Of a stretch of 48,737 nucleotides of DNA, positions 1 to 48,737 are shown in pieces. The position numbers and the translations under genes were made by a program. This DNA is from a phage. The stretch lies in sequence record PZ452607.1. One strand, given 5' to 3'. How positions within the stretch are numbered: the stretch's first letter is position 1; every line of letters begins with the position of its first letter. The notes below the pieces were generated by a model. That model did no database searches. It was not told where the DNA came from and saw only the letters and a program-made list of their open reading frames with translations.

Positions 1-15
1 ATGGGAGACTTAATC

Positions 16-1584
16 ATGATTCAATGGGAAGACCTTAACGCAACGCAGAAGTTAGCGATCAAGAAAATGAGCGAGGCCAATTTCGAAAAAATGATTCGGA
101 TCTGGTTCCAACTTATGCAGGCGCAGCAGTTCCAGCCTAACTGGCATCACCTTTACCTATGTCACGAAGTGGAGGAAATTATTGCAGGGCGGCGAGGGAA
201 TACAATCTTTAACGTCACACCAGGTTCCGGTAAAACTGAAGTGTTCTCAATTCACCTTCCGGTGTACGCAATGCTTAAGTGTAAGAAGGTGCGAAACCTT
301 AACGTGTCGTTTGCTGACAGCCTGGTTAAGCGTAACAGTAAGCGCGTCCGTGAGATTATCAGCAGCAACGAATTTCAAGAGCTATGGCCTTGCAAGTTCG
401 GTACATCGAAAGATGAGGAGATGCAGGTTCTTAACGAAGATGGAAAGGTTTGGTTTGAGTTGATATCCGCAGCGGCTGGCGGTCGTATTACTGGTTCGCG
501 TGGTGGCTACATGACGCCGGGATTCTCGGGGATGGTAATGCTAGACGATATCGACAAGCCTGATGATATGTTCTCAAAGGTTAAGCGTGAGCGTACGCAC
601 ATGCTATTGAAAAACACCATCCGTTCCCGTCGTATGCATAACGAGACGCCTATTATTGCAATTCAGCAGCGACTACATGCTCAGGATTCAACCTGGTTCA
701 TGATGAATGGCGGTATGGGTATTGAGTTTGACCAAATCTCAATACCGGCGCTGGTGACGGAAGAATACGGAAAGACACTTCCTGATTGGTTGCAGCCTTA
801 CTTTGAGCGTGATGTTTTATCGTCTGAGTATGTAGAATTGGATGGCGTTAAGCATTACTCTTTTTGGCCAAGCAAGGAAAGCGTTCACGACCTGTTGGCG
901 TTACGAGAAGCAGATCAGTATACCTTTGATTCTCAGTATCAGCAGAAACCGATCGCGCTGGGTGGCTCCGTGTTTAACTCAGAGTGGTGGACTTATTACG
1001 GCAGCAGTCTTGACGCTGACGAGCCAGATCCGGGTAAATATGATTACCGATTCATCACTGCCGATACCGCTCAGAAGACAGGCGAGCTAAACGACTACAC
1101 GGTATTTTGTTTGTGGGGCAAGAAGAATGATAAGGTTTACTTTATCGACGGCATTCGCGGAAAGTGGGAAGCGCCGGATATGGAGAGGCAATTTACAGCT
1201 TTCGTCAATCAGGCATGGAGGCACAATAAATCAATGGGGGTACTTCGTAAAATTTATGTGGAAGATAAGGCGAGCGGTACGGGCTTAATCCAGAACCTCA
1301 GGAAAAAGACCCCGATCTCAATCACTCCATTGCAGCGTAACAAAGACAAAGTTACCCGAGCTATGGATGCTCAGCCAGTTATTAAAGCCGGGCGCGTGGT
1401 TCTGCCAGAAGAGCACCCTATGCTTGCTGAAATTATCGCTGAACACAGTGCCTTCACTTACGATGACACCCATCCGCATGATGATATCGTCGATAACTTC
1501 ATGGATGCGGCGAACATCGAATTGCTGACCATTGATGATCCTATCGAGAGAATGAAGCGACTCGCCGGGATGGTTAAGCGGTAA
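16..1584 (+). CDS. terminase large subunit
   Basis: Long ORF directly after the putative small subunit and before portal; Walker A-like PGSGKT near N-terminus; RBS GGGAGA before ATG at 16 (track ORF starts at 1). Confidence 0.8.
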   Translation: MIQWEDLNATQKLAIKKMSEANFEKMIRIWFQLMQAQQFQPNWHHLYLCHEVEEIIAGRRGNTIFNVTPGSGKTEVFSIHLPVYAMLKCKKVRNLNVSFADSLVKRNSKRVREIISSNEFQELWPCKFGTSKDEEMQVLNEDGKVWFELISAAAGGRITGSRGGYMTPGFSGMVMLDDIDKPDDMFSKVKRERTHMLLKNTIRSRRMHNETPIIAIQQRLHAQDSTWFMMNGGMGIEFDQISIPALVTEEYGKTLPDWLQPYFERDVLSSEYVELDGVKHYSFWPSKESVHDLLALREADQYTFDSQYQQKPIALGGSVFNSEWWTYYGSSLDADEPDPGKYDYRFITADTAQKTGELNDYTVFCLWGKKNDKVYFIDGIRGKWEAPDMERQFTAFVNQAWRHNKSMGVLRKIYVEDKASGTGLIQNLRKKTPISITPLQRNKDKVTRAMDAQPVIKAGRVVLPEEHPMLAEIIAEHSAFTYDDTHPHDDIVDNFMDAANIELLTIDDPIERMKRLAGMVKR

Positions 1585-1601
1585 TAAATGAGATATAATT
1601 A

Positions 1602-1626
1602 GGGCTGTCAATTGACGGCCCTTTTT
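1602..1626 (+). terminator. hairpin plus T-run between terminase and portal (attenuator)
   Basis: GGGCTGTCAATTGACGGCCC then TTTTT. Confidence 0.45.
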
Positions 1627-1638
1627 ATTGGAGGAAAC

Positions 1639-2922
1639 ATGAAAATTGTTAAGCATGATGGATATAACGATATCTTTAACGGCGGCGCGGACGGATCGAC
1701 TAAGCCATTCTTTATGTCTGATGCATCATATCACGTCGGTTCTTTCTACAACGACAACGCAACCGCGAAGCGAATTGTGGATGTTATCCCGGAAGAGATG
1801 GTGACGGCTGGTTTTAAAATGTCAGGCGTTAAGGATGAAAAAGAGTTCAAGTCTTTATGGGATAGCTACAAACTTGATTCAAGTCTGGTGGATCTTCTTT
1901 GTTGGGCACGACTTTACGGTGGCGCGGCGATGGTGGCAATCATCAAAGACAACCGGATGTTAACCAGTCAGGCAAAGCCTGGAGCTAAACTTGAAGGCGT
2001 CCGAGTTTATGATCGATTTGCTATCACTGTTGAAAAGCGAGTCACCAATGCAAGATCTCCTCGCTATGGTGAGCCTGAAATTTACAAGGTATCCCCTGGC
2101 GACAATATGCAGCCGTACCTGATTCATCACTCAAGAGTCTTTATTGCTGATGGTGAACGAGTGGCGCAACAGGCAAGAAAGCAGAATCAAGGATGGGGAG
2201 CTTCGGTATTGAATAAGTCACTGATTGATGCAATCTGTGACTATGATTACTGTGAATCTCTGGCTACTCAGATCTTGCGACGTAAGCAACAGGCTGTATG
2301 GAAGGTCAAAGGTCTTGCCGAAATGTGTGATGATGATGATGCTCAGTATGCCGCGCGCCTGCGACTTGCTCAGGTAGATGATAACTCCGGCGTAGGCCGT
2401 GCGATCGGTATCGATGCTGAGACTGAGGAATATGACGTTCTCAACTCTGATATCAGCGGAGTCCCTGAGTTCTTATCAAGCAAGATGGACCGCATCGTCT
2501 CCCTATCCGGGATTCATGAGATTATCATCAAGAATAAGAACGTAGGCGGCGTATCAGCGAGCCAAAACACAGCGCTTGAGACTTTCTATAAGCTAGTCGA
2601 TCGCAAGCGCGAGGAAGATTACAGGCCGCTTCTTGAGTTCTTGTTGCCGTTCATTGTTGATGAGGAAGAGTGGTCGATCGAGTTTGAGCCTTTGTCTGTT
2701 CCGAGTAAGAAAGAGGAATCAGAGATCACGAAGAATAACGTTGAGTCAGTCACGAAGGCTATCACTGAGCAAATCATCGATCTGGAAGAAGCTCGCGACA
2801 CGTTGCGATCCATTGCCCCTGAGTTCAAACTCAAGGATGGTAATAACATCAACATTCGCGAACCGGAAGAAACAACCGAACCGGAGCCGGGATTAGGGGA
2901 GAAGTTAGAAGATGAAAATTAA
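1639..2922 (+). CDS. portal protein
   Basis: 427-aa ORF immediately after terminase; RBS GGAGGA before ATG 1639; acidic C-terminus; position in packaging module. Confidence 0.7.
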   Translation: MKIVKHDGYNDIFNGGADGSTKPFFMSDASYHVGSFYNDNATAKRIVDVIPEEMVTAGFKMSGVKDEKEFKSLWDSYKLDSSLVDLLCWARLYGGAAMVAIIKDNRMLTSQAKPGAKLEGVRVYDRFAITVEKRVTNARSPRYGEPEIYKVSPGDNMQPYLIHHSRVFIADGERVAQQARKQNQGWGASVLNKSLIDAICDYDYCESLATQILRRKQQAVWKVKGLAEMCDDDDAQYAARLRLAQVDDNSGVGRAIGIDAETEEYDVLNSDISGVPEFLSSKMDRIVSLSGIHEIIIKNKNVGGVSASQNTALETFYKLVDRKREEDYRPLLEFLLPFIVDEEEWSIEFEPLSVPSKKEESEITKNNVESVTKAITEQIIDLEEARDTLRSIAPEFKLKDGNNINIREPEETTEPEPGLGEKLEDEN

Positions 2923-3673
2923 TGGCGTTGCAACACAGTGGCGCTATCCTGAAATGAGCGAGCGCGCAATGTCGCGCTCCCTACAGGATGTTGCAGCCAA
3001 ACTAACTGAAAAAATGCGTGACGAATTAAAGCCGATGAAATTTGACGCTACCGACGAAGAGATAGATCAGACAGAGAGGTCATTGCTTGATTACGTCGAA
3101 TCACTCATCGCTCCGATTATTGGTTCTCTATCATCCGTTGCGCTCACGATCTATAAATTCAACTCTAAGCAGTGGCTGCGCATCGCTCGCAATGCTGGAG
3201 GTAAGAAGAATCAAGCCGTGATGCTACTTGCCCTGATTGGTCCTACCGCTGCCGAAAGCTGGTACTCAGGACAATATAATCTGTGGCGATCGCAGGTTGC
3301 TACTTCTATCAGGAAATTTGCCGCCAACATGGTTACTGATTTCACTGATAAACTTCGTGCGGCATCCGGTCAGGGTAAAAGCAAGGATTTTGTTGTTGAA
3401 CTTGCTAAGGAGCGATTTGGTATTTACCGGAACTGGGCCAAAAATAGAGCGTCGGGAATTGTCGGAACCTGGAACAGTAGACTGATGCGTCAGCGCATAA
3501 AAGACGCTGGTGTCTCTTACTATTTCTGGCGCGGGGTGATGGATTTACGCGAACGTGAAAAACATGTAAGATGGGAAGGTAAGCGCATAGCGGTAGATTC
3601 CGATCATGTATTCCCTGGTGAGGAATACAACTGCCGCTGTTGGGCTGTTCCAGACTTTTCTACAGGAGATTAA
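2912..3673 (+). CDS. minor head / head morphogenesis protein (Mu F / SPP1 gp7-like)
   Basis: Start overlaps portal stop; size and position typical of head morphogenesis protein. Confidence 0.5.
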   Translation: MKINGVATQWRYPEMSERAMSRSLQDVAAKLTEKMRDELKPMKFDATDEEIDQTERSLLDYVESLIAPIIGSLSSVALTIYKFNSKQWLRIARNAGGKKNQAVMLLALIGPTAAESWYSGQYNLWRSQVATSIRKFAANMVTDFTDKLRAASGQGKSKDFVVELAKERFGIYRNWAKNRASGIVGTWNSRLMRQRIKDAGVSYYFWRGVMDLREREKHVRWEGKRIAVDSDHVFPGEEYNCRCWAVPDFSTGD

Positions 3674-3675
3674 AA

Positions 3676-4788
3676 ATGAAGGCAAAGCAAAGATTCGATT
3701 CAGTAAAAATCAAGGCGCACTTTGATGATAACGGTTTTTTAGTTGACCGCCCAATCGTGGCGCGAATCGGCGCTCAGGTTTACAAAACGCCGCACGGCGA
3801 TCGAGTTGAGTTCCGTCCGGCGTCCGAAGTTTTCAAGCAAGACTCCTTGCAAAGTTTTGCGGGTAAGCCAATTACTGTCGGTCACGTAACGGTAACTCCG
3901 CAGAATGCTAAGAACGTTGTTGTCGGATCGTGTGCTGGCGCTGGTATTGCTTCAGGGGTTGGCGTTGAAGTTCCTTTGAGTATTTACAGCGACTACGCGA
4001 TCAGCAAGGCTAAAGCAAAAGAAGCAGGTGAATTATCTGTTGGTTATACTTCGGTTGATATTGATAAGCCTGGTTGGGGTTCAAATGAGACTGGAGAATA
4101 TATCTTCGAAGAGGATATGAAACAGGACGAAGCGCCGCCTGAAGGTTGGGTGAGATTCGACGCGGTACAAACTAATATCAAGGTCAACCATATTGCCCTA
4201 GTTTTTAAAGGTCGTGCGGGAATTGCTAAATTAAATCTTGATGCCGAACAGGAGTTCCCGTATGATAATAACGTTCAATTAACTAACGAGGACAAGCAAA
4301 TGAAAAAAATTAAGATCGACTCAGTTGATGTGGAAGTAACCGAAGACGTTGCGAACCATATCGAAAAATTAACCGCGCAGATTGCCACCATTCAGGGGAA
4401 AGCTGATGGCTTCGAAGCTGAGCGCGATGCGCTGAAGGTTAAGGTTGACTCTCTGCCGGAACTTGTGAAGGCCGAGGTAGAGAAGCAAAAAGCCGATGCC
4501 GCCGCACGCGCAGAAGTTACCGCAGTAGCAGAAACCGCAGGCGTCAAACATGATGGTCTTGATATCAAAGACGTCAAGATTGCCGTAGTTAAAGCCATGC
4601 TTGATAAAGATGTTAGTGAAAAATCAGACGCATATATCGACGCTATGTTTGATGTTGCTAAAGATTCTGATATCATGGCTATTCAGCGTAAAGCAGTAAA
4701 AGGCGACTCTATCGAAGGCGGTAAGCCGGAAGAGAAAAACGACGCCGCGCCTGTTACGCCAAATTCACGTTTAAGCAAAGTAATGTAA
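3676..4788 (+). CDS. putative scaffolding / prohead protein
   Basis: RBS AGGAG before ATG 3676; C-terminal charged coiled-coil-like segment; lies between head morphogenesis and capsid genes. Confidence 0.45.
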   Translation: MKAKQRFDSVKIKAHFDDNGFLVDRPIVARIGAQVYKTPHGDRVEFRPASEVFKQDSLQSFAGKPITVGHVTVTPQNAKNVVVGSCAGAGIASGVGVEVPLSIYSDYAISKAKAKEAGELSVGYTSVDIDKPGWGSNETGEYIFEEDMKQDEAPPEGWVRFDAVQTNIKVNHIALVFKGRAGIAKLNLDAEQEFPYDNNVQLTNEDKQMKKIKIDSVDVEVTEDVANHIEKLTAQIATIQGKADGFEAERDALKVKVDSLPELVKAEVEKQKADAAARAEVTAVAETAGVKHDGLDIKDVKIAVVKAMLDKDVSEKSDAYIDAMFDVAKDSDIMAIQRKAVKGDSIEGGKPEEKNDAAPVTPNSRLSKVM

Positions 4789-4799
4789 GGGGAAATATC

Positions 4800-5276
4800 A
4801 TGGCACAAATTAATGCATCTTATCAGCGAGATATGGCGATTGCGCTTCCGGGTATGGTTGCGGATACTTCAAAGTACAATATTGACGGCGCTTGTGTCGT
4901 TAATGAAGGTGATGTTCTTGTTGGCGCTGCCGTACAAGTTGTTCAAGCTCAGGCGGTTGATGGTCATAAGTTGGTTAAGGCTCTTACTACCGGAACCACT
5001 CCTTACGGCGTGGCAATCCGATCTCACTGGCAGACTGTTAACGCTCAAAATCAGATGATTTACGAAGATGGCGGCGCTATCAACGTGATGACTTCAGGCC
5101 GAGTATGGATGCTTTCCAAATCCACCGAAGCGCCAACTTTCGGCTCTGCCGTTAAACTTGATGTTGATGGTCAGGAAAAATCTGATGGCACGATCGAAAC
5201 AACCTGGACCTACGCTGGCGGTTGGACTAAATACAAAGATATTCAGCTTGTTGAGGTTCAGTTGCATCAACTGTAA
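4800..5276 (+). CDS. capsid-associated protein (paralogue of next gene N-domain)
   Basis: N-terminal region (YNIDGACV..G..VQVV) clearly similar to N-terminus of 5338..6105 product; followed by intrinsic terminator. Confidence 0.4.
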   Translation: MAQINASYQRDMAIALPGMVADTSKYNIDGACVVNEGDVLVGAAVQVVQAQAVDGHKLVKALTTGTTPYGVAIRSHWQTVNAQNQMIYEDGGAINVMTSGRVWMLSKSTEAPTFGSAVKLDVDGQEKSDGTIETTWTYAGGWTKYKDIQLVEVQLHQL

Positions 5277-5292
5277 TTAGCGTTTAATATGG

Positions 5293-5323
5293 GGACTATC
5301 CTTTTTTGGATAGTCCTTTTTTT
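5293..5323 (+). terminator. intrinsic terminator
   Basis: GGACTATCC / GGATAGTCC stem then T7. Confidence 0.6.
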
Positions 5324-5337
5324 ATGGAGAAATCATT

Positions 5338-6105
5338 ATGGCTTACGAAAATTTAATGTTGCGCCCGGCGTGTCCGGGAAATCTTTCTGATACTTCAACC
5401 TACAATATTGATGGCGCTTGCGTGGCTCAAGGTGACATTGAGTTCGGCTCAGCGGTTCAGGTTGTCGGCATCGTTGATGGTGTAAAAGTTGTTACGGCGC
5501 TTTCTGATGGTGGAACTCCTTACGGTATCGCTTTCCGTTCCCAATATGAACACCTGAGCGGTAAAATCCTCGACGGTGAAGTGTGCAACGTCGTTTCTCA
5601 CGGTCGCGTGTGGGCGCTTACTTCTCTTGATGAGGCTCCCAGCTTGTTCTCAAAGTTGCAGTTTGGATCTGGTGGGGTTGTTACTGGTGGATCTGGTTAC
5701 GCAGGATGGACCTTTGCTGGCGGCTTTGTTAAGCACGAAGATGGCTACATTATTGAGGTTCGGGTGAAACAAAATGCTTTCATCGTTCCACCGCCGCCGC
5801 CCCCTGTCGTTCTTGTTGAATCCGCTACAATCACCACTGACAAGGAAAGCCCTCAGCCAAACAACGTTACGATCCAGTGTGTAGCTAATGCTCTTCCGGC
5901 TAATGCAACTGATAAGACTGGCAAATGGTCAATCGACGCTACCAATATCGCCACTGTCAATCCGGACTCAGGTCTTGTAACTCCTGTTGGTGGAGAGGTA
6001 GTCGGTGATTTCAATATTACCTGGACGGCTAACGATGCCAGCAAGACGACGGCAACCATTGCTTATCGCGTAGAAGCAGTGCCAACGCCAGAGGTTGATG
6101 TATAA
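5338..6105 (+). CDS. capsid decoration-like protein with C-terminal Ig-like (Big_2-type) domain
   Basis: N-domain paralogous to 4800..5276; poly-proline linker PPPPPP; C-terminal Ig-like segment; followed by terminator. Confidence 0.5.
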   Translation: MAYENLMLRPACPGNLSDTSTYNIDGACVAQGDIEFGSAVQVVGIVDGVKVVTALSDGGTPYGIAFRSQYEHLSGKILDGEVCNVVSHGRVWALTSLDEAPSLFSKLQFGSGGVVTGGSGYAGWTFAGGFVKHEDGYIIEVRVKQNAFIVPPPPPPVVLVESATITTDKESPQPNNVTIQCVANALPANATDKTGKWSIDATNIATVNPDSGLVTPVGGEVVGDFNITWTANDASKTTATIAYRVEAVPTPEVDV

Positions 6106-6124
6106 CATAAAAACACTTTGACGC

Positions 6125-6144
6125 TTTAACAAAAAGTGCTATTA
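6125..6144 (-). promoter_or_regulatory. box copy, antisense orientation, late region
   Basis: Reverse complement reads AATAGCACTTTTTGTTAAAG; no convincing -10 at the usual spacing. Confidence 0.4.
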
Positions 6145-6150
6145 TTGAAG

Positions 6151-6175
6151 CCGTGAACATAATCACGGTTTTTTA
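6151..6175 (+). terminator. intrinsic terminator
   Basis: CCGTGA..TCACGG stem then T6. Confidence 0.6.
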
Positions 6176-6195
6176 TTAACTATGGAGAAGTAATC

Positions 6196-7155
6196 ATGAC
6201 TACTAAAAAATTTGATGAAGCAGATAAAAGCAATGTTGAAATGTATCTGATCCAGGCTGGCGTAAAACAGGATGCGGCCGCAACGATGGGTATCTGGACC
6301 GCTCAGGAACTACACCGCATCAAAAGCCAGTCCTATGAAGAAGACTACCCGGTCGGCTCAGCTTTACGCGTATTCCCGGTTACAACCGAGCTTTCTCCGA
6401 CCGACAAGACGTTTGAGTATATGACCTTTGATAAGGTTGGTACGGCTCAGATTATCGCAGACTACACCGACGATCTTCCGCTGGTTGATGCCCTGGGTAC
6501 TTCTGAATTTGGCAAGGTGTTCCGTCTTGGTAACGCGTACCTGATCTCAATCGACGAAATCAAAGCGGGTCAGGCAACTGGTCGCCCACTGTCAACCCGT
6601 AAGGCGAGTGCGTGCCAGTTGGCGCATGATCAGCTTGTTAACCGCCTGGTGTTCAAAGGTTCCGCGCCGCACAAGATTGTGTCCGTGTTCAACCATCCGA
6701 ATATCACCAAAATTACCTCTGGTAAGTGGATTGATGTATCTACTATGAAGCCGGAAACTGCGGAAGCTGAGCTAACTCAAGCGATCGAAACCATCGAGAC
6801 GATTACTCGTGGTCAGCACCGCGCAACCAACATCCTGATCCCGCCTTCCATGCGTAAGGTTTTGGCGATTCGTATGCCTGAGACAACCATGTCTTACCTG
6901 GACTATTTTAAGTCTCAGAACTCCGGTATCGAAATCGACTCTATCGCAGAGCTTGAGGATATTGACGGCGCAGGCACCAAAGGCGTACTGGTGTACGAAA
7001 AGAATCCGATGAACATGTCCATCGAGATCCCGGAAGCATTTAACATGCTGCCAGCACAACCGAAAGACTTGCACTTTAAAGTGCCTTGCACCTCTAAGTG
7101 TACTGGTCTTACAATTTATCGCCCGATGACTATTGTCTTAATCACTGGCGTGTAA
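6196..7155 (+). CDS. major capsid protein
   Basis: 319-aa ORF in head module bracketed by strong terminators; size and position fit major capsid subunit. Confidence 0.6.
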   Translation: MTTKKFDEADKSNVEMYLIQAGVKQDAAATMGIWTAQELHRIKSQSYEEDYPVGSALRVFPVTTELSPTDKTFEYMTFDKVGTAQIIADYTDDLPLVDALGTSEFGKVFRLGNAYLISIDEIKAGQATGRPLSTRKASACQLAHDQLVNRLVFKGSAPHKIVSVFNHPNITKITSGKWIDVSTMKPETAEAELTQAIETIETITRGQHRATNILIPPSMRKVLAIRMPETTMSYLDYFKSQNSGIEIDSIAELEDIDGAGTKGVLVYEKNPMNMSIEIPEAFNMLPAQPKDLHFKVPCTSKCTGLTIYRPMTIVLITGV

Positions 7156-7162
7156 TATTATA

Positions 7163-7190
7163 GGGGCTAACTTAGTTAGTCCCTTTTTTT
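7163..7190 (+). terminator. intrinsic terminator after major capsid gene
   Basis: GGGGCTAAC / GTTAGTCCC stem then T7. Confidence 0.6.
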
Positions 7191-7205
7191 ATTGGAGAAA
7201 TCAAA

Positions 7206-7493
7206 ATGGCTAAAGAAAAAACTGTTGTTATCGTAAACGTTGGTGTAGCTCTTCAGATGTTCCGTCTTGAAGATGGTTCATTTGCTAAAGTTCTTCCAGA
7301 TGAAGAGGTCACGCTTCCGGCGTCCGTTCTTGATTTACCTGGTCTGCGTTGCTTAATTGCTCGCGAAGAAATCGAAGTTAAAGACGACAGTGCAACCAAC
7401 CGCAAAATCCGCGCTGAAATGGCAAAGATCACGAAGCCAGATCCGTGGGATAAAATGAGCGTAAAAGAGCTTGAAGACGGCGGCGAATATTAA
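7206..7493 (+). CDS. hypothetical head-module protein
   Basis: 95-aa ORF with RBS GGAGAAA, flanked by terminators on both sides. Confidence 0.4.
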   Translation: MAKEKTVVIVNVGVALQMFRLEDGSFAKVLPDEEVTLPASVLDLPGLRCLIAREEIEVKDDSATNRKIRAEMAKITKPDPWDKMSVKELEDGGEY

Positions 7494-7498
7494 TCATC

Positions 7499-7524
7499 AA
7501 GGCGCTCATGTAGCGCCTTTTTTT
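7499..7524 (+). terminator. intrinsic terminator
   Basis: AAGGCGCT..AGCGCCTT stem then T7. Confidence 0.6.
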
Positions 7525-7537
7525 ATGGTGGTAAATT

Positions 7538-7948
7538 ATGAATCAAGAAACTTTAATTGCAGTTGTTGAGCAAATGCGAAAGCTGGTTCCGGCACTTCGT
7601 AAGGTTCCAGACGAAACGCTTTATGCGTGGGTAGAAATGGCTGAGCTTTTTGTATGCCAGAAGACCTTTAAAGACGCATACGTCAAAGCGCTCGCTCTTT
7701 ATGCATTGCACCTTGCTTTCCTTGACGGGGCGCTAAAAGGTGAAGATGAGGATCTGGAATCGTACTCACGACGAGTTACGTCATTCTCCCTGAGCGGTGA
7801 ATTTAGCCAGACTTTCGGAGAGGTTACAAAGAACCAGTCAGGAGACATGATGCTTTCGACGCCGTGGGGTAAGATGTTCGAACAGCTTAAAGCGCGACGC
7901 CGTGGTCGATTCGCATTAATGACAGGACTCCGTGGAGGATGCCACTAA
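7538..7948 (+). CDS. head-tail adaptor/connector protein
   Basis: Position after capsid genes; size typical of adaptor proteins. Confidence 0.4.
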   Translation: MNQETLIAVVEQMRKLVPALRKVPDETLYAWVEMAELFVCQKTFKDAYVKALALYALHLAFLDGALKGEDEDLESYSRRVTSFSLSGEFSQTFGEVTKNQSGDMMLSTPWGKMFEQLKARRRGRFALMTGLRGGCH

Positions 7949-8319
7949 TGAACTACTCACAGATTGAAAGGATGGCTCGCAAAGGTGTGGCTTTCTTCAC
8001 CGATCCGTCAAGACCTATGAACCTGATAAAGCAAGGTGAATACGGATATGATGAAAACGGATTCGAGATCCCACCGATGGAACAGGTTATTCCAATATCC
8101 GGCGCGACGCGAAGACCGAACGCGCGTGAGATTGACGGGGAAACCATCCGCGCCTCAGATATTTTGGGGATCTTCAATAATGATCATGAAATAAACGAAG
8201 GTGACTATATAGAGATTGATGGCATTCGTCATGTTGTCGTTGATGCTCGCCCGGTTCAGGCGTCACTGGAACCAGTTGCCTATCGTCCAGTATTGCGGAG
8301 GGTATCAGTCGGTGGCTAA
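7939..8319 (+). CDS. head closure / head-tail joining protein
   Basis: Overlapping start with previous gene; position in neck module. Confidence 0.4.
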   Translation: MPLMNYSQIERMARKGVAFFTDPSRPMNLIKQGEYGYDENGFEIPPMEQVIPISGATRRPNAREIDGETIRASDILGIFNNDHEINEGDYIEIDGIRHVVVDARPVQASLEPVAYRPVLRRVSVGG

Positions 8320-8755
8320 TTATCAGATTCGTAGATTTCAAGGCGAGATTGATGCGTGGATTAATGCCGCTGAAAGCACGTTAGAACATGCTATTGAGAT
8401 ATTCGTAAGGGATGTTCACGACGCTCTTGTTAGCCGCTCCCCTGTTGATACAGGTCGATTCAAGGGTAACTGGCAGATAACTTTTAACGAAATCCCTAAC
8501 CACGCATTAAACCGATACGATAAAACTGGCGGTGTCGTCAGGGGTGAGGAACAGGCAAAAACTTATGGCATGTTCAGCCGTGGCGGCGCGATAACATCCG
8601 TTCACTTTTCAAACATGTTGATTTATGCAAACGCTCTTGAGTACGGTCATTCACAGCAAGCACCGAGCGGCGTTGTCGGTCTTGTGGCGTTAAGGCTTAG
8701 ATCATATATGGCTGACGCAATCAAGCAGGCAAGGAGACAGCAAAATGCACTATGA
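8312..8755 (+). CDS. neck / tail completion protein (HK97 gp10-like)
   Basis: Motif RFKGNW and ..ALEYG.. remembered from HK97 gp10 family; probable GTG start at 8312 after GGAGG (track ORF extends to 8216); start uncertain. Confidence 0.4.
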   Translation: MANYQIRRFQGEIDAWINAAESTLEHAIEIFVRDVHDALVSRSPVDTGRFKGNWQITFNEIPNHALNRYDKTGGVVRGEEQAKTYGMFSRGGAITSVHFSNMLIYANALEYGHSQQAPSGVVGLVALRLRSYMADAIKQARRQQNAL

Positions 8756-9143
8756 GTTATCAGCGGCGGCGCGAGCCGCTTTTCTATCAAAGTACAGAGA
8801 CTTTCCTCACTACATGGAAAACAGAAATTTCACACCGCCGAAGGATGGCGGGATGTGGCTGAGGTTCAACTACATTGAAGGGGATACGCTTTATCTATCC
8901 ATTGACAGAAAGTGTAAATCTTACATCGCAATCGTTCAGATCGGCGTAGTGTTCCCTCCAGGCTCCGGCGTTGACGAAGCAAGATTGAAAGCAAAAGAGA
9001 TTGCTGATTTTTTCAAAGATGGTAAAATGCTTAACGTTGGTTATATTTTCGAGGGTGCAATCGTGCATCAAATTGTTAAACATGAAAGCGGGTGGATGAT
9101 TCCGGTTCGCTTTACAGTACGAGTAGACACAAAGGAGACTTAA
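8745..9143 (+). CDS. tail terminator-like protein
   Basis: ORF between neck protein and major tail protein. Confidence 0.35.
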   Translation: MHYELSAAARAAFLSKYRDFPHYMENRNFTPPKDGGMWLRFNYIEGDTLYLSIDRKCKSYIAIVQIGVVFPPGSGVDEARLKAKEIADFFKDGKMLNVGYIFEGAIVHQIVKHESGWMIPVRFTVRVDTKET

Positions 9144-9145
9144 TT

Positions 9146-9814
9146 ATGCACTTACCAAATGGCGCACAAATTTTCGTGGAAACCTCTCGCGGGGTAGAGG
9201 TTGAGGCAACCGCTATCACTAACGCAGAAAATCCTGTTGCTACAGTTGCATCTAAGGGTGACTTGGCAAAAGGTGATTACGTTATTGTAACTCAGTCAAC
9301 TTGGGCAAAGATGGTTAGTCGAGTGCTAATTGTTACTGACGCTCAGGAAACAAGTATCACTCTTGCTGGAATTGACACCTCCGATACTCTTGTTTTCCCG
9401 GCTGGCGGCACGATGAGCTTTGCAAAAATTACTGGCTGGACTGAGATCCCTTGCGTACAGGAGATTGGTCAGGACGGCGGCGAGCAGCAGTATTACACTT
9501 ATCAGTGTTTGTCCGACGATAAAGAGCAGCAGATCCCAACGTTTAAATCTGCGGTCTCGCTAACTTACACCTTCGCGCACGAATTTGATAACCCGATCTA
9601 CCCGATTCTGCGCAAGCTGGATTCGTCTGGTCAGGTAACAGCGGTTCGAATGTACGTTCCGAAAGCGAGCGAAATGCGCATGTGGGCTGGCATCTTGTCG
9701 TTTAACGATATCCCATCCACGCAGGTTAACGAAATGGAAACGGTGGAACTCGCCGTATCCCTGAAAGGTGACTTTACTTTCATCTCATCCACTCTGGCAT
9801 CGCCTGGTGCTTAA
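9146..9814 (+). CDS. major tail protein
   Basis: RBS AAGGAGAC before ATG 9146; directly upstream of chaperone/tape measure; followed by hairpin terminator. Confidence 0.55.
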   Translation: MHLPNGAQIFVETSRGVEVEATAITNAENPVATVASKGDLAKGDYVIVTQSTWAKMVSRVLIVTDAQETSITLAGIDTSDTLVFPAGGTMSFAKITGWTEIPCVQEIGQDGGEQQYYTYQCLSDDKEQQIPTFKSAVSLTYTFAHEFDNPIYPILRKLDSSGQVTAVRMYVPKASEMRMWAGILSFNDIPSTQVNEMETVELAVSLKGDFTFISSTLASPGA

Positions 9815-9826
9815 ATACCATCCACA

Positions 9827-9852
9827 GGGGGCTTGCACCCCCTTATTCATTT
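9827..9852 (+). terminator. probable intrinsic terminator after major tail protein
   Basis: GGGGG..CCCCC stem then T-rich tract. Confidence 0.4.
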
Positions 9853-9887
9853 CTGTAAAATCATCTTATCAACTTTATTCGATTAAC

Positions 9888-9907
9888 TTTTAACAAAAAG
9901 TGCTATC
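9888..9907 (-). promoter_or_regulatory. box copy, antisense orientation, late region
   Basis: Reverse complement reads ATAGCACTTTTTGTTAAAAG. Confidence 0.4.
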
Positions 9908-9927
9908 AACCAATCAGGAGAAACATC

Positions 9928-10245
9928 ATGGCTAAATTCAATTTCGTGTTGGGCCAGCTTCCAGACTTCAAACTTCCGGTGACGTTCACCATGCCAAACG
10001 GCGAGGATGCGACTATTATTTTTACAGTACGCCACCTTTCCAGTAAAGAAGTGCAAGATATGTATGCGAAGCAGGGCGAAATGAATGATAGCGATTTCAT
10101 CACTAAGATAGCATCAGGATGGAATCTGGAAGAAGAATTTAACGAAGAGAATACGCGTAAGCTGGTACAGTATTATCCTTCCGCAGCGTACAATCTGACG
10201 GCAACTTACATCAAGGCGCTCGCCGGACACCGCGCAAAAAACTAA
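9928..10245 (+). CDS. tail assembly chaperone (lambda G-like)
   Basis: Small ORF directly upstream of tape measure, ending at slippery heptamer A_AAA_AAC. Confidence 0.6.
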   Translation: MAKFNFVLGQLPDFKLPVTFTMPNGEDATIIFTVRHLSSKEVQDMYAKQGEMNDSDFITKIASGWNLEEEFNEENTRKLVQYYPSAAYNLTATYIKALAGHRAKN

Positions 10246-10562
10246 AAAGGGCGGTTTATCTGTTATATCAGAAACCGCCAACAGAAGAGCAATTAAGATC
10301 GGTTGGCCTCAGTCTTTCTGACTATGAAGACGAGGAACCGGAAACGATAATCGGCGATGCTGAAATGGTGAAGGCGTGGAATGTTTTTACGTCAATGCTC
10401 ACTCAGTGGAGAAGTTCAGGCGCTGGAGCTTATGGTCTTGACTATAATGTTTTGCCTATGTTGTTCAAAATCTATAAAATAGAAGATGAAGAACTGGCAT
10501 TGCAGGACGTTAGGATCATGGAAGCGAAAGCGCTTGAAATGATTGCTAAGCAAAACAACTAA
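9928..10562 (+). CDS. tail assembly chaperone frameshift fusion (lambda G-T-like), produced by -1 shift at 10236-10242
   Basis: -1 frame is open from 10236 through ORF 10365..10562 with no stop; conserved G/GT architecture of tailed phages. Confidence 0.55.
10236..10242 (+). other. -1 programmed frameshift slippery heptamer A_AAA_AAC with downstream stem-loop (10250..10279)
   Basis: Zero-frame codons GCA AAA AAC TAA; stem GGCGGTTT / AAACCGCC begins 7 nt downstream. Confidence 0.55.
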
Positions 10563-10583
10563 GCCGCCGTTTGGCGGTTTTTT
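10563..10583 (+). terminator. intrinsic terminator after chaperone T-domain
   Basis: CCGCC gttt GGCGG then T6. Confidence 0.5.
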
Positions 10584-10602
10584 CGTATATAGGGGGGGTT
10601 AT

Positions 10603-13476
10603 ATGGTTGATAAGGTAGCAGGTCTATCTCTTGACGTTGACGTGTCAACAGTTCAGCGCGCTGTCAAGTCACTGAAAGAGTTTTCAAAGGCCAACGATCA
10701 GGCCGCTGATTCTATGGGTTCTTTAATCAATGAGTCAGAGGTTGCAAAACAGAAGGCCAAAGAACACGCCGAACAACTCAGGCGCCAGAGAAAAGAGTAT
10801 GAGGCCGTGGAGAAGGCAATCGATCCTACAGTATCAAAAATGGAAAGGTTGAAGATTGCATCTCAGCAGCTTGATAAACTCTGGCAGCAGGGAGTCGTTC
10901 CAGATGAGACTTTTTTCCGTTTGGGTGAAATGCTGGATCTGCAAAACGCAAAACTTTCTCGCAGCCGGGCCATGCTGACAGAAGAAGGGCAGGCAGCATT
11001 GCAAGAGGCGAAAGCAAAAGAGCAGGCGGCAGTGCGTAGCAAGGCGTTCATGGATGCCCTGAATGGTCAAGTTAACGCGATCGGTAAGACTCATGCTGAA
11101 TTGATGGAACTGAAAGCGGCTGAGCTTGGTTTATCGAAAGAAGCAGAACCACTAATCGCAAAACTTAAAGATCAAGGCCGGGCTATGAATGCAGCAGGTA
11201 TTAGCGCCGGGGAATACAGACAGGCAATGCGAATGCTTCCTGCGCAGATCACAGATGTCGTAACATCTCTTGCATCCGGTATGCCAGTATGGATGGTTGC
11301 TATCCAACAGGGCGGTCAGATTAAGGATTCGTTCGGCGGGATCGGTAACACGTTTAAAGTGTTGCTGAGTTATATTAATCCGGTCACGGCAGGTGTTGGC
11401 GTTCTTGTTGGTTCGTTAGGTATTCTAGCGAAAGCTGGTTATGACTCTTACAAATCAATAACTGATATTCAGAATGCGCTTATTGAGACTGGAGGTTATG
11501 CAGGTGTTACGGCTGAAGAGCTTGATTCAGTGTCTAAAAAGATCGCGCAGACAAGCAACTCAACCATTGGGAGTATTCGCGAGATTGTAACGGAGTTGGC
11601 GAGTTCTGGTAAGTACACCCGCGAGCAGATCCAGAACATCACTAAGGCTACCGCAGAGTGGTCAGCGTCAACAGGAAAATCAGCAAGTCAAATTATTTCT
11701 GAGTTCGAAAAAATAGCAAGCGATCCGGTAAAAGGACTGAAGAAGTTAAACGAGCAATATAATTTCCTTGAAAAAGGGCAGCTTACCTATATCGATACAT
11801 TAAGCCGGACGAAAGGAGAAACTGAGGCTGTATCAGAGGCTACAAAACTATTCGCAGACGTAATGGAAAAGCGAATGAAGTCGATCGCGGATAACGCTAC
11901 TCCTCTGGAAAAGATGTGGAGCGATATTAAACAATGGGCTTCGGACGCGTGGGGATGGGTTGGTGATCATACACTCGGGGCACTAAACCTGATTATCGAC
12001 GTTGTTCAGGGTACAGTGATTCAGGTTAAAATGATTCTTGCGAAGGGTGATGAATACATCTCAAACTTTATCGCCTCAGCCATAAAGGCAACTCAGTCAC
12101 TGCCTGGAATGAGTGACTTCGGCGCTGATGTACTGAAGGAGCAGGAGAATATTGTAAAAAGTTCTCGCGACAACTACGATCAGTTAGCTTCAGATCTTGA
12201 CGCTATTAACGCTCGTGTAGAAAAAAGCGAGATGGGATACATTGAAGCAATGAGGCAGCGCCGCACCCTTGAAAAGCAGTACAGTGAGGAAACTAAGGAG
12301 GCAATAAGGAAAGAAGCAGAAGAGATCGAGAAGCGAAACCGAGAACGAAATAAGCAGTCGAAAATTGTACGATCACCGACAGAGCAATTCGACAAGGAGT
12401 TAATTTCACTCAGGGCTCAACTTAAGGTATTGCAGGAGCATAAGGAGATCGGTCAAAAACTATCAGCACAGAGAAAGGCGCTGTTTACAACTGAGGCTAC
12501 GATCGCTGTTCTTCGCGAAGCTAGTTCTAAGCGCCAGTTGTCTGCGGAAGAAAAAGCGTTGCTGGCAAGTCAGGAGAGAGTTATTGAGCTTGCGAAACAG
12601 AAGGCCGAGATTGGCGATCAGATTGTTAAGCAACAGCAGTTGAATGATCTTACCGATAAATCTCTGAAGTTTGTCAATGAGATGACGGCGGCGACGGAAC
12701 AGCTTAACGCGTCACGCGGTCTTAGTACTCGCGACATGGAACGACAAGCTGAACTAGCTAAAATCACCACTGATTACATCAACTCCGGCGGCAGCGAAGG
12801 AGACGAGAAACTTCAGAACATGATTAAGGCGCAAAATGATTACTACGCTGCGGAAGATGCCAAGCGAGCTGACTGGTTGGCAGGTGCTGAAAGTGCTTTT
12901 GCTGATTACGGTGATGCAGCAATGGATATGTACGGCAATGTTAACGAGATCGCGTCAAGTGCCCTTAACGGAATGTCAGATATGATGGTTCAATTTCTGA
13001 CCACAGGAAAAGCGAACTTTGAGGACTTTGCGAAAAATATCATCGGCATGATTATAAAGATGATTGCTCAGATGGTAATCTTCAATACGATCTCAGGCAT
13101 GATGGGCGGTAAGACGTGGAGCTTTGCTGGAGGGGCGTCGTCTGGTGCTTCTGCGGCATCACAGGCAACCCCTACACCTGCTGCTTCTGTTTTTAGATCT
13201 GTATCTTCCGGCGGGGCCGCTGTATCACTTGCTGCCGCAGCGGGTAGCGTGGCAACCTCTGGATTCAACGCATCAAACTCGGCGCCAAAGGTGGTAAACC
13301 ATTCAGGAGGTGGAACGGTCGTTGACGTTAGCGGAATGGAGGTGAAAGTTGACAACGGTTCAGATCCGAGGGGGATTTCTCAGGGCGTGGAAATGATGTT
13401 CAAAAAAATGATTCGTGAGTCTTGTTCGCAGGGCGGCGAGGTTTATAATTACATTCAGGAAAAAACAGGAGGCTAA
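10603..13476 (+). CDS. tail tape measure protein
   Basis: 957 aa, coiled-coil-rich, Gly/Ala/Ser-rich C-terminal segment; follows G/GT chaperone; RBS AGGGGGGG. Confidence 0.8.
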
Positions 13477-13478
13477 TA

Positions 13479-13832
13479 ATGGCGACACTTGACACTTTTG
13501 GTTGGTGTACGCAGGTTCAAGGGGGCGGTGGCTCCCTTACCACTACCAACAGCGACCGCTCTATTCAGTTCGGTAACGGGTACATGCAACTTGCATCATC
13601 TGGATTTAACACCACGCGGCGTGAATATTCAGTCGTCTATGCCGGGGAAGATTTCATGGCTGTTTACGACTTCTGCAACTCTCACCGCATTAAGCCGTTC
13701 GCATGGACGCCGCCGGACGGTAAGATCGGGATATGGGTAGTAAAGCCTAACAGTTTGGGAGCGAAGCCAGTATCGCGCGACGTGATGGAGATTAACGTCA
13801 CGTTTATGGAGCAATTTACATCTATGGAGTAA
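13479..13832 (+). CDS. minor tail protein (lambda M-like)
   Basis: Resembles lambda gpM (..YSV..WTPP.. region); gene order TMP-M-L-K-I-J. Confidence 0.65.
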   Translation: MATLDTFGWCTQVQGGGGSLTTTNSDRSIQFGNGYMQLASSGFNTTRREYSVVYAGEDFMAVYDFCNSHRIKPFAWTPPDGKIGIWVVKPNSLGAKPVSRDVMEINVTFMEQFTSME

Positions 13833-13848
13833 CGCCATATAACAAAAG

Positions 13849-13883
13849 CCCGCCTTGCGCGGGTTTTTTTGTAGCTGTAGAAT
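13849..13883 (+). promoter_or_regulatory. terminator hairpin with overlapping sigma70-like promoter (TTGCGC-17-TAGAAT)
   Basis: CCCGCCTTGCGCGGG then T7; -35 lies in hairpin loop; same cassette at 16028..16062. Confidence 0.5.
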
Positions 13884-13911
13884 GGTTGCAGGTAAACAAG
13901 AGGAAAAATCA

Positions 13912-14694
13912 ATGAGCGAAAACAAAAAACTTTATGATGAAGAAAGCGGAAAGAGCCTGTTTCACAACTGCCTTCAATCACTATATCCGGGAGAGATAAT
14001 CACTCTCATCGAAGTTGATGGTAGTAAGTTCGGCGCTCAGGTGTACCGATTCCACGGTGAGAATATCCAGTACACTCCAGAAGAAATCATGCAGGCCCAG
14101 CAAACTGGAACGCTACCGCCGAAGGAAATTACATTCCGTGGCGAGAAATACGGGGCGCGACCGTTCGGTATATCCGGGATCTCGTTTGACAGTTCCGGGA
14201 AGGCAACAAAACCACAATTAACGGTGGCAAACATTGATAGTCGCGTATCTGCGATGATTCGTGCATATAACGGACTAATGCAAGCTAAGGTGACTATCTG
14301 GATAACTCAGCGTGAGCTTATTAACTCCGATGGCTCAATCGCTGATGGAGCTTACCGTAAACTGGTATACTATATCGAGCGTCCGAACTATGTTGATAAA
14401 AGCGTTGCGCGGTTCGATCTCACATCACCTTACGATATGGACGGCATAATGATCCCGTCTCGACTCACGCAAAGCGTATGCTATTTTGCACAACGAGGGT
14501 GGTATAAAACAGGGAAAGGCTGCGGATACAACGGGCAAAATGGTTACTTCGATAAAGACAATAATCCTGTAGACGATCCGTCGCTGGATTTTTGCCCGGG
14601 AACGGTAACGGCCTGCCGCCTGAGATTCGGCGCAAACAATGAATTGGATTTTGGCGGTTGCGCTGTCGCTTCATTACAGAGGAAAAATCAATGA
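13912..14694 (+). CDS. minor tail protein (lambda L-like)
   Basis: PQLTVAN and C-terminal Cys-rich region with DFGG resemble lambda gpL; RBS AAGAGGA. Confidence 0.75.
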   Translation: MSENKKLYDEESGKSLFHNCLQSLYPGEIITLIEVDGSKFGAQVYRFHGENIQYTPEEIMQAQQTGTLPPKEITFRGEKYGARPFGISGISFDSSGKATKPQLTVANIDSRVSAMIRAYNGLMQAKVTIWITQRELINSDGSIADGAYRKLVYYIERPNYVDKSVARFDLTSPYDMDGIMIPSRLTQSVCYFAQRGWYKTGKGCGYNGQNGYFDKDNNPVDDPSLDFCPGTVTACRLRFGANNELDFGGCAVASLQRKNQ

Positions 14695-15425
14695 TTAGTG
14701 CAAAAATTAAACTTGAAATTATGACTCACGCTCAGGAAGAATACCCCCGCGAATGCTGCGGGGTAGTCACCCAAAAGGGCCGCGTGCAAAAATACCATCG
14801 CATTGATAATGTGCATCGTGATCCCGAGAATCATTTCATGATGGATGCTGTACAATACGCTTGCATTGAGGACGATGCGGAATCAACAACAATAGCAATT
14901 GTTCACAGCCACACAGGAGACGGGGCTACAACTCTACCAAGCGCTCACGATACGTGCATGTGCAACGAGATGGAAGTTACCTGGATTATTGTTAGCGTGC
15001 CGGAAGGGGATATGCGATTTGTGAAGCCGGAGAAATTGCCTCTGATTGGTCGTCCGTGGTCATTAGGATCATTCGACTGTTACGGTCTTGTTATGGCGTG
15101 GCACAAAGAGCACGGCGTAGAATTGCGCGATCGCCGATTGAATTTTGAATGGTGGAAACCTGAGTACGGAATTAATCTCTATCAGGATTATTACAAGCAG
15201 GATGGCTTCGTTGAGATTCCAGATCAGAATAATCCGTCATTCGGTGATATGGTAATCATGCAGATAGGGCAAAACGTTCCGGTATGGAACCATGCAGGGA
15301 TTTACCTGGGAGATAATCAGATCTTGCATCATGCCTTCGGCAAGCTATCTCGTCGTGATATTTATTCCGGATGGTATCAGGATCATACTGTTTTAATCGT
15401 TCGCCATAAGGATCTTAAATTATGA
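14691..15425 (+). CDS. tail assembly protein (lambda K-like; JAB/MPN plus NlpC/P60 domains)
   Basis: JAMM-like motifs (E..CCG, HSH) followed by NlpC/P60-like region; ATGA overlap with L-like gene. Confidence 0.75.
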   Translation: MISAKIKLEIMTHAQEEYPRECCGVVTQKGRVQKYHRIDNVHRDPENHFMMDAVQYACIEDDAESTTIAIVHSHTGDGATTLPSAHDTCMCNEMEVTWIIVSVPEGDMRFVKPEKLPLIGRPWSLGSFDCYGLVMAWHKEHGVELRDRRLNFEWWKPEYGINLYQDYYKQDGFVEIPDQNNPSFGDMVIMQIGQNVPVWNHAGIYLGDNQILHHAFGKLSRRDIYSGWYQDHTVLIVRHKDLKL

Positions 15426-16021
15426 ATGATGTAAAAGTAATTAAATTGTCAGGTTCACTTGGGAGACGCTTCGGCGTCTTTCACCGTTACGCTGTTGACT
15501 CTTACCCGGAAGCCATACGGGCGCTATCCAGTCAGGTTGACGGATTTAAAGAATACATGCAAAGCGAGGTAGGATCTCGTAGCAAGTTTGCAATATTTGT
15601 GGATGGCGTTAACGTGGGACACCATGAAGAGGAAAAATTCAAGTGCGCGAAAGAGATAAGAATCGTACCGATCCCTACTGGCTCTAAGACAGGAGGTCTA
15701 TTTCAGGTTGTATTGGGCGCGGCAATAATGGTTGCAGCATTCTATACTGGCGGCGCGTCTCTGGCTTTAATGGGCACAATGTCCTCGTCTCTGTTTATGA
15801 TGGGCGGCGCTATGGTGCTGGGCGGCGTGATGCAGATGATTTCACCGCAGCCGGGTGGCGCAAACTTTGAAGTTCAATCAAGCAAGAATAAACCTTCGTA
15901 CGCGTTCGGCGGTGCTGTCAATACGACGGCGGCGGGATACCCTCTCCCGGTCCCGTATGGATATCGCGCCGGAGGTGGGGCAACTTTCTCAGCAGGTTCT
16001 TATGCCGAGGATATGAGTTAA
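15422..16021 (+). CDS. tail assembly protein (lambda I-like)
   Basis: Overlapping start with K-like gene; hydrophobic Gly/Ala-rich C-terminus; position before J-like gene. Confidence 0.6.
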   Translation: MNDVKVIKLSGSLGRRFGVFHRYAVDSYPEAIRALSSQVDGFKEYMQSEVGSRSKFAIFVDGVNVGHHEEEKFKCAKEIRIVPIPTGSKTGGLFQVVLGAAIMVAAFYTGGASLALMGTMSSSLFMMGGAMVLGGVMQMISPQPGGANFEVQSSKNKPSYAFGGAVNTTAAGYPLPVPYGYRAGGGATFSAGSYAEDMS

Positions 16022-16027
16022 AATTAA

Positions 16028-16062
16028 CCCGCCTTGCGCGGGTTTTTTTTCGCCTGTATAAT
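16028..16062 (+). promoter_or_regulatory. terminator hairpin with overlapping sigma70-like promoter (TTGCGC-17-TATAAT)
   Basis: Identical hairpin CCCGCCTTGCGCGGG then T8 and TATAAT; upstream of J-like gene. Confidence 0.55.
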
Positions 16063-16073
16063 GAGTCCACCGA

Positions 16074-16097
16074 TAAATAGCACAAAAAGGTAAACAT
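16074..16097 (+). promoter_or_regulatory. degenerate box copy in leader of J-like gene
   Basis: ATAGCACAAAAAGGTAAAC; left half-site intact, right degenerate. Confidence 0.3.
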
Positions 16098-16098
16098 C

Positions 16099-19000
16099 AT
16101 GATTCAAAAAGTGATAAGCGGATCTAAAGGTGGGTCACAGAAGCCTCATAACCCAGTTGAGATGGAGGACAATCTAATCTCAATCAACAAAATCAAGATC
16201 CTGTTAGCTGTATCTGATGGTGAAATTGACGAAACATTCAGCCTGAAGCAGTTGATGTTTAACTCAGTCCCGGTGCAAAACGAGGATGGCTCATTTAACT
16301 TCGAGGGAGTAAAGGCAGAGTTCAGACCGGGGACGCAGACTCAGGAATATATCAAGGGAATGGAAGATAGCTCTAGTGAGGTAACTGTAAATCGTGAGGT
16401 TACTACCGATAACCCATACACAATCTCAGTAACCAACAAAACGCTGTCGGCAATCCGTATCAAAATGTTCATGCCTCGCGGCGTACGAATTGAAAGTAAC
16501 GGTGATAAAAATGGCGTAAGAGTTGAGTATGAGGTGCAACAAGCTGTTGATGGCGGCTCGTTTGAGACGGTGCTCACCGATGTAATCGAAGGCAAAACAA
16601 TGTCAGGTTACGATCGAAGCAGACGTGTAAACCTACCTAACTTCAACAATCAGGTGATATTCAGAGTGGTTCGGAAAACTCCAGACTCTAACGACTCGAA
16701 CGTTGTTGACGCGATTCAGGTAAAGAGCTATGCCGAGGTGATTGATGCCAAATTCCGTTATCCGCTGACTGGTCTTCTTTTTGTCGAGTTTGATTCGAAG
16801 ATGTTCCCAAACCAGTTACCTACGATCTCAATTCGTAAGCGCTGGAAGATTGTAAACGTTCCGTCAAACTATGATCCAGAATCACGAACTTATAACGGAA
16901 ATTGGGATGGAACTTTTAAGAAGGCATGGACGAATAATCCGGCCTGGGTGCTTTATGACCTGATGATTAATCAGCGTTATGGCTTGGATCAGAAAGAGCT
17001 TGGTATCGCTGTAGATAAATGGGCGCTCTACGAGGCTGCGCAATATTGCGATCAGATGGTTCCTGATGGGAAGGGCGGGACGGAACCTCGATACCTTTGC
17101 GACGTGATAATCCAGTCTCAGACTGACGCTTACAAGGTTATCCGAGATATTTGCTCAATCTTTCGTGGTATGAGCTTTTGGAATGGTGAGAGCATTTCGG
17201 TAATCATCGACAGGCCGCGTGAACCTGCGTACATCTTCACTAACGACAACGTTGTTAATGGTGACTTCTCCTACACGTTCGCAAGCGAAAAGAGCATGTA
17301 CACGACGTGTAATGTGATGTTTGATGATGAACAAAACATGTATCAGCAGGACGTTGAGCCAGTATTCGATCGTGAGGCTACTCTACGGTTTGGGAACAAC
17401 GTTACGAGCATTACAGCGATCGGTTGCACACGTCGAAGCGAGGCCAACCGACGCGGGAGATGGATTCTGAAAACTAACCTCCGCAGCACTACGGTAAACT
17501 TCGCTACCGGGCTTGAGGGCATGATCCCAACAATCGGAGATGTTGTGGCAATAGCTGATAACTTCTGGTCAAGTAACTTGACAATGAACCTGTCAGGGCG
17601 TTTGCTCGAAGTGTCTGGAAGTCAGATTTTCTTGCCGTTCCGGGTGGATGCACGCGCTGGTGACTTTATTATCGTAAATAAGCCAGATGGCAAGCCTGTG
17701 AAGCGCACAATCTCAAGTGTTAGTGCGGATGGTAAGACTATAGAGGTTAACATTGGCTTTGGCTTTCCTGTGAAGCCTAACACGGTATTCGCTATCGACC
17801 GCACCGACATTGCGTTACAGCAGTACGTCGTGACAAAAATCGATAAGGGCGATGATGATGAGGAATTTACCTACAAAATAACGGCGGTGGAGTACGATCC
17901 TAACAAGTATGATGAGATTGATTACGGAGTTAACATCGACGACCGACCGACGAGCATCGTTGAACCAGATCAGATCCCTAGACCGAAAAATGTGCAAGTA
18001 TCCTCAGAGTCGAGAATCGTCCAGGGGATGAGCGTAGAAACGATGATTGTTAGCTGGGATAAAGTTCCGTACGCTGTTTTCTATGACGTCCAGTGGCGAA
18101 AGGATAACGGTAACTGGCAAAATGTACCGCAGACAGCAAACAAAGAGGTATACGTTGAAGGTATTTACGCTGGCAACTATCAGGTTCGCGTTCGCTCAGT
18201 CGCTGGTTCGGGCACGACTTCAGGCTGGTCAAATATCGTCGCGGCAACGTTGACGGGTAAACAGGGTGAACCGGGCCGAACGATTAACCTCACAGCTACG
18301 GATGATGTTGTTTTTGGTATCCGTACAAAATGGGGGTTCTCTGATGGTTCTGGAGATACAGCCTATACAGAGTTGCAACAGTCACCGGATGGAACAGTGG
18401 ATAACGCAAGTTTGCTTTCTTTGATTCCGTATCCGCAGCATGAGTATTATCACTCACCAATGCCTGGAGGGAATATTGTTTGGTATCGGGTAAGGACGGT
18501 TGACAGGATCGGTAACGTGTCTCAGTGGACTGATTTTGTCAGAGGTATGGCATCAACAAACGTTGACGATATCATTGGGGAGATTTCTGTTGATATCGAA
18601 AACTCACCTGGTTACGAGTGGCTTGTTGATAACGCAACAGACAACGCGGCGCAGAACTCAGCTAACGCAGAGGCAGCAATAGAAAACGCGCTCGCCAATG
18701 ACAAAGACGCGATCTACATGAAGAAGGAGAACGGAAAACGAAAAGCTGAGTACACGAAATCACTGAAACTTATTGCTGATGAGACGCAGGCACGAGTGAC
18801 GGCGATCGAGCAATTGAAGGCAAGTTTTGGCGATCAGATTAGCGCTAGCAACAGCGAGCTGCGTGAGGTTATCGCAACCGAGACTGAAGCACTATCGCGT
18901 GAGATTGACCAGCTTAAGGCTCAGATTGGTGACGATATTCAGGCAAGTCTGACTGATATTCGGGAGGCTATCGCGAACGAGACTGAGGCTAGAACGCAAG

Positions 19001-19518
19001 CTGACTTAACACTTAGCGCGCGGCTTGGAAATAACGAGGCGGCACTTGCTCAAAAACTAGACTCGTGGAGTAACGCGGATTCTACTGGTGCAATGTACGG
19101 TGTCAAGTTGGGTCTGAAATACAACGGCCAGGAATACAGTGCAGGCATGGCTATGTCTCTAGTTGGTTCCGGAGCTGCGGTTAAGGCGCAGATTTTGTTT
19201 GAGGCGTCACGATTTGCCATCATGACTGGAATGAATGGTCAGACTCAGTACCCCTTCGTTGTTGAGAATGGTCAGGTTATTTTAAGTAGCGCGATTATCA
19301 AGAACGGATTCATCACCAACGCAATGATTGGAAACTTCATCCAGTCGAATAACTATGTATTTAACAAGTCCGGATGGAGGCTTGACAAGGGTGGAACATT
19401 CGAAAATTACGGAAGTGACGGTGAGGGTGCAATGAAGCAAACTAATACCACAATATCTGTTAGGGATGCGAGTGGTCGCCTGAGGGTTCAGATTGGCAGG
19501 TTGACTGGCTCATGGTAA
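16099..19518 (+). CDS. tail tip host-specificity protein (lambda J-like central fibre)
   Basis: 1139-aa ORF after K/I homologues with own promoter; coiled segment near C-terminus. Confidence 0.8.
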   Translation: MIQKVISGSKGGSQKPHNPVEMEDNLISINKIKILLAVSDGEIDETFSLKQLMFNSVPVQNEDGSFNFEGVKAEFRPGTQTQEYIKGMEDSSSEVTVNREVTTDNPYTISVTNKTLSAIRIKMFMPRGVRIESNGDKNGVRVEYEVQQAVDGGSFETVLTDVIEGKTMSGYDRSRRVNLPNFNNQVIFRVVRKTPDSNDSNVVDAIQVKSYAEVIDAKFRYPLTGLLFVEFDSKMFPNQLPTISIRKRWKIVNVPSNYDPESRTYNGNWDGTFKKAWTNNPAWVLYDLMINQRYGLDQKELGIAVDKWALYEAAQYCDQMVPDGKGGTEPRYLCDVIIQSQTDAYKVIRDICSIFRGMSFWNGESISVIIDRPREPAYIFTNDNVVNGDFSYTFASEKSMYTTCNVMFDDEQNMYQQDVEPVFDREATLRFGNNVTSITAIGCTRRSEANRRGRWILKTNLRSTTVNFATGLEGMIPTIGDVVAIADNFWSSNLTMNLSGRLLEVSGSQIFLPFRVDARAGDFIIVNKPDGKPVKRTISSVSADGKTIEVNIGFGFPVKPNTVFAIDRTDIALQQYVVTKIDKGDDDEEFTYKITAVEYDPNKYDEIDYGVNIDDRPTSIVEPDQIPRPKNVQVSSESRIVQGMSVETMIVSWDKVPYAVFYDVQWRKDNGNWQNVPQTANKEVYVEGIYAGNYQVRVRSVAGSGTTSGWSNIVAATLTGKQGEPGRTINLTATDDVVFGIRTKWGFSDGSGDTAYTELQQSPDGTVDNASLLSLIPYPQHEYYHSPMPGGNIVWYRVRTVDRIGNVSQWTDFVRGMASTNVDDIIGEISVDIENSPGYEWLVDNATDNAAQNSANAEAAIENALANDKDAIYMKKENGKRKAEYTKSLKLIADETQARVTAIEQLKASFGDQISASNSELREVIATETEALSREIDQLKAQIGDDIQASLTDIREAIANETEARTQADLTLSARLGNNEAALAQKLDSWSNADSTGAMYGVKLGLKYNGQEYSAGMAMSLVGSGAAVKAQILFEASRFAIMTGMNGQTQYPFVVENGQVILSSAIIKNGFITNAMIGNFIQSNNYVFNKSGWRLDKGGTFENYGSDGEGAMKQTNTTISVRDASGRLRVQIGRLTGSW

Positions 19519-19524
19519 TATCAA

Positions 19525-19550
19525 GGGCATCGAGAGATGCCCTTTTCTTT
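19525..19550 (+). terminator. intrinsic terminator after J-like gene
   Basis: GGGCATC gaga GATGCCC then T-rich tract. Confidence 0.55.
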
Positions 19551-19563
19551 TGGAGGATTTATT

Positions 19564-19869
19564 ATGGCGTACGGTATATCAACTTGGGACGCAAATGGCG
19601 TTTATAATAACTATGGAATTAAGCCTATTACGGTTGTTGGTTGGAACTTTTTGTCAGCAGGCCAGAATTCAGCATCGTTCAGCTATCAAGTGCCTCCTGG
19701 TATGCATGTGAACTACGTTATAAGCCTTGACGATGGCGCCATTAGTGGGCCTGGCAGGAAAATTATTGCTAGCGGTAATACGATAACAGTAACGCCAACA
19801 AACTCACCTGGGCCAAACGTGTACCCATCATCAAACTGTTACTTAATAGCATATCTGGAGAATGATTAA
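19564..19869 (+). CDS. hypothetical tail-associated protein
   Basis: RBS GGAGG; follows J-like gene; N-terminus resembles N-terminus of next ORF. Confidence 0.4.
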   Translation: MAYGISTWDANGVYNNYGIKPITVVGWNFLSAGQNSASFSYQVPPGMHVNYVISLDDGAISGPGRKIIASGNTITVTPTNSPGPNVYPSSNCYLIAYLEND

Positions 19870-20558
19870 TGTCATACGGTGCTTTTATAGATGTAAACGG
19901 AAACCCATTCATAACCCCGTTATCCACGCCATTCGCTTTATATGCGAGAGGGGAAATTCAATCAGTAAATGTTAGTGGTTCACAGGTTGCGGAGAGATAC
20001 GTTCGGATACCTACAGGTGTTCCGGTTATAGCTTTTTGCAAAACAACAAACACGCAGCAGGGGACCGCGCTTTCAGCCTTTACTTTCAGAAGCGGACCCA
20101 ATGTTGGAACTGTTTATATAAGGGGGACAAATCCAGCAAACCAATCATACACGCTAACATACTACATATTTGCCATATTTGAGCAGTCACTACCGAGATG
20201 GGGTATGGCAATATGGGATGCGACAGGAAAGCTAGTGCTGACAAATGAGACAAAAGTCCTTAGTGATTTGGTTACAATCGGCACTCCTGGATACGCTGGC
20301 GGTGGATTAAACATAGACACAACACTCAGCGGAAGCTACGCGGTTGTTCCAACTATACTTGGCAACTATCAAATTGTTATTGGAAGGTTGCCAACTGGGC
20401 AACCAATAATAGGAAACTCAACAGCAGGCAGTTCATGCAGGTACAACGGGAGCACAACGAGAATAAATGCAGCAGCAACCACTGCGGCAGGTCAGATAAT
20501 GAACACAGCGAATAATGGAAATATTATAACAGCAATCAAAACGGCAGCATACGACTAA
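19869..20558 (+). CDS. hypothetical tail-associated protein
   Basis: 229-aa beta-rich ORF; ATGA-type coupling with previous gene; followed by terminator. Confidence 0.4.
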   Translation: MSYGAFIDVNGNPFITPLSTPFALYARGEIQSVNVSGSQVAERYVRIPTGVPVIAFCKTTNTQQGTALSAFTFRSGPNVGTVYIRGTNPANQSYTLTYYIFAIFEQSLPRWGMAIWDATGKLVLTNETKVLSDLVTIGTPGYAGGGLNIDTTLSGSYAVVPTILGNYQIVIGRLPTGQPIIGNSTAGSSCRYNGSTTRINAAATTAAGQIMNTANNGNIITAIKTAAYD

Positions 20559-20576
20559 GCCCCTTGCGGGGCTTTT
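20558..20576. terminator. terminator hairpin between convergent genes
   Basis: GCCCC ttgc GGGGC then TTTT. Confidence 0.5.
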
Positions 20577-20579
20577 ATT

Positions 20580-20807
20580 TTATATCGAGCAATCGTGAGA
20601 TTTGAAGTTTTTCTCTGATACATAGTTGAAGGAGAATGGGTATCCAGCACGCAATACCATCTCCTTTCCGCGCATCTTAGATCCAAAAACGTAAACCGAG
20701 TACTCCGCGCCGCCTGATTCATAAATTGCCGTGCAAGTGCGCTCAGGCATCGATGAGCAACCAGTCAGGATGAATGCCGCAGCGATAATGGTGATTAACT
20801 TTTTCAT
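20580..20807 (-). CDS. small lipoprotein, candidate Cor/Llp-like superinfection-exclusion protein
   Basis: Signal peptide with lipobox LTGC; two later Cys; own sigma70-like promoter; adjacent to receptor-binding tail genes as for known exclusion lipoproteins. Confidence 0.45.
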   Translation of the reverse strand: MKKLITIIAAAFILTGCSSMPERTCTAIYESGGAEYSVYVFGSKMRGKEMVLRAGYPFSFNYVSEKNFKSHDCSI

Positions 20808-20836
20808 TTGTATGTCCTCGTCGTTAGTGTGATTGC

Positions 20837-20865
20837 ATTGTATGTCGCATTTACTTTTATTGCAA
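20837..20865 (-). promoter_or_regulatory. sigma70-like promoter for lipoprotein gene (TTGCAA-17-TACAAT)
   Basis: Hexamers read on minus strand with 17-nt spacer, about 30 nt upstream of ATG. Confidence 0.45.
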
Positions 20866-20886
20866 TAGAGCGATTACAATTTTTTT

Positions 20887-21170
20887 CGTGTAACAGGCGT
20901 ATATTTTTGTAACCGGAATGGGTGTTACAAAATCGCCTCCATCCGACCGCAGGGAGATATGATAAAAACTCTATATAATATATATAGATAGATAATATTT
21001 AATTTTAGCTTTATATATATAATTATTGTTGTGTAACAGTTGTATATCGTGTAACAGGTGATTTGATTGATTCGTCAAATTTCTATCATGTATGTTCAAA
21101 ATTTAATCAATCTGGATTCTATTTGTAGGTATCTCTGTATTTCTAATAAAAAGCGGTTACAAGTGTTACG
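20887..21170. repeat. GTGTAACA(G) / GTGTTACA motif cluster in AT-rich control region
   Basis: Copies at 20887, 20921 (inverted), 21031, 21049, 21164; same motif as inverted pair at 40261 and 40286. Confidence 0.5.
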
Positions 21171-21275
21171 CAATAGACAGCGCATAAAAATCTACTTAAG
21201 CCATTGATTCTGTTGATGCTGGTTGTAACTTGAGCAATATAGACACGCAATTACACACTGATTACATGTATTCGA

Positions 21276-21303
21276 TTGACTAAACGCTGTTAATGGCTAT
21301 AAT
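21276..21303 (+). promoter_or_regulatory. sigma70-like promoter for recombination module (TTGACT-16-TATAAT)
   Basis: Near-consensus hexamers about 30 nt upstream of ATG 21335. Confidence 0.55.
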
Positions 21304-21334
21304 GGATTCATCGTAAACGAAGGAGATAAACGCA

Positions 21335-22399
21335 ATGTTCCAGGTATTCACATCAAGCCAGCTTTCTAACGACGAGTATCATAGAAACGAAGGTTGGGCG
21401 TCAGAGTATGTAAGCGGATCGAGTCTTGCAGAAATTTATCAGACCTGCCCTGCTAACTGGAGATTCAAGAAGAACGAGACAACGAAAACTCTGGAGTTCG
21501 GTACTCAGTCGCACACCAACTTTGAGAGTCGAGATCTGTTTACTGCAACGTATGCTAGATGCCCTGCTCCGTCAGAGTTTAAGGATCTGATTACTTCGCA
21601 GGCGGCGCTGGCAGCAAAATTAAAATCATTCGGCCTGAAAGGTACATCCGGTAAGCAGTACCCGGACCTCATCAAAATGATGGTTGATTGTGGTGAAGAA
21701 CTCAACGTTCAATACCTGATTGAACTGATCGCAGAAGCTGAGGCCCGTGCTGAAGGAAAACAACTTGTTGACGCGGACAAATACGACGCTTGCATGAAGA
21801 TGAGAGCCATCCTTGAGCAGAATCCCGATCATGAAGCGTGCATCAACAGTGAAACGGCGCAGCGTGAGATTTCAATCTTCGGTGAGATATCCGGCGTAAA
21901 AGTTAAGGTTCGACTTGACCATCTGGACTACAAAGAGAATGTTCCAGGTCGTGTCCTGACTGGTTATGATGAGAATGGCGATCCGGTATTTGAAGACGTA
22001 ATTTTCCCGGAAGCACTGATTATCACAGATTTCAAAACTACGATGAGCGCCAACCCGTTAGAGTTCCCGAGACTGGCATACAATCACGGCTATTACCTGA
22101 AGATGGCATTGCAGCATGACCTGCTACGACGCGCAATCCAGGCTGGAGCTTTTGAAGGTAACTTCCCGGAAGACATTCCGATCGTGGTTCGATTGCTTGC
22201 GCAGGAGAAAAAAGAGCCTTATATCGCACTGGCTTACCGTATGACTATGGAGCAAATCAGGATAGGTCGTAACCAGTACATTAGCGTAGTCCACACTTAC
22301 AAGGCTTGCTCTGAAATGGATGTTTGGCCTGGGTACGCTGGCGACGCAAGCGAGATCGAACTTGAAACGCCATCATGGGTGCGTTACCAAAATAAGTAA
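21335..22399 (+). CDS. putative recombination exonuclease (RecE/YqaJ-like)
   Basis: First gene of module followed by Erf-like and SSB genes; strong upstream promoter TTGACT-16-TATAAT; family assignment from context. Confidence 0.45.
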   Translation: MFQVFTSSQLSNDEYHRNEGWASEYVSGSSLAEIYQTCPANWRFKKNETTKTLEFGTQSHTNFESRDLFTATYARCPAPSEFKDLITSQAALAAKLKSFGLKGTSGKQYPDLIKMMVDCGEELNVQYLIELIAEAEARAEGKQLVDADKYDACMKMRAILEQNPDHEACINSETAQREISIFGEISGVKVKVRLDHLDYKENVPGRVLTGYDENGDPVFEDVIFPEALIITDFKTTMSANPLEFPRLAYNHGYYLKMALQHDLLRRAIQAGAFEGNFPEDIPIVVRLLAQEKKEPYIALAYRMTMEQIRIGRNQYISVVHTYKACSEMDVWPGYAGDASEIELETPSWVRYQNK

Positions 22400-22473
22400 A
22401 CGGCATAAATAGCTAAACAAATAATTAATGAGGTGTTATAATGCACCTCATACACCAATCAGGAGAAGTTAAG

Positions 22474-23121
22474 ATGCAATTATCACCAGAAACAAACGAA
22501 ATCCTTCCCGCACTGTTCAATGCTCGCAATAAATTTGCTAAAGCAAAGAAGGACGCAAAAAACAATCACCTGAAAAATTCATACGCAACTCTTGATGCAA
22601 TGATGGCTGCGGTTAGTCCGGCGCTAACCGACAACGATATTATGATCCTGCAATCAATGCTGGACACCAGCACTGAAACAACCTTCCATCTTGAAACGAT
22701 GCTGATTCACAAATCCGGGCAGTGGGCCAAATTCTTCATGATGATGCCGATTGCAAAGCGCGATCCGCAAGGCGTAGGTTCTGCAATGACGTATGCTCGA
22801 CGTTACTCATTAGCCGCAGCGCTGGGGATTAGCCAGAGTGATGACGATGCTCAGCTTGCAGTGAAATCCGTCAAGGACTGGAAAAAAGAACTTGATGCGT
22901 GTGAAGACATCGAGTCACTGAAAGATGTATGGGCCAACGCTTACCGCCAGACTGACACGGCGAGCAAGTCAATCATTCAGGATCACTACAACGCATTGAA
23001 GGCTAAATTTGAGATCGGTAAAGCTCGCGGCATTCGCCCGGCGCAACCGGAACAGAAAAAACAGGTTGAAGCAACAAGCGCGAAGCCTGTACAATCCCAA
23101 TCAATCACCAACTTCGAATAA
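22474..23121 (+). CDS. Erf-like single-strand annealing protein
   Basis: N-terminal pattern (..KFAKAKKDAKNNHLKNSYATLD..) resembles Erf family; sits between exonuclease and SSB. Confidence 0.5.
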   Translation: MQLSPETNEILPALFNARNKFAKAKKDAKNNHLKNSYATLDAMMAAVSPALTDNDIMILQSMLDTSTETTFHLETMLIHKSGQWAKFFMMMPIAKRDPQGVGSAMTYARRYSLAAALGISQSDDDAQLAVKSVKDWKKELDACEDIESLKDVWANAYRQTDTASKSIIQDHYNALKAKFEIGKARGIRPAQPEQKKQVEATSAKPVQSQSITNFE

Positions 23122-23167
23122 TCATCAGGGCGGCTTAGGTCGCCCATAAAATTTAGGAGAGAAAAAC

Positions 23168-23590
23168 ATGCATATTATCACTGGCGAGATCCGCAAAGAA
23201 CCAAAGATTCTTGAACGTAACGGCGGCAATACTTATATTATCGAACTGGCAGAAAGCTATAAGCCTCGTGATGGCGATCGCGAATACACCAACTACACGT
23301 TCTTTTTTAGCGACGGTGGGAAGCCAGGCCTTGCTGACTGGTATCGTGAAGCGTTCCAAGTTGGTCGAGTTATCTCAGTATCGTGCGAGACGTTGAAGAT
23401 CTCATCACGCGAACACAACGGAATGATTTACAATTCATTGCAGGCGGCTGACTTCCCTAAACTAGTATTTAGTCAACGAGGTCAAAGCAACCAGCAACAA
23501 CGAGCGCCTCAGCAACAACAGCGTTCTCAGCAGCAATCACAACCACAACCAAATCAACAATCAACATTTGACGACGATATTCCATTCTAA
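23168..23590 (+). CDS. ssb: single-stranded DNA-binding protein
   Basis: OB-fold-sized N-domain, Gln/Pro-rich linker and acidic C-terminal tail ending DDDIPF. Confidence 0.7.
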   Translation: MHIITGEIRKEPKILERNGGNTYIIELAESYKPRDGDREYTNYTFFFSDGGKPGLADWYREAFQVGRVISVSCETLKISSREHNGMIYNSLQAADFPKLVFSQRGQSNQQQRAPQQQQRSQQQSQPQPNQQSTFDDDIPF

Positions 23591-23595
23591 AGAGA

Positions 23596-23619
23596 AGCCC
23601 CGCATTGCGGGGCTTTTTA
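23596..23619. terminator. bidirectional terminator between SSB and tail fibre genes
   Basis: AGCCCCGC attg CGGGGCT flanked by T-rich tracts on both strands. Confidence 0.55.
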
Positions 23620-23651
23620 TTACTTCATCTCAATTGCCTTCGGAAATGAGT

Positions 23652-25838
23652 CTACGTATTTTTTAAGCTTTCAACAAACTCTCCAGATACCATTCTTTCA
23701 TGATTTCTTTTGCACTCTTCAACCTTCTTGTTGTAAATCGAGTCATTAGGCATCTCAACTCGAACGCTAACAAAAACATCACTCGGAATGTCAATAGGAT
23801 CTCCGTCGCTATACCCATCCTTATGATTTCTTGCGAATGAAGGCGCGTTATCATGAGTTCTATGATAAGTCTTGATAACCAAAGACCCATCAGGGTTAAC
23901 ATCATAATCTACCCACAATATAGGCTGTCCGTTAATGTCTTTTGGTATCTCTATACCACCATTAACACCACCCCACGCTAGATCAGAATTTAGTGATAAA
24001 CACCCCCTTATCAAATACTCGCCAGTAGAAATCCTCTCAACTGTACAACCTTCGCTCTCGTCGTTTGTTCTATGGCTCCCGTTGCCAAAAATATCAACGA
24101 TGGGCGAGGCTCTTTTTATAAATCCGTTAGAGTCAACGGTTGTATTGCCTGTATTCCATATAACCTGGGTAGATTGCCATTGCCCCGCTCCTGTCTGTTT
24201 TCTGAGCCTCACATCCTTATAGTGTGGAGAGGTCATTGATGCGTCTTCAATAACAAAACCGAAAGCACTACCATCTCCTTGACCGTTTCTATGACGAACA
24301 GATATAGCTGTGACCCATCCAACAGAATTAACATTGTAACTTGCAAGGCTGCTAGGCTGAGATGATAAGGCGTTAACATAATCTACCCAGCTTGATTTCT
24401 CGTTAGATGCCGGACTTGATACAACGTTACCGGAAGAACTTGCCTGAAACGGTATCCACGGAGAAAACTTTGCATTATTGCCGTTTTTCATCCTTATGTA
24501 AAAAGTGCCGCGACCCGCTCTTGCGTATTCGTTTTGAGAATTTCCAGATTCTGGGTCAGTACCCAAATAAGTAAAAGGCGTAAATCTCTGAATGCAAGCG
24601 CTTGCACCGTTAGCTCCATTAGGAAGAACCTCAAGCATACCTGCCGTAGCCTCAGGATAGCCCCTACTAGCGGTAGCTAAAGCACTTGATGATTGCATAT
24701 ATATTCCAGGGCCATCACCTTCACCAGTTATTGAATCAAGATGTTTTTCCCCTAAGTTAGTTCTATCAAGTTTGTAAACCTTTAGGCTTGTCCTTGCCTG
24801 CTCCTCGGTAGTTCCACCAGTGCCACCAAAATTAACCCCTAGAGCCTTGTTTTCACTTCCATCATGAGTCATGGCGCCCCAGTCGCCGCTATCCTTGACT
24901 ATCAGCTTAAATCCGGTCCTATCGTCATTTGAATAGATTTCCGTTAAATCTCCGCGAGGTTGATTTAATCTATTTACTGCTAGATTTTTCTTTGATTGCT
25001 CCTTGTCAGCAAGGCCAGAAAGATTTCCGTCCTTAGTTAAAAGATTGTCAGCATTAACGCTATTTGCTGCGTCCTGAGCTTCCTGAGCACTTACCGCTGC
25101 CGCGTCTTTAGCGCTAACCGCCGCATCGCGTGCTGCCTGGGCATCGTTTTTTGCTGAGGTTGCAGTTTGCGCCGCAGTCTGAGCATCATTAACATAGCCA
25201 GATAGATCGCCTTTAGCGTCATTGATTGCCTGAATGGCCGCCGCCTCTTCAGAGTTAATATGCGTAACGGCTGAATTTTCTTTTTGCTGCACATTAGTGA
25301 TAGCCTTGTCTTTTGCTGCATTAATGCTACCAATAGCGCTATCTGAGATTTGCTGCGTCTGGTTTTTTATTGAGATAGACTCGTCACGCGCTGAATTAGC
25401 TGAGTCGCGAGCAAGCTCCGCTTGATTCTGCGCAGCTTCTGCGGCTGATTTGTTTGACTTAATTTCTTGAACGATATTGTTCAGGTTGTCCATATCAAGA
25501 TCGGCAATAATATCCAATGCCGATGCGATCTCAGTCTCTTTGCTCTGGTAGTACCGAAGCGTCTCAGCGACGTTTTGCGCAAGACCGTTAACGGTCAATG
25601 AATCGTTAAGCAAGATCACATACTTACCGTCAGCGGCAGTCTGACCATCCGTAGAGATAGCCTTTAGCTCTGTGTCGCTCACAATGTCGCTGATTACCGC
25701 CAGTTTAATTGGTTGCTCCAGGAATACGATAGTTGCACCGACTCGAATCAGAGCAAGCTGATCTTTCCATTTTGTATCGGTTCCGTGAACCGTACCGTCT
25801 GCATCCATTGATGCAGTACCGCGTCTATATAAAGCCAT
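23652..25838 (-). CDS. tail fibre protein
   Basis: 728 aa; Ala/Gln/Ser-rich repetitive fibrous middle region and Gly-rich C-terminal domain; own promoter. Confidence 0.6.
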   Translation of the reverse strand: MALYRRGTASMDADGTVHGTDTKWKDQLALIRVGATIVFLEQPIKLAVISDIVSDTELKAISTDGQTAADGKYVILLNDSLTVNGLAQNVAETLRYYQSKETEIASALDIIADLDMDNLNNIVQEIKSNKSAAEAAQNQAELARDSANSARDESISIKNQTQQISDSAIGSINAAKDKAITNVQQKENSAVTHINSEEAAAIQAINDAKGDLSGYVNDAQTAAQTATSAKNDAQAARDAAVSAKDAAAVSAQEAQDAANSVNADNLLTKDGNLSGLADKEQSKKNLAVNRLNQPRGDLTEIYSNDDRTGFKLIVKDSGDWGAMTHDGSENKALGVNFGGTGGTTEEQARTSLKVYKLDRTNLGEKHLDSITGEGDGPGIYMQSSSALATASRGYPEATAGMLEVLPNGANGASACIQRFTPFTYLGTDPESGNSQNEYARAGRGTFYIRMKNGNNAKFSPWIPFQASSSGNVVSSPASNEKSSWVDYVNALSSQPSSLASYNVNSVGWVTAISVRHRNGQGDGSAFGFVIEDASMTSPHYKDVRLRKQTGAGQWQSTQVIWNTGNTTVDSNGFIKRASPIVDIFGNGSHRTNDESEGCTVERISTGEYLIRGCLSLNSDLAWGGVNGGIEIPKDINGQPILWVDYDVNPDGSLVIKTYHRTHDNAPSFARNHKDGYSDGDPIDIPSDVFVSVRVEMPNDSIYNKKVEECKRNHERMVSGEFVESLKNT

Positions 25839-25857
25839 AGTATAAACTCCTTAAGTA

Positions 25858-25878
25858 AATAGCACGAATTGCTAAGCA
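25858..25878 (+). promoter_or_regulatory. box copy within tail-fibre leader
   Basis: AAATAGCACGAATTGCTAAGC; lies downstream of the minus-strand fibre promoter. Confidence 0.4.
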
Positions 25879-25881
25879 ATG

Positions 25882-25910
25882 ATTTTATCATTGTGATACC
25901 TGCCTTGCAA
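25882..25910 (-). promoter_or_regulatory. sigma70-like promoter for tail fibre gene (TTGCAA-17-TAAAAT)
   Basis: Hexamers on minus strand; box copy lies in the predicted 5' UTR. Confidence 0.5.
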
Positions 25911-25914
25911 TGGG

Positions 25915-25939
25915 CAATAAAAAACCGCCCGAAGGCGGT
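25915..25939 (-). terminator. intrinsic terminator of primase gene
   Basis: ACCGCC cgaa GGCGGT then T-run on minus strand. Confidence 0.5.
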
Positions 25940-26874
25940 TAGAGTAGGTCACTTGCTGAGAATAATTTGGCTTGCATTCCTGAGCGGTATCCTCCGGGAT
26001 TCGGTATGATTATTTTTAATTGTCTGTCGTCTGCCATGTACAAGGTATCCTTGTCTGAAGGTTCACACGCCACCCTTACCTCTCGATCACCTTTATACCT
26101 GTATGCAACCATTTCGAGGTTTTCAGGGGTGAAGCAGGCCCATACCTCTTGCTTTGTGTGAAATGCAATATGCTGAGCATCAATCCAGTTAAGGCATAAG
26201 TAGATCGCCTTTTCAGTTTTACCAGTCACGGCAACCGAGCAACTCGTGTATTTCTTCGCATAAAATGACTCTCTTCCTTCTTCATCAATAATCAAAATAT
26301 TGCAAAACTCATCATCAAGCCCATCCTCGTGCACAAGTTGACACGGTATAGTGTGAAATACGCTCTCTCTTCCATCCTCGCTACGCTTTATACCGACATC
26401 GAATGATTCGGTGGGTAGTGACTCAAACACGCTCAACGGCGTATTTACACGTTTCTCTGTGCGCTCCATAACCTTCATCACCGCCTCATGTTCAGCCATC
26501 ATGACATTGACACCTGACACCGGAGTCCGGCGCGCTTTCTTGTTTGCCTTGACGATGTATTCCTGCGGAACCTTTCCGAGAAATCTTCCCAGGATGTTTA
26601 CGCATTCGCTGTACGGCATACCAGTCAACTTCATCAGCCAGCCAATACCAGAGTCGTTACCGCATGAGTTGCAGATCGCACCGCCGTCGCCCGGGGTGTT
26701 CAGGTTATCAGTCCAGCGAAATCGGTCTTTACCGCCGCAGTTGGGGCAGGGTTGGTGCTTCTTATTAAAAACATTATTCGGCAATCCGCAGATTGATTGG
26801 AAAGCCTCGCGCCATAACCCCTTCATGTACGGTAAAACGTCCTCTTTCTGAAACATCATAAATTCTTCGTTCAC
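25939..26874 (-). CDS. DNA primase-like protein (Zn-ribbon plus probable TOPRIM)
   Basis: CPNCGG...CNSCG zinc ribbon near N-terminus; acidic-motif region; replication gene neighbourhood. Confidence 0.5.
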   Translation of the reverse strand: MNEEFMMFQKEDVLPYMKGLWREAFQSICGLPNNVFNKKHQPCPNCGGKDRFRWTDNLNTPGDGGAICNSCGNDSGIGWLMKLTGMPYSECVNILGRFLGKVPQEYIVKANKKARRTPVSGVNVMMAEHEAVMKVMERTEKRVNTPLSVFESLPTESFDVGIKRSEDGRESVFHTIPCQLVHEDGLDDEFCNILIIDEEGRESFYAKKYTSCSVAVTGKTEKAIYLCLNWIDAQHIAFHTKQEVWACFTPENLEMVAYRYKGDREVRVACEPSDKDTLYMADDRQLKIIIPNPGGYRSGMQAKLFSASDLL

Positions 26875-26935
26875 TTCCAGATCTCCAAAATAAAAAACGC
26901 GTAGAAGGATGTTAACCCGCTACGCGTCGTTTGTT

Positions 26936-27388
26936 TTAACTAAAAATGCTATTGGTCGTTCCGATATCTTCCCTCTTCACGACGCGCATAAATTTCTTGT
27001 TCTTGCATCGCTTCTCAAGGCACTTGCCGTTACCGTCAAACTTCAGGTCGAATCGCAACCATGCGGCCCTAAACCCTTTGCACCCCTGTCGGCGGTAAGC
27101 ACGATGCGCAGCTTCAGCGCCTTGCCATGAAATCATATTGCGTTCTTTCCAGCCTTGCACCGTCTGATTGCTAACCTTCAGAGCCTTTGCGCAGGCCGCC
27201 GGGCCGCCGTAATATTCGATAAGGGCATCAAGTCGCGCTCGCAGTCCGGCGCGCGTTTCTTCTTTATGAATATAGAACCCGCAACGCTGGCGAGGCTTTT
27301 TATCTTTACCGCGCCGTGTTCCGTTGTTACCATTGATGTGACGTTTATCGATTTCACCAGTTGACTCTGCGATACGTTGAATACTCAT
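26936..27388 (-). CDS. putative HTH DNA-binding protein
   Basis: Segment GGPAACAKALKVSNQTVQGWK resembles an HTH; basic protein; divergent from helicase gene. Confidence 0.4.
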   Translation of the reverse strand: MSIQRIAESTGEIDKRHINGNNGTRRGKDKKPRQRCGFYIHKEETRAGLRARLDALIEYYGGPAACAKALKVSNQTVQGWKERNMISWQGAEAAHRAYRRQGCKGFRAAWLRFDLKFDGNGKCLEKRCKNKKFMRVVKREDIGTTNSIFS

Positions 27389-27400
27389 CTTGATTCCCCT

Positions 27401-27444
27401 ATAGCACTTTTTGCTAAAAACGTTTACTTTATGCCGTGTATTAT
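27401..27444 (+). promoter_or_regulatory. box + hairpin + -10 element upstream of helicase
   Basis: ATAGCACTTTTTGCTAAAAAC, 22-nt spacer, TATTAT; inverted repeat AACGTTTAC/GTAAACGTT around -10. Confidence 0.5.
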
Positions 27445-27487
27445 AGCGTAAACGTTACAACGATTCAAAGGATTAATAGCCGTGACA

Positions 27488-29500
27488 ATGAACATTAAAA
27501 AACAGATTGCATTACTTGGCGATGACTATATAAAGAGAACTCAGGAGCGATTTACTGTTGGTGAGGTTGTTCCTTATCCGTACCAGGTTGTTGCTTATGC
27601 CGAGATCGCGAAACGCCTATCAAATTACGAGCATCCATTCTTCGTTAAAGCGTCTGTATCCGCAGGTAAGACAATCATCTTCGCTATGGTGGCAAAGCAG
27701 TGTCAGAAAATGGGCTTAAAAATGCTTGTCCTGGCTCGTCAGGGTGAGATTGTCGATCAGGATAGCGAAGAGATCGACAACTTTGGGGTAACGAACTCCA
27801 TCTTCTCAGCGTCACTTGGAATCAAGTCCTGCTACTTCCCGATCGTGGTTGGCTCAGAGGGTACTGTTGCAAATGGCCTCGACAATGAGTTAGCTGATTT
27901 CGTCCCGCATGTAATTGGGATCGACGAATGTCACCAGGTGGATTGGGAAGACCTTGCGCAAGCCATCGAGGGTAAGGAAACAATGGAACAAATGAGGGGC
28001 GAGAAAGGGAAAATTATCATGGACGGAGATATTCCCCTGATTGGTAATGATGGAAAGCCTTTGCTTGGAACTAAGCGCAGTCAGTACACGATCGTAATCA
28101 TGGAAATGATGCGGCGCTGTAAAAAGGTTCACGGTCACGATCTCAGAATATTTGGTATGACTGGATCTGAATTTCGTGGCGTAGTTCCTATTCTGGTAGA
28201 GAATCCGAAAGCATTGGGATTCTGGCGTGAGCGAGTAACTGATATCGACACAAACTATCTGATTGAGTTCGGCTCTGTCGTTCCGACTATATTCGGATCA
28301 ACAGACGGAGTTCATTACGATCTTGATAAGTTCAAGGCGTCTAGCGAGGACGGAGTGCAGGACTTTACAGAGAAAGACATGAAGGCTATGGAAGATGAGA
28401 TCCTTCATGATAAATCTCTGACTCAGCGAATCATGCAAATGGTCGCCAAAAAGGCAGAAGAACGCAATGCGGTCCTGATTACATGTGCTGGTGTGCGCCA
28501 CTGCAAAGAGGCAGCGGCAGCACTTCCTCCGGGAAGCACCTATGCAATTATTACTGGCGACACAGACAACAAAGCGCGCAAGAAGATTCTTGACGATGTA
28601 AGGGCCGGAAAAATTAAATACACCTTTCAGGTAATGGCGCTCACTACTGGCGTTAACGTTCCAAATTGGGATTTCAGTGTCATACTCCGCAAGATAGGAT
28701 CGCTCACTCTGTTGATTCAACTTTTGGGTAGGGGTATGCGACTGCTTAAATACTGGCAGGTTGCTGAAGGAATGGTTAAGCAGGACCATCTGGTATGGGA
28801 TTTTGCAGGTACGATGGATGAGCTGGGTCAGCTTTATTTCGATCCGATACTTGAGCAGGCGCAATTCCAGAAGCGTTTTGAAAACGGCAAAGATCCGAAA
28901 ACATGTCCGAAATGCGGTTGCGTAAATAGCTTCTATGCTCGACGATGCGTTAATGTCATTGATGGTGAGCGTTGCGATCATTTCTGGACTTCTCAGATTT
29001 GTGAGGACCAGGTTGACGAGCGAACCGGGAAAATCCTTGTTAAAGGATGCGGTGCAGAGAATGACGTTGTTGCGCGAGTCTGTCGTTGTTGTGATGCTTC
29101 TCTTGTCGATCCTAACCTGAAGTTATCCGGTAAGGCGTACACCAAGAATGACTGGTATGAAGTAAAGAATTTTGAGGTTACGCTAACCAAAAACCAGAAA
29201 GGCATAATATACAAATACACTCTGATTAACGACGATGGTGATGAGTTCAAGGCGTATGAAAAATTCTTCCCCGAGTCTGACTCTAAGATTTGCGGTACGC
29301 TATGGAAAACTAAAGGTGTACTTCCTCATGTGTCAGATCCTAAAATGCGCCGCTACTTTATCGGAATGAAGAACGCCATCAAGATTTTGCAATACTCACA
29401 TCATATTGCTCACCCGGTGCGCGTAACTCATCGTCGCAACCAGAAGAAAGAAGATATCATCTCACGCAAAGACTTCGGTATGGAGGATATCCCGGAATGA
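27488..29500 (+). CDS. superfamily-2 helicase with C-terminal Cys-rich zinc-binding region
   Basis: Walker A SAGKT, DECH box, later helicase motifs, C-terminal CxxC clusters; alternative GTG start at 27482. Confidence 0.7.
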   Translation: MNIKKQIALLGDDYIKRTQERFTVGEVVPYPYQVVAYAEIAKRLSNYEHPFFVKASVSAGKTIIFAMVAKQCQKMGLKMLVLARQGEIVDQDSEEIDNFGVTNSIFSASLGIKSCYFPIVVGSEGTVANGLDNELADFVPHVIGIDECHQVDWEDLAQAIEGKETMEQMRGEKGKIIMDGDIPLIGNDGKPLLGTKRSQYTIVIMEMMRRCKKVHGHDLRIFGMTGSEFRGVVPILVENPKALGFWRERVTDIDTNYLIEFGSVVPTIFGSTDGVHYDLDKFKASSEDGVQDFTEKDMKAMEDEILHDKSLTQRIMQMVAKKAEERNAVLITCAGVRHCKEAAAALPPGSTYAIITGDTDNKARKKILDDVRAGKIKYTFQVMALTTGVNVPNWDFSVILRKIGSLTLLIQLLGRGMRLLKYWQVAEGMVKQDHLVWDFAGTMDELGQLYFDPILEQAQFQKRFENGKDPKTCPKCGCVNSFYARRCVNVIDGERCDHFWTSQICEDQVDERTGKILVKGCGAENDVVARVCRCCDASLVDPNLKLSGKAYTKNDWYEVKNFEVTLTKNQKGIIYKYTLINDDGDEFKAYEKFFPESDSKICGTLWKTKGVLPHVSDPKMRRYFIGMKNAIKILQYSHHIAHPVRVTHRRNQKKEDIISRKDFGMEDIPE

Positions 29501-29913
29501 TTACAGACAAAGGTGATTATTTAGAATTTTACGAGAGAGACACAAGCGACACTCGAAAGGAGGATGCTCATCAGGTGGATTGTGTATCTTGGCTGAAATA
29601 CAATTTTCCTCACCTTCTATTTTGGCACACTGTCAATGAAGGTGAAAAAACAATCACATCGGCGCTCAGGGATGAGCAGGCAGGATTACTTAAAGGCGTG
29701 TCAGACTTCGTTATCCTGATTGGTGTTAACTCACGATACCCGTTTGCAGCAATCGAACTTAAGCGGGTTAATAAGTCAGGCAAAGGAAAGGCGTCACCAG
29801 TCAGCGACAAGCAAAGGGAATTTCTCCAAAAGGTCAGGGAGCGTGGCGGCTTCTCTGCCGTCGCATACGGATTCGGGCAATTCAAGATCGCAATTTACGA
29901 AATGATGAAATAG
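29497..29913 (+). CDS. VRR-NUC domain nuclease
   Basis: PD-(D/E)xK-like D..ELK core; overlaps helicase stop, a common helicase/VRR-NUC pairing. Confidence 0.55.
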   Translation: MITDKGDYLEFYERDTSDTRKEDAHQVDCVSWLKYNFPHLLFWHTVNEGEKTITSALRDEQAGLLKGVSDFVILIGVNSRYPFAAIELKRVNKSGKGKASPVSDKQREFLQKVRERGGFSAVAYGFGQFKIAIYEMMK

Positions 29914-29953
29914 CACTTTTTGTTAAAACTGCCGGGATGGAATCTGGCATTAT
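29909..29953 (+). promoter_or_regulatory. box + -10 element upstream of methyltransferase
   Basis: AATAGCACTTTTTGTTAAAAC, 22 nt, CATTAT; TAG of box is the stop of VRR-NUC gene. Confidence 0.45.
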
Positions 29954-29980
29954 TATCTCACCAAAACGAGAGGAATAAAA

Positions 29981-30694
29981 ATGAAAGACTTTAATGATAT
30001 CGAAACTATCGACTTTGCAGAAACTGGTTGCTCATTCACTCGCGAAGCAATAGCATCAGGCGGTTATTATCAGGCATTGAAAACGCCAACCTGTAAAGAG
30101 ATTTCAGGGCGTCGATACAAGGGGACAAATACCCCTGACGCTGTTCGTGATTTATGGTCAACTCCGCGAGAGGTTATTGCATACCTTGAGGGTCGTTATG
30201 GGAAATATGATCTCGACGCTGCGGCAAGCGAAGAAAATAAAGTTTGCGAGAAGTTTTACTCTCAGGAAACAAACTGCTTAAAACGTTGGTGGGGAAAGAA
30301 TAAGCACGTTTGGTTAAATCCTCCTTATAGCCGACCTGATATATTTGTCAAGAAGGCCATTGAGCAAATGGAGCACAACAATCAGATCGATATGCTTTTA
30401 CCTGCAGATAACTCTACTGCGTGGTTTACTGAAGCGCGGCAGAACGCAGCTGAAATAATCTGGATTGAAGCGGACTTGACTGAGGATATTGACGGCAATG
30501 AATACGCACGATCCGGTCGCCTGGCTTTCATATCCGGTGAAACTGGAAAGGCCGTAGACGGTAATAACAAAGGTTCGGTAATTTTTATTATGCGCGAACT
30601 TAAAGAAGGTGAGGTGCAACAGACTCACTACATCCCAATCACAAGCATTTGCCCTTCGGTGAAAAACAAACGAGCAAAGGTGAGGAAAGTATGA
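29981..30694 (+). CDS. DNA N6-adenine methyltransferase (Dam-type, NPPY motif)
   Basis: Catalytic NPPY motif and upstream SAM-binding-like region. Confidence 0.65.
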   Translation: MKDFNDIETIDFAETGCSFTREAIASGGYYQALKTPTCKEISGRRYKGTNTPDAVRDLWSTPREVIAYLEGRYGKYDLDAAASEENKVCEKFYSQETNCLKRWWGKNKHVWLNPPYSRPDIFVKKAIEQMEHNNQIDMLLPADNSTAWFTEARQNAAEIIWIEADLTEDIDGNEYARSGRLAFISGETGKAVDGNNKGSVIFIMRELKEGEVQQTHYIPITSICPSVKNKRAKVRKV

Positions 30695-30942
30695 TGAGCG
30701 AAAAAATGGTTCCTGTTAAATTAACTGAGCAAGGTTTATGGCTACTTTATCGAGCTACGTGCTGCGAAATTATGGAGCGAAACGGATTGACTCAGGATGT
30801 TATTGGTTGCGATCTGTGGGAGTTCACTAGTTCTCTTGATATGTCTTTCGATGAGATAAAAAATGAATACATAGAGAACTGGCCTTCAATCATACAGAAA
30901 GACGTGGAAGAACTTAAAGCTGATACAATCGTACAGCACTAA
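30691..30942 (+). CDS. hypothetical protein
   Basis: RBS GGTGAGGA; ATGA overlap with previous gene. Confidence 0.4.
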   Translation: MMSEKMVPVKLTEQGLWLLYRATCCEIMERNGLTQDVIGCDLWEFTSSLDMSFDEIKNEYIENWPSIIQKDVEELKADTIVQH

Positions 30943-30976
30943 TTGCTAAAACTACCCGGCGAAAGTCGGGTATAGT
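30935..30976 (+). promoter_or_regulatory. box + hairpin + -10 element
   Basis: AGCACTAATTGCTAAAAC, 22 nt, TATAGT; hairpin ACCCGGC gaaa GTCGGGT. Confidence 0.5.
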
Positions 30977-31008
30977 TATTTCATAGAAACGAAATGAGGA
31001 ATCAGAAG

Positions 31009-31218
31009 ATGGCACGCATTAACGCAAACTTTTTCAATATCGCTCAGCAGTCCGCAAAAATGGCTGTTCATATTACGAACAAGCAAGGCGGCAACTTCGA
31101 TTGGGATATTGCTATGAACTTCCTTAAAATGTCTTATTACCGTTGCTCAGTTGAAGAAGTCGAAGGCTTCATCTCTGACGTGGAGAAATTAACTAATGCT
31201 GATAAAAAAGCAAGGTAA
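31009..31218 (+). CDS. hypothetical protein
   Basis: RBS GAGGAA before ATG 31009; preceded by box/-10 element. Confidence 0.4.
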   Translation: MARINANFFNIAQQSAKMAVHITNKQGGNFDWDIAMNFLKMSYYRCSVEEVEGFISDVEKLTNADKKAR

Positions 31219-31468
31219 GCGCGAAGTGTGGGAGCACGCAAAGGAATGCGGCATCTCAGACGATATAGCATTAATTGCTAAATACTTTGATATAAAGGAT
31301 GTTAGCATTATATCAAACGGCAAGATTTCATTTATGGAAGGTATGCCGAGAAAAATGCAAAGAGTTCCAGCCACTCCATCACTTGAGTTTTACCGCGAAG
31401 AGGGAAAGAGAATTGAGCGAGAAAGAAAATCCACAAAAAACGGCAAGTCTTCCAGGCTTAAATATTAA
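31196..31468 (+). CDS. hypothetical protein
   Basis: ORF overlapping end of previous gene. Confidence 0.3.
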   Translation: MLIKKQGKREVWEHAKECGISDDIALIAKYFDIKDVSIISNGKISFMEGMPRKMQRVPATPSLEFYREEGKRIERERKSTKNGKSSRLKY

Positions 31469-31778
31469 TGCGGACGAATAACAGGCAATATGGATCGGGA
31501 AAAAGCAGGTTAAGCAAATCCCTTTCTCTGACTGGTTGCCACCTGACTTTGTTAATGTGCTTTGCACTATCGGTATTGAGCAGGAGTTGCATATAGGTTA
31601 CTACTCACCTGGCCGAAACAGTATGATGCTTGAGGTTGACGGAAAGCTCGTTGAGTTTAAATCTTCAGATCTAGGATTCTGGTTAAAGGCTGTGGCATGA
31701 AACTTTATTTTGCTGTAGTATTAACACCGCTAATTTCATTTTCAGTAATGTATTTCATTATCATGTAAGGATTAAAAT

Positions 31779-32912
31779 ATGTCACAAGCTAAAATCACTA
31801 CCGAGCAACTTATCGAAGAGCGCATGAGCGGCCTGACACTTCGCGAGATCGCGGAAAAGTACGGTATGCACATTCGCACTGTCGAGGCGCGTCACGCAAA
31901 ACTTGCAAAAGAAGGCCACTTCCACGGCAACGAGCATGTTGCTAAGATGGTTCCGGAAGGCTTCATGGTAAAAGGCACGTCAACCATGATTGACGCGGAA
32001 GGTAACGAGAAGATTCGTTGGGTTAAGACATCAGTTGATAATGAGCGCCTTGAGGTTCTAATGGAAAAAGCGCGTGAAGCATTCTGTTCAGAGTTGCCTA
32101 AGGCTATTCCATCTGAATCACCTGACGTTAGTTTTGATGAAGACACGCTTGCGATGTATCCAGTTTTTGATTTGCACATTGGTGCTCTTGCTCACAAACA
32201 TGAGTGCGGCGAAAACTACGACACAGCGACAGCAGAGAAGGTTATGAATGGGTTCTTTGACTACGCTGTAGATAAGGCGCCAAACTCAAAGAATGCCGTA
32301 TTGGTATTGGGTGGCGATTTCCTACATTACGACTCTTTGGAGTCTAAGACTCCAGCGTCAGGCCATTACTTAGATTCTGACAGTCGTTACGCTAAGCTTG
32401 TTTATGTCGCAATCCGATCAGTACGACGCGCAGTCTCTCGAATGCTGGAGAAGCACCAAGTTATTGATATTAAAGCAATAAGTGGGAATCACGACGAATC
32501 AGGGATGGTTTGGTTGCGCGCTGCGCTTGCTGCATTTTATGAAGATGAGCCGCGCGTAAATGTTGATGTTAGCCCTGCCGCAATGATGATGACCAGCTTT
32601 GGTAAGACCCTTATTGGATACACTCACGGGCATCAAATGCGAAAAGCAGATACTCGACTAAGTGTTATGGCAACTGATTTTCGTAAGTTGTTTGGTCAAA
32701 GTGATTACGTTTACACGCATAGCGGTCACTGGCACAGTCAAAAGATTACAGAAACAAACTTGGGTATTGATGAGGTTCATGGTCAGCTTGGAAGTCCTGA
32801 CGCATACTCTGCCAATGGCGGTTGGAGGTCTCAGCGTCAAGCTGCTGTGATTGTCTATCACAAGGAATTTGGTGAGGTTGGACGATTCATTTGTCGACCT
32901 GAAATGTTCTAA
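31779..32912 (+). CDS. calcineurin-like metallophosphoesterase with N-terminal HTH-like region
   Basis: Motifs DxH (DLHIG), GDxxD (GGDFLHYD), GNHD, GH, GHxH (HSGHWH) in canonical order. Confidence 0.6.
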   Translation: MSQAKITTEQLIEERMSGLTLREIAEKYGMHIRTVEARHAKLAKEGHFHGNEHVAKMVPEGFMVKGTSTMIDAEGNEKIRWVKTSVDNERLEVLMEKAREAFCSELPKAIPSESPDVSFDEDTLAMYPVFDLHIGALAHKHECGENYDTATAEKVMNGFFDYAVDKAPNSKNAVLVLGGDFLHYDSLESKTPASGHYLDSDSRYAKLVYVAIRSVRRAVSRMLEKHQVIDIKAISGNHDESGMVWLRAALAAFYEDEPRVNVDVSPAAMMMTSFGKTLIGYTHGHQMRKADTRLSVMATDFRKLFGQSDYVYTHSGHWHSQKITETNLGIDEVHGQLGSPDAYSANGGWRSQRQAAVIVYHKEFGEVGRFICRPEMF

Positions 32913-32956
32913 ATAGCACCTTTTGTTAAAACAGTACCCGCGAAAGCGGGTATTAT
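32913..32956 (+). promoter_or_regulatory. box + hairpin + -10 element upstream of HNH gene
   Basis: ATAGCACCTTTTGTTAAAAC, 22 nt, TATTAT; hairpin ACCCGC gaaa GCGGGT. Confidence 0.5.
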
Positions 32957-32984
32957 TGTTTTATAGAAACAAGAGGAGATTGCA

Positions 32985-33467
32985 ATGAACTGGCACGAGC
33001 ATTACGAATATAGGGATGGTGTTCTATATCACAAGGTAAAGCCATGCAGAAGGCATGATGTAAATATTGGGGATGTTGCTGGAAGGGTTGCCAAAAACGG
33101 CTATCACTATGTTGTTCACAAGAACAGGCCGTATAAGAGATCTCGAGTTATATGGGAGATGTTTAATGGTGAGATACCAGATGGTTTTGTTATAGATCAT
33201 CTGAATCACAATGCCACCGATGATAGGATCGATAACCTTGAGTGTAAGCCAAGAAGAGAGAATATGGTTAATGTTAAGTTAAGGATTGATAGCACGACCG
33301 GAGTAACTGGCGTATCAATAAAGAGGGATAACAAGTGGAGGGCGTACATAACAATTATGGGTAAGCAGAAGTGCAAGAGCTTTGACACGTTTGAGGAAGC
33401 TTGCGCGCAGAGGATTGAATGGTCAGTAACTCATGATTTTCACCCAAATCACGGTGGAACATACTAA
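32985..33467 (+). CDS. HNH homing endonuclease
   Basis: HNH core (DHLNHN..DDRIDNLE) plus AP2-like DNA-binding tail; paralogous to 37042..37581 and 45258..45752. Confidence 0.75.
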   Translation: MNWHEHYEYRDGVLYHKVKPCRRHDVNIGDVAGRVAKNGYHYVVHKNRPYKRSRVIWEMFNGEIPDGFVIDHLNHNATDDRIDNLECKPRRENMVNVKLRIDSTTGVTGVSIKRDNKWRAYITIMGKQKCKSFDTFEEACAQRIEWSVTHDFHPNHGGTY

Positions 33468-33485
33468 TAGCACCTTTTACCTAAC
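33466..33485 (+). promoter_or_regulatory. degenerate box copy
   Basis: AATAGCACCTTTTACCTAAC directly after HNH stop. Confidence 0.3.
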
Positions 33486-33539
33486 CCGCGCCACAGAAGT
33501 GCGGCATAGTAACCACATCGAAAACAGAGATGCTATATC

Positions 33540-33716
33540 ATGAAGATAGTCAAGTGCATCCGAAATGACTCCAAAACACTTCCATTCCGTGTAAATCAGA
33601 TCTATAGTGTTGGTTATGATTTCGGTGGGGGATTATTTGAGATTTACGACGGACGAGGTTCAGCAATCCAGACTCCTCTGAACGGTCACTACCTGGAATT
33701 TATTGAGATAGATTAA
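33540..33716 (+). CDS. small hypothetical protein (58 aa)
   Basis: Short ORF (not in track) followed by hairpin terminator; no strong RBS. Confidence 0.3.
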   Translation: MKIVKCIRNDSKTLPFRVNQIYSVGYDFGGGLFEIYDGRGSAIQTPLNGHYLEFIEID

Positions 33717-33737
33717 CAATAGCATTCATCACCTTAC

Positions 33738-33769
33738 AGGCTGGCATGATTTACATGCTGGCCTTTTTG
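33738..33769 (+). terminator. intrinsic terminator
   Basis: AGGCTGGCATG..CATGCTGGCCT stem (two wobble pairs) then T5. Confidence 0.45.
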
Positions 33770-33771
33770 CG

Positions 33772-33800
33772 TTGTGTCAAATAAATTTGAAGGTTAAAAT
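33772..33800 (+). promoter_or_regulatory. sigma70-like promoter for lysis cassette (TTGTGT-17-TAAAAT)
   Basis: Hexamers with 17-nt spacer about 35 nt upstream of holin ATG. Confidence 0.4.
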
Positions 33801-33834
33801 CGACTCACTTGTTCAAAAAATATATGGTGAGATT

Positions 33835-34050
33835 ATGAAAGAGTTTTTAACGGCTGCTACGTCAAGCACTGGCGGTGCTTCGTTGGTAGGGGCGGCGACA
33901 GGGCAACTTTATATTGCTGGCGCTACATTCATTTGCTTTCTGCTTTTTGGTGCCTGGGGAGCGTACTGGAAGTATCGTGATAGCAAGGCAATTCAGGAAG
34001 CGTTAAACGATGGCGATCTAAATAAGGCGCTTAAGATCAGGGGGAGATAA
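33835..34050 (+). CDS. holin
   Basis: 71-aa protein with hydrophobic TMD, immediately upstream of endolysin; RBS GGTGAG. Confidence 0.45.
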
Positions 34051-34538
34051 TGAGTTTAAAAAATAACGTTATAGGCGCATCAATCGGGGCCGCTTTGACG
34101 TTGACACCTACCCTACTGGAACGGATCGAAGGTATAGAATACGAGGTTTATTACGATATCGCCGGAGTCCCTACCGTATGCAGCGGAATAACCGGGCCTG
34201 ACGTCATACCTGGTAAGAAATACACTAAGCGAGAATGCGATGCATTGCTGATAAAACATATCGGCGTCGCTCAGCGATACGTTGACAAGAAGGTTAAGGT
34301 TGACATTCCGGTAACTATGCGCGCATCACTGTATAGCTTCACTTTCAACGTTGGGACTGGCGCTTTCGGATCGTCTACAATGCTTAAGCTAATCAATCAG
34401 CGCAAGCACAAAGAAGCGTGTAATCAGTTATGGCGATGGGTATACTACTACAACCCAAAAACCAAAAAGCGCGAAGTGTCGAGAGGGATCAAGAATCGGC
34501 GCGCTGAAGAATACGCATATTGCGTTAAGGAACTATAA
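34050..34538 (+). CDS. endolysin (lysozyme, GH24-like)
   Basis: Catalytic triad spacing E-x8-D-x5-T ([13 protein letters not shown]); ATGA overlap with holin. Confidence 0.7.
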
Positions 34539-34939
34539 TGAAACTTAAGAAAACGTGCATTGCAATTACGGTTGCTGTTGGTGTGATTTCTCTATCCGGT
34601 TGTTCGACGGCATCTGCTCTGAGTGGTTTACTTTCTGACTCCCCGGATGTTACGGCGCAGGTTGGCGCTGAGAACACAAAACAACTAGCAGGAGTAACAG
34701 CAAAGGCGGATGATAAGCGAGAAGTGAAGGTGAGTGATTCAAATATTGGCAAGATTGACTCATCCGTCAAGAAGTCCGTGGAGGTGTCAACCATTCAGGC
34801 CAACACGGTTAACGCTGAAAGCATCACAGTAACCAAATCTGGAAGCTGGTACGATCCTGTGGTTTGCTGGATTCTCGTTTTTATTGTCCTGTTGCTGTTT
34901 TATTTTTTAATTCGTAAGCACGAAAAAAAGGAGGCGTAA
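34538..34939 (+). CDS. unimolecular spanin (lipoprotein with C-terminal TMD)
   Basis: Lipobox LSGC at N-terminus and a single C-terminal TMD, the T1 gp11-type architecture. Confidence 0.6.
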   Translation: MKLKKTCIAITVAVGVISLSGCSTASALSGLLSDSPDVTAQVGAENTKQLAGVTAKADDKREVKVSDSNIGKIDSSVKKSVEVSTIQANTVNAESITVTKSGSWYDPVVCWILVFIVLLLFYFLIRKHEKKEA

Positions 34940-34954
34940 GCCTCCTTTCTTATT
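34922..34954. terminator. bidirectional terminator at end of lysis cassette
   Basis: AGGAGGC gta GCCTCCT flanked by A-run upstream and T-rich tract downstream; overlaps spanin stop. Confidence 0.5.
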
Positions 34955-35061
34955 TGTACCTTTTGACGTGAAGTAGCAACTCCCCATCCTGATCGCAAAG
35001 ATTGTGCTCACCGTCGTTATTGGCCCTCATCGAAGTGAGCAGTAGGCTAAGTAATCCTTGC

Positions 35062-35469
35062 TCAAATTCTTCTTTCGTAAGCTGGAGCCTTGCGCACAAT
35101 TCGACGTTCCGATCTATCAATGTTTCTACGTTCGCCAAACAAGTCTTCATCACTCATTTCTCCAATGTGCATCATTTCCCACGTATATCGATTGTTGTAG
35201 CCATCAATACACATCAGCTTCATCATTACCGGGCGCTTGATCTTTCCCTTGCACCAGTAAAATCCACCCTTGCAATCAAGATAACCCTCAGTCACGCAGC
35301 GTGCGCAAAACTCCTTAGACAGCGCGCTTGTAAATTCACGGCGAGTCATTCCGGCGGCCTTAGCAAATCGCTCACTTTCCTTGTGGGCGTATATAAATTT
35401 CGCTATGTGCTGTCGAGTGTATTTGTCGTAACCTTCGCAGAACCTGAACAGATCTAAAAGAAGAAGCAT
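35062..35469 (-). CDS. hypothetical protein
   Basis: 135-aa Cys-rich ORF downstream of ATPase gene; 3' end overlaps another frame (34950..35153). Confidence 0.35.
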   Translation of the reverse strand: MLLLLDLFRFCEGYDKYTRQHIAKFIYAHKESERFAKAAGMTRREFTSALSKEFCARCVTEGYLDCKGGFYWCKGKIKRPVMMKLMCIDGYNNRYTWEMMHIGEMSDEDLFGERRNIDRSERRIVRKAPAYERRI

Positions 35470-35473
35470 ATTA

Positions 35474-37042
35474 TTAACCCATCAGTCGAGGATTGATGAA
35501 AACAATATCATCAATCCGGCAAGTGTAGTTCATCTCTTCGAGCGTGATCAGCAGGCTGTCGATTCGCTCAGCTACTTTTTGTTGACCGTTGAACGGCGTA
35601 ACGTTACGGCACTTTGCAACAATGCTATGAATAGGTGCGCGACCTTTGTTCTTCTTTGCGATCTCAGTGATAACATCAATCAGCTTACGAGATTCAGCCT
35701 CATCACCAGCATACCCGGCGGCGCTGGCAGACGACAGATAGGTTCTGGAAAGCTCATTGAAAATCATGATCGCTTCCTGCATTGTTTCAAGGTCAATCTC
35801 ACGGTTGGAACGGTTCGGTGATTCACCCTCCCAGTTCTTGATTGTGTGAAGAACTGAAGCAATGCGCAAAGCGTGCTTATCGAACTTGCCGAGATGACCG
35901 CGTAGCATTGAGTGAGAGTATTTGCCCCCGGCTGCGAAATCCGGCTCCATAGCCTGGCGAGCAAGGTTTAATTCACGCATAGCATTACGGCTTACAGAGA
36001 GAACAACGTTGTCCTCCTTCATAATGTTGTGCACAAGTCGATAATATTTACTCACCAATCCTCGATCGACTTCCTTATACAGTGCATCACCATTTTCATC
36101 GCAAAGAATACGAGTGCCTAAAAGAGGTTCCTCGCGAACCAATAGGAAACGCTCAGATACACCGATACCGCGCTGGCCTGCGTCCATGATACCCTTGATT
36201 GTTTCATCCTGCGCAATGACGCAGATCGAACCGACCGGGCAAAGAGATAAGTTATTGTCCTGATTTGAACGCGCAACCTCCATATGGTTTTTATCCCACG
36301 CCTTGAGGATAAGCTCGCTGTTTGATTTCTTATCAGAACCGCCATAAGTCAGGCCAAGCAATGTATTTATTGCCGTTGCCTCATCAGAGATTACGGAAAA
36401 GTGGCCTTGAACAGCAGCTACTTTCGCAAGACCTTCCGGTGTAGGATCTGATACCGCGAAAACAATATCAGCCATCTTCTTGATCTTCTCTTCCAGTTTT
36501 TCCTTGTCCTCGTACAGCGCCGCCGTCGTGTTACCCTTCGGATCGTTTTTGATTTCCTTCTCGATCTGACGTAGCTGACTGGTTAAACGGATACGTTCCT
36601 TTTTGCGCTCTTCATTCAGTCTCTGAATCTCTGCGCGCATAGGTGTAATCGCCGCTGAGTTAATCGCGGATTTACCTGTTGATGGTGGCTGGCTAATCAC
36701 CATATAAAGAGCGGTCGGTTGTTCTTCTCCGTGATATTGCACCCAAAACTTCCCTAGCATCGCGGCTGAGATGCACCCAATGAAATGAGCGTACGCAGAC
36801 GAAACAGGAAACTGTACAGACTCAGCTTTTGCTTTTGCATATTCGAATACCAGGTTATCGCCACCTAACGAAATCAGCGGGAACTTATCGTTTCCACTGT
36901 TGATATCGATCGGGTCTTGCCAAAACGAAACTGAATCCCCGTAGCTGTTTTCACGAATTGCGATCGCCACCGGATTAACTCCAGTGCTATTTGCGATCTC
37001 AATAATCTGTTGGTAATTCAGTTTTGGCTTAATATTAAACAT
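35474..37042 (-). CDS. P-loop ATPase, putative replication protein (DUF3987-like)
   Basis: Walker A-like PPSTGKS and Walker B-like VIAQDE; RBS AAGGAG before ATG (minus) at 37042; track ORF has 21-codon N-extension. Confidence 0.45.
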   Translation of the reverse strand: MFNIKPKLNYQQIIEIANSTGVNPVAIAIRENSYGDSVSFWQDPIDINSGNDKFPLISLGGDNLVFEYAKAKAESVQFPVSSAYAHFIGCISAAMLGKFWVQYHGEEQPTALYMVISQPPSTGKSAINSAAITPMRAEIQRLNEERKKERIRLTSQLRQIEKEIKNDPKGNTTAALYEDKEKLEEKIKKMADIVFAVSDPTPEGLAKVAAVQGHFSVISDEATAINTLLGLTYGGSDKKSNSELILKAWDKNHMEVARSNQDNNLSLCPVGSICVIAQDETIKGIMDAGQRGIGVSERFLLVREEPLLGTRILCDENGDALYKEVDRGLVSKYYRLVHNIMKEDNVVLSVSRNAMRELNLARQAMEPDFAAGGKYSHSMLRGHLGKFDKHALRIASVLHTIKNWEGESPNRSNREIDLETMQEAIMIFNELSRTYLSSASAAGYAGDEAESRKLIDVITEIAKKNKGRAPIHSIVAKCRNVTPFNGQQKVAERIDSLLITLEEMNYTCRIDDIVFINPRLMG

Positions 37043-37581
37043 CACAATAAACTCCTTAGTTGACGGCGTGAATGATACACCGTCAATGGTACACGCGTTT
37101 TGCAAAAAGTGCTATTCGATCCGTGATTCTCATGAAAACCGTATAGCCTTTCCGCTTCCTTCCTTGCTTTAGCCGCTGCATCCAGCGTCATGAAGGTCCC
37201 TAAGTGTTTTGTCTTTTTATTTATGGTTATGTTTGCCGTGTATCTATTTGTTTTTTTATTCCAATACACTCCCATAACTCCTGTGTTTGATGACACTACT
37301 CCCTTGTTTCTTAGGTTGTCTTGCCTAGTTACTAGCCTGAGATTCTCAATTCTGTTATCGTCTCTTTCATGGTTTATGTGGTCTACATCCATTCCTTCTG
37401 GTATGTTTCCGTAGTGTATTTTCCATACTATTCGATGGGCGTATTCAAATACACCTCCTGGAAAACATATTGACCGATAACCTTTTTTATTAACAGTTCC
37501 GGCAAGTAGATTTCGTCTTCTTCCGATTCTCCACTCTTTCCAGTACAGTCTCCCGCTAACGTATTTCAGTTCATCTTTCAT
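37042..37581 (-). CDS. HNH homing endonuclease
   Basis: HNH core (DHINHERDDNRIENLRLV) plus AP2-like tail; C-terminal about 25 codons read through the promoter box of the downstream gene; stop overlaps next start (TGATG). Confidence 0.7.
   Translation of the reverse strand: MKDELKYVSGRLYWKEWRIGRRRNLLAGTVNKKGYRSICFPGGVFEYAHRIVWKIHYGNIPEGMDVDHINHERDDNRIENLRLVTRQDNLRNKGVVSSNTGVMGVYWNKKTNRYTANITINKKTKHLGTFMTLDAAAKARKEAERLYGFHENHGSNSTFCKTRVPLTVYHSRRQLRSLL
37072..37116 (-). promoter_or_regulatory. box + hairpin + -10 element upstream of ATPase gene (inside 3' end of HNH ORF)
   Basis: Minus strand AATAGCACTTTTTGCAAAAC, 22 nt, TATCAT; inverted repeat TTGACGGTG/CGCCGTCAA around -10. Confidence 0.5.
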
Positions 37582-37994
37582 AAGTATTTACTCTCAAAGG
37601 TTGTGCCGTCTGCGATACTAAAACCAACCTCTTCGCGGAATAAGGTCCAGCGGCAACCGTCCTCATCAAAGATGTAACCAGCTACGCCTCCAAGAGCGCG
37701 ACCGCTTTCTACCTGGTAACGCTTTCCAACCTTGAATGATTTTTTCATTGGGTTGCGATGGTCAAGTCCGGTGCACTTGAGCGTCTTTGTTTTCAACTCG
37801 GTGAACTTCGCGAAGAAGATTTCATCAGATCCGTGAATATGTAATTCATCATGCTTTTCAAGTTTTAAATACTTCCCGCATTTTAACTTTACTTCACGAG
37901 TATCATCATAGCGCTCACGACCTTTGTACAGATTGTTTACTTCGAATCCTGTGATTTTGTCTGCGGAAGTGCATTTAAGTTTGATTGATTTCAT
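37578..37994 (-). CDS. hypothetical protein
   Basis: 138-aa ORF with box/-10 element upstream. Confidence 0.4.
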   Translation of the reverse strand: MKSIKLKCTSADKITGFEVNNLYKGRERYDDTREVKLKCGKYLKLEKHDELHIHGSDEIFFAKFTELKTKTLKCTGLDHRNPMKKSFKVGKRYQVESGRALGGVAGYIFDEDGCRWTLFREEVGFSIADGTTFESKYL

Positions 37995-38030
37995 TGTGTT
38001 CGCTCCTGATTGGTTATCTTGAATAAGGCC

Positions 38031-38076
38031 ACTTTATCAAATGACCTTACGGCAATATTAACAAATCGTGCTATTT
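38031..38076 (-). promoter_or_regulatory. box + hairpin + -10 element
   Basis: Minus strand AATAGCACGATTTGTTAA, 22 nt, TAAAGT; box follows TAA stop of acidic-protein gene. Confidence 0.5.
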
Positions 38077-38284
38077 ACCAGGGAATATAATCGTCAACGT
38101 CCTCATTAATATCATCACCGGGTAACTCAAAGTTAGGATCGTATTCGCTTTCAGCATCCATATCCATATCACCAAGAGCCTCGTCAAGTGTGATTTCTTT
38201 ATATGCTACCTTGATGCACCATTCGGAACTAAGTCCGGCATCAAGCGCTGCAAAATAACGAGTCCAGAAATTATCTTGTTCCAT
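38075..38284 (-). CDS. small highly acidic protein (candidate DNA mimic)
   Basis: 69 aa; C-terminal half dominated by D/E (..DEALGDMDMDAESEYDPNFELPGDDINEDVDDYIPW). Confidence 0.4.
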   Translation of the reverse strand: MEQDNFWTRYFAALDAGLSSEWCIKVAYKEITLDEALGDMDMDAESEYDPNFELPGDDINEDVDDYIPW

Positions 38285-38287
38285 TAA

Positions 38288-38512
38288 TTAGCCCCACGAA
38301 TTAATGTAAATCGAGTTAGCCTCAAGCGTTGCACGAACATCCGCATCTGTTGCATTTATCAGTCGAGAGCCTGGCACGCTTCCGATAACACTATTTCCGT
38401 TACGCGTCTTAGTTACCGTCATTGAAATAAAGCCTGAAGACTTATCCATCTTGATAAATACACGGCCTTTTGCGTTCAGGTGCTTGATGATATTCTCAAC
38501 TTTAATGCTCAT
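38288..38512 (-). CDS. hypothetical protein
   Basis: RBS AAAGGA before internal ATG; box/-10 element upstream. Confidence 0.4.
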   Translation of the reverse strand: MSIKVENIIKHLNAKGRVFIKMDKSSGFISMTVTKTRNGNSVIGSVPGSRLINATDADVRATLEANSIYINSWG

Positions 38513-38545
38513 TTTTGATTCCTTTGTTTTGTTTGGTATGGGAGT

Positions 38546-38592
38546 AATATACCTTACTCCCCGATGTGTGTCTTTAGCAATTTGTGCTATCA
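38546..38592 (-). promoter_or_regulatory. box + hairpin + -10 element
   Basis: Minus strand GATAGCACAAATTGCTAAAG, about 22 nt, (G)TATATT; stem GGGGAGTA/TACTCCC. Confidence 0.45.
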
Positions 38593-38733
38593 GCACTCAG
38601 AAATTACTTTACACTCTTTGATCGTGCCGCCGAGAACTACCTTTTGCATCATTGCTTTTTGGCGACTATCGTAAACGCGAACATTTTTTACGCTGTTAAA
38701 CTTTCCTGTATAGAAAGTGTGAACATAAATCAT
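38590..38733 (-). CDS. small hypothetical protein (47 aa)
   Basis: ATGA overlap with upstream gene stop; own stop lies inside a box copy; not in ORF track. Confidence 0.3.
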   Translation of the reverse strand: MIYVHTFYTGKFNSVKNVRVYDSRQKAMMQKVVLGGTIKECKVISEC

Positions 38734-39050
38734 TTTTTACCGTCCCATGTTTGATATGCCGTAACCAGGTTAATGCTATGGTCGAACTCGTCAACGCTAA
38801 GCGATCCGATTCTAACAAGCTCTTTGTTGTGCTTAATGTCAACCATCCGGCTATATGGATGACCTGGCGCGTATTTAAATAGACGCTTGCTGTCGGCAAT
38901 GTCTGCGTTAATTCCGTAGAATCGGCCTACTGCCGCCTTAACGCGCTCCATGATGTTTTTTTCGTGGATTGCCGCCGCGTTATTTAGTGCCGCAACCGTA
39001 CTTCCGTTAATCTTCGGTGACTTCGTTGTGATTTTGTAAGTGTGGTTCAT
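38730..39050 (-). CDS. hypothetical protein
   Basis: RBS AGGGGGA before ATG (minus) at 39050; track ORF longer. Confidence 0.4.
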   Translation of the reverse strand: MNHTYKITTKSPKINGSTVAALNNAAAIHEKNIMERVKAAVGRFYGINADIADSKRLFKYAPGHPYSRMVDIKHNKELVRIGSLSVDEFDHSINLVTAYQTWDGKK

Positions 39051-39066
39051 TATTCCCCCTAACCAG

Positions 39067-39267
39067 TCAGGATAGCTTTCTAGCTTCATCAATGATAACA
39101 GGTTCGAGACGCTCAAGTCGAACGCGGAACGTGTTCATAAATCCCTCGTTATTCTTCAATAACTCGAAGGCGTCCGTAGCTTCAATGGCGCTACTACCCA
39201 TGTAAGCGATTACGCGCTTCTGTGTTTTTCGTGAGATCGCCACTACGCGGTAAATATTATCACTCAT
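39067..39267 (-). CDS. hypothetical protein
   Basis: RBS AAGGAGG before ATG (minus) at 39267. Confidence 0.4.
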   Translation of the reverse strand: MSDNIYRVVAISRKTQKRVIAYMGSSAIEATDAFELLKNNEGFMNTFRVRLERLEPVIIDEARKLS

Positions 39268-39631
39268 ACAATGCCTCCTTAACACGATCCGCTACGAATG
39301 AGTTAACGGTGATTGAATAGTCAGCCACGAAGCAAGGAGCAACACTGCCTGGCTCAGTGCGCATGAATGGTTTATTGAACTGAGTGATTACCTCGCCAGT
39401 ATCGTTATCAATTAAGCGAGACGCGCCTAAGCGGTCCACCACGCGCGTTACGCGGTCCACGCACTCCATTACATCACTTACGTCATAATAGGCGGTTAGA
39501 GCGGCTATCATTGCCTTCTCTTGCTTGTTGTGAATCTTACGCGCAATGTTCTCTATCGCAACGTGCACTTTCTCGTCAGTCTGGATTACCGAGCTGGCTG
39601 AGAAGTCCAGATCTGTGAACTGCTTAAACAT
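39260..39631 (-). CDS. hypothetical early protein (first gene of leftward early block)
   Basis: RBS GAGGAAAG; two tandem box elements upstream. Confidence 0.45.
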   Translation of the reverse strand: MFKQFTDLDFSASSVIQTDEKVHVAIENIARKIHNKQEKAMIAALTAYYDVSDVMECVDRVTRVVDRLGASRLIDNDTGEVITQFNKPFMRTEPGSVAPCFVADYSITVNSFVADRVKEALYE

Positions 39632-39663
39632 AATACTTTCCTCGTTTACTGTTGATGTGATGA

Positions 39664-39709
39664 ATCATACCCAGTAGACATGGATAAGTCGTTAGCAAAA
39701 AATGCTATT
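39664..39709 (-). promoter_or_regulatory. box + -10 element upstream of leftward early block
   Basis: Minus strand AATAGCATTTTTTGCTAACG, 23 nt, TATGAT. Confidence 0.45.
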
Positions 39710-39787
39710 CCAATAATTGCTCATTATTCCATCAATACTGGAATATCTGGAATAATCACTATCATGATTGATCTCTAATGATGAGAT

Positions 39788-39827
39788 GTGATTGTTGCAT
39801 GGTGTGCAACTGTTGATGTGATTGTTT
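39788..39827. repeat. direct repeats GATGTGATTGTT (third related copy near 39652)
   Basis: gatgtgattgttgca...ctgttgatgtgattgtttc; ctgttgatgtgatgaatca at 39650..39668. Confidence 0.5.
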
Positions 39828-39893
39828 CTTAGAATGCAATGATTGTGAGAGGGGGGATCTAGTGTTACCAGGTTCGCCTGGTAGTCATCTCCA

Positions 39894-39915
39894 TTTTTAG
39901 CAAAAAGTGCTATCG
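39894..39915 (-). promoter_or_regulatory. box copy, second (distal) copy upstream of leftward early block
   Basis: Minus strand GATAGCACTTTTTGCTAAAAAT followed by hairpin ACCAGG cgaa CCTGGT. Confidence 0.4.
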
Positions 39916-40190
39916 ATTACGATTACGCTTGATTGCGTGTTAATCATTGTATATGATTTGCCTAAATCGCAATCGTATACAAAATTACGCCAAATTACGC
40001 CTTATAATATACATATAGATATATGTATATATATAATATATAAGTGTTTTTTTTATTTATATATATAGATACTATTATTTGTAATATGGTTGTATAGCGT
40101 GTCTTTTATGTTAATCGTTGGATGCTCTGATTATGATGCTCATGTTTATATATACAGTAGTTTTATCGGCGCATATTTATTTAGGGAAAT

Positions 40191-40217
40191 CGATTAACAC
40201 GATTAACACGATTAACC
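40191..40217. repeat. tandem 9-bp repeat CGATTAACA x3
   Basis: cgattaaca cgattaaca cgattaacc; related copies CGATTACGATTACG at 39914..39927 and AAATTACGCC x2 at 39982..40001. Confidence 0.6.
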
Positions 40218-40260
40218 ACACTTAAAATCGCCCCGCAGACCTTGACACATGCGGGTCGTC

Positions 40261-40293
40261 GTGTAACACTACGATTAGAGACACGGTGTTACA
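40261..40293. repeat. inverted pair GTGTAACAC ... GTGTTACA upstream of first rightward early gene
   Basis: Half-sites about 17 bp apart, just downstream of a TTGACA hexamer at 40242. Confidence 0.5.
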
Positions 40294-40331
40294 TGTTAAT
40301 CATGGTGTATATTGAAACTAAGGAGAAAGCT

Positions 40332-40907
40332 ATGAGTTCTTACCAGTCAGACGCAGTACAGGCAGCAATCAAGGCAGCTTACGAGAAGGCCGGAGTAACG
40401 GTTGAGCAGCGACCGGAGGCAAAAGTGACCGATGTTATCCGGGCCGCCTGCGATCAGCTTTATGGTGATGGCGAGAATACCGAGTTCACATTCGACGCGA
40501 ATAAGATGGCTGAGGCCGCAGCAAGAAAGTCGATGCCAGACGCTGACGAACATGATGTTGCCAAAGGCGCCGAGTCCTGGTTGCTCGGGAAGACGGATGA
40601 GATTAACGAGAAGTTTAAATCCTCATTCATCACCCCGATCGTTTCTCGACACTTCTCCAAGATCGGCAAGTCGGTCAAGGTGAGCGTGACCATGAACGAT
40701 GAGAAGTTGCGAGTCGTTACTATCTCAGTGAGTGACGAAGAAGTTCCGGTGAAGAAGCGCCGCAGCCGGAAAAAAGTCAGCCTGGCTGATTGTCTGGATT
40801 CGTTTGTTCCTGATGTTGATGATCTTGAGAAAGGCGACGTTACTGTAAGCACCGTGCGCGACCTGGTTCGCCAGATGAAAGCGCATATCGAAAAATGTGG
40901 ACTGTAA
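40332..40907 (+). CDS. hypothetical early protein (first gene of rightward early block)
   Basis: RBS AAGGAGAAAG before ATG 40332; preceded by iteron-rich control region; basic C-terminal patch KKRRSRKK. Confidence 0.45.
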   Translation: MSSYQSDAVQAAIKAAYEKAGVTVEQRPEAKVTDVIRAACDQLYGDGENTEFTFDANKMAEAAARKSMPDADEHDVAKGAESWLLGKTDEINEKFKSSFITPIVSRHFSKIGKSVKVSVTMNDEKLRVVTISVSDEEVPVKKRRSRKKVSLADCLDSFVPDVDDLEKGDVTVSTVRDLVRQMKAHIEKCGL

Positions 40908-40919
40908 GGAGAAGTAATT

Positions 40920-41246
40920 ATGTTTAATATCAAACCATTAACAGAAGCAGAGAAACAGGCTCAGGCCAAGCAAACCGAAAACATCCAAGTGATCGCTGAT
41001 GCGCTGATTGGTAAGAGGTCAATCAAAATAAACCTCGACACTGTTGGTCAGTCATTTTTTACTAAAGGTTTGGATAAGTACGTTATAAATGTGAAGGCGA
41101 GAGACCTGGTGGCGAGAATTCAAAAGCTAAACAATCAAAAGCTAAAGCTCATCAAGGTCGAAGGCAACATGTGCGAAATTGAGAACCTCAGCGCACCAGA
41201 CCCGAATAAGTGGGAAATCACCGATGTCGAGTTTATCGTAGAATAG
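40920..41246 (+). CDS. hypothetical protein
   Basis: RBS AAGGAGAAG; stop TAG lies inside a box copy. Confidence 0.45.
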   Translation: MFNIKPLTEAEKQAQAKQTENIQVIADALIGKRSIKINLDTVGQSFFTKGLDKYVINVKARDLVARIQKLNNQKLKLIKVEGNMCEIENLSAPDPNKWEITDVEFIVE

Positions 41247-41286
41247 CACTTTTTGTTAAAACCGGATCGGGGTATCTTGCTATAGT
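41243..41286 (+). promoter_or_regulatory. box + hairpin + extended -10 element
   Basis: AATAGCACTTTTTGTTAAAAC, 22 nt, TGcTATAGT; stem GGGGTA/TACCCC. Confidence 0.55.
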
Positions 41287-41324
41287 TACCCCATCAAAAC
41301 GAGATACCAATCAGAGGAATCACC

Positions 41325-41555
41325 ATGTCAATCGTCAAGAACCAGCAAGCCATCGATTCAACCAATAACAACCGCTTTGCTATTTTCATCACTCGCGACA
41401 ACAAGCGCTTTGCAGTAAAGGCCGTACCAGGTGGATACAAAACCTACATGGAAGATAACGGAAAGTGGGTGCGGTGCGACAACCTCGCAAACTTCTTGGT
41501 CTGGAACGCAGACCTGCAGGGATTCGATGACATCAGCACTTTAATTGAGGAGTAA
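41325..41555 (+). CDS. hypothetical protein
   Basis: RBS AGAGGAA; box/hairpin/-10 element upstream. Confidence 0.45.
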   Translation: MSIVKNQQAIDSTNNNRFAIFITRDNKRFAVKAVPGGYKTYMEDNGKWVRCDNLANFLVWNADLQGFDDISTLIEE

Positions 41556-41560
41556 TAATC

Positions 41561-41788
41561 ATGCCACGTTACAGCAACCTAACTCAACTAACCCGCGTCA
41601 ACGGGCACATGATCCCGGCAAAATCCACTCACTACGCAATGGGAGCAAAGCACGGATTGTATTTCAAATGGCGCGGTCAATGGAACTTCACGGTTATTCG
41701 TAATTTCTACATTAGAGTTACAGGTGATGACCCGCAATCGGTCGTAGAGAACTCAATCGGCGACAACAAGATCGAGGTGCTGAAATGA
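41561..41788 (+). CDS. hypothetical protein
   Basis: RBS GAGGAG shortly after previous stop. Confidence 0.45.
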   Translation: MPRYSNLTQLTRVNGHMIPAKSTHYAMGAKHGLYFKWRGQWNFTVIRNFYIRVTGDDPQSVVENSIGDNKIEVLK

Positions 41789-41895
41789 ACTTCAACATAA
41801 TTGCTTTCTGGTCTGCCGTATGGTTCTTTTGCGTAGGTCATGTTGTGGTTGGAATCGTAATCATGTTGCTACTGTGTGCGGGAGCGTTCGAATGA
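41785..41895 (+). CDS. small hydrophobic membrane peptide (36 aa)
   Basis: ATGA overlap with previous gene; one predicted TMD; not in ORF track. Confidence 0.35.
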   Translation: MNFNIIAFWSAVWFFCVGHVVVGIVIMLLLCAGAFE

Positions 41896-42065
41896 TGCGG
41901 ATTCTGATTTGCATGATGGCGGCGGTCGCCATGGCTATCCTGGTAGTGTCCGGCTGCGGCGAGGCCAGGGATAGCTGTCATGAAACCGGGAGCCAGGTTA
42001 CTACTTTCGTGATGGTTGGCAACGTATTGCTACCAATAACATCAAATGAAATCACTTGCGAATAG
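41892..42065 (+). CDS. small lipoprotein (57 aa)
   Basis: Signal peptide with lipobox VVSGC; start overlaps stop of preceding peptide; stop inside a box copy. Confidence 0.4.
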   Translation: MMRILICMMAAVAMAILVVSGCGEARDSCHETGSQVTTFVMVGNVLLPITSNEITCE

Positions 42066-42105
42066 CACTTTTTGTTAAAACTCAACTCCGGGGTTGCGAT
42101 ATAGT
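42061..42105 (+). promoter_or_regulatory. box + hairpin + -10 element
   Basis: AATAGCACTTTTTGTTAAAAC, 22 nt, TATAGT; stem GGGGTT/AACCCC. Confidence 0.55.
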
Positions 42106-42136
42106 AACCCCATCGACAACGAACGAGGACGCAAAC

Positions 42137-42625
42137 ATGAAAATTAAATTACTTAGCAATGGCGGTTACAAGGGATTCACCCGCGACCTGGAAGCTGACC
42201 CTATCGTGGTTGACGCGGTTAAGTGCGACTCAAGTACTGGAGGCTACCGCGTTAAGGTTGATGACCTTGTAAAAGCTGGCGTGTACGATCTTGATTATGG
42301 CCTGTCGGTTAGCCCGGTATTTGGCCCAGCTGACTTCAACGAGAAAGACGGAACGATGTTCTTTTTTGATTGGGAAGTGAAGGCAAACATCAAGCCGCGC
42401 AAGGTTCGTCTTCTCAGCAATGGCGGCTACCCGATGCGACCAGGTTATGAGAATCGCACGTTCCCGGTTATCGTTGACTTCATTGGGACAACTGACAACT
42501 TGGTATACGTTAGCCATGAGCAACTTAAGGCAGTTGGATTCGTTGGCGGTATGAATAAAGAAGCGCTTTGCTTCTTCCATCGATGTCCAGAGCCGATCGG
42601 TATTGAGTGCGAGTTAGTATACTAA
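42137..42625 (+). CDS. hypothetical protein with internal duplication
   Basis: Two copies of K(I/V)(K/R)LLSNGGY motif about 100 residues apart; box/-10 element upstream. Confidence 0.45.
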   Translation: MKIKLLSNGGYKGFTRDLEADPIVVDAVKCDSSTGGYRVKVDDLVKAGVYDLDYGLSVSPVFGPADFNEKDGTMFFFDWEVKANIKPRKVRLLSNGGYPMRPGYENRTFPVIVDFIGTTDNLVYVSHEQLKAVGFVGGMNKEALCFFHRCPEPIGIECELVY

Positions 42626-42666
42626 GCACGAATTGTTAAAAGGGGATTTGGCCTGACTGGTATAAT
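42621..42666 (+). promoter_or_regulatory. box + hairpin + extended -10 element
   Basis: AAGCACGAATTGTTAAAAG, 22 nt, TGgTATAAT; stem GGGGATT/AATCCCC. Confidence 0.55.
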
Positions 42667-42696
42667 CCCCACATCAACCACTAATAGGAAAGCATC

Positions 42697-42894
42697 ATGT
42701 TAAAATTAAAAGATATTCAGTTCCCTGTAGTATTTAACACTATTAGCTGCGGTAAAATAACCTGCCACAGCAAAGATCGCGCAACAGATTCATCATTCAA
42801 TGAGTGCCACCCGTCTATTGTTGGTAATCTTATTGAGCTTCATAACAATCACAATCCTGATAACATCCCATCTCTTCCATATTATGTTGAGTGA
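42697..42894 (+). CDS. hypothetical protein
   Basis: Cys/His-containing 65-aa ORF downstream of box/-10 element with TATAAT. Confidence 0.4.
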   Translation: MLKLKDIQFPVVFNTISCGKITCHSKDRATDSSFNECHPSIVGNLIELHNNHNPDNIPSLPYYVE

Positions 42895-42984
42895 GTCGGG
42901 CCTGGTTGGAAGGTTGGTCGCTCCATCTTCCATGCAGCAAAGCCAGAAATCAAGCCAGCGCTACAATGCACTCAGATCGAGAAC

Positions 42985-43182
42985 ATGCCATTGAGCGCGA
43001 CACTAAAAGGTGTCCAACTTGATAGCGAATCCTGGATCGAGATTACCGCCACGCCTAAAACTATTGAGGTACATGATGATGTGGTGATTCTCCTGTTGCA
43101 TTACGGCAGCTTTAAGCACAAGACGGTATCAGGTGAAATCAGCATTAAGCGCGGAACTCTTGTCCGCTACGAGGTGAAATAA
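42985..43182 (+). CDS. hypothetical protein
   Basis: ORF with weak RBS. Confidence 0.3.
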   Translation: MPLSATLKGVQLDSESWIEITATPKTIEVHDDVVILLLHYGSFKHKTVSGEISIKRGTLVRYEVK

Positions 43183-43331
43183 TGACTGCATGGGTCTTGA
43201 TTATCTTGATGAGCAAAGGTCCGGATCACGTATACATGGAAAGTCAACAATCATGCAACAAGGCACGGGAAGTTATCGCAGAGAACAAGCCGTTCGGATA
43301 TGAAGTAAAAACTATGTGCGTTAAACGATAG
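43182..43331 (+). CDS. small hypothetical protein (49 aa)
   Basis: ATGA coupling with previous gene; N-terminal hydrophobic stretch; stop TAG inside box. Confidence 0.3.
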   Translation: MTAWVLIILMSKGPDHVYMESQQSCNKAREVIAENKPFGYEVKTMCVKR

Positions 43332-43371
43332 CACGAATTGCTAAACCTTCCGCAAGGCCATTTGATATAGT
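43327..43371 (+). promoter_or_regulatory. box + hairpin + extended -10 element
   Basis: GATAGCACGAATTGCTAAAC, 22 nt, TGaTATAGT; stem GGCCA/TGGCC. Confidence 0.55.
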
Positions 43372-43411
43372 GGCCTTATTGAAGCACGACAACCAACTGG
43401 AGGTAAAATTT

Positions 43412-43786
43412 ATGAAATTCGAATGTATCAGCGATAACACCAAAAAATTTACTGTTGGCAAAATTTACGATGTTCCGACTGAGCACACAGAGCAAACCGT
43501 AGCTCTGACCGACGACACGGGCCGCAACCGAATTGCAACCGTAACTCACAACGGTGAAGGTCTTCGCTGGAATAGCGGCGGCACTAAGTTCGCAACGTTC
43601 GACAAGAAGCGCAAGCGCACCTTCCGCGTCAACGGCAATGTTGCAGCTAACAAGATCCATAACGTCAAGCCGTCGGAAGTTGACCGCAAGCCAGCGCTGA
43701 AGTTTAAAGAGAAGGTGGATTTATTCAATCTTGCCGCCTCGCTTGTTCTCCTGGTCGCTGCTATTTCGCTGCTTTCCATCATGTAA
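43412..43786 (+). CDS. hypothetical C-tail-anchored membrane protein
   Basis: RBS GGAGG; soluble basic domain then one C-terminal TMD; followed by terminator. Confidence 0.45.
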   Translation: MKFECISDNTKKFTVGKIYDVPTEHTEQTVALTDDTGRNRIATVTHNGEGLRWNSGGTKFATFDKKRKRTFRVNGNVAANKIHNVKPSEVDRKPALKFKEKVDLFNLAASLVLLVAAISLLSIM

Positions 43787-43793
43787 TGCTAAT

Positions 43794-43828
43794 GGGGAAT
43801 CGACTCTGAACGGTTCCCCTTTCTTTTG
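43794..43828 (+). terminator. intrinsic terminator
   Basis: GGGGAA..TTCCCC stem then T-rich tract. Confidence 0.5.
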
Positions 43829-43934
43829 GAGAAAACACTATGCCAGACTTTTCTAACTGGAATAACGAGCCGCCATCATTTCAGGAGTTGCTATTCTGCC
43901 TCCTGGTCCTGACATTATCTCTTAAGGGTGTTTT

Positions 43935-44153
43935 ATGGCTACTATCATGACAGTAGAAGATGCAGCACGCGATGCAGTGGAAGGAATGCGCCCAAATACC
44001 TCCAGAATAGCACACTACTACAAATCTGAGGTGTCGGTAGTGCAATTGGTCCACGAAATTTTAAGGCTCCCACAAGTCGATTCAGCGCGCGTTGTGACGT
44101 GCTTAAAAAATTATTTTTGCATCACTATTAAAACGAATAGCACGAATTGCTAA
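43935..44153 (+). CDS. hypothetical protein
   Basis: 72-aa ORF; 3' end reads through box copy; overlaps a possible 36-aa hydrophobic ORF at 43840..43950. Confidence 0.3.
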   Translation: MATIMTVEDAARDAVEGMRPNTSRIAHYYKSEVSVVQLVHEILRLPQVDSARVVTCLKNYFCITIKTNSTNC

Positions 44154-44180
44154 AACCTATCAAGGGGAATACGCTATGAT
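44136..44180 (+). promoter_or_regulatory. box + hairpin + -10 element
   Basis: AATAGCACGAATTGCTAAAAC, 22 nt, TATGAT; stem GGGGAAT/ATTCCCC. Confidence 0.55.
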
Positions 44181-44210
44181 TCCCCTACACCAACAAACGA
44201 GGAAGCGATC

Positions 44211-44657
44211 ATGAAACACTTAATCTGCATTGAAGCGCCTAACGATCAATACACCCTGCATGGACTTGGTGTGTTCAAAGGTCACTACATTACCGCAGGA
44301 ACTTACGATGCTCGTCGCGGCGATGGCGACCTAATGATTACGTCAAAAGAAGTAAATCCGTACATCATGCAGAATCTTGGCAATAACGAATATATGGCCT
44401 ATGGCTGCAACGCGGTGTACAAGCACGTTAAGATCCGCAAGCGTGTTGTGCGTGCATTCAAGAAGATTGCAATTAAATACTGGAAAATGAGCAAGAAAGA
44501 TGCCGGACGTTGGGCGCGCAACGTTGCAGATTCATACTTCTATCGTAACGGCGAATCCTGCTACTTCCTGATCGATGAACTTATGGAAAACTACGGTGGC
44601 GACTTCAGCCAGGGTAGCTTTGATGACTGGGCCAACTATGAGATCAGTTGCTGGTAA
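44211..44657 (+). CDS. hypothetical protein
   Basis: RBS GAGGAAG; box/hairpin/-10 element upstream. Confidence 0.45.
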   Translation: MKHLICIEAPNDQYTLHGLGVFKGHYITAGTYDARRGDGDLMITSKEVNPYIMQNLGNNEYMAYGCNAVYKHVKIRKRVVRAFKKIAIKYWKMSKKDAGRWARNVADSYFYRNGESCYFLIDELMENYGGDFSQGSFDDWANYEISCW

Positions 44658-44700
44658 TAGCACGAATTGCTAAAACTTGCTCAAGGGCATTTGTTAGAAT
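44656..44700 (+). promoter_or_regulatory. box + hairpin + extended -10 element
   Basis: AATAGCACGAATTGCTAAAAC, 22 nt, TGtTAGAAT; stem AAGGGCATT/AATGCCCTT. Confidence 0.55.
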
Positions 44701-44740
44701 GCCCTTCGTTGAGTTAAGCAACCAATCAGAGGAATAAATC

Positions 44741-45271
44741 ATGGATAAAATCACAATTTGGGGCCAGACAATCAACCTGTTTCTCGGCACGCGCCGAGTG
44801 GCAATCTTTGACTTTGACGGGACACTTAGCGATGGATCTGGTCGACTTCACCTGCTGCCAACAAAGGATTTGCACTTGACTGAAAGCTGGTCTGAGTTTA
44901 ACCGAGCGGCAATATTTGATAACCCAATCCAGAGCACGATCGATGTGATGAACTCTATGTTTGCCGCTGGGTATCATGTGATCATTTTAACCGGGCGAAG
45001 TGATGAGGTGCGTTACGCATCTGAGTTATGGCTTAAGCATCACGGCGCTCGATATGATTACTTAGTCATGCGACCGCATACCGACAACCGCAAAGACACG
45101 GTAATGAAAGAAGAGGCAGTGCGCGCTATCGGCATTGATAACATTCTTGCGGCTTGGGATGACTCAGTGAATATAATAAAAAAATTCAGAGATCTAGGGA
45201 TAACCACATATCAGGTTTGTGAATATGCCTGTGATAGTCGAGAGGATTTAAATAGTCATGGTGTCGATTGA
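44741..45271 (+). CDS. HAD-superfamily phosphatase
   Basis: Motif I FDFDGT, motif II ILTGR, motif IV WDDS. Confidence 0.6.
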   Translation: MDKITIWGQTINLFLGTRRVAIFDFDGTLSDGSGRLHLLPTKDLHLTESWSEFNRAAIFDNPIQSTIDVMNSMFAAGYHVIILTGRSDEVRYASELWLKHHGARYDYLVMRPHTDNRKDTVMKEEAVRAIGIDNILAAWDDSVNIIKKFRDLGITTYQVCEYACDSREDLNSHGVD

Positions 45272-45752
45272 TAACAAATCAATGGTAAGAGAGTTATTTA
45301 CTTATTCTGACGGCGTTCTGTATTGGAAGGCCAAATCATCTAAATACAGTAGAACTAAAATAGGAGGCGCGGCAGGAAGCAAGGATAAAGACGGATACAT
45401 AATAATCAGAGTAAGAAACGAAACTAGAGGCGCTCACAGGCTTGTATGGATATACCATAATGGCAAGATACCTGATGGAATGGAGGTAGACCATATGGAT
45501 GGAGACATAACAAACAATAGAATAGAAAACCTAAGATTGGTAACGAGAACCATAAATAACAGGAATCAAAAAAAGAGATCTGATAACACAACCGGAGTAT
45601 CCGGTGTAACTTTCATGAAAGATAGAGGAAAGTATAGGGCGCAAGTTAGAAACAAGAGACTCGGGCAGTTCGACACAATAGAAGAGGCCGCCAAAGCAGT
45701 AAAGGATGAGCGGGATAGATTAGGTTTATTCACAAAAAGACACGGGGTGTAA
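45258..45752 (+). CDS. HNH homing endonuclease
   Basis: HNH core (DHMDGDITNNRIENLRLV) plus AP2-like tail; lies between phosphatase and kinase genes. Confidence 0.75.
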   Translation: MVSIDNKSMVRELFTYSDGVLYWKAKSSKYSRTKIGGAAGSKDKDGYIIIRVRNETRGAHRLVWIYHNGKIPDGMEVDHMDGDITNNRIENLRLVTRTINNRNQKKRSDNTTGVSGVTFMKDRGKYRAQVRNKRLGQFDTIEEAAKAVKDERDRLGLFTKRHGV

Positions 45753-45754
45753 AC

Positions 45755-46327
45755 ATGAAAACAGCTATCATTTTAAACGGCGCACCTGGTGCGGGAAAGG
45801 ACACTATCGGATGCATCCTGGCTGACACTTACGATCATGTAGCGCTACGCAGCTTCAAAGCGCCAATGTTTGAGATTGCCCGAGCAATCCTGGGTGAGAC
45901 TAATTTCGAGTATTTCATGTTCTTGTATGAGGACCGTCGCTATAAAGAAGAGCCAGCGTCAATCCTGAACGGTAAAAGCCCGCGCCAGTTTATGATCTGG
46001 ATTAGCGAGGAGGTCATCAAGCCGCAGTTCGGAAATCGCTTCTTCGGTATGCGAGCGGAAAGTAAGGTGAAAGAGTCGCATTCACTTTCGGTATTTACTG
46101 ACGGTGGATTCAAAGACGAGATCTTGCAGATGATTGAAGGTGACATCCAGGTCAAGCTGTGTCGAATCCATCGCAACGGTTGCAACTTTGACAACGACAG
46201 TCGCGACTATATCTATCTTGACGATATGATCGGGGTCAACGGTTATCAGGAGTGTGACTTCTTTTCTGTCGAAGGCCATCCAGAAATTACCGCTCAGCAC
46301 ATAGCCGCCACGTTCATCAATAAATAG
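45755..46327 (+). CDS. P-loop nucleotide/polynucleotide kinase
   Basis: Walker A GAPGAGKDT at N-terminus; size fits dNMP kinase or Pnk kinase domain. Confidence 0.55.
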   Translation: MKTAIILNGAPGAGKDTIGCILADTYDHVALRSFKAPMFEIARAILGETNFEYFMFLYEDRRYKEEPASILNGKSPRQFMIWISEEVIKPQFGNRFFGMRAESKVKESHSLSVFTDGGFKDEILQMIEGDIQVKLCRIHRNGCNFDNDSRDYIYLDDMIGVNGYQECDFFSVEGHPEITAQHIAATFINK

Positions 46328-46367
46328 CACGAATTGCTAAAACGTCGGTGTGGTGATTTGATATAGT
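46323..46367 (+). promoter_or_regulatory. box + extended -10 element
   Basis: AATAGCACGAATTGCTAAAAC, 22 nt, TGaTATAGT; TAG of box is the kinase stop codon. Confidence 0.55.
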
Positions 46368-46399
46368 TACCTCATCGACAACGAAGAGAGAAAATCGAA

Positions 46400-46609
46400 A
46401 TGATGGTATCAACTGATAAGTTTTTCACTTGCACCAAAACTTCTGAGGTATTCGAGCTGGTTCATACTGACAACGGTGATTTCATGCATGACGGTTGCGA
46501 CGCTTTCATTGAAGTGAAAGAAAGCGACTATGACGACGGAGTTTATTACAACCCTGCGGTTAACACGCAGTTTTTTACCCCGATCGAAGAGGAAGGAGAA
46601 GAGGCATGA
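46400..46609 (+). CDS. small acidic hypothetical protein
   Basis: 69 aa, acidic C-terminus (EEEGEEA); box/-10 element upstream. Confidence 0.4.
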   Translation: MMVSTDKFFTCTKTSEVFELVHTDNGDFMHDGCDAFIEVKESDYDDGVYYNPAVNTQFFTPIEEEGEEA

Positions 46610-46950
46610 TCACGATTAACCTGTCAGATAAACAAGCGCGTGAAATACTAGACACTATCGGAGAACAGCTTCACGTAAAAGGCGATACCGCTGAGATTCT
46701 TAACCAGATCGAAAGACAGCTAACCCCTGTGTCGACGAATCAAGCTGAGTTCGCAGCATGGAAAAGCGAACGCATCCTGCCAAATATCATCAAGGCATGG
46801 AAGCGCAAGCATAAAAAAGAAATCAACGTTGAGGATTTATTTACCGATGAATTAAGTCCTTCAAATGTTGCTCAATACCAGTTGCGATACATGGAGTCGG
46901 TTTGCAATCAGGTTTTAGGTGTAAGTTTTTCATTCAAAGGTGATAAATAA
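46606..46950 (+). CDS. hypothetical protein
   Basis: ATGA overlap coupling. Confidence 0.45.
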   Translation: MITINLSDKQAREILDTIGEQLHVKGDTAEILNQIERQLTPVSTNQAEFAAWKSERILPNIIKAWKRKHKKEINVEDLFTDELSPSNVAQYQLRYMESVCNQVLGVSFSFKGDK

Positions 46951-47180
46951 TGTTCGGTTTAAGCGAAGCGGAGTGGAATGTTGTAAAGCGTGCCGCGAAA
47001 GAATTAAACAAATTCGTCAGCGGAATGAAGAAAGAAGATCGGAAAAACGACAAGATTATGATTGACGTAATTTCGACTCACCATAAAAAGGTCGAACTAC
47101 TCATTGACCGCTACAAATTTGTCTGGACTGCCGGGTATATTGCAGGGCGCGTAGGTAACAAAGAGGGGGATTATGAATAA
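46950..47180 (+). CDS. hypothetical protein
   Basis: Overlap coupling. Confidence 0.4.
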   Translation: MFGLSEAEWNVVKRAAKELNKFVSGMKKEDRKNDKIMIDVISTHHKKVELLIDRYKFVWTAGYIAGRVGNKEGDYE

Positions 47181-47383
47181 TGGCCAATTTACCAAAGAAA
47201 GGCGATCAGGTTCGATGTGTCACTTCACGCAATGGTAATGCTTTATCGGCGGGGTGCTTGTACGACGTAGAAAAAGTCAGTAAGTCAAAGAGGCTTGTAT
47301 TCGTGTACGGCGACGATGGAAATCTGCATGAGATTGATTACCCGCAGGATGTAACTAATGGTCAATTCGAAATTAATGATTGA
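47180..47383 (+). CDS. hypothetical protein
   Basis: Overlap coupling. Confidence 0.4.
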   Translation: MANLPKKGDQVRCVTSRNGNALSAGCLYDVEKVSKSKRLVFVYGDDGNLHEIDYPQDVTNGQFEIND

Positions 47384-47409
47384 CCTAAATCCCTGAGCGG
47401 TGATAGTAT
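47380..47409 (+). promoter_or_regulatory. sigma70-like promoter (TTGACC-18-TAGTAT, TG-extended)
   Basis: Hexamers upstream of a structured leader and small ORF 47548..47709. Confidence 0.4.
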
Positions 47410-47547
47410 TAATCCCGTAGACAGACGAGGCGCAACTAAGCGCAACGCGTGAGACGATTCTCACACTTCCAGCTAACAAGCTCGGTTGCATAGTGGTTAA
47501 GCAACGCCGCAGACCCGTAAGCGGCAACAATTCAAGAGGATTGCATA

Positions 47548-47709
47548 ATGCAAAAAACTAAAGACGAATCAGTCAAAATTGAAATTAAAGTAACTCGCAA
47601 CGGTGAAACCACTCGTTATAAAAAACGATTAAATCCTGGCGAGGCTGTTATTGGTCGCATTGCTGGCGTTATGATTAAGGCGCAGGAAGATGAAGCGATT
47701 CAAAGTTAA
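47548..47709 (+). CDS. small hypothetical protein (53 aa)
   Basis: RBS AAGAGGA before ATG; preceded by structured about 140-nt leader; not in track. Confidence 0.3.
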   Translation: MQKTKDESVKIEIKVTRNGETTRYKKRLNPGEAVIGRIAGVMIKAQEDEAIQS

Positions 47710-47875
47710 ATTAATTATTCGAAAGATGGGAATGTTTTGCCAGTCGTGCAAGCAATCTTTCGAAGCTGAATTATCAGCAACCAGTCAGGATGAAGCCATC
47801 ACGAAAGCAAAAAAACTTTCCGGCGCTAACCTTGACACTCACAAAATAAATATTGAATTAATCAAGGAGATTTAA
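47690..47875 (+). CDS. hypothetical protein
   Basis: 61-aa ORF; start uncertain (internal Met at 47726). Confidence 0.3.
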   Translation: MKRFKVKLIIRKMGMFCQSCKQSFEAELSATSQDEAITKAKKLSGANLDTHKINIELIKEI

Positions 47876-47876
47876 C

Positions 47877-48104
47877 ATGACAATTTTTTTATTAATTATC
47901 GCTGGTGTCATTATTTTTGGTGCTGGTTTGTTTGCTGGCTTCGCACTTGTGGCGGCAGCAATTGCGATGGACGCGAAGGATAAAACTGGTGTATGGCTGA
48001 CCTACTCACCTAAGAAGGACCAATGGGAAATGACTGGCGACCTTGCTCACTGCTATTCTAAAGCTAAGACCCACCATAAAGGCATTAAACGACGATTGTC
48101 GTGA
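47877..48104 (+). CDS. hypothetical membrane protein
   Basis: N-terminal hydrophobic helix; followed by terminator. Confidence 0.4.
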   Translation: MTIFLLIIAGVIIFGAGLFAGFALVAAAIAMDAKDKTGVWLTYSPKKDQWEMTGDLAHCYSKAKTHHKGIKRRLS

Positions 48105-48114
48105 TGAACACTAA

Positions 48115-48156
48115 CCCGCTCCGGCGGGTTTTTTTATGCCTGCAATATGGTAAAAT
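48115..48156 (+). promoter_or_regulatory. terminator hairpin then extended -10 promoter (TGgTAAAAT) upstream of terminase small subunit
   Basis: CCCGC tccg GCGGG then T7 (same family as 13849/16028 hairpins); TGGTAAAAT at 48148..48156. Confidence 0.45.
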
Positions 48157-48174
48157 AGCACTAAATGTTAAACA
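48156..48174 (+). promoter_or_regulatory. degenerate box copy in leader of terminase small subunit gene
   Basis: ATAGCACTAAATGTTAAAC directly after the extended -10. Confidence 0.35.
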
Positions 48175-48188
48175 AAGAGGATGTATTT

Positions 48189-48713
48189 ATGAGTGAACCT
48201 AAGAACGCTCCCGTAGTCCAGGGTGGTAATTTCAAAGAGCTATACAAGAAAAAGTTTGGCACTGTACTCGCGAAAAACCGGGCTATGACGCCAGAGCAAC
48301 TATTCGATCTGTCAGTGAAGTATTTCGAATGGGCCGAGGACAATGCGATCAAGGCGTCAGAATCAGCCAGCTTTCAGGGTGGCGTTTATGAGTCGCTTGT
48401 CCATAAGCCGCGCGTCTTCACCTGGACCGGATACCGACTATTCATCGGTGCAAGCGAGGCTGCAATCATTAAGTGGAAGCGAGAGGAAGAATACAGCGAG
48501 GTTATGGAGTTTGTGGAATCGGTAATCAACGAGCAAAAATTCCAGCTTGCCGCCAACGGTGTTATTAATGCCTCCTTTATCGGTAAGGATCTCGGAATCG
48601 ATAAGCCAGCCTCAATCAATATCGAAAACTCGTCAGCTTCCGCATCGACAGTAGTCGCCACTACTGAGGATGCGATGAAAGAGGCGGTAAACAGCATTCT
48701 TGATATGCTTTAA
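48189..48713 (+). CDS. putative terminase small subunit
   Basis: RBS AAGAGGA before ATG 48189; directly precedes terminase large subunit across the window join; own terminator/promoter unit upstream. Confidence 0.5.
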   Translation: MSEPKNAPVVQGGNFKELYKKKFGTVLAKNRAMTPEQLFDLSVKYFEWAEDNAIKASESASFQGGVYESLVHKPRVFTWTGYRLFIGASEAAIIKWKREEEYSEVMEFVESVINEQKFQLAANGVINASFIGKDLGIDKPASINIENSSASASTVVATTEDAMKEAVNSILDML

Positions 48714-48737
48714 CTTTAGGGGCGCGAGAGCGCCCAC

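Follow-up and report, generated by a model that had tools for sequence, protein, structure and literature searches.

Box copies in the late operon

The window analysed, a single stretch of 48,737 nt, is coliphage T1. Its plus strand carries TTTAACAAAAAGTGCTAT without mismatch at 6125-6142 (copy 1) and 9889-9906 (copy 2), both of them reversed copies of a box that reads ATAGCACTTTTTGTTAAA on the minus strand, where each is an exact match. Both are intergenic, with the Ig-domain decoration gene before copy 1 and the major capsid gene after it, and with the major tail gene before copy 2 and the tape-measure chaperone gene after it. A terminator adjoins each of them, in the form of a hairpin 4 nt past copy 1 (6147-6176) and another about 45 nt upstream of copy 2 (9826-9843). 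These observations agree with a first-pass annotation of the sequence, which had placed antisense-oriented 20-mers at 6125-6144 and 9888-9907, each including the 18-mer exactly, in intergenic spaces beside terminators. Box copies with up to three mismatches numbered 13 in the window, compared with 0.07 expected. Copies 1 and 2 are the only independent ones that oppose their flanking genes; a reversed match at 31264 is the opposite-strand reading of a near-palindromic forward site at 31268.

As a repeat, the box is already known. The 21-nt direct repeats of phage TLS (aaATAGCACnnnTTGnTAAAA) are the same element, and one of them, DR7, which runs on the opposite strand and immediately precedes terminator T35, is the counterpart of T1 copy 1. 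In their 2024 paper, the TLS authors described the repeats as running with transcription and left their function open (stoperator, enhancer or UP element); the marbox is not mentioned there, and the reversed copy is not discussed. A report of a marbox identity of the T1-type box, or of a role of its reversed copies, was not found in the literature. Binding, footprint or transcript-start data for any Drexlerviridae phage were likewise absent from the searchable literature.

Marbox consensus and geometry of the forward copies

The box sequence GCACTTTTTGTTAAA fits the published E. coli marbox consensus, GCAHWWWWTGYYAAA (PMC6900184), at 15 of 15 positions, as do both reversed copies; the 20-bp marbox equivalent of copy 1 is 6123-6142. 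When up to one mismatch was allowed, the consensus was matched 22 times in the window (11 perfect and 11 one-mismatch sites) against an expectation of 1.4, and 19 of the 22 matches were co-directional with their genes. Variation among the T1 and TLS boxes falls on the degenerate positions of the marbox consensus. The box is asymmetric, in that its 5' flank does not mirror its 3' flank.

A -10 element follows the AAA of the box at exactly 20 nt in 14 of the 19 forward copies and at 19 or 21 nt in 3 more. About 19 forward copies overlap the -35 position; the forward box is centred at about -41.5 and ends 20 nt from the -10, and class II marboxes are forward-oriented sites centred at -36 to -55 (PMC12052159). 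Here and throughout, start sites were predicted from the positions of the -10 elements. The E. coli K-12 micF promoter (GCAC..AAA, 20 nt, TAGAAT) has the same spacing as the T1 forward boxes, and the register of the box agrees within 1 nt of numbering with the Rob contacts in the Rob-micF transcription complex (PMC9178005). Class II promoters of the mar/sox/rob regulon, such as micF, thus resemble those of T1 in the 15-nt consensus, the forward orientation, the overlap with the -35 position, the 20 nt from AAA to the -10 and the lack of a canonical -35 hexamer. Host marboxes are degenerate, whereas the T1 sites, whose binder is predicted, mostly show the perfect consensus and belong to about 20 promoters within 48.7 kb of a virulent phage. 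We interpret the box as a marbox, an asymmetric site for one monomer of a predicted MarA/SoxS/Rob-type activator, and the forward copies as putative class II activator-dependent sigma-70 promoters of T1 early and middle genes. Both proposals form part of one explanation, including the mechanism outlined below, to which we give, taken as a whole, somewhat better than even chances.

Three other kinds of element were considered and rejected. Sigma-54 promoters have GG and GC elements 10 nt apart (TGGCAC-N5-TTGC); the T1 box, TAGCAC-N3-TTGC, is 2 nt too short and is followed by a sigma-70-type -10. The MotA box of T4 middle promoters has its centre near -30 and is separated by 11-13 nt from the -10; for the T1 box, the values are about -41.5 and 20 nt. 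Mycobacteriophage L5 stoperators resemble the T1 boxes in their many asymmetric copies and their orientation bias relative to transcription; however, stoperators are located within transcribed regions and act independently of a -10, most T1 boxes precede a -10 by a constant distance as promoter parts, and an L5-type phage repressor was not identified in T1.

Promoters at the reversed copies and related sites

Copy 1 is embedded in a forward promoter that precedes the major capsid gene (P_MCP) and is listed among the promoters of T1 record AY216660 (15062..15089). Its -35 hexamer TTGACG (6118-6123, plus strand) was the top match of the promoter scan, and its extended -10 TGcTATTAT (6137-6145, plus strand) gives it the architecture TTGACG-16-TGcTATTAT. 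The box covers about -27 to -10 of this promoter, fills 15 of the 16 spacer positions and includes the TGCTAT of the extended -10. The spacer of a promoter usually drifts without constraint on its sequence; here, the box persists between phages that share only 57% capsid protein identity, and of 61 related loci inspected at this site, 59 have a reversed copy. Among the 42 distinct sequences, the TTG of the -35 and the TGC of the extended -10 are invariant, while TAnnnT is kept in 39 and shifted by 1 nt in the other three.

Immediately downstream, 2 nt past the -10 of P_MCP, begins the hairpin with T-run at 6147-6176 (plus strand), annotated as a terminator in AY216660. In 32 of 36 distinct sequences the hairpin arm begins 1-3 nt past the -10. 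Folding gave a 10-bp stem in read-through RNA, as against a 4-bp stem in RNA starting at 6153. P_MCP is predicted to start at about 6152-6153, within the 5' arm of the hairpin, so that its transcripts would escape the terminator that halts read-through from upstream. As a counterpoint, a start at G6150 instead of about 6153 would leave the full terminator in the promoter's own transcript.

Repression through marboxes is known, among other cases, from rob, purA and hdeA. Marbox repression sites occur in either orientation with their centre between -35 and +25 of the promoter, and at pbpG a marbox in the promoter spacer mediates repression by MarA and SoxS (PMC12052159). The centre of copy 1 lies at about -18.5 of the predicted TTGACG-16-TATTAT promoter and its predicted start, which fits a repressing position. 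As at the published sites, a marbox would cover the promoter spacer or core and a factor that activates elsewhere would repress; copy 1 differs from them in also supplying the TG and the first half of the -10, and in belonging to a promoter nested in a terminator.

Copy 2 is present in 30 related loci (27 distinct sequences). An intrinsic terminator found by a terminator scan follows the major tail gene (9826-9850, plus strand), and its loop holds the -35 of a forward promoter, TTGCAC-17-TAAAAT (9833-9861, plus strand), with a predicted start at about 9868. TAnAAT is kept in 27 of the 27 distinct sequences and TTGC at 17 nt in 26; the same type of design recurs at 13848-13880 and 16034-16062. 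Copy 2 occupies about +22 to +39 of this promoter and abuts the ribosome-binding site of the tape-measure chaperone gene. On the minus strand, an extended -10, TGaTAAGAT (9871-9863), lies exactly 20 nt past the end of the box and marks a predicted box-dependent antisense promoter. All 27 distinct sequences retain its T, A and final T, over nine hexamer variants, and 24 of them have TG in register; the spacers between box and -10 comprise 19 distinct sequences that are 53% identical, and all are 20 nt long. With respect to this strand and its predicted start, copy 2 has the geometry of a class II marbox. The antisense transcript is predicted to start at about 9856 and to read into the complement of the terminator and the 3' end of the major tail gene.

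The -10 elements of the antisense and forward promoters are 1 bp apart; their melting regions overlap, and transcription proceeds from them in divergent directions. Overlapping divergent (bidirectional) sigma-70 promoters were reportedly described by Warman et al. in 2021, and copy 2 resembles them in its adjacent opposite-strand -10 elements and divergent starts. It differs in that the starts are only about 12 bp apart, by prediction, and that one arm would depend on an activator site and run antisense to a structural gene. Neither reversed copy has class II geometry with respect to the late genes on either side, their centres lying at about -18.5 and +30 of the forward promoters. The latter value also places copy 2 just beyond the -35 to +25 range of repression sites with respect to TTGCAC-17-TAAAAT, and any effect on this promoter would be exerted through promoter competition or a roadblock.

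The first-pass annotation had found no recognisable -10 for these copies on either strand. This holds for the minus strand of copy 1, which offers only a poor, non-conserved TATACA; a final T in this hexamer occurs in just 2 of the 42 distinct sequences. It fails for the minus strand of copy 2, given TGaTAAGAT, and for the plus strand of copy 1, where the last three bases of the box begin the -10 of TGcTATTAT and the -35 lies 16 nt upstream. Antisense transcripts initiating at the canonical distance, named there as evidence against its proposal, are what the sequence of copy 2 predicts. Its view that the box is a protein-binding site and not simply part of a promoter gains support from the conservation of a reversed box inside the spacer of P_MCP.

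Two further late-operon boxes, missed in that annotation, likewise occupy non-activating positions. Before the small terminase gene, a forward box (48155-48172) overlaps the -10 of a promoter with the extended -10 TGgTAAAAT (48148-48156; whole element 48148-48172, plus strand) and spans about -8 to +10; the arrangement of TGnTAAAAT followed by a box, with n varying, is kept in relatives L078 and L079. Before the tail fibre gene, a forward box with two mismatches (16077-16094) lies at about +9 to +26 of a terminator-embedded promoter, TTGCGC-17-TATAAT (16034-16062; whole element 16034-16094, plus strand), and the TLS repeat DR8 has the matching position after terminator T49. The layout of copy 2 has an internal paralogue in the pir/helicase module (27401-27468), which includes an annotated promoter. 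Here, a box (27401-27418) is placed to drive the helicase promoter (TATTAT, 27439-27444). Transcripts of an opposing pir promoter, TTGAAT-17-TATAAT (27468-27440, minus strand), would cross this box in its reversed sense before they reach the pir start codon; repression of this promoter in reporter assays (PMC6737242) lends support to the role proposed for copy 2. The two promoters have a common -10 with a 1-nt offset and starts about 18 bp apart.

Mode of regulation and candidate binding factors

TLS has no RNA polymerase or sigma factor of its own according to its authors, a statement that we extend to T1. The most likely explanation is that one marbox-binding factor activates early and middle promoters and restrains late ones, with the reversed copies as the same site put to the latter use. 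Bound at about -27 to -10 of the strong, conserved capsid promoter, within its spacer and the first half of its -10, the factor would exclude RNA polymerase; since this promoter is predicted to start within the terminator hairpin, only its own transcripts would reach the capsid gene. Copy 2 is placed such that it could recruit polymerase to the antisense promoter, facing the forward promoter of the tape-measure chaperone and tape-measure genes. The two promoters could not open together, and antisense activation would therefore shut the forward one, while the bound factor would also obstruct the path of forward transcripts. The reversed copies weigh most in this argument, as they suggest that one site serves both activation and restraint of transcription. 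They are not indispensable, because copy 1 is degenerate in phage Sushi and copy 2 is missing from Sushi as well as from TLS-like and Klebsiella phages, all with the forward promoters retained.

Host Rob/MarA/SoxS are the best candidates for the factor, with the phage proteins Orf65 and Pir as chief rival. The host proteins are favoured because T1 lacks a MarA homologue: by tblastn, the best E value for MarA among the matches listed was 0.44; a MarA/SoxS/Rob profile run against all T1 ORFs gave one weak match only, in an unannotated antisense ORF; and Pfam scans of 20 T1 proteins revealed no AraC-type domain. Against them count the scarcity of MarA and SoxS in unstressed cells, the mostly inactive state of the abundant Rob and the fast growth of T1 in ordinary broth. 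A published study (PMC6737242) used T1 promoters with boxes in reporter assays in E. coli free of phage, from which it can be argued, activity values aside, that host factors suffice. Data in the same study implicate phage proteins instead: Orf65 activated its own box promoter in phage-free E. coli and repressed the pir promoter, which Pir repressed as well, and Pir activated the box-containing dam promoter.

The same architecture could therefore be served by Orf65 (44211-44657) and/or Pir (26936-27388), the likeness to a marbox being convergence or mimicry; we regard this as a serious possibility, albeit a clearly less probable one. The promoter activated by Orf65 consists of a box (core 44140-44154), 20 nt and TATGAT, the promoter that it represses reads through a reversed box, and members of its family occur in three box-carrying phages, T1, TLS (gp18) and Sushi (gp68). 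However, Orf65 matches nothing in Pfam, the targets of Pir include the recE promoter, which lacks a box, and the holin promoter, which has only the half-box ATAGCAT, and a Cro-like dimer leaves a strictly asymmetric, orientation-dependent site unexplained. The 15/15 consensus match and the micF spacing are also hard to ascribe to chance. With the host factors as binder, T1-like phages might time their development by host stress regulators, perfect class II marboxes capturing Rob/MarA/SoxS for early and middle genes and four late promoters (small terminase, capsid, tape-measure chaperone and tail fibre) being held off until replicated DNA, with about 20 predicted high-affinity sites per genome, titrates the factor. 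We offer this extension only tentatively. If it were true, oxidative stress, antibiotics and bile salts would all bear on phage development. Should the marbox interpretation itself hold, the regulators of multidrug resistance would be needed by a common family of virulent phages of enterobacteria, among them Klebsiella phages under consideration for therapy, and antibiotic or bile stress could alter phage growth. The marbox interpretation makes the early-late switch open to direct experiments with existing reagents.

The remaining alternatives question the promoters or the function of the sites. The proposal of the first-pass annotation, pure binding sites for repression or roadblock with a promoter at canonical distance on neither strand, appears unlikely. 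A protein at either copy would indeed meet forward transcription, copy 1 has no conserved minus-strand -10, and the boxes at 48155 and 16077 also lack a -10 at canonical distance; repression fits copy 1. Yet at copy 2, all 27 distinct sequences have TAnnnT at a constant 20 nt despite the diverging spacer, and copy 1 supplies half of a conserved plus-strand -10. It is more improbable still that RNA polymerase reads the box directly, as an upstream or -35-like element across a 22-nt gap, the reversed copies being weak antisense promoters or accidents. TTGTTA or TTGCTA is present within the box and the TLS authors raised the UP-element idea, but a spacer of 22 nt exceeds the range of sigma-70, an invariant GCAC is atypical of UP elements, and the conservation of a reversed box within a promoter spacer is left unexplained. 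The other suggestion made initially, that the copies are relics, fared worst, and we attach very little probability to it or to conserved linkers marking recombination junctions between gene modules, although the homology of relatives ends immediately upstream of the conserved block with copy 1. Both reversed copies are probably functional, because their position and promoter elements are conserved among relatives: over a range of 57-100% capsid identity, place, orientation and alignment with the -35, -10 and hairpin are preserved down to the single base, a degree of conservation that a junction role does not need.

Box copies and their match to the marbox

The window is a permuted T1 genome with the large terminase gene first, and its positions 5300-10300 are 100% identical to coliphage T1 (AY216660, NC_005833). 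Coordinates of the T1 record were obtained by adding 8944 as far as the tail fibre gene and 9043 beyond it, because the tail fibre gene (16099-19518) is 99 nt shorter in the window, with 33 codons fewer than in AY216660; the window therefore comprises 48,737 rather than 48,836 bases. The late structural operon comprises the genes within 1-20558 on the + strand.

The sequence TTTAACAAAAAGTGCTAT was found without mismatch at 6125-6142 (copy 1, before the major capsid gene) and at 9889-9906 (copy 2, before the tape-measure chaperone gene). In total, the window holds 13 copies of the box with up to three mismatches (0.07 expected), and the other eleven read ATAGCACTTTTTGTTAAA toward the downstream gene. 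The first-pass annotation had described two reversed copies lying between genes next to terminators; the exact matches, which oppose the late genes, confirm the orientation, and the intergenic placement next to terminators was likewise upheld for both.

The box is already known from the relative TLS, in which a 21-nt repeat (aaATAGCACnnnTTGnTAAAA) was reported at 21 places; the authors left its function open and noted its presence in T1, Rtp and Rogue1 as well (PMC11447400). The box agrees at 15 of 15 positions with the E. coli marbox consensus (5'-GCAHWWWWTGYYAAA-3'; PMC6900184), the binding site of MarA, SoxS and Rob, and the positions that vary among T1 and TLS boxes are the degenerate positions of this consensus. 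Matches to the consensus with at most one mismatch numbered 22 in the window (1.4 expected; 11 perfect). No link between the T1-like phage repeat and the marbox was found in a literature search that did not cover the 2004 T1 genome paper, and a search for transcript starts in the T1-like phage family returned none.

The box is an asymmetric site, and 19 marbox matches are co-directional with their genes. A TAnnnT-type -10 lies exactly 20 nt past the final AAA in 14 of these 19, and 19 or 21 nt past it in three more; the co-directional boxes come without a canonical -35. Readings of the box as a sigma-54 site, MotA box, UP element or palindromic operator were ruled out by spacing and asymmetry. 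The co-directional boxes have the geometry of a class II marbox promoter, in which the site is forward, overlaps the -35 and is centred at -36 to -55 (PMC12052159). The E. coli K-12 micF promoter is built alike: 20 nt separate GCACTGAATGTCAAA from TAGAAT, and the annotated micF 5' end lies 8 nt beyond that hexamer. The register of the box also matches the contacts reported for the Rob-micF transcription complex (G-47 and A-45, G-38 and T-37, A-35 and A-34; PMC9178005), with a numbering difference of no more than 1 nt. Klebsiella phage Sushi (Webervirus) carries 15 such sites with equal spacing, all co-directional.

Predicted promoters at the two reversed copies

Copy 1 lies inside a + strand sigma-70 promoter before the capsid gene, consisting of the -35 TTGACG (6118-6123), a 16-nt spacer and the extended -10 TGcTATTAT (6137-6145); this promoter was the top match of a promoter scan, and the re-annotated T1 record lists it as well. 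For comparison, 63 related loci around capsid-gene homologues (protein identity 57-100%) were collected, and of the 61 inspected at this position, 59 carried a reversed box. Among 42 distinct sequences, the + strand TTG at -35 and the TGC extension are invariant (42/42 each), and TAnnnT occupies the -10 in 39, being displaced by 1 nt in the remaining three. The - strand hexamer 20 nt from copy 1 (TATACA in T1) ends in T in only 2/42, so that copy 1 is without a conserved antisense promoter. These comparisons place copy 1 as a conserved overlay on the predicted forward promoter, at about -27 to -10. Known marbox repression sites may face either way and fall between -35 and +25, and at pbpG, where the marbox lies within the promoter spacer, transcription is repressed by MarA and SoxS (PMC12052159). 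Sushi has kept TTGACG-16-TGaTATTCT at this locus whereas its box has decayed, which points to the promoter as the backbone and the box as added control.

A terminator hairpin starts 1-3 nt past the capsid promoter -10 in 32 of 36 distinct sequences. On folding, RNA from upstream formed a 10-bp stem with a U-run, of which 4 bp were left when the start was set at 6153; upstream read-through would thus stop, and capsid-promoter transcripts would reach the capsid gene. Homology among the relatives (L003-L064) stops sharply at cATAACAcAAAAA, which precedes the capsid promoter -35 by about 20 nt and lies just before the conserved block with copy 1. The decoration genes upstream of this block are unrelated between phage groups, which makes this site a mosaic junction at the regulatory block.

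At copy 2, an extended -10 (TGaTAAGAT, 9871-9863) follows the box by 20 nt on the - strand. In 30 related loci (27 distinct), this distance is always 20 nt, with 19 distinct spacers of 53% mean identity; the - strand hexamer is TAnnnT in 27/27 distinct sequences, in nine variants, and the TG extension is in register in 24/27, a pattern that bears the signature of a selected, if predicted, -10. The + strand carries a -10 TAnAAT in 27/27 (TAAAAT, 9856-9861, in T1) and TTGC at -35, 17 nt upstream, in 26/27; the T1 forward promoter, TTGCAC-17-TAAAAT, has its -35 (9833-9838) inside the major-tail terminator loop. The two -10 hexamers are 1 bp apart and the predicted starts, at about 9868 (+) and 9856 (-), yield diverging transcripts; the two open complexes would overlap, making their coexistence impossible. 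Sushi keeps the forward promoter at this locus and has no box, and TLS-like and Klebsiella-type relatives lack copy 2. Folding of the 5' leader containing copy 2 gave no notable structure.

Sequence and comparison together mark both copies as real, reversed and functional, and their deep conservation speaks against the suggestion that they are relics. Neither had been credited with a -10 on either strand, which is incorrect given TGcTATTAT on the + strand at copy 1 and TGaTAAGAT on the - strand at copy 2. The proposed role as a protein-binding site for repression fits copy 1. The sequence of copy 2 predicts an antisense promoter, the result that the first-pass annotation had named as refuting.

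Boxes and promoters elsewhere in T1

The pir/helicase region is a paralogue within T1, with the layout seen at copy 2, for which reporter results have been published. The helicase promoter (+ strand; box 27401-27418, TATTAT 27439-27444), which drives the helicase gene, is opposed by the pir promoter (- strand; TTGAAT-17-TATAAT, 27468-27440), from which transcription crosses the reversed box on its way to pir. Both use one common -10 region (TATTAT and TATAAT) in opposite directions with a 1-nt offset. In reporter assays in phage-free E. coli (PMC6737242), the pir promoter was repressed by Orf65 and by Pir, Orf65 activated its own promoter, and Pir activated the box-containing dam promoter. The orf65 promoter is laid out as in class II, with the box core at 44140-44154 and TATGAT 20 nt after it.

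Two further boxes belong to the late operon. The forward box before the small terminase gene (48155-48172, + strand) overlaps an extended -10, TGgTAAAAT (48148-48156), lying at about -8 to +10, and diverged relatives retain TGnTAAAAT with the box after it. A degenerate forward box before the tail fibre gene (16077-16094, + strand), the counterpart of TLS DR8, covers about +9 to +26 relative to TTGCGC-17-TATAAT. Both are over or downstream of a promoter -10, with no -10 at the activating distance, so that all four late-operon boxes occupy non-activating positions. Most likely, a single marbox-binding factor would activate early and middle promoters and restrain late ones, a mechanism proposed from sequence geometry, deep conservation, marbox rules in the literature and a single published set of reporter assays. 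Such a factor would repress the capsid promoter and, at copy 2, shift transcription from the forward to the antisense promoter.

The terminator-embedded promoter design of the copy 2 locus recurs at 13848-13880 and 16034-16062. Three such sigma-70 promoters (9826-9861, 13848-13880 and 16028-16062) place the -35 (TTGCAC or TTGCGC) in the loop or the 3' arm of the hairpin and use the T-run as 17-nt spacer and cTGTAnAAT as -10, and the late operon restarts directly after each terminator. Inverted repeats, some annotated as terminators, span or abut the -10 after most co-directional boxes (26935-26990, 27419-27460, 32931-32960, 41261-41290 and 42080-42110), so that terminator-promoter overlap seems general in T1. 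Rfam returned no known RNA families at copy 1 or copy 2; elsewhere, weak SraG matches on the - strand across two terminators of the late operon (7159-7272, 28 bits; 7496-7582, 23 bits) fell below the gathering score of 50 and are probably due to chance.

Candidate binding factors

No MarA/SoxS/Rob homologue was detected in T1 by tblastn with approximate query sequences, by a profile of three such sequences against all six-frame ORFs, or in Pfam scans of 20 T1 proteins, which leaves the host factors MarA, SoxS and Rob, suggested by the sequence match, as the simplest candidates. The main rival is binding by a phage protein, Orf65 or Pir. The Orf65 family occurs in T1, TLS and Sushi; the Orf65 model, which improved from pLDDT 48 to pLDDT 90 with a deeper alignment, comprises a beta domain followed by four helices, and fold searches with it found no DNA-binding fold and no AraC fold. 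Pir was ruled out as sole box binder because it also regulates two promoters that lack a full box, that of recE, with none, and that of holin, with a half-box only. The annotated HTH-like proteins gp70 and gp73 gave no PDB sequence match, are not paralogues and were set aside.

At 31264-31282, the marbox consensus can be read from either strand with an offset of 4 nt (GCATTAATTGCTAAA on the + and GCAATTAATGCTATA on the - strand), forming an almost palindromic site. The GCACGAATTGCTAAA subtype of the box occurs five times, always in the left-arm early region (42626-46341), and the GCACTTTTTGYTAAA subtype, to which both reversed copies belong, predominates outside it. The same grouping was seen in TLS, and the subtypes may represent timing classes or different binders.

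Follow-up and report, generated by a model that had tools for sequence, protein, structure and literature searches.

In coliphage T1, two overlapping reading frames, G and T, lie between the genes for the tail tube and the tape measure protein, all on the + strand of the 48,737-nt stretch of DNA analysed here (the window). By megablast of positions 9000..11000 the window is T1 itself, with 100% identity to AY216660.1, NC_005833.1 and MK213796.1, and window coordinates are obtained by subtracting 8944 from those of the T1 records. The major tail (tube) protein gene, upstream of G, spans 9146..9814 (Pfam Phage_tail_3, E=1.2e-70; annotated in AY216660.1 and NC_005833.1). The interval between it and G holds a terminator-like hairpin at 9826..9852 (terminator scan, stem 9826..9843), which coincides with the rho-independent terminator annotated at 18770..18796 in NC_005833.1. 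A Shine-Dalgarno sequence, AGGAG (9916..9920), common to G and the fusion GT and annotated as the ribosome binding site (RBS) of both CPTT1_038 and CPTT1_039, precedes G (9928..10245), which by standard decoding yields a short tail assembly (tape measure) chaperone of 105 aa. The T segment (10242..10562; 106 codons plus stop) is read only in the -1 frame after a shift, and GT, made up of G codons 1-104/105 and the T segment, has 211 aa. Just 3' of the T stop is a terminator-like hairpin with a T6 run (10561..10587, terminator scan), matched by a rho-independent terminator annotated at record coordinates 19508..19527, and beyond it lies the tape measure protein gene (10603..13476; annotated; Pfam TMP_2, E=2.2e-74, and Tape_meas_lam_C, E=8e-26).

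Protein family searches agree with this layout. G, which belongs to PHROG 569, matches Pfam Phage_TAC_4 (PF08748) along residues 1-105 and the full profile (positions 1-124 of 124), with E=1.4e-36 and a score of 125.9 bits where the cut-off is 21.1. The T extension matches DUF1799 (PF08809) at residues 130-206 of the fusion (E=1.3e-11, 45.0 bits against a cut-off of 26), and both matches pass the gathering threshold. PHROG 17368, a 213-position profile, aligns end to end with the conceptual fusion (residues 1-210 of 211), and PHROG 680 covers the T part from 9 residues past the junction, well upstream of the first ATG. A sequence search of the PDB with the GT fusion returned only spurious proteasome chains (E about 0.02), so a solved relative of GT is not detectable by sequence. 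The Pfam gene order is tail tube protein, then Phage_TAC_4/DUF1799, then tape measure protein. Long-tailed phages reportedly share a conserved tail assembly chaperone frameshift of the G/GT class, in which G is said to be in excess over GT, both proteins to be needed for tail assembly, and both to be absent from virions. Features that define this class are found in T1: Pfam places two ORFs between the tube and tape measure genes, and the second, read in another frame, overlaps the first and has neither a start codon nor an RBS of its own at its 5' end.

The existing records describe the locus in two ways. The curated re-annotation AY216660.1 has two CDS with a common RBS and ATG: CPTT1_038, "tape measure chaperone" (18872..19189, window 9928..10245, + strand), and CPTT1_039, a two-piece joined CDS called "tape measure chaperone, frameshift product" (18872..19506, window 9928..10562). 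An exact-sequence look-up identifies AAP50000.2, the product of the latter, with the 211-aa fusion, and AAP49960.1 is the 105-aa G product. RefSeq NC_005833 and two further T1 records give G and T as two separate ORFs (ST40 and ST39 in NC_005833). The independent T1 record MK213796 shows no difference across 9928..10562, and isolate MN153797 has two substitutions there (10028 and 10284) and zero indels. The T1 G/GT frameshift is already known, being annotated in AY216660.1, and the finding is for that reason an ordinary one. A conserved chaperone frameshift of T1-like phages was noted in the Stevie paper (PMC4319613), and the paper on the CPT annotation pipeline, whose comparison set includes T1, lists frameshifted tape measure chaperones as a feature without specific assignment by RASTtk (PMC7660901).

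The slip site and its conservation

G codons start at positions that leave a remainder of 1 on division by 3, and the gene ends GCA AAA AAC TAA, exactly as the initial annotation had read it. That annotation had also named A_AAA_AAC at 10236..10242 as a canonical slippery heptamer, correctly, and we confirm that it stands in the X_XXY_YYZ phase of the 0 frame; we take it as the proposed site of a -1 shift. The 0-frame stop TAA (10243..10245) directly adjoins the heptamer and is a possible pausing element. The -1 frame, claimed to be open from the heptamer through an ORF at 10365..10562, is indeed open, and over the longer span 10161..10562: counted as positions with remainder 0, it runs to a stop at 10560..10562, and the earliest ATG, GTG or TTG in it is at 10365.

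Within the 85-nt overlap of G and T there is no in-phase heptamer besides A_AAA_AAC. The window as a whole has 69 in-phase X_XXY_YYZ heptamers (both strands, open frames of at least 80 codons), and only the one at 10236..10242 abuts its own 0-frame stop; it is also one of just four after which the -1 frame stays open for more than 100 codons (median 8). The arrangement of the slip site is thus above the chance level. As regards Shine-Dalgarno-like sequence, the 20 nt upstream of the T1 heptamer contain GGA only; in dnaX, an upstream element of this kind stimulates frameshifting. An Rfam scan of 9700..10800 at E<=1 found no known frameshift-element family, and its one sub-threshold chance match was to Mu-gpT-DE on the minus strand (17.4 bits against a gathering score of 49).

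The two-frame arrangement is widespread among phages. A tblastn search with the fusion as query matched 1155 phage records, in 1102 of which one locus covered at least 80% of the fusion, and among the matches listed this coverage came nearly always as two pieces. We examined 21 annotated loci, drawn from the Drexlerviridae subfamilies, Dhillonvirus and unclassified Klebsiella and Ralstonia phages, and a further 80 loci retrieved from IMG/VR by an alignment of the G protein; scanning for related loci with a single G protein gave close relatives only, and the alignment query reached down to about 35% identity. A_AAA_AAC with an adjoining stop is present in 71 of 93 distinct related loci (TAA in 64, TGA in 7), among them GC-rich metagenome contigs in which G has about 35% identity with T1 G and the flanks otherwise do not align. 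After this cassette the -1 frame stays open for 100-107 codons and the +1 frame is soon closed. The remaining intact loci read A_AAA_GTY TAA (Webervirus), A_AAG_GTC TAA (Rogunavirus), A_AAG_CCT TAA (PMBT64-like phages) or, in an intact Ralstonia phage, G_GGA_AAC TGA; in the tetramer-type variants the stop follows one codon after A_AAR-NNN. Left out of the alignment, codon-phase and hairpin analyses were L067, L104, L105, L107/L018 (HCF1), L111/L031 (Salmonella phage 36), L116 and L118. Apart from L116, whose intact G has an in-phase A_AAA_AAC and a stop one codon later, these have broken G frames and the appearance of low-quality sequence.

Conservation of the slip site is very strong, down to its synonymous positions. 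R102 and K104 are the same in every aligned G, the codon preceding K104 always ends in A, and the three synonymous sites of the heptamer do not vary (NNA, AAA, AAC), AAT never being used for Asn. This pattern points to an in-phase A_AAR, a classic tRNA-Lys slip site, as the core of the signal, and A_AAR appears to be what the intact loci lacking the heptamer have kept, although the types listed above also include G_GGA_AAC. The arrangement and slip site are kept in relatives despite divergence, another defining feature of the G/GT class. Two Dhillonvirus phages, HK578 and Maverick, are particularly informative: a -1-frame TGA abuts the 5' side of their heptamer (CGT GAA AAA AAC TAA), which reduces the overlap to 10 nt, and a shift is therefore possible nowhere else in these phages. 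Taken as comparative evidence, these data strongly support a -1 frameshift at A_AAA_AAC. The initial proposal of G and G-T products encoded upstream of the tape measure gene likewise fits about 100 related loci and the T1 annotation in gene order, families, slip site and -1 continuation.

The hairpin downstream of the slip site

A bulged hairpin at 10250..10279 (+ strand), 7 nt 3' of the heptamer, is a candidate frameshift stimulator. The initial annotation had drawn it as a stem-loop of 8 bp belonging to the signal. Its arms, GGCGGTTT (10250..10257) and AAACCGCC (10272..10279), are, as proposed, perfectly reverse-complementary and separated from the heptamer by 7 nt; the minimum-energy fold (ViennaRNA) differs slightly from that stem and is stronger, with 7 bp (10250-56/10273-79), a 2-nt UA bulge, 4 bp (10259-62/10269-72) and a hexaloop. 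As a part of the frameshift signal, the stem-loop fared less clearly than its geometry: in T1 it exists and stands out from its surroundings, but its presence in relatives is patchy and its covariation weak. We also considered the hairpin as a terminator and rejected this, as the terminator scan calls it on neither strand and no U-run lies 3' of it on the + strand.

It is possible that the frameshift is real and the hairpin has no role in it, being a by-product of the GC-rich codons for RAVY...KPP, with the heptamer and stop sufficing on their own; we give this reading somewhat less than an even chance. The hairpin arms do encode a conserved motif, R-A-V ... K-P-P, and frameshifting at the lambda G-T junction reportedly needs no stimulatory structure. 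Against a by-product stands the strength of the fold, at -15.9 kcal/mol compared with -5.2 +/- 2.0 for dinucleotide shuffles (z = -5.46; none of 200 as good), together with its position exactly 7 nt from the heptamer. It ranks in the top 0.4% of + strand 40-nt windows, and no more than 26 distinct sites in 48.7 kb fold equally well.

The distribution of the structure in relatives bears on both sides. Of 55 distinct sequences, 31 stand out locally by the 40-nt fold 3' of the slip site (z < -2), namely all Tunavirus, most Tempevirinae, Dhillonvirus and PMBT64-like phages. An unusual structure is absent (z > -1) from 21 of the 55, most of which still carry A_AAA_AAC, and these relatives favour a hairpin without a role. 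In Dhillonvirus an unrelated GC-rich sequence, GGCGGCG/CGCCGCC, forms a hairpin of -17.1 kcal/mol with the same 7-nt spacer, which counts against the by-product reading. Covariation is near the control level and so favours the by-product reading: scored on the 55-sequence alignment, the T1 structure pairs 70% of cells versus 66% with shuffled partners and 36-48% with slid partners, and its covariation score of 0.146 compares with 0.102 when partners are shuffled and 0.141 when they are slid by -1. No two-sided compensatory changes were seen among the homologous Tunavirinae/Tempevirinae hairpins aligned, the variant pairs being one-sided.

Synonymous variation again cuts both ways. Synonymous entropy is 1.29 bits at the stem codon GCG, 1.20 at GTT and 0.66 at CCG, where the background has a mean of 1.64 and its 5th percentile lies at 0.93; the Pro and Thr codons just beyond the stem are normal (1.80 and 1.76). 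Fourfold-degenerate sites needed for pairing thus vary less than background, a modest suppression that counts against the by-product reading. In two relatives, L053 and L084, the peptide RAVYLFYQKPP is encoded as well, but synonymous codon choices disrupt the pairing. The same peptide can thus be written without the stem, which is not indispensable, and these relatives count for the by-product reading. A stimulator, on the other hand, would matter most with a weak heptamer (PMC4066793). Weighing these points, we lean slightly towards the hairpin being a plausible lineage-specific enhancer of the frameshift, and its distribution indicates that it is not a universal part of the signal. Because it is missing from about 40% of the relatives that keep the slip site, and because compensatory covariation is almost absent, its role as a stimulator is one that we infer.

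Coding evidence in the segment without a start codon

The stretch 10242..10364, which precedes any start codon in the -1 frame, has the signature of coding sequence. In a protein-guided codon alignment of 86 distinct sequences, its entropies at -1-frame codon positions 1/2/3 are 0.77/0.66/1.44 bits, and the controls are alike, with 0.85/0.57/1.33 for the rest of T and 0.86/0.65/1.52 for G in its own frame; the profile is indistinguishable from both. Amino-acid homology (L-K/R-R-A-V-Y-L..., in T1 LKRAVYL) begins with the first -1 codon. These observations bear directly on the view that G and T are separate genes, with T translated independently from ATG 10365 or ATG 10395. RefSeq and several other records do annotate a separate downstream ORF, and many relatives, if not all, have a Met at the 10365 position. 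Yet the Met is missing in several relatives, the annotated starts of "T" vary between records, the slip site is kept at synonymous positions, and the 41 start-less codons 5' of 10365 carry the -1 coding signature and encode protein conserved from the junction onwards. In the T1 sequence, moreover, no Shine-Dalgarno lies upstream of either ATG. The coding signature of the start-less segment and the lack of a Shine-Dalgarno together rule out T as an independent gene for practical purposes, and we regard this reading as very improbable.

Equally improbable, in our judgment, is transcriptional slippage, in which RNA polymerase would add one A in the A6 run at 10236..10241, the mRNA with one extra A giving the same ...AKK-LKR... 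protein with no ribosomal frameshifting: a homopolymeric A6 is indeed present at the site, but it is below the length of runs known for productive slippage in bacteria (the A/T runs used by IS elements and Thermus dnaX have some 9 or more bases). The run also keeps its codon phase strictly, which matters to ribosomes and not to RNA polymerase, and sister lineages have the same two frames with A3-A4 runs only (A_AAG_GTC, A_AAA_GTY, A_AAG_CCT, G_GGA_AAC), for which tRNA re-pairing is the only workable route.

Discussion

We consider it very probable that T1 G and T encode two tail assembly chaperones by means of programmed -1 ribosomal frameshifting. Most ribosomes would read G to the TAA at 10243 and release the 105-aa G protein, while a minority would slip back by one base on A_AAA_AAC (10236..10242) and go on in the -1 frame to 10562, producing the 211-aa G-T fusion. 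During the slip, tRNA-Lys would re-pair from AAA to AAA, and the A-site tRNA-Asn may or may not slip from AAC to AAA. Tandem slippage of both tRNAs predicts ...AKN-LKR at the junction; the deposited AAP50000.2 reads ...AKK-LKR. We picture the slip as a low-level event centred on tRNA-Lys at A_AAA, probably aided by the slowly decoded adjoining stop and, in the T1 lineage, perhaps further aided by the hairpin where the mRNA enters the ribosome. If T1 works as lambda does with gpG and gpGT, the G part that both products share would form a coat on the tape measure protein, the less abundant T part would bring in the tail tube protein, and the G:GT ratio would be set by how often ribosomes slip.

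Sharma et al. 2014 (PMC4066793) show that in E. coli ribosomes slip on A_AAA_AAC with low efficiency, because A-site re-pairing from AAC to AAA is non-cognate. IS1-type elements, which need little fusion protein, use it regardless (PMC4066793). The weakness of the heptamer counts against programmed frameshifting as the best explanation, as do the patchy hairpin with its weak covariation and the lack of detectable similarity between T1 GT and lambda GT. In the literature searched, we found zero experimental demonstrations of the frameshift in T1 or another member of the Drexlerviridae, whether from proteins, peptides or reporters.

We speculate, tentatively and with more doubt than confidence, that what never varies in the T1-family signal may be one slip of tRNA-Lys, on an in-phase A_AAR that lies two codons ahead of the G stop, and that the heptamer and the 3' hairpin may be lineage-specific tuning. 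The hairpin with its 7-nt spacer would then have two independent origins, one in Tunavirinae/Tempevirinae and one in Dhillonvirus, and Rogunavirinae and Webervirus would have lost it or never had it. If this were true, these phages would offer a natural series for measuring how motif, adjoining stop and hairpin trade off while holding a fixed G:GT ratio. Such a comparative series (heptamer to tetramer, hairpin to none, with the stop adjoining) could serve as a model of how frameshift efficiency is tuned, an incremental and unsurprising use.

The interest of the T1 locus is mainly one of annotation. The locus is properly described as a single chaperone gene extended by a -1 frameshift, and NC_005833 and most Drexlerviridae records show two unrelated small ORFs, often with wrong labels such as "tail length tape measure protein". 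To what is known our analysis makes minor additions: the hairpin fold and its statistics, the patchy distribution of the hairpin, the shared A_AAR core, and the Dhillonvirus case that pins the shift to the heptamer. Beyond this, T1 is one more instance of the near-universal G/GT strategy, by which two tail assembly chaperones are made in a fixed ratio.

The closest relatives of the T1 system are direct homologues in T1-like phages of the Drexlerviridae (TLS TfmS, Stevie, Skenny) and in Dhillonvirus HK578 (gp15/gp16), which belong to the same Pfam and PHROG families. Most of these homologues share the A_AAA_AAC-stop cassette of T1; unlike T1, some genera have a tetramer-type site (A_AAA_GTY, A_AAG_GTC or A_AAG_CCT), many homologues are without its hairpin, and database records mostly show two separate ORFs.

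Lambda, whose locus we examined for comparison, has a gpG/gpGT -1 frameshift that is reportedly proven by experiment, whereas that of T1 is supported here by sequence. In both phages the gene pair is placed between the genes for the tail tube and the tape measure protein, a short product of the 0 frame and a longer one fused in the -1 frame have a common N-terminus, and the slip site, at which a low-level shift is expected, is near the 3' end of G and involves tRNA-Lys. They differ in the heptamer (A_AAA_AAC in T1, G_GGA_AAG in lambda), in the 0-frame stop, which abuts the heptamer in T1 and comes 5 codons later in lambda, and in the strong hairpin of T1 7 nt 3' of the heptamer. The T1 GT combines Phage_TAC_4 with DUF1799, that of lambda Phage_TAC_2 (PF06894) with Phage_tail_T (PF06223), and there is no detectable sequence similarity between the two fusions (BLASTP E=0.92). 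T1 GT is therefore a functional analogue or distant relative that stands outside lambda's sequence families, and the chaperone mechanism is transferred to it by analogy. Lambda needs G and GT in a ratio of about 30:1, with gpG as the coat of the tape measure protein and the T domain as the part that binds the tube protein (PMC5009743).

A parallel to the slip site itself comes from a different kind of element, insA-insB' of IS1, which uses the same A_AAA_AAC in the same host for a low-efficiency shift that yields a minority fusion protein (PMC4066793). There the likeness ends: IS1 is an insertion sequence, its product is a transposase, and protein and context are unrelated to those of T1. IS1 is without an established stimulator (PMC4066793), whereas T1 has a candidate one in its hairpin.

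Deposited records of the G and GT products

The G-T fusion product (GT) of coliphage T1 is deposited in GenBank as the frameshift product AAP50000.2 (window 9928..10562), whose residue 105 is Lys. This residue implies that the deposited model sets the slip behind the first AAA and not behind AAC. The alternative version of GT, with Asn at residue 105, was absent from a collection of 15 billion proteins. In RefSeq, both small chaperone ORFs carry the label 'tail length tape measure protein' in the T1 record NC_005833.1 and in many Drexlerviridae records (for example those of the related G/T loci L019, L021 and L028), and the start assigned to the T ORF differs among these records. It looks as if the G/GT pair is systematically mis-annotated in NC_005833.1 and in many RefSeq Drexlerviridae records.

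Sequence features flanking the chaperone genes

Two terminator-like hairpins lie on the plus strand, one on each side of the G/GT pair: the first (9826..9852) is 3' of the tail tube gene, and the second (10561..10587, with a stem at 10561..10580 followed by T6) falls in the interval from the stop codon of T to the start of the tape measure gene. Because T1 records annotate both as rho-independent terminators, expression of the tape measure gene would require either its own promoter or terminator read-through. The Shine-Dalgarno region of that gene (ATG at 10603) is a G7 homopolymer at 10592..10598, which is G8 in T1 isolate MN153797, the sole length difference between that isolate and the window within 9000..11000. 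On the minus strand, 10619..10669 scores 17.4 bits with the Rfam family Mu-gpT-DE (E=0.46), short of the gathering score of 49, and this sub-threshold match is most likely due to chance.

Slip sites in related phages

In Citrobacter phage HCF1 (L018, NC_054897.1, 690..720), two single-base deletions relative to phSE-5 lie close to the end of G, one of them in the A-run (A5 versus A6). They place G and T in one frame with an in-frame TAA between them, and alter the G C-terminus to ...KARQVSA*. These deletions are either a sequencing error or a natural variant, and the latter would need stop-codon read-through.

In sister lineages, the A_AAA_AAC heptamer of T1 is replaced by A_AAA_GTY, A_AAG_GTC or A_AAG_CCT. 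The stop lies one codon past AAR-NNN in every case, and these sites permit only a single tRNA-Lys slip. A Ralstonia phage has, in place of the heptamer, a lambda-like G_GGA_AAC TGA. The loci concerned, with the Ralstonia phage included, are L028-L030 and L097-L102 in Webervirus, L025 and L079-L083 in Rogunavirus, L034, L035 and, at 709, L036.

Follow-up and report, generated by a model that had tools for sequence, protein, structure and literature searches.

The stretch of DNA that we analysed (the window; 48,737 nucleotides, PZ452607.1) is that of coliphage T1, and in its tail gene region the gaps between genes M and L (site 1) and between genes I and J (site 2) carry the same short hairpin followed by a run of T residues. 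This duplication had been described in the original prediction, and both its sequence and its coordinates (Table 1) proved correct: CCCGCCTTGCGCGGG plus T-run occurs exactly twice in the window, there is no further copy of CCCGCCTTGCGCGGG at two or fewer mismatches (0.06 expected), and two hits were seen in none of 100 shuffles. The exact repeat between the sites is 22 nt; alignment extends it to 45 nt (13840-13884 versus 16019-16063, 80% identity), spanning the region from the upstream stop codon to the -10-like hexamer. The hairpin begins 17 nt past the M stop codon (13830-13832) at site 1 and 7 nt past the I stop codon (16019-16021) at site 2. Equally exact was the description of TTGCGC in the hairpin, followed after a 17-nt spacer by TAGAAT at site 1 and TATAAT at site 2. 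That the two hairpins are identical is a property of the Tunavirus clade only; in other clades they differ from each other.

Table 1. Positions of terminator-like and promoter-like elements in the window
Feature	Position	Strand	Details
terL/portal, mirror layout	1594-1621	+	TATAAT 1594-1599; hairpin 1602-1621; T-run; RBS; weak -35 TGGTTA
Before major capsid gene, mirror layout	6118-6171	+	TTGACG (6118); 16-nt spacer; TATTAT (6140); hairpin from ~6148-6151, then T-run, RBS
After major capsid gene, mirror layout	7133-7183	+	TTGTCT; 17-nt spacer; TATTAT 7156-7161; hairpin 7163-7183
V/G, loop-embedded module	9826-9861	+	Between major tail and chaperone genes; hairpin AGGGGGCTTGCACCCCCT 9826-9843; TTGCAC 9833-9838; 17-nt spacer; TAAAAT 9856-9861
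Site 1 (M/L) terminator hairpin	13849-13863	+	CCCGC-CTTGC-GCGGG
Site 1 stem with A/U pairs added	13844-13868	+	
Site 1 putative -35	13855-13860	+	TTGCGC; loop TTGC plus first two bases of the 3' arm
Site 1 U-tract	13864-13870	+	7 T; doubles as part of the promoter spacer
Site 1 putative -10	13878-13883	+	TAGAAT; 17-nt spacer from TTGCGC
Site 1, downstream			Predicted start near A13890; RBS GAGG 13900-13903; L start codon 13912
Site 2 (I/J) terminator hairpin	16028-16042	+	Same 15 nt as site 1
Site 2 stem when extended	16026-16044	+	
Site 2 putative -35	16034-16039	+	TTGCGC in loop and 3' arm
Site 2 U-tract	16043-16050	+	8 T; inside the promoter spacer
Site 2 putative -10	16057-16062	+	TATAAT; 17-nt spacer from TTGCGC
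Site 2, downstream			Predicted start near A16069; J start codon 16099
21-nt direct repeat copy, predicted J leader	16075-16095	+	AAATAGCACAAAAAGGTAAAC; overlaps RBS
After J, mirror layout	19493-19542	+	TTGGCA; 17-nt spacer; TAATAT 19516-19521; hairpin 19525-19542
Site 3 (before terS) terminator	48115-48128	+	CCCGCTCCGGCGGG (CCCGC-TCCG-GCGGG); T-run (7 T) 48129-48135
Site 3 extended -10-like motif	48148-48156	+	TGgTAAAAT; no -35; terS start codon 48189
21-nt repeat copy at site 3	48153-48173		5' end overlapped by TGgTAAAAT

Both sites have the attributes of intrinsic terminators. The stem (CCCGC/GCGGG) has five GC pairs, the minimum being 5 bp, and is lengthened by A/U pairs, the loop (CTTGC) has 5 nt, within the usual 3-8 nt, a U-tract follows directly 3' of the stem, RNA-level pairing has been kept in evolution, and the hairpins are intergenic, on the sense strand and just past a stop codon, with all late genes on the same strand. 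The RNA folds at -13.7 kcal/mol (z = -3.3) at site 1 and at -12.8 kcal/mol (z = -3.4) at site 2. Together with a third hairpin, before terS (site 3; -12.8 kcal/mol, z = -3.8), they are the same objects as rho-independent terminators already annotated in AY216660 (22793-22816 and 24972-24994 for sites 1 and 2, 8322-8344 for site 3) and in NC_005833, and such hairpins are annotated as terminators in the records of many T1 relatives. The T1 annotations reportedly stem from a 2004 paper by Roberts, Martin and Kropinski. Of the proposal that these sites terminate transcription and restart it, the terminator half is supported but was already on record, whereas the promoter half is unannotated in the records that we inspected and draws its support from comparison across relatives. 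Rfam 15 covariance models gave only two chance-level matches between 9700 and 16300 (E = 0.13 and 0.8), far under their gathering scores.

Candidate promoters within the terminators

When positions were scored with a sigma-70 frequency matrix, site 2 ranked 9 and site 1 ranked 19 of 97,414, and the empirical probability of so strong a same-strand sigma-70-like site near a random window was 0.007 and 0.013, respectively. The matrix was used in place of a simple promoter scan, which omits both sites because it demands a match of 4/6 in each hexamer. With the canonical E. coli sigma-70 promoter (TTGACA, 17 nt, TATAAT) the two sites share five to six of the six -10 positions, including the A at position 2 and the T at position 6, as well as the 17-nt spacer and the TTG; they differ from it in the last three -35 positions, TTG alone being matched (3/6), and in a spacer that consists mostly of T-run. 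Neither has an extended -10 (TGnTATAAT), the TG abutting the hexamer and lying one position off (CTG-TAGAAT, CTG-TATAAT).

In MAFFT alignments of diverged relatives, with a mean column identity of 59-62%, the columns that did not vary were TA.AAT or A..AT in the -10, T.G in the loop and, entirely or almost so, those of the T-run. The TA.AAT of the site 2 -10 is invariant in 17 diverged representatives, the A..AT of site 1 across 13, and the T.G columns of the site 2 -35 throughout alignment A1. The -10 positions that do vary, the third and fourth, are those least constrained in the sigma-70 consensus. The pattern of conservation at the two sites fits the positional constraints known for such promoters. 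Of 87 unique module sequences, 62 have a hairpin TTG exactly 17 nt 5' of the -10, as do 19 of 30 stem classes; since the sequences compared are related to one another, these figures exceed the number of events that arose independently. In most cases the constant spacing reflects a lack of indels and is no demonstration of compensation. At site 1 the TTG is kept at this position in most clades; the Webervirus M/L gap has a different hairpin, yet TTTACG-17-TATGAT is kept. At the I/J gap Webervirus has no TTG at the -35, and one relative has lost the hairpin and retained the -10.

Could the two hexamers be inactive by-products of AT-rich sequence past the T-run and of common loops, so that the sites are terminators and nothing else? 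We consider this unlikely, although the 3/6 match of the -35 is what one might expect of it, and no promoter feature is present at sites 1 and 2 in any record of T1 or a relative that we inspected, nor do the T1 records have one at terS or mention a -35 in a loop. Likewise, T46 and T49, the corresponding terminators of phage TLS, were given no downstream promoter in a strict reannotation. In addition, TTGC-type loops occur in the T1 terminators at 20559 and 23597, both of which lack a downstream -10, so the loop TTG may partly reflect preferences of hairpins. Against these points, TA..AT is invariant across clades while the flanking intergenic columns vary, the same design is seen at three junctions and mostly has the 17-nt spacing, sites of this strength are rare near random windows, and other terminators of T1, both those abutting an RBS and those at operon ends (20559, 23597, 34923), have no -10-like hexamer past the T-run. 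Our search of the literature on transcript mapping in T1 and Drexlerviridae returned no 5' or 3' ends, reporter assays or in vitro transcription for sites 1 and 2, and the literature searched yielded no direct natural precedent of a terminator whose loop contains a -35.

Pairing in the sense RNA

Pairing of the hairpin stem is maintained in all 30 distinct stem classes from the three junctions in about 80 Drexlerviridae relatives. It was assessed by hairpin calls on each sequence and a strand-asymmetry test; these replaced RNAalifold, which was misled by the misalignment of stems of unequal length in MAFFT alignments A1 and A2 and returned either no structure or a spurious one. There were 33 G.U pairs in the sense folds versus one in the antisense folds, seven stem classes contain G.U pairs within the stem that only the sense RNA can form, and the sense folds are more stable than the antisense by a mean of 1.44 kcal/mol (p = 0.003). 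The asymmetry and the stability difference together indicate selection on the sense RNA.

Another reading is that the promoter is real and the hairpin serves mainly as a protector of 3' ends or a barrier to processing, stabilising the upstream mRNA with little termination. The stems are short, with 5 GC pairs, and many similar hairpins of the late region abut an RBS, where strong termination seems costly. A comparable hairpin is present in the homologous tail gene junction of lambda, where the 60-nt I/J gap has a GC hairpin followed by T-rich sequence (CCGCCTGCGGGCGG then TTTTGTCATTT); unlike that of T1, it is followed by no -10-like hexamer, and an M/L gap does not exist in lambda because M and L overlap. 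Lambda late genes are read from a single Q-antiterminated promoter. We regard protection as the hairpin's main role as improbable, more so than the absence of a promoter: a perfect tract of 7-8 U right after the stem is a hallmark of intrinsic terminators that is not needed against exonuclease, the T-run is conserved, and protection and termination are not mutually exclusive. Finally, that the inverted repeat serves as a DNA operator, at which a dimeric phage regulator sits over the -35 and governs the promoter, is very improbable, even though a perfect palindrome overlaps the -35 and T1 encodes several helix-turn-helix proteins, because stem sequences diverge freely between clades while pairing is kept, the T-run is always present after the stem, and internal G.U pairs confined to the sense RNA are not predicted by DNA half-sites; we rejected it on that asymmetry.

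Related layouts in T1

By their sequence layout, sites 1 and 2 belong to a wider system of candidate modules. A further loop-embedded copy lies at the V/G junction, where the hairpin is annotated as a terminator in NC_005833 (18770-18796) and the T-run is poor in T1 and proper in relatives. At other late junctions there is a mirror layout, in which a predicted promoter ends just before a hairpin. In that before the major capsid gene, a promoter is annotated in AY216660 (15062-15089), and its spacer together with TAT forms an inverted copy of a 21-nt repeat; in that after the capsid gene, TTGnnn-17-TAnnAT just 5' of the hairpin is kept in relatives despite indels; and the terL/portal hairpin is an annotated terminator in NC_005833 (10545-10573). 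Overall, a predicted same-strand promoter (p < 0.04) lies close to 9 of 18 terminator hairpins of T1 (Mann-Whitney p = 0.0009) and to none of the three operon-end terminators.

The terS site was put forward as a third relative of sites 1 and 2. Its hairpin, T-run and TGgTAAAAT are all present, but the design is not the same. The -10-like motif lies 22 nt past the stem, so that the position 17 nt upstream of it coincides with the T-run instead of the loop, and its sigma-70 matrix rank is worse than 1000. It does have the TG of an extended -10 in the right register, TGnTAAAAT being kept in relatives with g, c or a as n, while the loop varies (TTCG, TACG, CTCG); this conservation was sampled from 17 terS loci, mostly of close relatives. 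Moreover, the -10 originally named at this site is partly the 21-nt direct repeat of T1-like phages, aaATAGCACnnnTTGnTAAAA, which is known (PMC11447400). The core of this repeat (ATAGCAC, five bases, G, one base, TAAA) has 21 copies in the window versus 0.26 expected. It is a separate element, with copies within sites 2 and 3 and none in site 1; the copy in the predicted J leader is the counterpart of DR8 in phage TLS (PMC11447400). The TTGnTA of the repeat was considered as the -35 of early promoters and dropped, two copies checked by eye having no -10 16-18 nt downstream.

Late transcription in T1-like phages

We favour, with reasonable though not high confidence, the reading that sites 1 and 2 are composite sites in which an intrinsic terminator and a sigma-70 promoter share about 35 bp and uncouple the levels of tail-tip mRNAs. 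In RNA that arrives from the upstream late genes, the GC hairpin and U-tract would stop part of the incoming polymerase, while the same DNA duplex would act as a sigma-70 promoter, with TTGCGC as its -35, the T-run in its 17-nt spacer and TAGAAT or TATAAT as its -10. Transcription would restart about 7 nt past the -10, downstream of the whole hairpin, and the new transcript would consequently be unable to terminate itself. The amounts of tail-tip mRNA (L-K-I, then J) would in this way be uncoupled from the heavily transcribed upstream genes, and the late region of about 21 kb, with about 11 terminators, would be expressed as a chain of units. Our analysis establishes the sequence of sites 1 and 2, how it is conserved, its strand-specific pairing and its promoter score; that the sites terminate and initiate transcription, where it starts and how transcript levels respond are what we infer from these. 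The sequence observation itself is real, and the composite sites are probably functional and a modest variant of known elements; the loop -35 layout is conserved across the T1 phage family, and the embedded promoter is probably of host type. For the relative TLS, it has been reported that no phage RNA polymerase or sigma gene was found. Constitutive sigma-70 promoters within a late operon do raise a question of timing.

The same idea, a late region in terminator-bounded units with their own host-type promoters, underlies the T1 'transcriptons', modules flanked by rho-independent terminators with RpoD-dependent promoters, which a TLS reannotation under a strict 2-mismatch rule did not confirm (PMC11447400). 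From our analysis come the physical overlap of the two elements, the 17-nt geometry and the family-wide conservation. E. coli polymerase can remain on DNA after RNA release and reinitiate nearby, and combined terminator-promoters have been described in which, as proposed here, one short sequence has both roles (PMC6978380; bioRxiv 10.64898/2026.02.12.705533). Those reports concern single-molecule templates and the hairpin-less class II terminators of T7, whereas the T1 sites have a natural hairpin-type terminator that is conserved in a phage family.

A bolder possibility, which we think doubtful, is that Drexlerviridae run the late operon as a relay instead of by antitermination and exploit the recycling of polymerase after termination. 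Nearly every internal terminator would then be joined to a sigma-70 promoter, in either of two fixed arrangements. One of them would have the -35 inside the hairpin loop and the start past the U-tract; in the other, the -10 would end 0-5 nt before the hairpin, which would place the start site inside the 5' arm. In both, only incoming transcripts would see a complete terminator. Because the polymerase would free its RNA while positioned between the two hexamers of the promoter that comes next, recycling could pass the enzyme directly to the next unit.

T1-like phages are common contaminants and candidates for therapy, and their late transcription has so far been described in silico only. If the promoters are inactive, the sites are merely the already-annotated terminators. 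If the modules work, they would help to explain how a 21-kb late region with about 11 intrinsic terminators is expressed and why tail-tip proteins are of low stoichiometry, and they would offer small natural elements that need about 45 bp to insulate transcription and start it anew. Combined terminator-promoters have come as a surprise in recent work, and a conserved natural example of the hairpin type would be a test bed for them, polymerase recycling included. Should the relay be true, the modules of these phages would be a natural, conserved combination of hairpin terminator and promoter.

The repeated module and its setting

Over window positions 13000-17000 the sequence matches Escherichia phage T1 (AY216660, NC_005833, MK213796) at 100% identity; T1 position 8945 corresponds to window position 1, with a few single-base differences. 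The window has 48,737 bases against 48,836 in AY216660 and differs from it by at least one substitution (window 1699) and a 99-base offset in the terS-proximal part, and is therefore a T1 isolate or assembly slightly unlike that record.

Two gene junctions here, M/L (site 1) and I/J (site 2), carry the same module. As originally noted, the hairpin CCCGCCTTGCGCGGG is present at both 13849 and 16028; it has no other match at up to two mismatches (expected 0.06), 7 or 8 T follow each copy directly, and TTGCGC is followed after exactly 17 nt by TAGAAT (13878) or TATAAT (16057). At both sites TTGCGC takes its TTGC from the loop and its last two bases from the start of the 3' arm. The two copies agree exactly over 22 nt and can be aligned over 45 nt (80% identity), a stretch that begins at the stop codon of the upstream gene and takes in the -10. 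Because the two hairpins differ in non-Tunavirus clades (GCCGC...GCGGC at M/L vs CCCGC...GCGGG at I/J), the 22-nt identity is derived in T1 and its close relatives, and would be explained most simply by short-patch copying from I/J to M/L. A near-identical RBS-to-start stretch, AGAGGAAAAATCAATGA, is also common to the L and K genes (13898-13918, 14677-14697), and a third stretch resembling it lies within the I gene (15627-15647).

Genes around sites 1 and 2, putative terminator-promoter arrangements and examples of 21-nt repeat copies, in window coordinates
Feature	Position	Sequence or strand
Tape measure gene
M-like protein	13479-13832
L-like protein	13912-14694
K-like protein
I-like protein	15422-16021
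J-like protein	16099-19518
Loop-embedded, V/G (major tail gene/chaperone gene)	9826	AGGGGGCTTGCACCCCCT, then TTGCAC, 17 nt, TAAAAT
Mirror, before capsid gene	6118-6145	TTGACG-16-TATTAT
Mirror, after capsid gene	7133-7161	TTGTCT-17-TATTAT
Mirror, after J	19493-19521	TTGGCA-17-TAATAT
Mirror, terL/portal	1594-1599	TATAAT
21-nt repeat copies	6125-6142, 9889-9906	minus
21-nt repeat copies	16077-16094, 27401, 29910, 41243, 42062, 43328, 44137, 44657, 46324, 48155

Evidence for the terminator and promoter halves

The terminators were already known: rho-independent terminator features cover the hairpins at 13849, 16028 and 48115 in both T1 records (AY216660, NC_005833), and equivalents are annotated in many relatives. 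The reannotation of phage TLS gives the homologous hairpins T46, T49 and T28 as terminators only, and its authors, applying a strict rule, could not confirm transcriptons, the modules with RpoD-dependent promoters and flanking rho-independent terminators into which the T1 late region has been divided (PMC11447400). In the T1 and relatives' records inspected, the stretch from each of these hairpins to the following gene carries no promoter feature.

RNA fold energies are -12.8 to -13.7 kcal/mol (z ~ -3.3 vs shuffles). Of 80 L-gene loci from Drexlerviridae (L protein identity 100% down to 63%), nearly all have a GC hairpin and T-run at both M/L and I/J, with differing stems, and pairing is kept in all 30 distinct stem classes found over three junctions. 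Among 52 unique hairpins, sense folds hold 33 G.U pairs and antisense folds 1, counted with a finder that admitted G-T pairs solely on the plus strand and so biased stem boundaries; despite this bias, unambiguous internal wobble pairs occur in seven stem classes. Sense folds are more stable by a mean of 1.44 kcal/mol (Wilcoxon p = 0.003). Both asymmetries are as expected under selection acting on the sense transcript, and they speak against reading the hairpins as protein-bound DNA palindromes.

Some relatives depart from the usual junction. In a Shigella phage vB_SsoS_008-like locus (IMGVR_UViG_2974611450) the I/J hairpin has been lost (CCCGCTCCGCATTCA) but T-run, TATAAT and leader are all retained, a pattern that favours the promoter; this is a natural variant that lacks the terminator, or else a sequencing error. 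Insertions of ~500 bp, possibly holding a small extra gene such as one for a homing endonuclease, lie exactly at the junction in L041 and L042 (I/J gap 563 nt) and L051 (M/L gap 508 nt), which suggests that both junctions are insertion points.

A promoter matrix based on the textbook Hawley-McClure frequencies was run over every position of both strands, 97,414 in all, and put site 2 in 9th and site 1 in 19th place. In motif-blind MAFFT alignments of representatives (17 for I/J, 13 for M/L; column identity averaging 59-62%), the columns that do not vary are those of the -10 (TA.AAT at I/J; A..AT at M/L, with T at 90%), the loop T.G and the T-run. Variation within the -10 falls on its third and fourth positions (TATAAT, TACAAT, TAGAAT, TATGAT), the least constrained in sigma-70 promoters. 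Of the 87 unique module sequences, 62 place TTG exactly 17 nt before the -10 and four place it 16 or 18 nt before, although these sequences are kin, so that counts are not independent events, and most constant spacings reflect a lack of indels rather than compensation. Webervirus has an entirely different M/L hairpin (GCGCCC/GGGTGC) and still TTTACG-17-TATGAT; at its I/J junction the -35 position lacks TTG. Agreement with the -35 consensus at sites 1 and 2 is limited to TTG, and TTGC-type loops are likewise seen in T1 terminators that no -10 follows (20559, 23597).

Other late-region arrangements, terS and the 21-nt repeat

At V/G, where the putative -35 likewise lies in the hairpin loop, the module is conserved in all its parts across 53 major-tail-gene loci: stems vary widely in sequence, the T-run is proper and the spacing stays at 17 nt. 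Where the T-run abuts the RBS a mirror layout occurs, in which the promoter ends 0-5 nt before the hairpin, putting the predicted start within the 5' arm. The two promoters that flank the capsid gene are each conserved across 63 loci around that gene, the one 3' of it keeping its 17-nt spacing despite differing stop codon position and inserted bases. Overall, 9 of 18 T1 terminator hairpins have a same-strand promoter nearby at empirical p < 0.04 (Mann-Whitney p = 0.0009); none was found at the three operon-end terminators (20559, 23597, 34923).

The site before terS (48115) had been proposed as a third relative of the module. Its hairpin, T-run and TGgTAAAAT are as described, but the -10 follows the stem by 22 nt, which leaves no -35 in the loop, and the site falls outside the top 1000 of the matrix ranking. 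Relatives keep the hairpin and T-run and vary in the loop; TGnTAAAAT, retained in three clades with n variable, fits an extended -10. The distant relative L099 has the loop-embedded design at its terS site (TTGCGG-18-TATAAT).

The terS hexamer overlaps the 5' end of one copy of a 21-nt direct repeat described for TLS (PMC11447400). Its motif (ATAGCAC, five bases, G, one base, TAAA) has 21 window matches at up to one mismatch (expected 0.26). Copies run along gene direction in early regions and two late-region copies are inverted. One inverted copy forms the 16-nt spacer and first three -10 bases of the promoter before the capsid gene (TTGACG c-TTTAACAAAAAGTGC-TATTAT), providing it with a TGc extended -10, an arrangement kept across loci L154-L214 even in Webervirus (TTTAGCAATTCGTGCTATTCT). 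This arrangement suggests that the repeat may serve as a DNA site for a regulator located within or beside promoters. Two early-region copies (38520-38620, minus; 43320-43390) are followed after ~10 nt by stem-loops (GGGAGTAA...TTACTCCC and AAGGCCA...TGGCCTT).

Comparison with lambda and possible mechanism

The homologous I/J gap of lambda (60 nt) has a GC hairpin and T-rich tail, as in T1, but unlike T1 no -10; hence the I/J hairpin may predate the promoter. In lambda the M and L genes overlap. The hairpin in this gap (lambda 15445-15504; 2445-2505 in locus L218) is CCGCCTGCGGGCGG, with TTTTGTCATTT after it, and the record as retrieved has no annotated feature there.

Sites 1 and 2 are most likely composites of an intrinsic terminator and a sigma-70 promoter. 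In both the loop-embedded and mirror geometries the new transcript would lack a complete hairpin, and therefore incoming transcripts alone would be stopped, with the terminating polymerase located between the -35 and -10 of the next promoter. Intrinsic termination need not remove E. coli polymerase from the DNA, where it can stay and start again close by (PMC6978380), and a recent preprint discusses combined terminator-promoters in light of polymerase recycling (bioRxiv 10.64898/2026.02.12.705533); that T1 uses such reinitiation is speculation. We conclude that the feature is real and a variation on known elements, and that its promoter half is a well-supported prediction missing from current annotations.

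Follow-up and report, generated by a model that had tools for sequence, protein, structure and literature searches.

The lipoprotein gene facing the tail genes of a coliphage T1 stretch is cor, whose product probably closes the FhuA receptor from the periplasmic side

We analyzed a 48,737-nucleotide stretch of phage DNA (sequence record PZ452607.1, called the window below) and found that the lipoprotein gene on the strand opposite its receptor-binding tail genes is cor of coliphage T1, a gene that is already known and has been annotated as Cor since the 2004 genome paper. [quoted passage not shown] Recent papers have already treated T1 or T1-like Cor in this same role, and the result carries little weight as a discovery. 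It does support the initial annotation, which, made from the sequence alone, had proposed a receptor-blocking lipoprotein of the Cor/Llp type: the product is 100% identical to T1 Cor, it matches the family models NF047972 and PHROG 1119, its gene lies in the cassette that is also present in N15 and phi80, and its predicted fold is Llp-like.

Identity of the gene and of its lipoprotein product

The window is 99.8 to 99.9% identical to coliphage T1 (99.8% over positions 19400 to 21400 and 99.9% over the first 25 kb), and its position 1 corresponds to T1 position 8945. The T1 match of window positions 1 to 25000 came in two pieces, in which 25,099 record bases stand against 25,000 window bases; together with the start at 8945, this two-piece match implies a deletion of ca. 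99 bp relative to the reference and a different sequence start point. The gene and the two parts of its product have the following coordinates.

20580..20807, minus strand: cor (T1 ORF30), with an ATG start and a 75-aa precursor, stop codon counted, as given in the ORF list
20757..20807, minus strand: lipoprotein signal peptide of Cor (aa 1 to 16), ending in the lipobox LTGC, located by sequence and by Pfam LPAM_1
20583..20756, minus strand: mature domain of Cor (58 aa), for which a small beta fold of five strands was modeled; C25, C73, and the motif A54-G-Y-P-F58 are invariant

The product of the ORF reads MKKLITIIAAAFILTGCSSMPERTC...SHDCSI at its ends and MKKLITIIAAAFILTGCSSMPERTCTAIYESGGAEYSVYVFGSKMRGKEMVLRAGYPFSFNYVSEKNFKSHDCSI over its full 75 aa. 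It is 100% identical to T1 ORF30 (AAP49969.1/YP_003915.1), for which the records carry the labels "lysogenic conversion protein Cor" and "Cor superinfection exclusion protein." The NCBIfam equivalog NF047972, "phage exclusion lipoprotein Cor," was matched over residues 1 to 73 with 55.8 bits versus a cutoff of 31, and PHROG 1119, "Cor superinfection exclusion protein," over residues 1 to 74 with an E value of 3.3e-30. Homologs in the protein database fell into 20 clusters extending down to 59% identity, one of which is named "phage exclusion lipoprotein Cor," and a tblastn search with Cor yielded matches in 235 phage genomes. Identity to the Cor proteins of N15, phi80, and mEp213 is 36 to 38%, the value for N15 being 36%.

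A 75-aa lipoprotein with an LTGC lipobox and two downstream cysteines had been described from the letters of the DNA, and this description was confirmed. The lipobox comprises L14-T15-G16-C17 (nt 20768 to 20757, with the Cys17 codon at 20759 to 20757), and it is preceded by an n-region with KK and by a hydrophobic h-region; the two downstream cysteines are C25 and C73. When all ORFs of 50 aa or more were inspected in the six frames of the window, a K/R n-region followed by a hydrophobic h-region and a lipobox was present in only 2 of 217, i.e., in cor and in an ORF starting at 34538, and the Cor lipobox is for this reason not regarded as a chance pattern. The sole Pfam model at threshold was LPAM_1 (20.1 bits versus a cutoff of 20), a generic model of lipid attachment. 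Cys17 is predicted to be the lipidated first residue of mature Cor, and the serine at +2 is predicted to direct the protein to the outer membrane, following the Ser(+2) sorting rule established for the Lol pathway.

No substitution of C17, C25, or C73 was seen among 20 homologs, which extend down to 59% identity, or among orthologues with as little as 36% identity; G16 is likewise invariant among the aligned homologs, and the AGYPF motif does not vary in the Cor homologs, those of N15, phi80, and mEp213 included. The AF2 model of the mature domain has pLDDT values of 84 to 91, and we reasoned from the sequences that a C25-C73 disulfide probably staples this domain. The other ORF with a lipoprotein signal, which starts at 34538 on the plus strand and encodes 133 aa, is probably the unimolecular spanin of T1; such a separate spanin has been attributed to T1 (Kongari 2018, as cited in PMC11945409).

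Transcription signals of cor and the adjoining tail-gene cassette

Convergent transcription of cor and the tail genes, as claimed in the initial annotation, was borne out, since cor on the minus strand runs against J and the genes at 19564 to 19869 and 19869 to 20558, all on the plus strand. On its other side is the exonuclease VIII gene, which begins at 21335, and cor is the sole minus-strand gene among these plus-strand neighbors. Standing alone in this orientation, it must have a promoter of its own. The signals located around the gene are listed here.

20837..20865, minus strand: candidate sigma-70 promoter, consisting of TTGCAA (20865 to 20860), a 17-nt spacer, and TACAAT (20842 to 20837)
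20815..20819, minus strand: ribosome-binding site GAGGA of cor, 7 nt before the ATG, annotated as RBS in AY216660 and conserved in the alignment of upstream regions
20557..20574, no strand assigned: GC-rich hairpin from the terminator scan, where the 229-aa gene and cor converge, between their stop codons

The candidate promoter ends 29 nt upstream of the ATG, and its exact form, TTGCAA-17-TACAAT, occurs a single time in the window. It had been called a good promoter; the two elements and their spacing are indeed present, but their strength is only moderate, with 9 of 12 positions agreeing with the consensus. A consensus scan detected 8 comparable promoter-like sites in 1.7 kb versus 5.5 ± 2.3 in shuffled sequences, so the match taken alone is not significant. 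A −10-like hexamer is nevertheless located 29 to 32 nt before the cor ATG, as TACAAT in Tunavirus, TATAGT in Hanrivervirus, and TGT-AATACT in Dhillonvirus; its flanks have diverged among the three genera, whereas its position has been kept. In Dhillonvirus, a TTGCAA is also present 17 nt ahead of the −10-like element. The conserved −10 position across three genera supports the candidate cor promoter, which is annotated in neither of the two T1 records. Both records do annotate the hairpin at 20557 to 20574, as a rho-independent terminator, and it possesses a T-run in the plus direction only. An Rfam scan of positions 20300 to 21500 (E ≤ 1) returned just one match, to a fungal snoRNA, which was below threshold and is ascribed to chance.

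Upstream of cor in the order of the tail operon, three plus-strand genes form a cassette with it.

16099..19518, plus strand: J-like central tail fiber/tip attachment protein, T1 gp33, by Pfam (Phage_Tail_Tip, FNIII-A_GpJ, Phage-tail_3), PHROG 31, and annotation
19564..19869, plus strand: T1 ORF32, 101 aa from the annotated start, PHROG 557
19869..20558, plus strand: T1 ORF31, 229 aa, PHROG 425

ORF32 shares 57% identity with N15 gp22 (BLASTP, 7e-39) and ORF31 shares 53% with N15 gp23 (BLASTP, 6e-72), and both are thus better conserved between T1 and N15 than Cor is (36%). A search of the two proteins for a signal peptide, a transmembrane segment, or a hydrophobic segment found none, and neither protein matched any model in Pfam or NCBIfam. 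A similar motif opens both ORF32 (MAYGISTWDANG) and ORF31 (MSYGAFIDVNGN), and the motif WGMAIWDATGK recurs at residue 111 of ORF31, the larger protein; this recurrence hints at a shared repeated domain.

The order J, ~100-aa gene, ~225-aa gene, and cor was found in Tunavirus, Nouzillyvirus, Hanrivervirus, Dhillonvirus, mEp213, N15, and phi80, and this cassette has been linked to the use of FhuA (PMC13164509). The orientation of cor relative to the tail genes in these phages is as follows.

Tunavirus SH2 and ADB-2: cor inverted (the ~100-aa gene is unannotated in the ADB-2 record)
Nouzillyvirus: cor inverted
Hanrivervirus: cor inverted
Dhillonvirus: cor inverted
Lambdoid mEp213: cor co-oriented
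N15: cor co-oriented
phi80: cor co-oriented

The gene is therefore inverted in all virulent carriers examined and co-oriented in the three temperate ones, a small sample.

That the receptor of T1 is FhuA (tonA) is textbook knowledge (PMC10373560; PMC13164509). It had been suggested that the lipoprotein gene could reveal the receptor used by the J-like protein; this idea is moot, because the receptor has long been known, and it probably names the wrong binder, as the literature puts the receptor-binding protein (RBP) in the locus between J and cor. According to comparative genomics, the hypervariable locus downstream of gpJ encodes a receptor-specific RBP together with accessory exclusion factors (PMC8594841; bioRxiv 10.64898/2026.04.02.716166). 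Rather than J, the FhuA binder of T1 is probably ORF32 or ORF31, the small proteins encoded between J and cor, and ORF31 is likely to be the FhuA-specific RBP or a part of one. The T1 cryo-EM study could not resolve the C terminus of gp33 (J), and neither gp31 nor gp32 came up when its text was searched for them. The T1 cor locus bears on receptor prediction from the region downstream of gpJ.

Proposed action of Cor and its alternatives

In the mechanism that we propose, host RNA polymerase would start at cor's own promoter and transcribe the gene separately from the late tail operon that converges on it. After export of the 75-aa precursor, the lipoprotein pathway of the host would attach lipid to Cys17 and cut behind Gly16, and Cor would sit in the inner leaflet of the outer membrane. 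By homology, the 58-aa mature protein would bind FhuA on its periplasmic face (plug); this TonB-dependent ferrichrome transporter is the receptor of T1. Homology and fold further suggest that Cor would force the extracellular FhuA loops into a conformation to which T1 and other FhuA-dependent phages cannot bind, in the manner of T5 Llp. For a virulent phage, two benefits would be expected: the infected cell would no longer take up further FhuA-dependent phages, and the progeny would not be lost to FhuA on envelope debris after lysis ("lytic conversion").

Several lines of published evidence bear on this mechanism. For T5 Llp, the binding to FhuA and the allosteric refolding of its loops have been solved structurally (PMC9586334). 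Cor is cited as inactivating FhuA functionally (Uc-Mass 2004, as cited in bioRxiv 10.64898/2026.03.26.714494), and, according to the cited literature, expression of the Cor proteins of phi80, N15, and mEp167 excludes FhuA-dependent phages and impairs FhuA functions. T1 Cor and Llp have been predicted to have a common fold (bioRxiv 10.64898/2026.03.26.714494), and the Cor protein of KanT1, a T1-like phage, was docked by AF3 on FhuA's periplasmic side with an ipTM of 0.84 (PMC13164509). In the searchable literature, no direct experiment on T1's own Cor was found, and the papers that call the function of T1 Cor "reported" cite the work on mEp167 Cor and T5 Llp; we infer the exclusion function of T1 Cor from its orthology with the Cor proteins of phi80, N15, and mEp167.

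The molecular mechanism of Cor has been described as not elucidated so far (bioRxiv 10.64898/2026.03.26.714494). Interactions of Cor with OmpA, OmpC, OmpF, and OmpW, as well as with LamB and Slp, have been reported (Arguijo-Hernandez 2018, as summarized in PMC9311878), and such contacts with other outer-membrane proteins suggest a more complex mode. Furthermore, T1 needs TonB and FhuA loop 4 (L4), whereas T5 is TonB independent and needs loop 8 (L8) (PMC10373560); thus, the allosteric details of Cor may differ from those of Llp.

Among the known systems, the Cor proteins of temperate phages (phi80, N15, HK022, and mEp167/mEp213) are placed in the same family as T1 Cor by the curated model, at 36 to 38% identity. 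They are equal to T1 Cor in size, they possess the lipobox and the two conserved cysteines, FhuA is the common receptor of the phages, and T1 cor likewise directly follows J and the gp22-like and gp23-like genes. In contrast, cor faces the tail genes in T1, Hanrivervirus, Nouzillyvirus, and Dhillonvirus, being inverted and convergent with them, whereas in N15, phi80, and mEp213 it runs in their direction and is provided with a promoter and/or terminator of its own. T1 Cor also differs from the temperate proteins in that it lacks a 3-residue insertion ahead of C25. Since T1 is virulent, its cor cannot serve as a prophage conversion gene and must act during lytic infection.

T5, another virulent siphophage that depends on FhuA, encodes Llp (PDB 8A60 chain B and 7QJF), again a small lipoprotein of the outer membrane with a conserved cysteine pair (PMC9586334), and the llp gene adjoins an RBP gene, on the opposite strand and with its own promoter. 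The predicted fold of the T1 Cor model is closest to FhuA-bound T5 Llp, and the modeling indicates that the two proteins share a three-dimensional fold. Their similarity in sequence is marginal. BLASTP gave no alignment between Cor and Llp, and Pfam PF24052 (Phage_lipoprotein) remained below its cutoff on T1 Cor (17.7 versus 27 bits; E = 0.0035; residues 3 to 51). A search of the PDB with a Cor profile (hmmsearch) had 8a60_B as its top match (E = 0.0072), in an aligned stretch that includes the signal peptide, and hhalign of Cor with Llp gave a probability of 94% over 50 columns. Foldseek of Cor against the PDB did not place Llp among its top 50. The two systems differ further: Llp gives no match to NF047972, the NCBIfam model of Cor, llp is divergent from oad whereas T1 cor is convergent with the putative RBP genes, and the RBPs are unrelated (pb5 versus the T1 ORF31/32 family). 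A phmmer search of the PDB with Cor had returned only designed armadillo-repeat proteins; these were discarded as spurious, their scores being added up from ~9 chance stretches, for each of which the i-Evalue was near 1000.

A further relative in function is Rtp45 of the T1-like phage Rtp, a superinfection exclusion protein that targets LptDE. As the accessory exclusion factor, it comes from the hypervariable locus that follows gpJ in Drexlerviridae, as T1 Cor does, and its receptor is likewise approached from the periplasm (PMC12685063; bioRxiv 10.64898/2026.04.02.716166). Unlike for T1 Cor, the receptor in question is LptD and not FhuA, and the reported mechanism is a steric-clash conformational change, a distinction drawn from the descriptions. 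T1 Cor bears on the more general matter of how small phage lipoproteins jam TonB-dependent transporters.

How far Cor acts alone and directly on FhuA was weighed against a different arrangement, in which it would affect FhuA-dependent infection via other outer-membrane proteins or as one component of a three-part system with ORF32 and ORF31. The KanT1 paper speculates that both upstream proteins add to exclusion, cor and the two cassette genes travel together across unrelated phages, and the higher T1-N15 conservation of ORF31 and ORF32 (53% and 57%, versus 36% for Cor) would fit such a system. However, the two proteins have no signal peptide or membrane segment and are encoded in the late tail operon, comparative genomics identifies ORF32/ORF31 as the FhuA-specific RBP locus (PMC8594841; bioRxiv 10.64898/2026.04.02.716166), and in phi80, N15, and mEp167 it is cor alone that is described as the exclusion gene. 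The closeness of the Cor model to FhuA-bound Llp argues against a mode other than that of Llp as well, and we hold this arrangement to be distinctly unlikely.

We consider it very improbable that cor is an unexpressed relic of a temperate ancestor with no role in the virulent cycle of T1, although the cassette is common to T1 and lambdoid prophages, and cor is defined as a lysogenic conversion gene while T1 is virulent. A promoter of just 9/12, statistically indistinguishable from background, and a terminator hairpin devoid of a T-run in the direction of cor could also be read in this way. Against these points, the ORF is intact in four genera of virulent siphophages, at 46 to 97% identity, and its functional residues do not vary there; the RBS is conserved, as is the position of a −10 element, and virulent T5 uses the analogous Llp early in infection (PMC9586334). 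Almost no credence is given to Cor as an outer-membrane spanin subunit (Rz1-like) or as some other accessory of lysis. Such subunits are, like Cor, small outer-membrane lipoproteins encoded by phages, and Cor has weak PHROG matches to Rz-like spanins (E = 0.02 to 0.09), but these cover residues 1 to 24 only, which is the signal peptide, whereas the full-length match is to the Cor family and not to spanins. Moreover, cor is not part of a lysis cassette and lacks an i-spanin partner; it is flanked by tail/RBP genes and the exonuclease VIII gene. A separate unimolecular spanin has been attributed to T1, and the only other ORF of the window with a lipobox is that at 34538. The spanin assignment was rejected on the two grounds that its PHROG matches are confined to the signal peptide and that the gene context is wrong.

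The AT-rich region beside cor

Between cor and the exonuclease VIII gene, positions 20808 to 21334 (527 bp) have a GC content of 33%, versus 45.5% for the window, and they contain 7 of the window's 24 TGTAAC/GTTACA hexamers. The only three copies of GTGTAACAG in the window are found here, at 20888, 21031, and 21049 (0.18 expected), lying inside a 12-nt repeat, TCGTGTAACAGG, and an inverted pair, TTTTGTAAC/GTTACAAAA, is present at 20905 to 20932. The TGTAAC cluster is retained in Tunavirus SH2 and ADB-2 and in Nouzillyvirus BUCT-XGG-1 and is absent from the Hanrivervirus loci. These repeats could be binding sites for a regulator of cor and/or of the rightward genes.

A speculative and rather doubtful extension of the FhuA-closing mechanism is that T1 Cor might be more than a plain copy of the temperate Cor. 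The inversion of cor, common to all virulent carriers examined, and its place beside an AT-rich region with clustered TGTAAC sites may be an adaptation by which a gene for "conversion" by a prophage became one for "lytic conversion," expressed early and under regulation of its own, and, since T1 needs TonB and FhuA loop 4 instead of loop 8, Cor may lock FhuA in a conformation other than that induced by Llp. Among the sigma-70-like promoters nearby, the strongest is TTGACT-16-TATAAT (11/12; 21276 to 21303, plus strand), which immediately precedes the exonuclease VIII/recombinase genes and carries a promoter annotation in AY216660.

Follow-up and report, generated by a model that had tools for sequence, protein, structure and literature searches.

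Phased hexamer arrays around an AT-rich core between cor and recE of Escherichia phage T1 resemble an unrecognised replication origin more closely than a simple operator

Do the short repeats in the AT-rich gap between cor and recE of phage T1 control transcription from two divergent promoters, or do they mark a place where replication begins? The window, the whole stretch of 48,737 nucleotides that was analysed, is Escherichia phage T1 (99.8% identity to AY216660/NC_005833), and the 527-bp gap at 20808-21334 is bounded by cor (orf30, minus strand) on one side and recE (orf29, plus strand) on the other. A sequence-only reading had noticed an 8-mer repeated in this gap and again upstream of the first rightward early gene, and had proposed a second phage regulator acting at both regions. 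The literature searched offered nothing usable on the transcriptome, the mapped transcription starts or the origin of T1, and named no origin or origin-binding protein for T1, TLS, AAS23 or their family; the authors of the 2024 TLS paper found no iteron-like repeats in that genome, and the paper on AAS23 reported no origin-binding protein.

Exact copies of GTGTAACAG begin at 20888, 21031 and 21049. They are the only three in 48.7 kb, all of them inside the cor-recE gap, against an expectation of 0.18 per genome; the shuffled-genome comparison that had been suggested as a check equalled this count in 0/100 shuffles. The second and third copies are where they had been reported, and the first had been placed one base too early, at 20887. 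The partial and inverted copies were confirmed as well, at 20922-20929 (GTGTTACA) and, on the minus strand, at 21164-21171 (GCGTAACA). A fourth copy of the 8-mer GTGTAACA is at 40261 as claimed (four copies were reached in 3/100 shuffles), and the GTGTTACA at 40286-40293 contains the inverted 7-mer TGTTACA. One-mismatch copies of the 8-mer are at chance level genome-wide (32 observed, 32.8 expected), and coding regions contain 0 exact copies, where a density similar to that of the gap would have spoken against the motif.

The motif is real but was mis-sized: the conserved unit is not GTGTAACA(G), of which the trailing AG varies among close relatives, but the hexamer TGTAAC. This hexamer has 24 genomic copies, with seven in the cor-recE gap (0.43 expected under a first-order Markov null), two upstream of orf77 and one in the pir-helicase gap; its density is 13.3 per kb in the cor-recE gap and 0.32 per kb outside both gaps, and the family-wise probability that any hexamer with at least two G/C reaches seven copies is 4e-4. 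With its variants, the 527-bp gap contains in total seven TGTAAC, one CGTAAC, three TGTAAT and two TGTCTA, arranged mainly as arrays on either side of an AT-rich core:

20889-20913, plus strand: array A1, with TGTAAC (20889), cGTATA (20898) and TGTAAC (20908), period 9-10 bp
20924-20929, minus strand: inverted TGTAAC (GTTACA) that ends the left-hand set; GTTACAAAAT is invariant
20958-21090, no strand: AT-rich core, 122/133 columns invariant in 14 genomes
21032-21055, plus strand: array A2, at the right edge of the AT core, with TGTAAC (21032), TGTATA (21041) and TGTAAC (21050), period 9 bp
21156-21179, minus strand: array A3, with TGTCTA (21179), CGTAAC (21170) and TGTAAC (21161), period 9 bp
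21224-21229, plus strand: A4, a single TGTAAC; GGTTGTAACTTGAG is invariant
21240-21266, minus strand: array A5, with TGTAAT (21266), TGTAAT (21255) and TGTCTA (21245), period 10-11 bp

The orientations of the sites are +, +, - to the left of the core and +, +, -, -, -, +, -, -, - to its right. The phasing is not peculiar to T1: when 10 gaps from 8 genomes (about 7 lineages) were pooled, same-strand TGT-TGT pairs at a lag of 9 numbered 38 against 6.6 expected (z = 11.8), and the lag of 10 was also in excess (z = 5.8). Some units differ among relatives: the cGTATA of A1 is TGTCTA in 13/13 relatives, the TGTATA of A2 is likewise TGTCTA in relatives, and the CGTAAC of A3 is TGTAAT in most of them. 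In A1, GTGTAAC is invariant across relatives and the bases that follow it vary. Over 14 T1-like genomes, 41/42 hexamer columns are invariant, compared with 20/30 in the flanks and 209/304 in the remainder of the gap, and the excess for hexamers outside the core has a Fisher P of 5e-4; the motif is subject to purifying selection.

That this pattern is an accident of composition, or conservation on behalf of a hidden gene, is scarcely credible. The region is indeed AT-rich, and it contains an annotated 46-codon ORF (CPTT1_049, 21067-21207) of which the reading frame is open in 14/14 Tunavirus genomes. The ORF nevertheless lacks a third-position bias among its variable columns (8/13/12), that is, a coding signature, and it spans only array A3 of the five arrays; a small RNA fares no better, as the best match in an Rfam search of the gap was at chance level (E = 0.41). 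Composition does not account for the hexamer count at the family-wise probability given above, and neither explanation accounts for the persistence of the motif in lineages whose gaps cannot be aligned.

BLAST searches with the gap found Tunavirus only, at 90% identity or more, and more distant relatives were located by anchoring on RecE. The gaps of SRT8, IME347, ESCO41, Henu7 and TLS are unalignable to that of T1 by BLAST, yet they keep the same layout of left-hand set, AT core, right-hand set and promoter-proximal sites, as do metagenomic relatives. The hexamer itself differs by lineage across the Drexlerviridae, being TGTAAC in T1, ESCO41 and IME347, TGTAAT in SRT8, TGTTC in TLS, and TGTTTC/TGTTCT elsewhere. 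Because the hexamer is lineage-specific at fixed positions, a phage-encoded binder is favoured over a host factor, and the comparison points to such a binder.

A host reader is conceivable in the form of CRP, a response regulator of the OmpR/ArcA type that recognises direct repeats, or, at the AT core, IHF, Fis or H-NS. Nucleoid proteins are drawn to AT-rich curved DNA, the GTTACA direct repeats recall the OmpR box, and TGTTAA repeats in the early gap recall the ArcA box; the 9-bp period is, however, unlike the 10-11 bp spacing of OmpR and ArcA sites, and phages of the same host species carry the different hexamers listed above at equal positions. CRP has in its favour that cAMP-CRP is inhibitory on the recE promoter, PrecE, in a cell-free system (PMC6737242), but TGTGA-N6-TCACA is not visible in the gap, and inspection by eye and by coordinates gave no TGTAA/TTACA half-site pair at CRP spacing. 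Host proteins are very improbable as the readers of these sites.

The AT-rich, TATATA-rich character claimed for the gap was borne out, and it is concentrated in the core. The least stable part of the core, 20966-21026, has a GC fraction of 0.10 and contains the second least stable 60-mer of the genome by nearest-neighbour stability (z = 5.5); the least stable of all is 40007-40067 (z = 5.8), in the early gap between orf1 and orf77. These two AT cores are the global minima of duplex stability, the next lowest value being z = 3.7, and a consensus scan detected no canonical promoter within the AT core. Local alignment of the two T1 gaps with each other scored 66, against a null of 26 +/- 3.3 with a maximum of 41, and colinear duplication was also found in SRT8 (score 96 over ~310 bp) and Henu7 (score 64). 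The two gaps are related more deeply than the shared 8-mer had suggested, through a colinear paralogous module in common. The features of the early gap are:

40013-40102, no strand: paralogous AT-rich module of the orf1/orf77 early gap, colinear with 20973-21052
40192-40220, minus strand: three tandem 9-bp units CGATTAACA (TGTTAATCG on the minus strand), hexamer TGTTAA
40262-40267 (plus strand) and 40288-40293 (minus strand): inverted TGTAAC pair, 39-70 bp upstream of the orf77 start codon

The tandem units have the 9-bp phasing of the TGTAAC arrays but a different hexamer, TGTTAA, and 6/17 genomic copies of GTTAATC are inside the early gap. The first TGTAAC of the orf77 pair overlaps a weak putative -10 (TTGACA-17-TAACAC); the relative L106 has kept this copy and has GTTACG as the second, and relatives with a different orf77 allele have one GTTACA only. 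Both copies of the module have the same orientation and lie ~300-340 bp from the rightward operon downstream.

Hexamer sets on both sides of a central region are also found at P1 pac, where they flank the cleavage region, and the module might accordingly serve DNA packaging (as a pac site) or recombination, with the small terminase or RecE/Erf as its reader. T1 packages headfuls from a pac site, and the start of its reference record falls within the early gap (window 39794), ~240 bp from the AT core of that gap. Descriptions of T1 give it one pac, however, whereas the module is present in two copies per genome, and in contrast to the Dam-methylatable hexamers of P1 the T1 hexamers do not contain GATC, none of which was seen in the gap by eye. 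A packaging or recombination site is highly unlikely.

A consensus scan predicted one promoter at each end of the cor-recE gap:

20837-20865, minus strand: predicted sigma-70 promoter of cor, Pcor, TTGCAA-17-TACAAT
21276-21303, plus strand: predicted sigma-70 promoter of recE, PrecE, TTGACT-16-TATAAT, 11/12 matches

All 12 of the 12 hexamer positions of Pcor are invariant among 14 Tunavirus genomes; PrecE is annotated as a promoter in AY216660 and is invariant in relatives, and in E. coli a PrecE reporter fragment shows activity (PMC6737242). The main rival to a replication function, and the idea of the sequence-only reading, is that the hexamer arrays are operators of a second phage regulator, distinct from the factor that binds the ATAGCAC box, which would co-ordinate Pcor and PrecE with the early promoters, possibly by DNA wrapping or looping as, for example, P2 Cox or 186 Apl on phased direct repeats. 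The sites do occur in two divergent promoter regions, and the module copies are alike in orientation and in distance from the rightward operon. Arrays A1 and A5 are directly upstream of Pcor and PrecE, A5 immediately upstream of the PrecE -35, and the variant nearest to a promoter, TGTAAT at 20873-20878, is just upstream of the Pcor -35. The TGTAAC over the putative orf77 -10 has its inverted partner ~20 bp downstream, the T1 Ppir promoter has one TGTAAC in its spacer, and a 9-10 bp phasing would suit a protein filament along one face of the DNA.

Several observations make such a regulator somewhat unlikely all the same. Pcor and PrecE are near-consensus and need no activator, and 0 exact TGTAAC hexamers overlap their -35 or -10; most hexamers are at least ~45 bp upstream of where transcription is inferred to start, in arrays phased at 9-10 bp. 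A classical operator has a site over -35, -10 or +1, which is present at the weak orf77 promoter and at T1 Ppir, but the Ppir copy is not conserved, being TGTATC or TGTAGC in phages with Pir 96.7-98% identical. A classical operator also has a cognate regulator that tracks its site, and among the proteins of the regions covered none did so: when 47 T1 proteins were screened in IME347, ESCO41, SRT8, TLS and Henu7, a comparison that took in little of the right early operon, none was exclusive to the TGTAAC phages. An operator function would, moreover, leave an invariant and extremely unstable AT core with repeats on both sides unexplained. What stands of the second-regulator proposal is a distinct motif class in both gaps; no regulator could be linked to it, and the arrays that flank the AT core resemble iterons beside an unwinding element more than they do a classical operator.

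Experiments have identified Pir (Orf23) and cAMP-CRP as regulators of the recE promoter fragment, and the Cro-like Pir represses both PrecE and its own promoter Ppir (PMC6737242). The PrecE reporter fragment, window 21135-21351, excludes all three GTGTAACAG copies and includes arrays A3-A5, so that the hexamers could in principle be operators of Pir itself, an explanation that would also use the TGTAAC in the Ppir spacer of T1. This is improbable, as SRT8, with its TGTAAT gap, and IME347, with its TGTAAC gap, do not differ in the helix-turn-helix region of Pir; close relatives with nearly identical Pir lack the Ppir TGTAAC; and the Pdam fragment, which Pir activates, has no TGTAAC-type hexamers. 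Pir was tried as the hexamer binder and rejected when its helix-turn-helix and the 130 bp upstream of pir showed no covariation in ~40 phages. The ATAGCAC box is a more economical Pir site and a better fit to Pir than the hexamers: the Pdam and Ppir fragments each carry one, and the PrecE region has a degenerate box (AATAGACAGCGCATAAAAA, 21172-21190) that is the only such copy in the cor-recE gap. There is also an ATAGCA-like element upstream of hol; the forward primer of the Phol fragment is absent from the window, which left that fragment unmapped.

The cor-recE gap has the make-up of the origins of SaPIs (PMC9371898), namely 6-12 short (5-6 nt) repeats that occur in either orientation to the left and to the right of a central AT-rich region, and six other lineages have the same layout. 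By this analogy the gap may tentatively be annotated as a replication origin of the SaPI type, composed of iterons and an unwinding element, which is the favoured reading and has an appreciable chance of being correct. A sequence-specific protein encoded by T1 would coat the phased hexamers and melt or bend the AT core, and the melted or bent core would allow the phage helicase and primase to be loaded. The core would also gain negative supercoiling from Pcor and PrecE, which are strong and divergent. What the analysis shows is that the module is enriched in hexamers, conserved, phased, duplicated, low in duplex stability and laid out alike across the family, together with the fold of Orf9; we infer that the hexamers are bound by a protein, the identity of that protein, and the firing of replication from the module. 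The first candidate binder, by analogy with SaPI Rep, would be the winged-helix C-terminus of Orf9, and the second its small neighbour Orf10.

35474-37042, minus strand: orf9, an MCM-like AAA+ helicase (DUF3987) with a winged helix at its C-terminus, candidate for the trans-acting initiator

Orf9 matches PF13148 with E = 2.5e-42; its AlphaFold model (pLDDT 88.5, pTM 0.87) has the H-S-H-H-S-S topology of a winged helix at residues 447-516, and its top Foldseek matches are MCM2-7 subunits with probability 1.00. Sequence searches of Orf9 and Orf10 against the PDB gave 0 matches, and queries of IMG/VR with the single protein and with a two-sequence alignment returned, as Orf9-centred loci, five at 57% identity and otherwise only close relatives. 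One DUF3987 protein has been demonstrated to be a replicative-type helicase (PMC11724360). The C-terminus of Orf9 diverges faster than the rest (65% against 82% between T1 and SRT8), and Orf9 is a candidate reader of the repeats. Alignments of 7-8 lineages gave no clean covariation of the hexamer class with the Orf9 C-terminus, Orf10 or Orf7; ESCO41 and T1 share TGTAAC, but their Orf9 C-termini are only 49% identical. A wider proposal, that T1 and the Drexlerviridae in general replicate from both modules (~20.86-21.27 kb and 39.9-40.3 kb) as origins, fired by a self-loading Orf9 that reads the 9-bp-phased iterons with its C-terminal winged helix, is unlikely in that full form.

Some observations count against an origin at this locus. 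No covariation of the hexamer class with the Orf9 C-terminus, Orf10, Orf7 or Pir could be shown, and the gap is 14 kb from orf9. The sites are in a promoter region, a 217-bp part of which responds to Pir and cAMP-CRP, and the TGTAAC over the putative orf77 -10 looks like an operator. An unwinding element, furthermore, needs no invariant sequence, and the near-invariance of the core therefore suggests an added sequence-specific function.

T1 belongs to the seven classical T phages, and the analysis supplies it with two precisely placed candidate loci, a repeat unit that is defined and a few candidate binders. If the modules are origins, a virulent coliphage would have an initiator-helicase system like that of SaPI Rep, with dual origins and a rapidly diverging iteron specificity; if they are instead operators of a second regulator, they would link the early region with the recombination operon and complement the circuit of Pir, Orf65 and CRP described in 2019. 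On either reading, lineage-specific hexamers in a fixed layout constitute a natural specificity-swap system.

Among known systems, P2 Cox and 186 Apl are small proteins that act on short direct-repeat arrays, about one helical turn apart, at several loci, and the T1 arrays are similarly phased and occur at more than one locus. Cox and Apl, however, belong to temperate phages, where they govern excision and the lysogeny switch; their boxes lie over promoters and attP, and they have no AT-rich core bracketed by repeats. The satellite phage P4 (ori and crr) and the Bacillus phage SPP1 (oriL and oriR) each have two separated cis regions with the same short repeats beside AT-rich DNA, and T1 too has repeats beside AT-rich DNA at two genomic regions. 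The C-terminal domain of P4 alpha reads TGTTCACC iterons, which the TLS repeats TGTTCAC and TGTTCCA resemble, and SPP1 G38P reads its own boxes; alpha is a fused primase-helicase of another family than Orf9, G38P is a separate origin-binding protein, and no homologue of either was found in T1. The 21-nt repeats ATAGCAC-N3-TTGnTAAAA of TLS and T1 are single copies in the orientation of transcription, ~76 nt upstream of start codons (PMC11447400); like the phased hexamers they are an intergenic class found throughout the Drexlerviridae, and the TGTAAC sites have no consensus in common with them.

SaPI origins have their 6-12 penta- or hexanucleotide iterons in both orientations, roughly half to the left and half to the right of an AT-rich region. 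Rep, an AAA+ helicase whose specificity varies between elements, reads them through the winged helix at its C-terminus (PMC9371898). A SaPI origin is immediately downstream of rep, whereas the T1 helicase gene is 14 kb from the cor-recE gap and 2.6 kb from the early gap; T1 also differs in having two copies of the module and in arranging its hexamers as triplets phased at 9-10 bp that mix two or three types. The likeness to SaPIs and other PICIs, as far as sequence alone reveals it, lies in at least seven hexamers, a central AT core, hexamers that are lineage-specific, and an MCM-like helicase with a predicted winged helix.

The window is Escherichia phage T1 (99.8% identity to AY216660/NC_005833 over the 2.5-kb test piece compared). 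In the cor-recE region its coordinates equal those of the record minus 9043, and record position 1 is window 39794. The window is shorter than the reference because of an in-frame 99-bp difference in the ORF for the J-like tail fibre (16099-19518; 1139 codons against 3519 nt in AY216660). The two intergenic regions of concern, and the predicted promoters of the first, are:

20808-21334: cor-recE gap, with cor (orf30, minus strand) on one side and recE (orf29) on the other
39632-40331: early gap ("early control region"), 700 bp between leftward orf1 and rightward orf77
20865 to 20837, minus strand: Pcor, predicted promoter of cor, TTGCAA-17-TACAAT
21276-21303: PrecE, predicted promoter of recE, TTGACT-16-TATAAT

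The product of cor is an outer-membrane lipoprotein of superinfection exclusion, and recE is the first gene of the recE-erf-ssb operon.

The repeat reported in the cor-recE gap by a sequence-only reading was recovered: GTGTAACAG has just three copies in the window, at 20888, 21031 and 21049 (0.18 copies expected; in the proposed enrichment check, none of 100 shuffles reached three), GTGTAACA has one further copy at 40261, and the partial copies (20922, 21164) and inverted 7-mer (40287) are present. Counted over the whole genome, copies with a single mismatch are as frequent as chance predicts (32 against 32.8), which makes the enrichment a local feature of the gap. The motif is real, but the 8- or 9-mer is not its functional unit: the hexamer TGTAAC is enriched and almost invariant, while the "AG" ending the 9-mer varies (AGG, GGG, AAG or TGG in the Tunavirus alignment). 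The 24 genomic copies of TGTAAC comprise seven in the cor-recE gap, two upstream of orf77, one in the pir-helicase gap and 14 lying singly in coding DNA. A first-order Markov model of the cor-recE gap itself predicts 0.43 copies there, and P = 0.0004 for a count of seven by any hexamer containing two or more G/C. In an alignment of 14 distinct Tunavirus gaps (90-95% identical), 41 of 42 TGTAAC positions are invariant, against 20 of 30 immediately flanking positions and 209 of 304 in the rest of the gap (Fisher P = 5e-4 for hexamers outside the core); also invariant are all 24 predicted promoter positions of Pcor and PrecE and 122 of 133 columns of an AT core (20958-21090), which exceeds the conservation of the remaining gap.

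TGTAAC-type hexamers are grouped in arrays (A1-A5) across the gap rather than dispersed:

A1, plus strand: 20889 TGTAAC, 20898 cGTATA, 20908 TGTAAC
20924-20929: inverted TGTAAC copy after A1
A2, plus strand: 21032 TGTAAC, 21041 TGTATA, 21050 TGTAAC
A3, minus strand: 21179 TGTCTA, 21170 CGTAAC, 21161 TGTAAC
A4: single copy, 21224
A5, minus strand: 21266 TGTAAT, 21255 TGTAAT, 21245 TGTCTA

A5 ends 10 bp before the PrecE -35. Same-strand TGT-TGT distances, pooled from ten gaps of eight genomes, are in excess at 9 bp (38 against 6.6 expected, z = 11.8) and 10 bp (z = 5.8), and the first harmonic of 18-19 bp is likewise raised. The middle unit of A1 and of A2 is TGTCTA in 13 of 13 relatives and altered in T1, where matching changes have turned the TGTCTAT of all 13 into cGTATAT (20898-20904) and TGTATAT (21041-21047), possibly as a paired change of two sites. 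It is highly improbable that the repeats reflect chance or a hidden gene. The updated AY216660 annotation adds a 46-codon ORF, CPTT1_049 (21067-21207), that is open in 14 genomes, but it has no third-position bias (variable columns 8/13/12), covers only A3 of the arrays and is probably not a gene. The best Rfam match to the gap had E = 0.41.

The two gaps had been said to share the same character, and the likeness goes further: they are paralogous and colinear. Positions 20973-21052 align with 40013-40102 at a score of 66 (Markov null 26 +/- 3.3, maximum 41), including the non-repetitive tail TATT-TGTAAY-GTTGTATAnCGTGT; the two gaps of SRT8 align along about 310 bp (score 96 against 25 +/- 3) and those of Henu7 along about 85 bp (64 against 24 +/- 2.5). 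At both 60-mer and 100-mer scale, nearest-neighbour stability is lowest in the genome at exactly the two AT cores (z = 5.8 and 5.5), the region ranked next having z = 3.7. Phased units of the early gap are three tandem 9-bp CGATTAACA, six GTTAATC, four CGTAAT, one TGTAAT and the TGTAAC pair upstream of orf77. Conservation of this pair is partial: in L106 the first copy is intact and the second reads GTTACG, and a single GTTACA remains in phages that have another orf77 allele.

The gene orf77 (40332-40904), first of the rightward early genes, encodes an acidic product that weakly matches DUF7174 and AcrF2 in Pfam. Several Tunavirus genomes carry in its place an allele of about 52-55% identity, and with it other promoter-proximal repeats (upstream 300 bp), TGTGAC and CTAGACA standing where T1 has TGTTAATCG and TGTAAC: gene and upstream DNA have been exchanged together in a mosaic swap. 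Elsewhere in the early gap, the stretch 39780-39890 between two leftward boxes (see below) holds repeated GATTGT(T) units and a CCAGG-TTCG-CCTGG hairpin (39868-39881) that is kept in relatives. Position 1 of the reference record (39794) lies in this stretch and is possibly a pac end. That the cor-recE module itself is a pac or recombination site seems very unlikely.

Tentatively, and with somewhat less than even confidence, we read the cor-recE module as an origin-like element. Its repeats flank one of the two weakest duplex segments of the genome on both sides, and the module is present in two copies. A separate transcription regulator acting through the hexamers is a somewhat less likely reading. 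The sites lie in two divergent promoter regions, both modules have the same orientation and distance to a rightward operon, a TGTAAC covers the putative -10 of the orf77 promoter, the promoter-proximal part has proven regulation, and the AT core is near-invariant, more than unwinding alone would call for. Against a regulator and in favour of an origin, Pcor and PrecE appear strong enough to need no upstream activator, and their -35 and -10 hexamers are free of exact TGTAAC. The two readings are not mutually exclusive.

BLAST of the cor-recE gap gave no alignment beyond Tunavirus, and more distant relatives were located by anchoring on RecE. All have a gap of 450-550 bp with 33-38% GC, and most of those examined in detail share one plan, from which ESCO41 departs furthest (positions from the recE ATG):

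about -460 to -400: left set
about -370 to -310: TATA-rich core
about -310 to -270: right set
near -180: further site
just upstream of a TTGACT...TATAAT-like promoter: promoter-proximal sites

Among the gaps compared, the repeated hexamer varies by lineage:

TGTAAC: IME347 (Badaguanvirus), ESCO41 (Nouzillyvirus)
TGTAAT(C): SRT8
TGTTTC and TGTTCT: Henu7 and metagenomic relatives
TGTTC(C/A/T): TLS

This apparent family-wide layout with drifting repeats is consistent with an origin. Because phages of one host species carry different hexamers in one layout, we argue for a binder that would be phage-encoded, with drifting specificity. A host factor is accordingly given very little credence; no CRP-like TGTGA-N6-TCACA was seen on reading the cor-recE gap.

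With GFP reporters, the hol and dam promoters were found to be activated by Pir (Orf23); PrecE and pir's own promoter are repressed by Pir, pir is repressed by Orf65, and the pir, dam and recE promoters are inhibited by cAMP-CRP (Laganenka et al. 2019, PMC6737242). The PrecE reporter fragment, placed by the published primers (PMC6737242) at 21135-21351, includes A3-A5 and none of the three GTGTAACAG copies. Pir is nevertheless an unlikely reader of the hexamers on four lines of evidence: SRT8 and IME347 have different hexamers but the same helix-turn-helix region in Pir; the TGTAAC in the pir promoter (Ppir) spacer becomes TGTATC or TGTAGC in phages with a Pir of 96.7-98% identity; the dam promoter (Pdam) fragment lacks such hexamers; and, of the Pir-responsive fragments that could be mapped, Pdam and Ppir contain an ATAGCAC box and PrecE a degenerate one (21172-21190). 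The hol promoter fragment could not be placed, its forward primer being absent from the window; upstream of hol there is an ATAGCA-like element. This box is the 21-nt repeat that was described in TLS and also noted in T1 (PMC11447400); in the pir leader it is kept across the family, with one copy in every lineage examined. ATAGCAC-N3-TTGnTAAAA boxes in the window are:

27402-27420, 29920-29938 and 44137-44155: plus strand
39694-39713 and 39894-39913: minus strand

The TTG of the box precedes a -10-like hexamer by 22-25 bp, a distance too great for a -35, which gives the box the placement of an activator site. Pir may read these boxes, because the Pdam and Ppir fragments carry one and PrecE a degenerate one. 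We therefore infer that TGTAAC would belong to a factor other than Pir, as the sequence-only reading proposed in separating it from the box-binding factor. The -10 of the pir promoter (TTGAAT-17-TATAAT, minus strand) is bracketed by a perfect 9-bp inverted repeat, AACGTTTAC / GTAAACGTT (27419-27427 and 27448-27456), a candidate operator for autorepression or Orf65; GTAAAC is likewise present at 21313 in the recE leader.

T1 relies on the host for elongation of its DNA but is not known to rely on host initiation functions, and this would call for an origin-recognition system of the phage. Among the proteins encoded by T1 are the primase Orf24, the SF2 helicase Orf22 and Orf9:

35474-37042: orf9, DUF3987
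35062-35469: orf10, directly after orf9

Orf9 (DUF3987, Pfam E = 2.5e-42; PHROG label "DNA helicase") gave a confident AlphaFold model (pLDDT 88.5, pTM 0.87; 33 homologues used). In a Foldseek search of the PDB it is matched best by subunits of MCM2-7 and of archaeal MCM (probability 1.00; TM 0.33-0.36, a value held down by the multidomain build of the protein), and small winged-helix domains match its C-terminus, where a winged helix (helix-strand-helix-helix-strand-strand) is predicted at residues 447-516. The high-confidence prediction for Orf9 is an MCM-like AAA+ helicase ending in a winged helix, a helicase that would suit an origin, and T1 would have two helicases, Orf22, labelled "DNA helicase", being the SF2 one. 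The C-terminus is less conserved than the ATPase body (65% against 82% identity, T1-SRT8; 65% against 81%, TLS-Henu7), as would be expected of a specificity domain, which is no proof. No clean covariation of C-terminus and hexamer class was found, ESCO41 sharing TGTAAC with T1 at 49% C-terminal identity. A second candidate binder is Orf10 (135 residues), conserved family-wide, translated directly after Orf9 and annotated with a helix-turn-helix.

The sequence itself has long been known. In the literature searched, no prior account of the hexamer arrays, of the duplicated module or of a family origin was found, and the lack of a described origin counts in favour of the origin-like reading. The kind of element is well known, as iterons around an AT-rich core or as phased operator arrays. 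In one mobile element, a DUF3987 protein has proved to be a 5'-3' helicase and partners a primase (PMC11724360). Helicases of the SaPI Rep type load themselves, and their C-terminal winged helix reads iterons, 6-12 penta- or hexanucleotides, half on each side of an AT-rich region and in both orientations (PMC9371898). In its short repeats, AT core and repeat orientations the T1 module resembles the SaPI origin, with Orf9 as the candidate counterpart of Rep; its position relative to the helicase gene differs.
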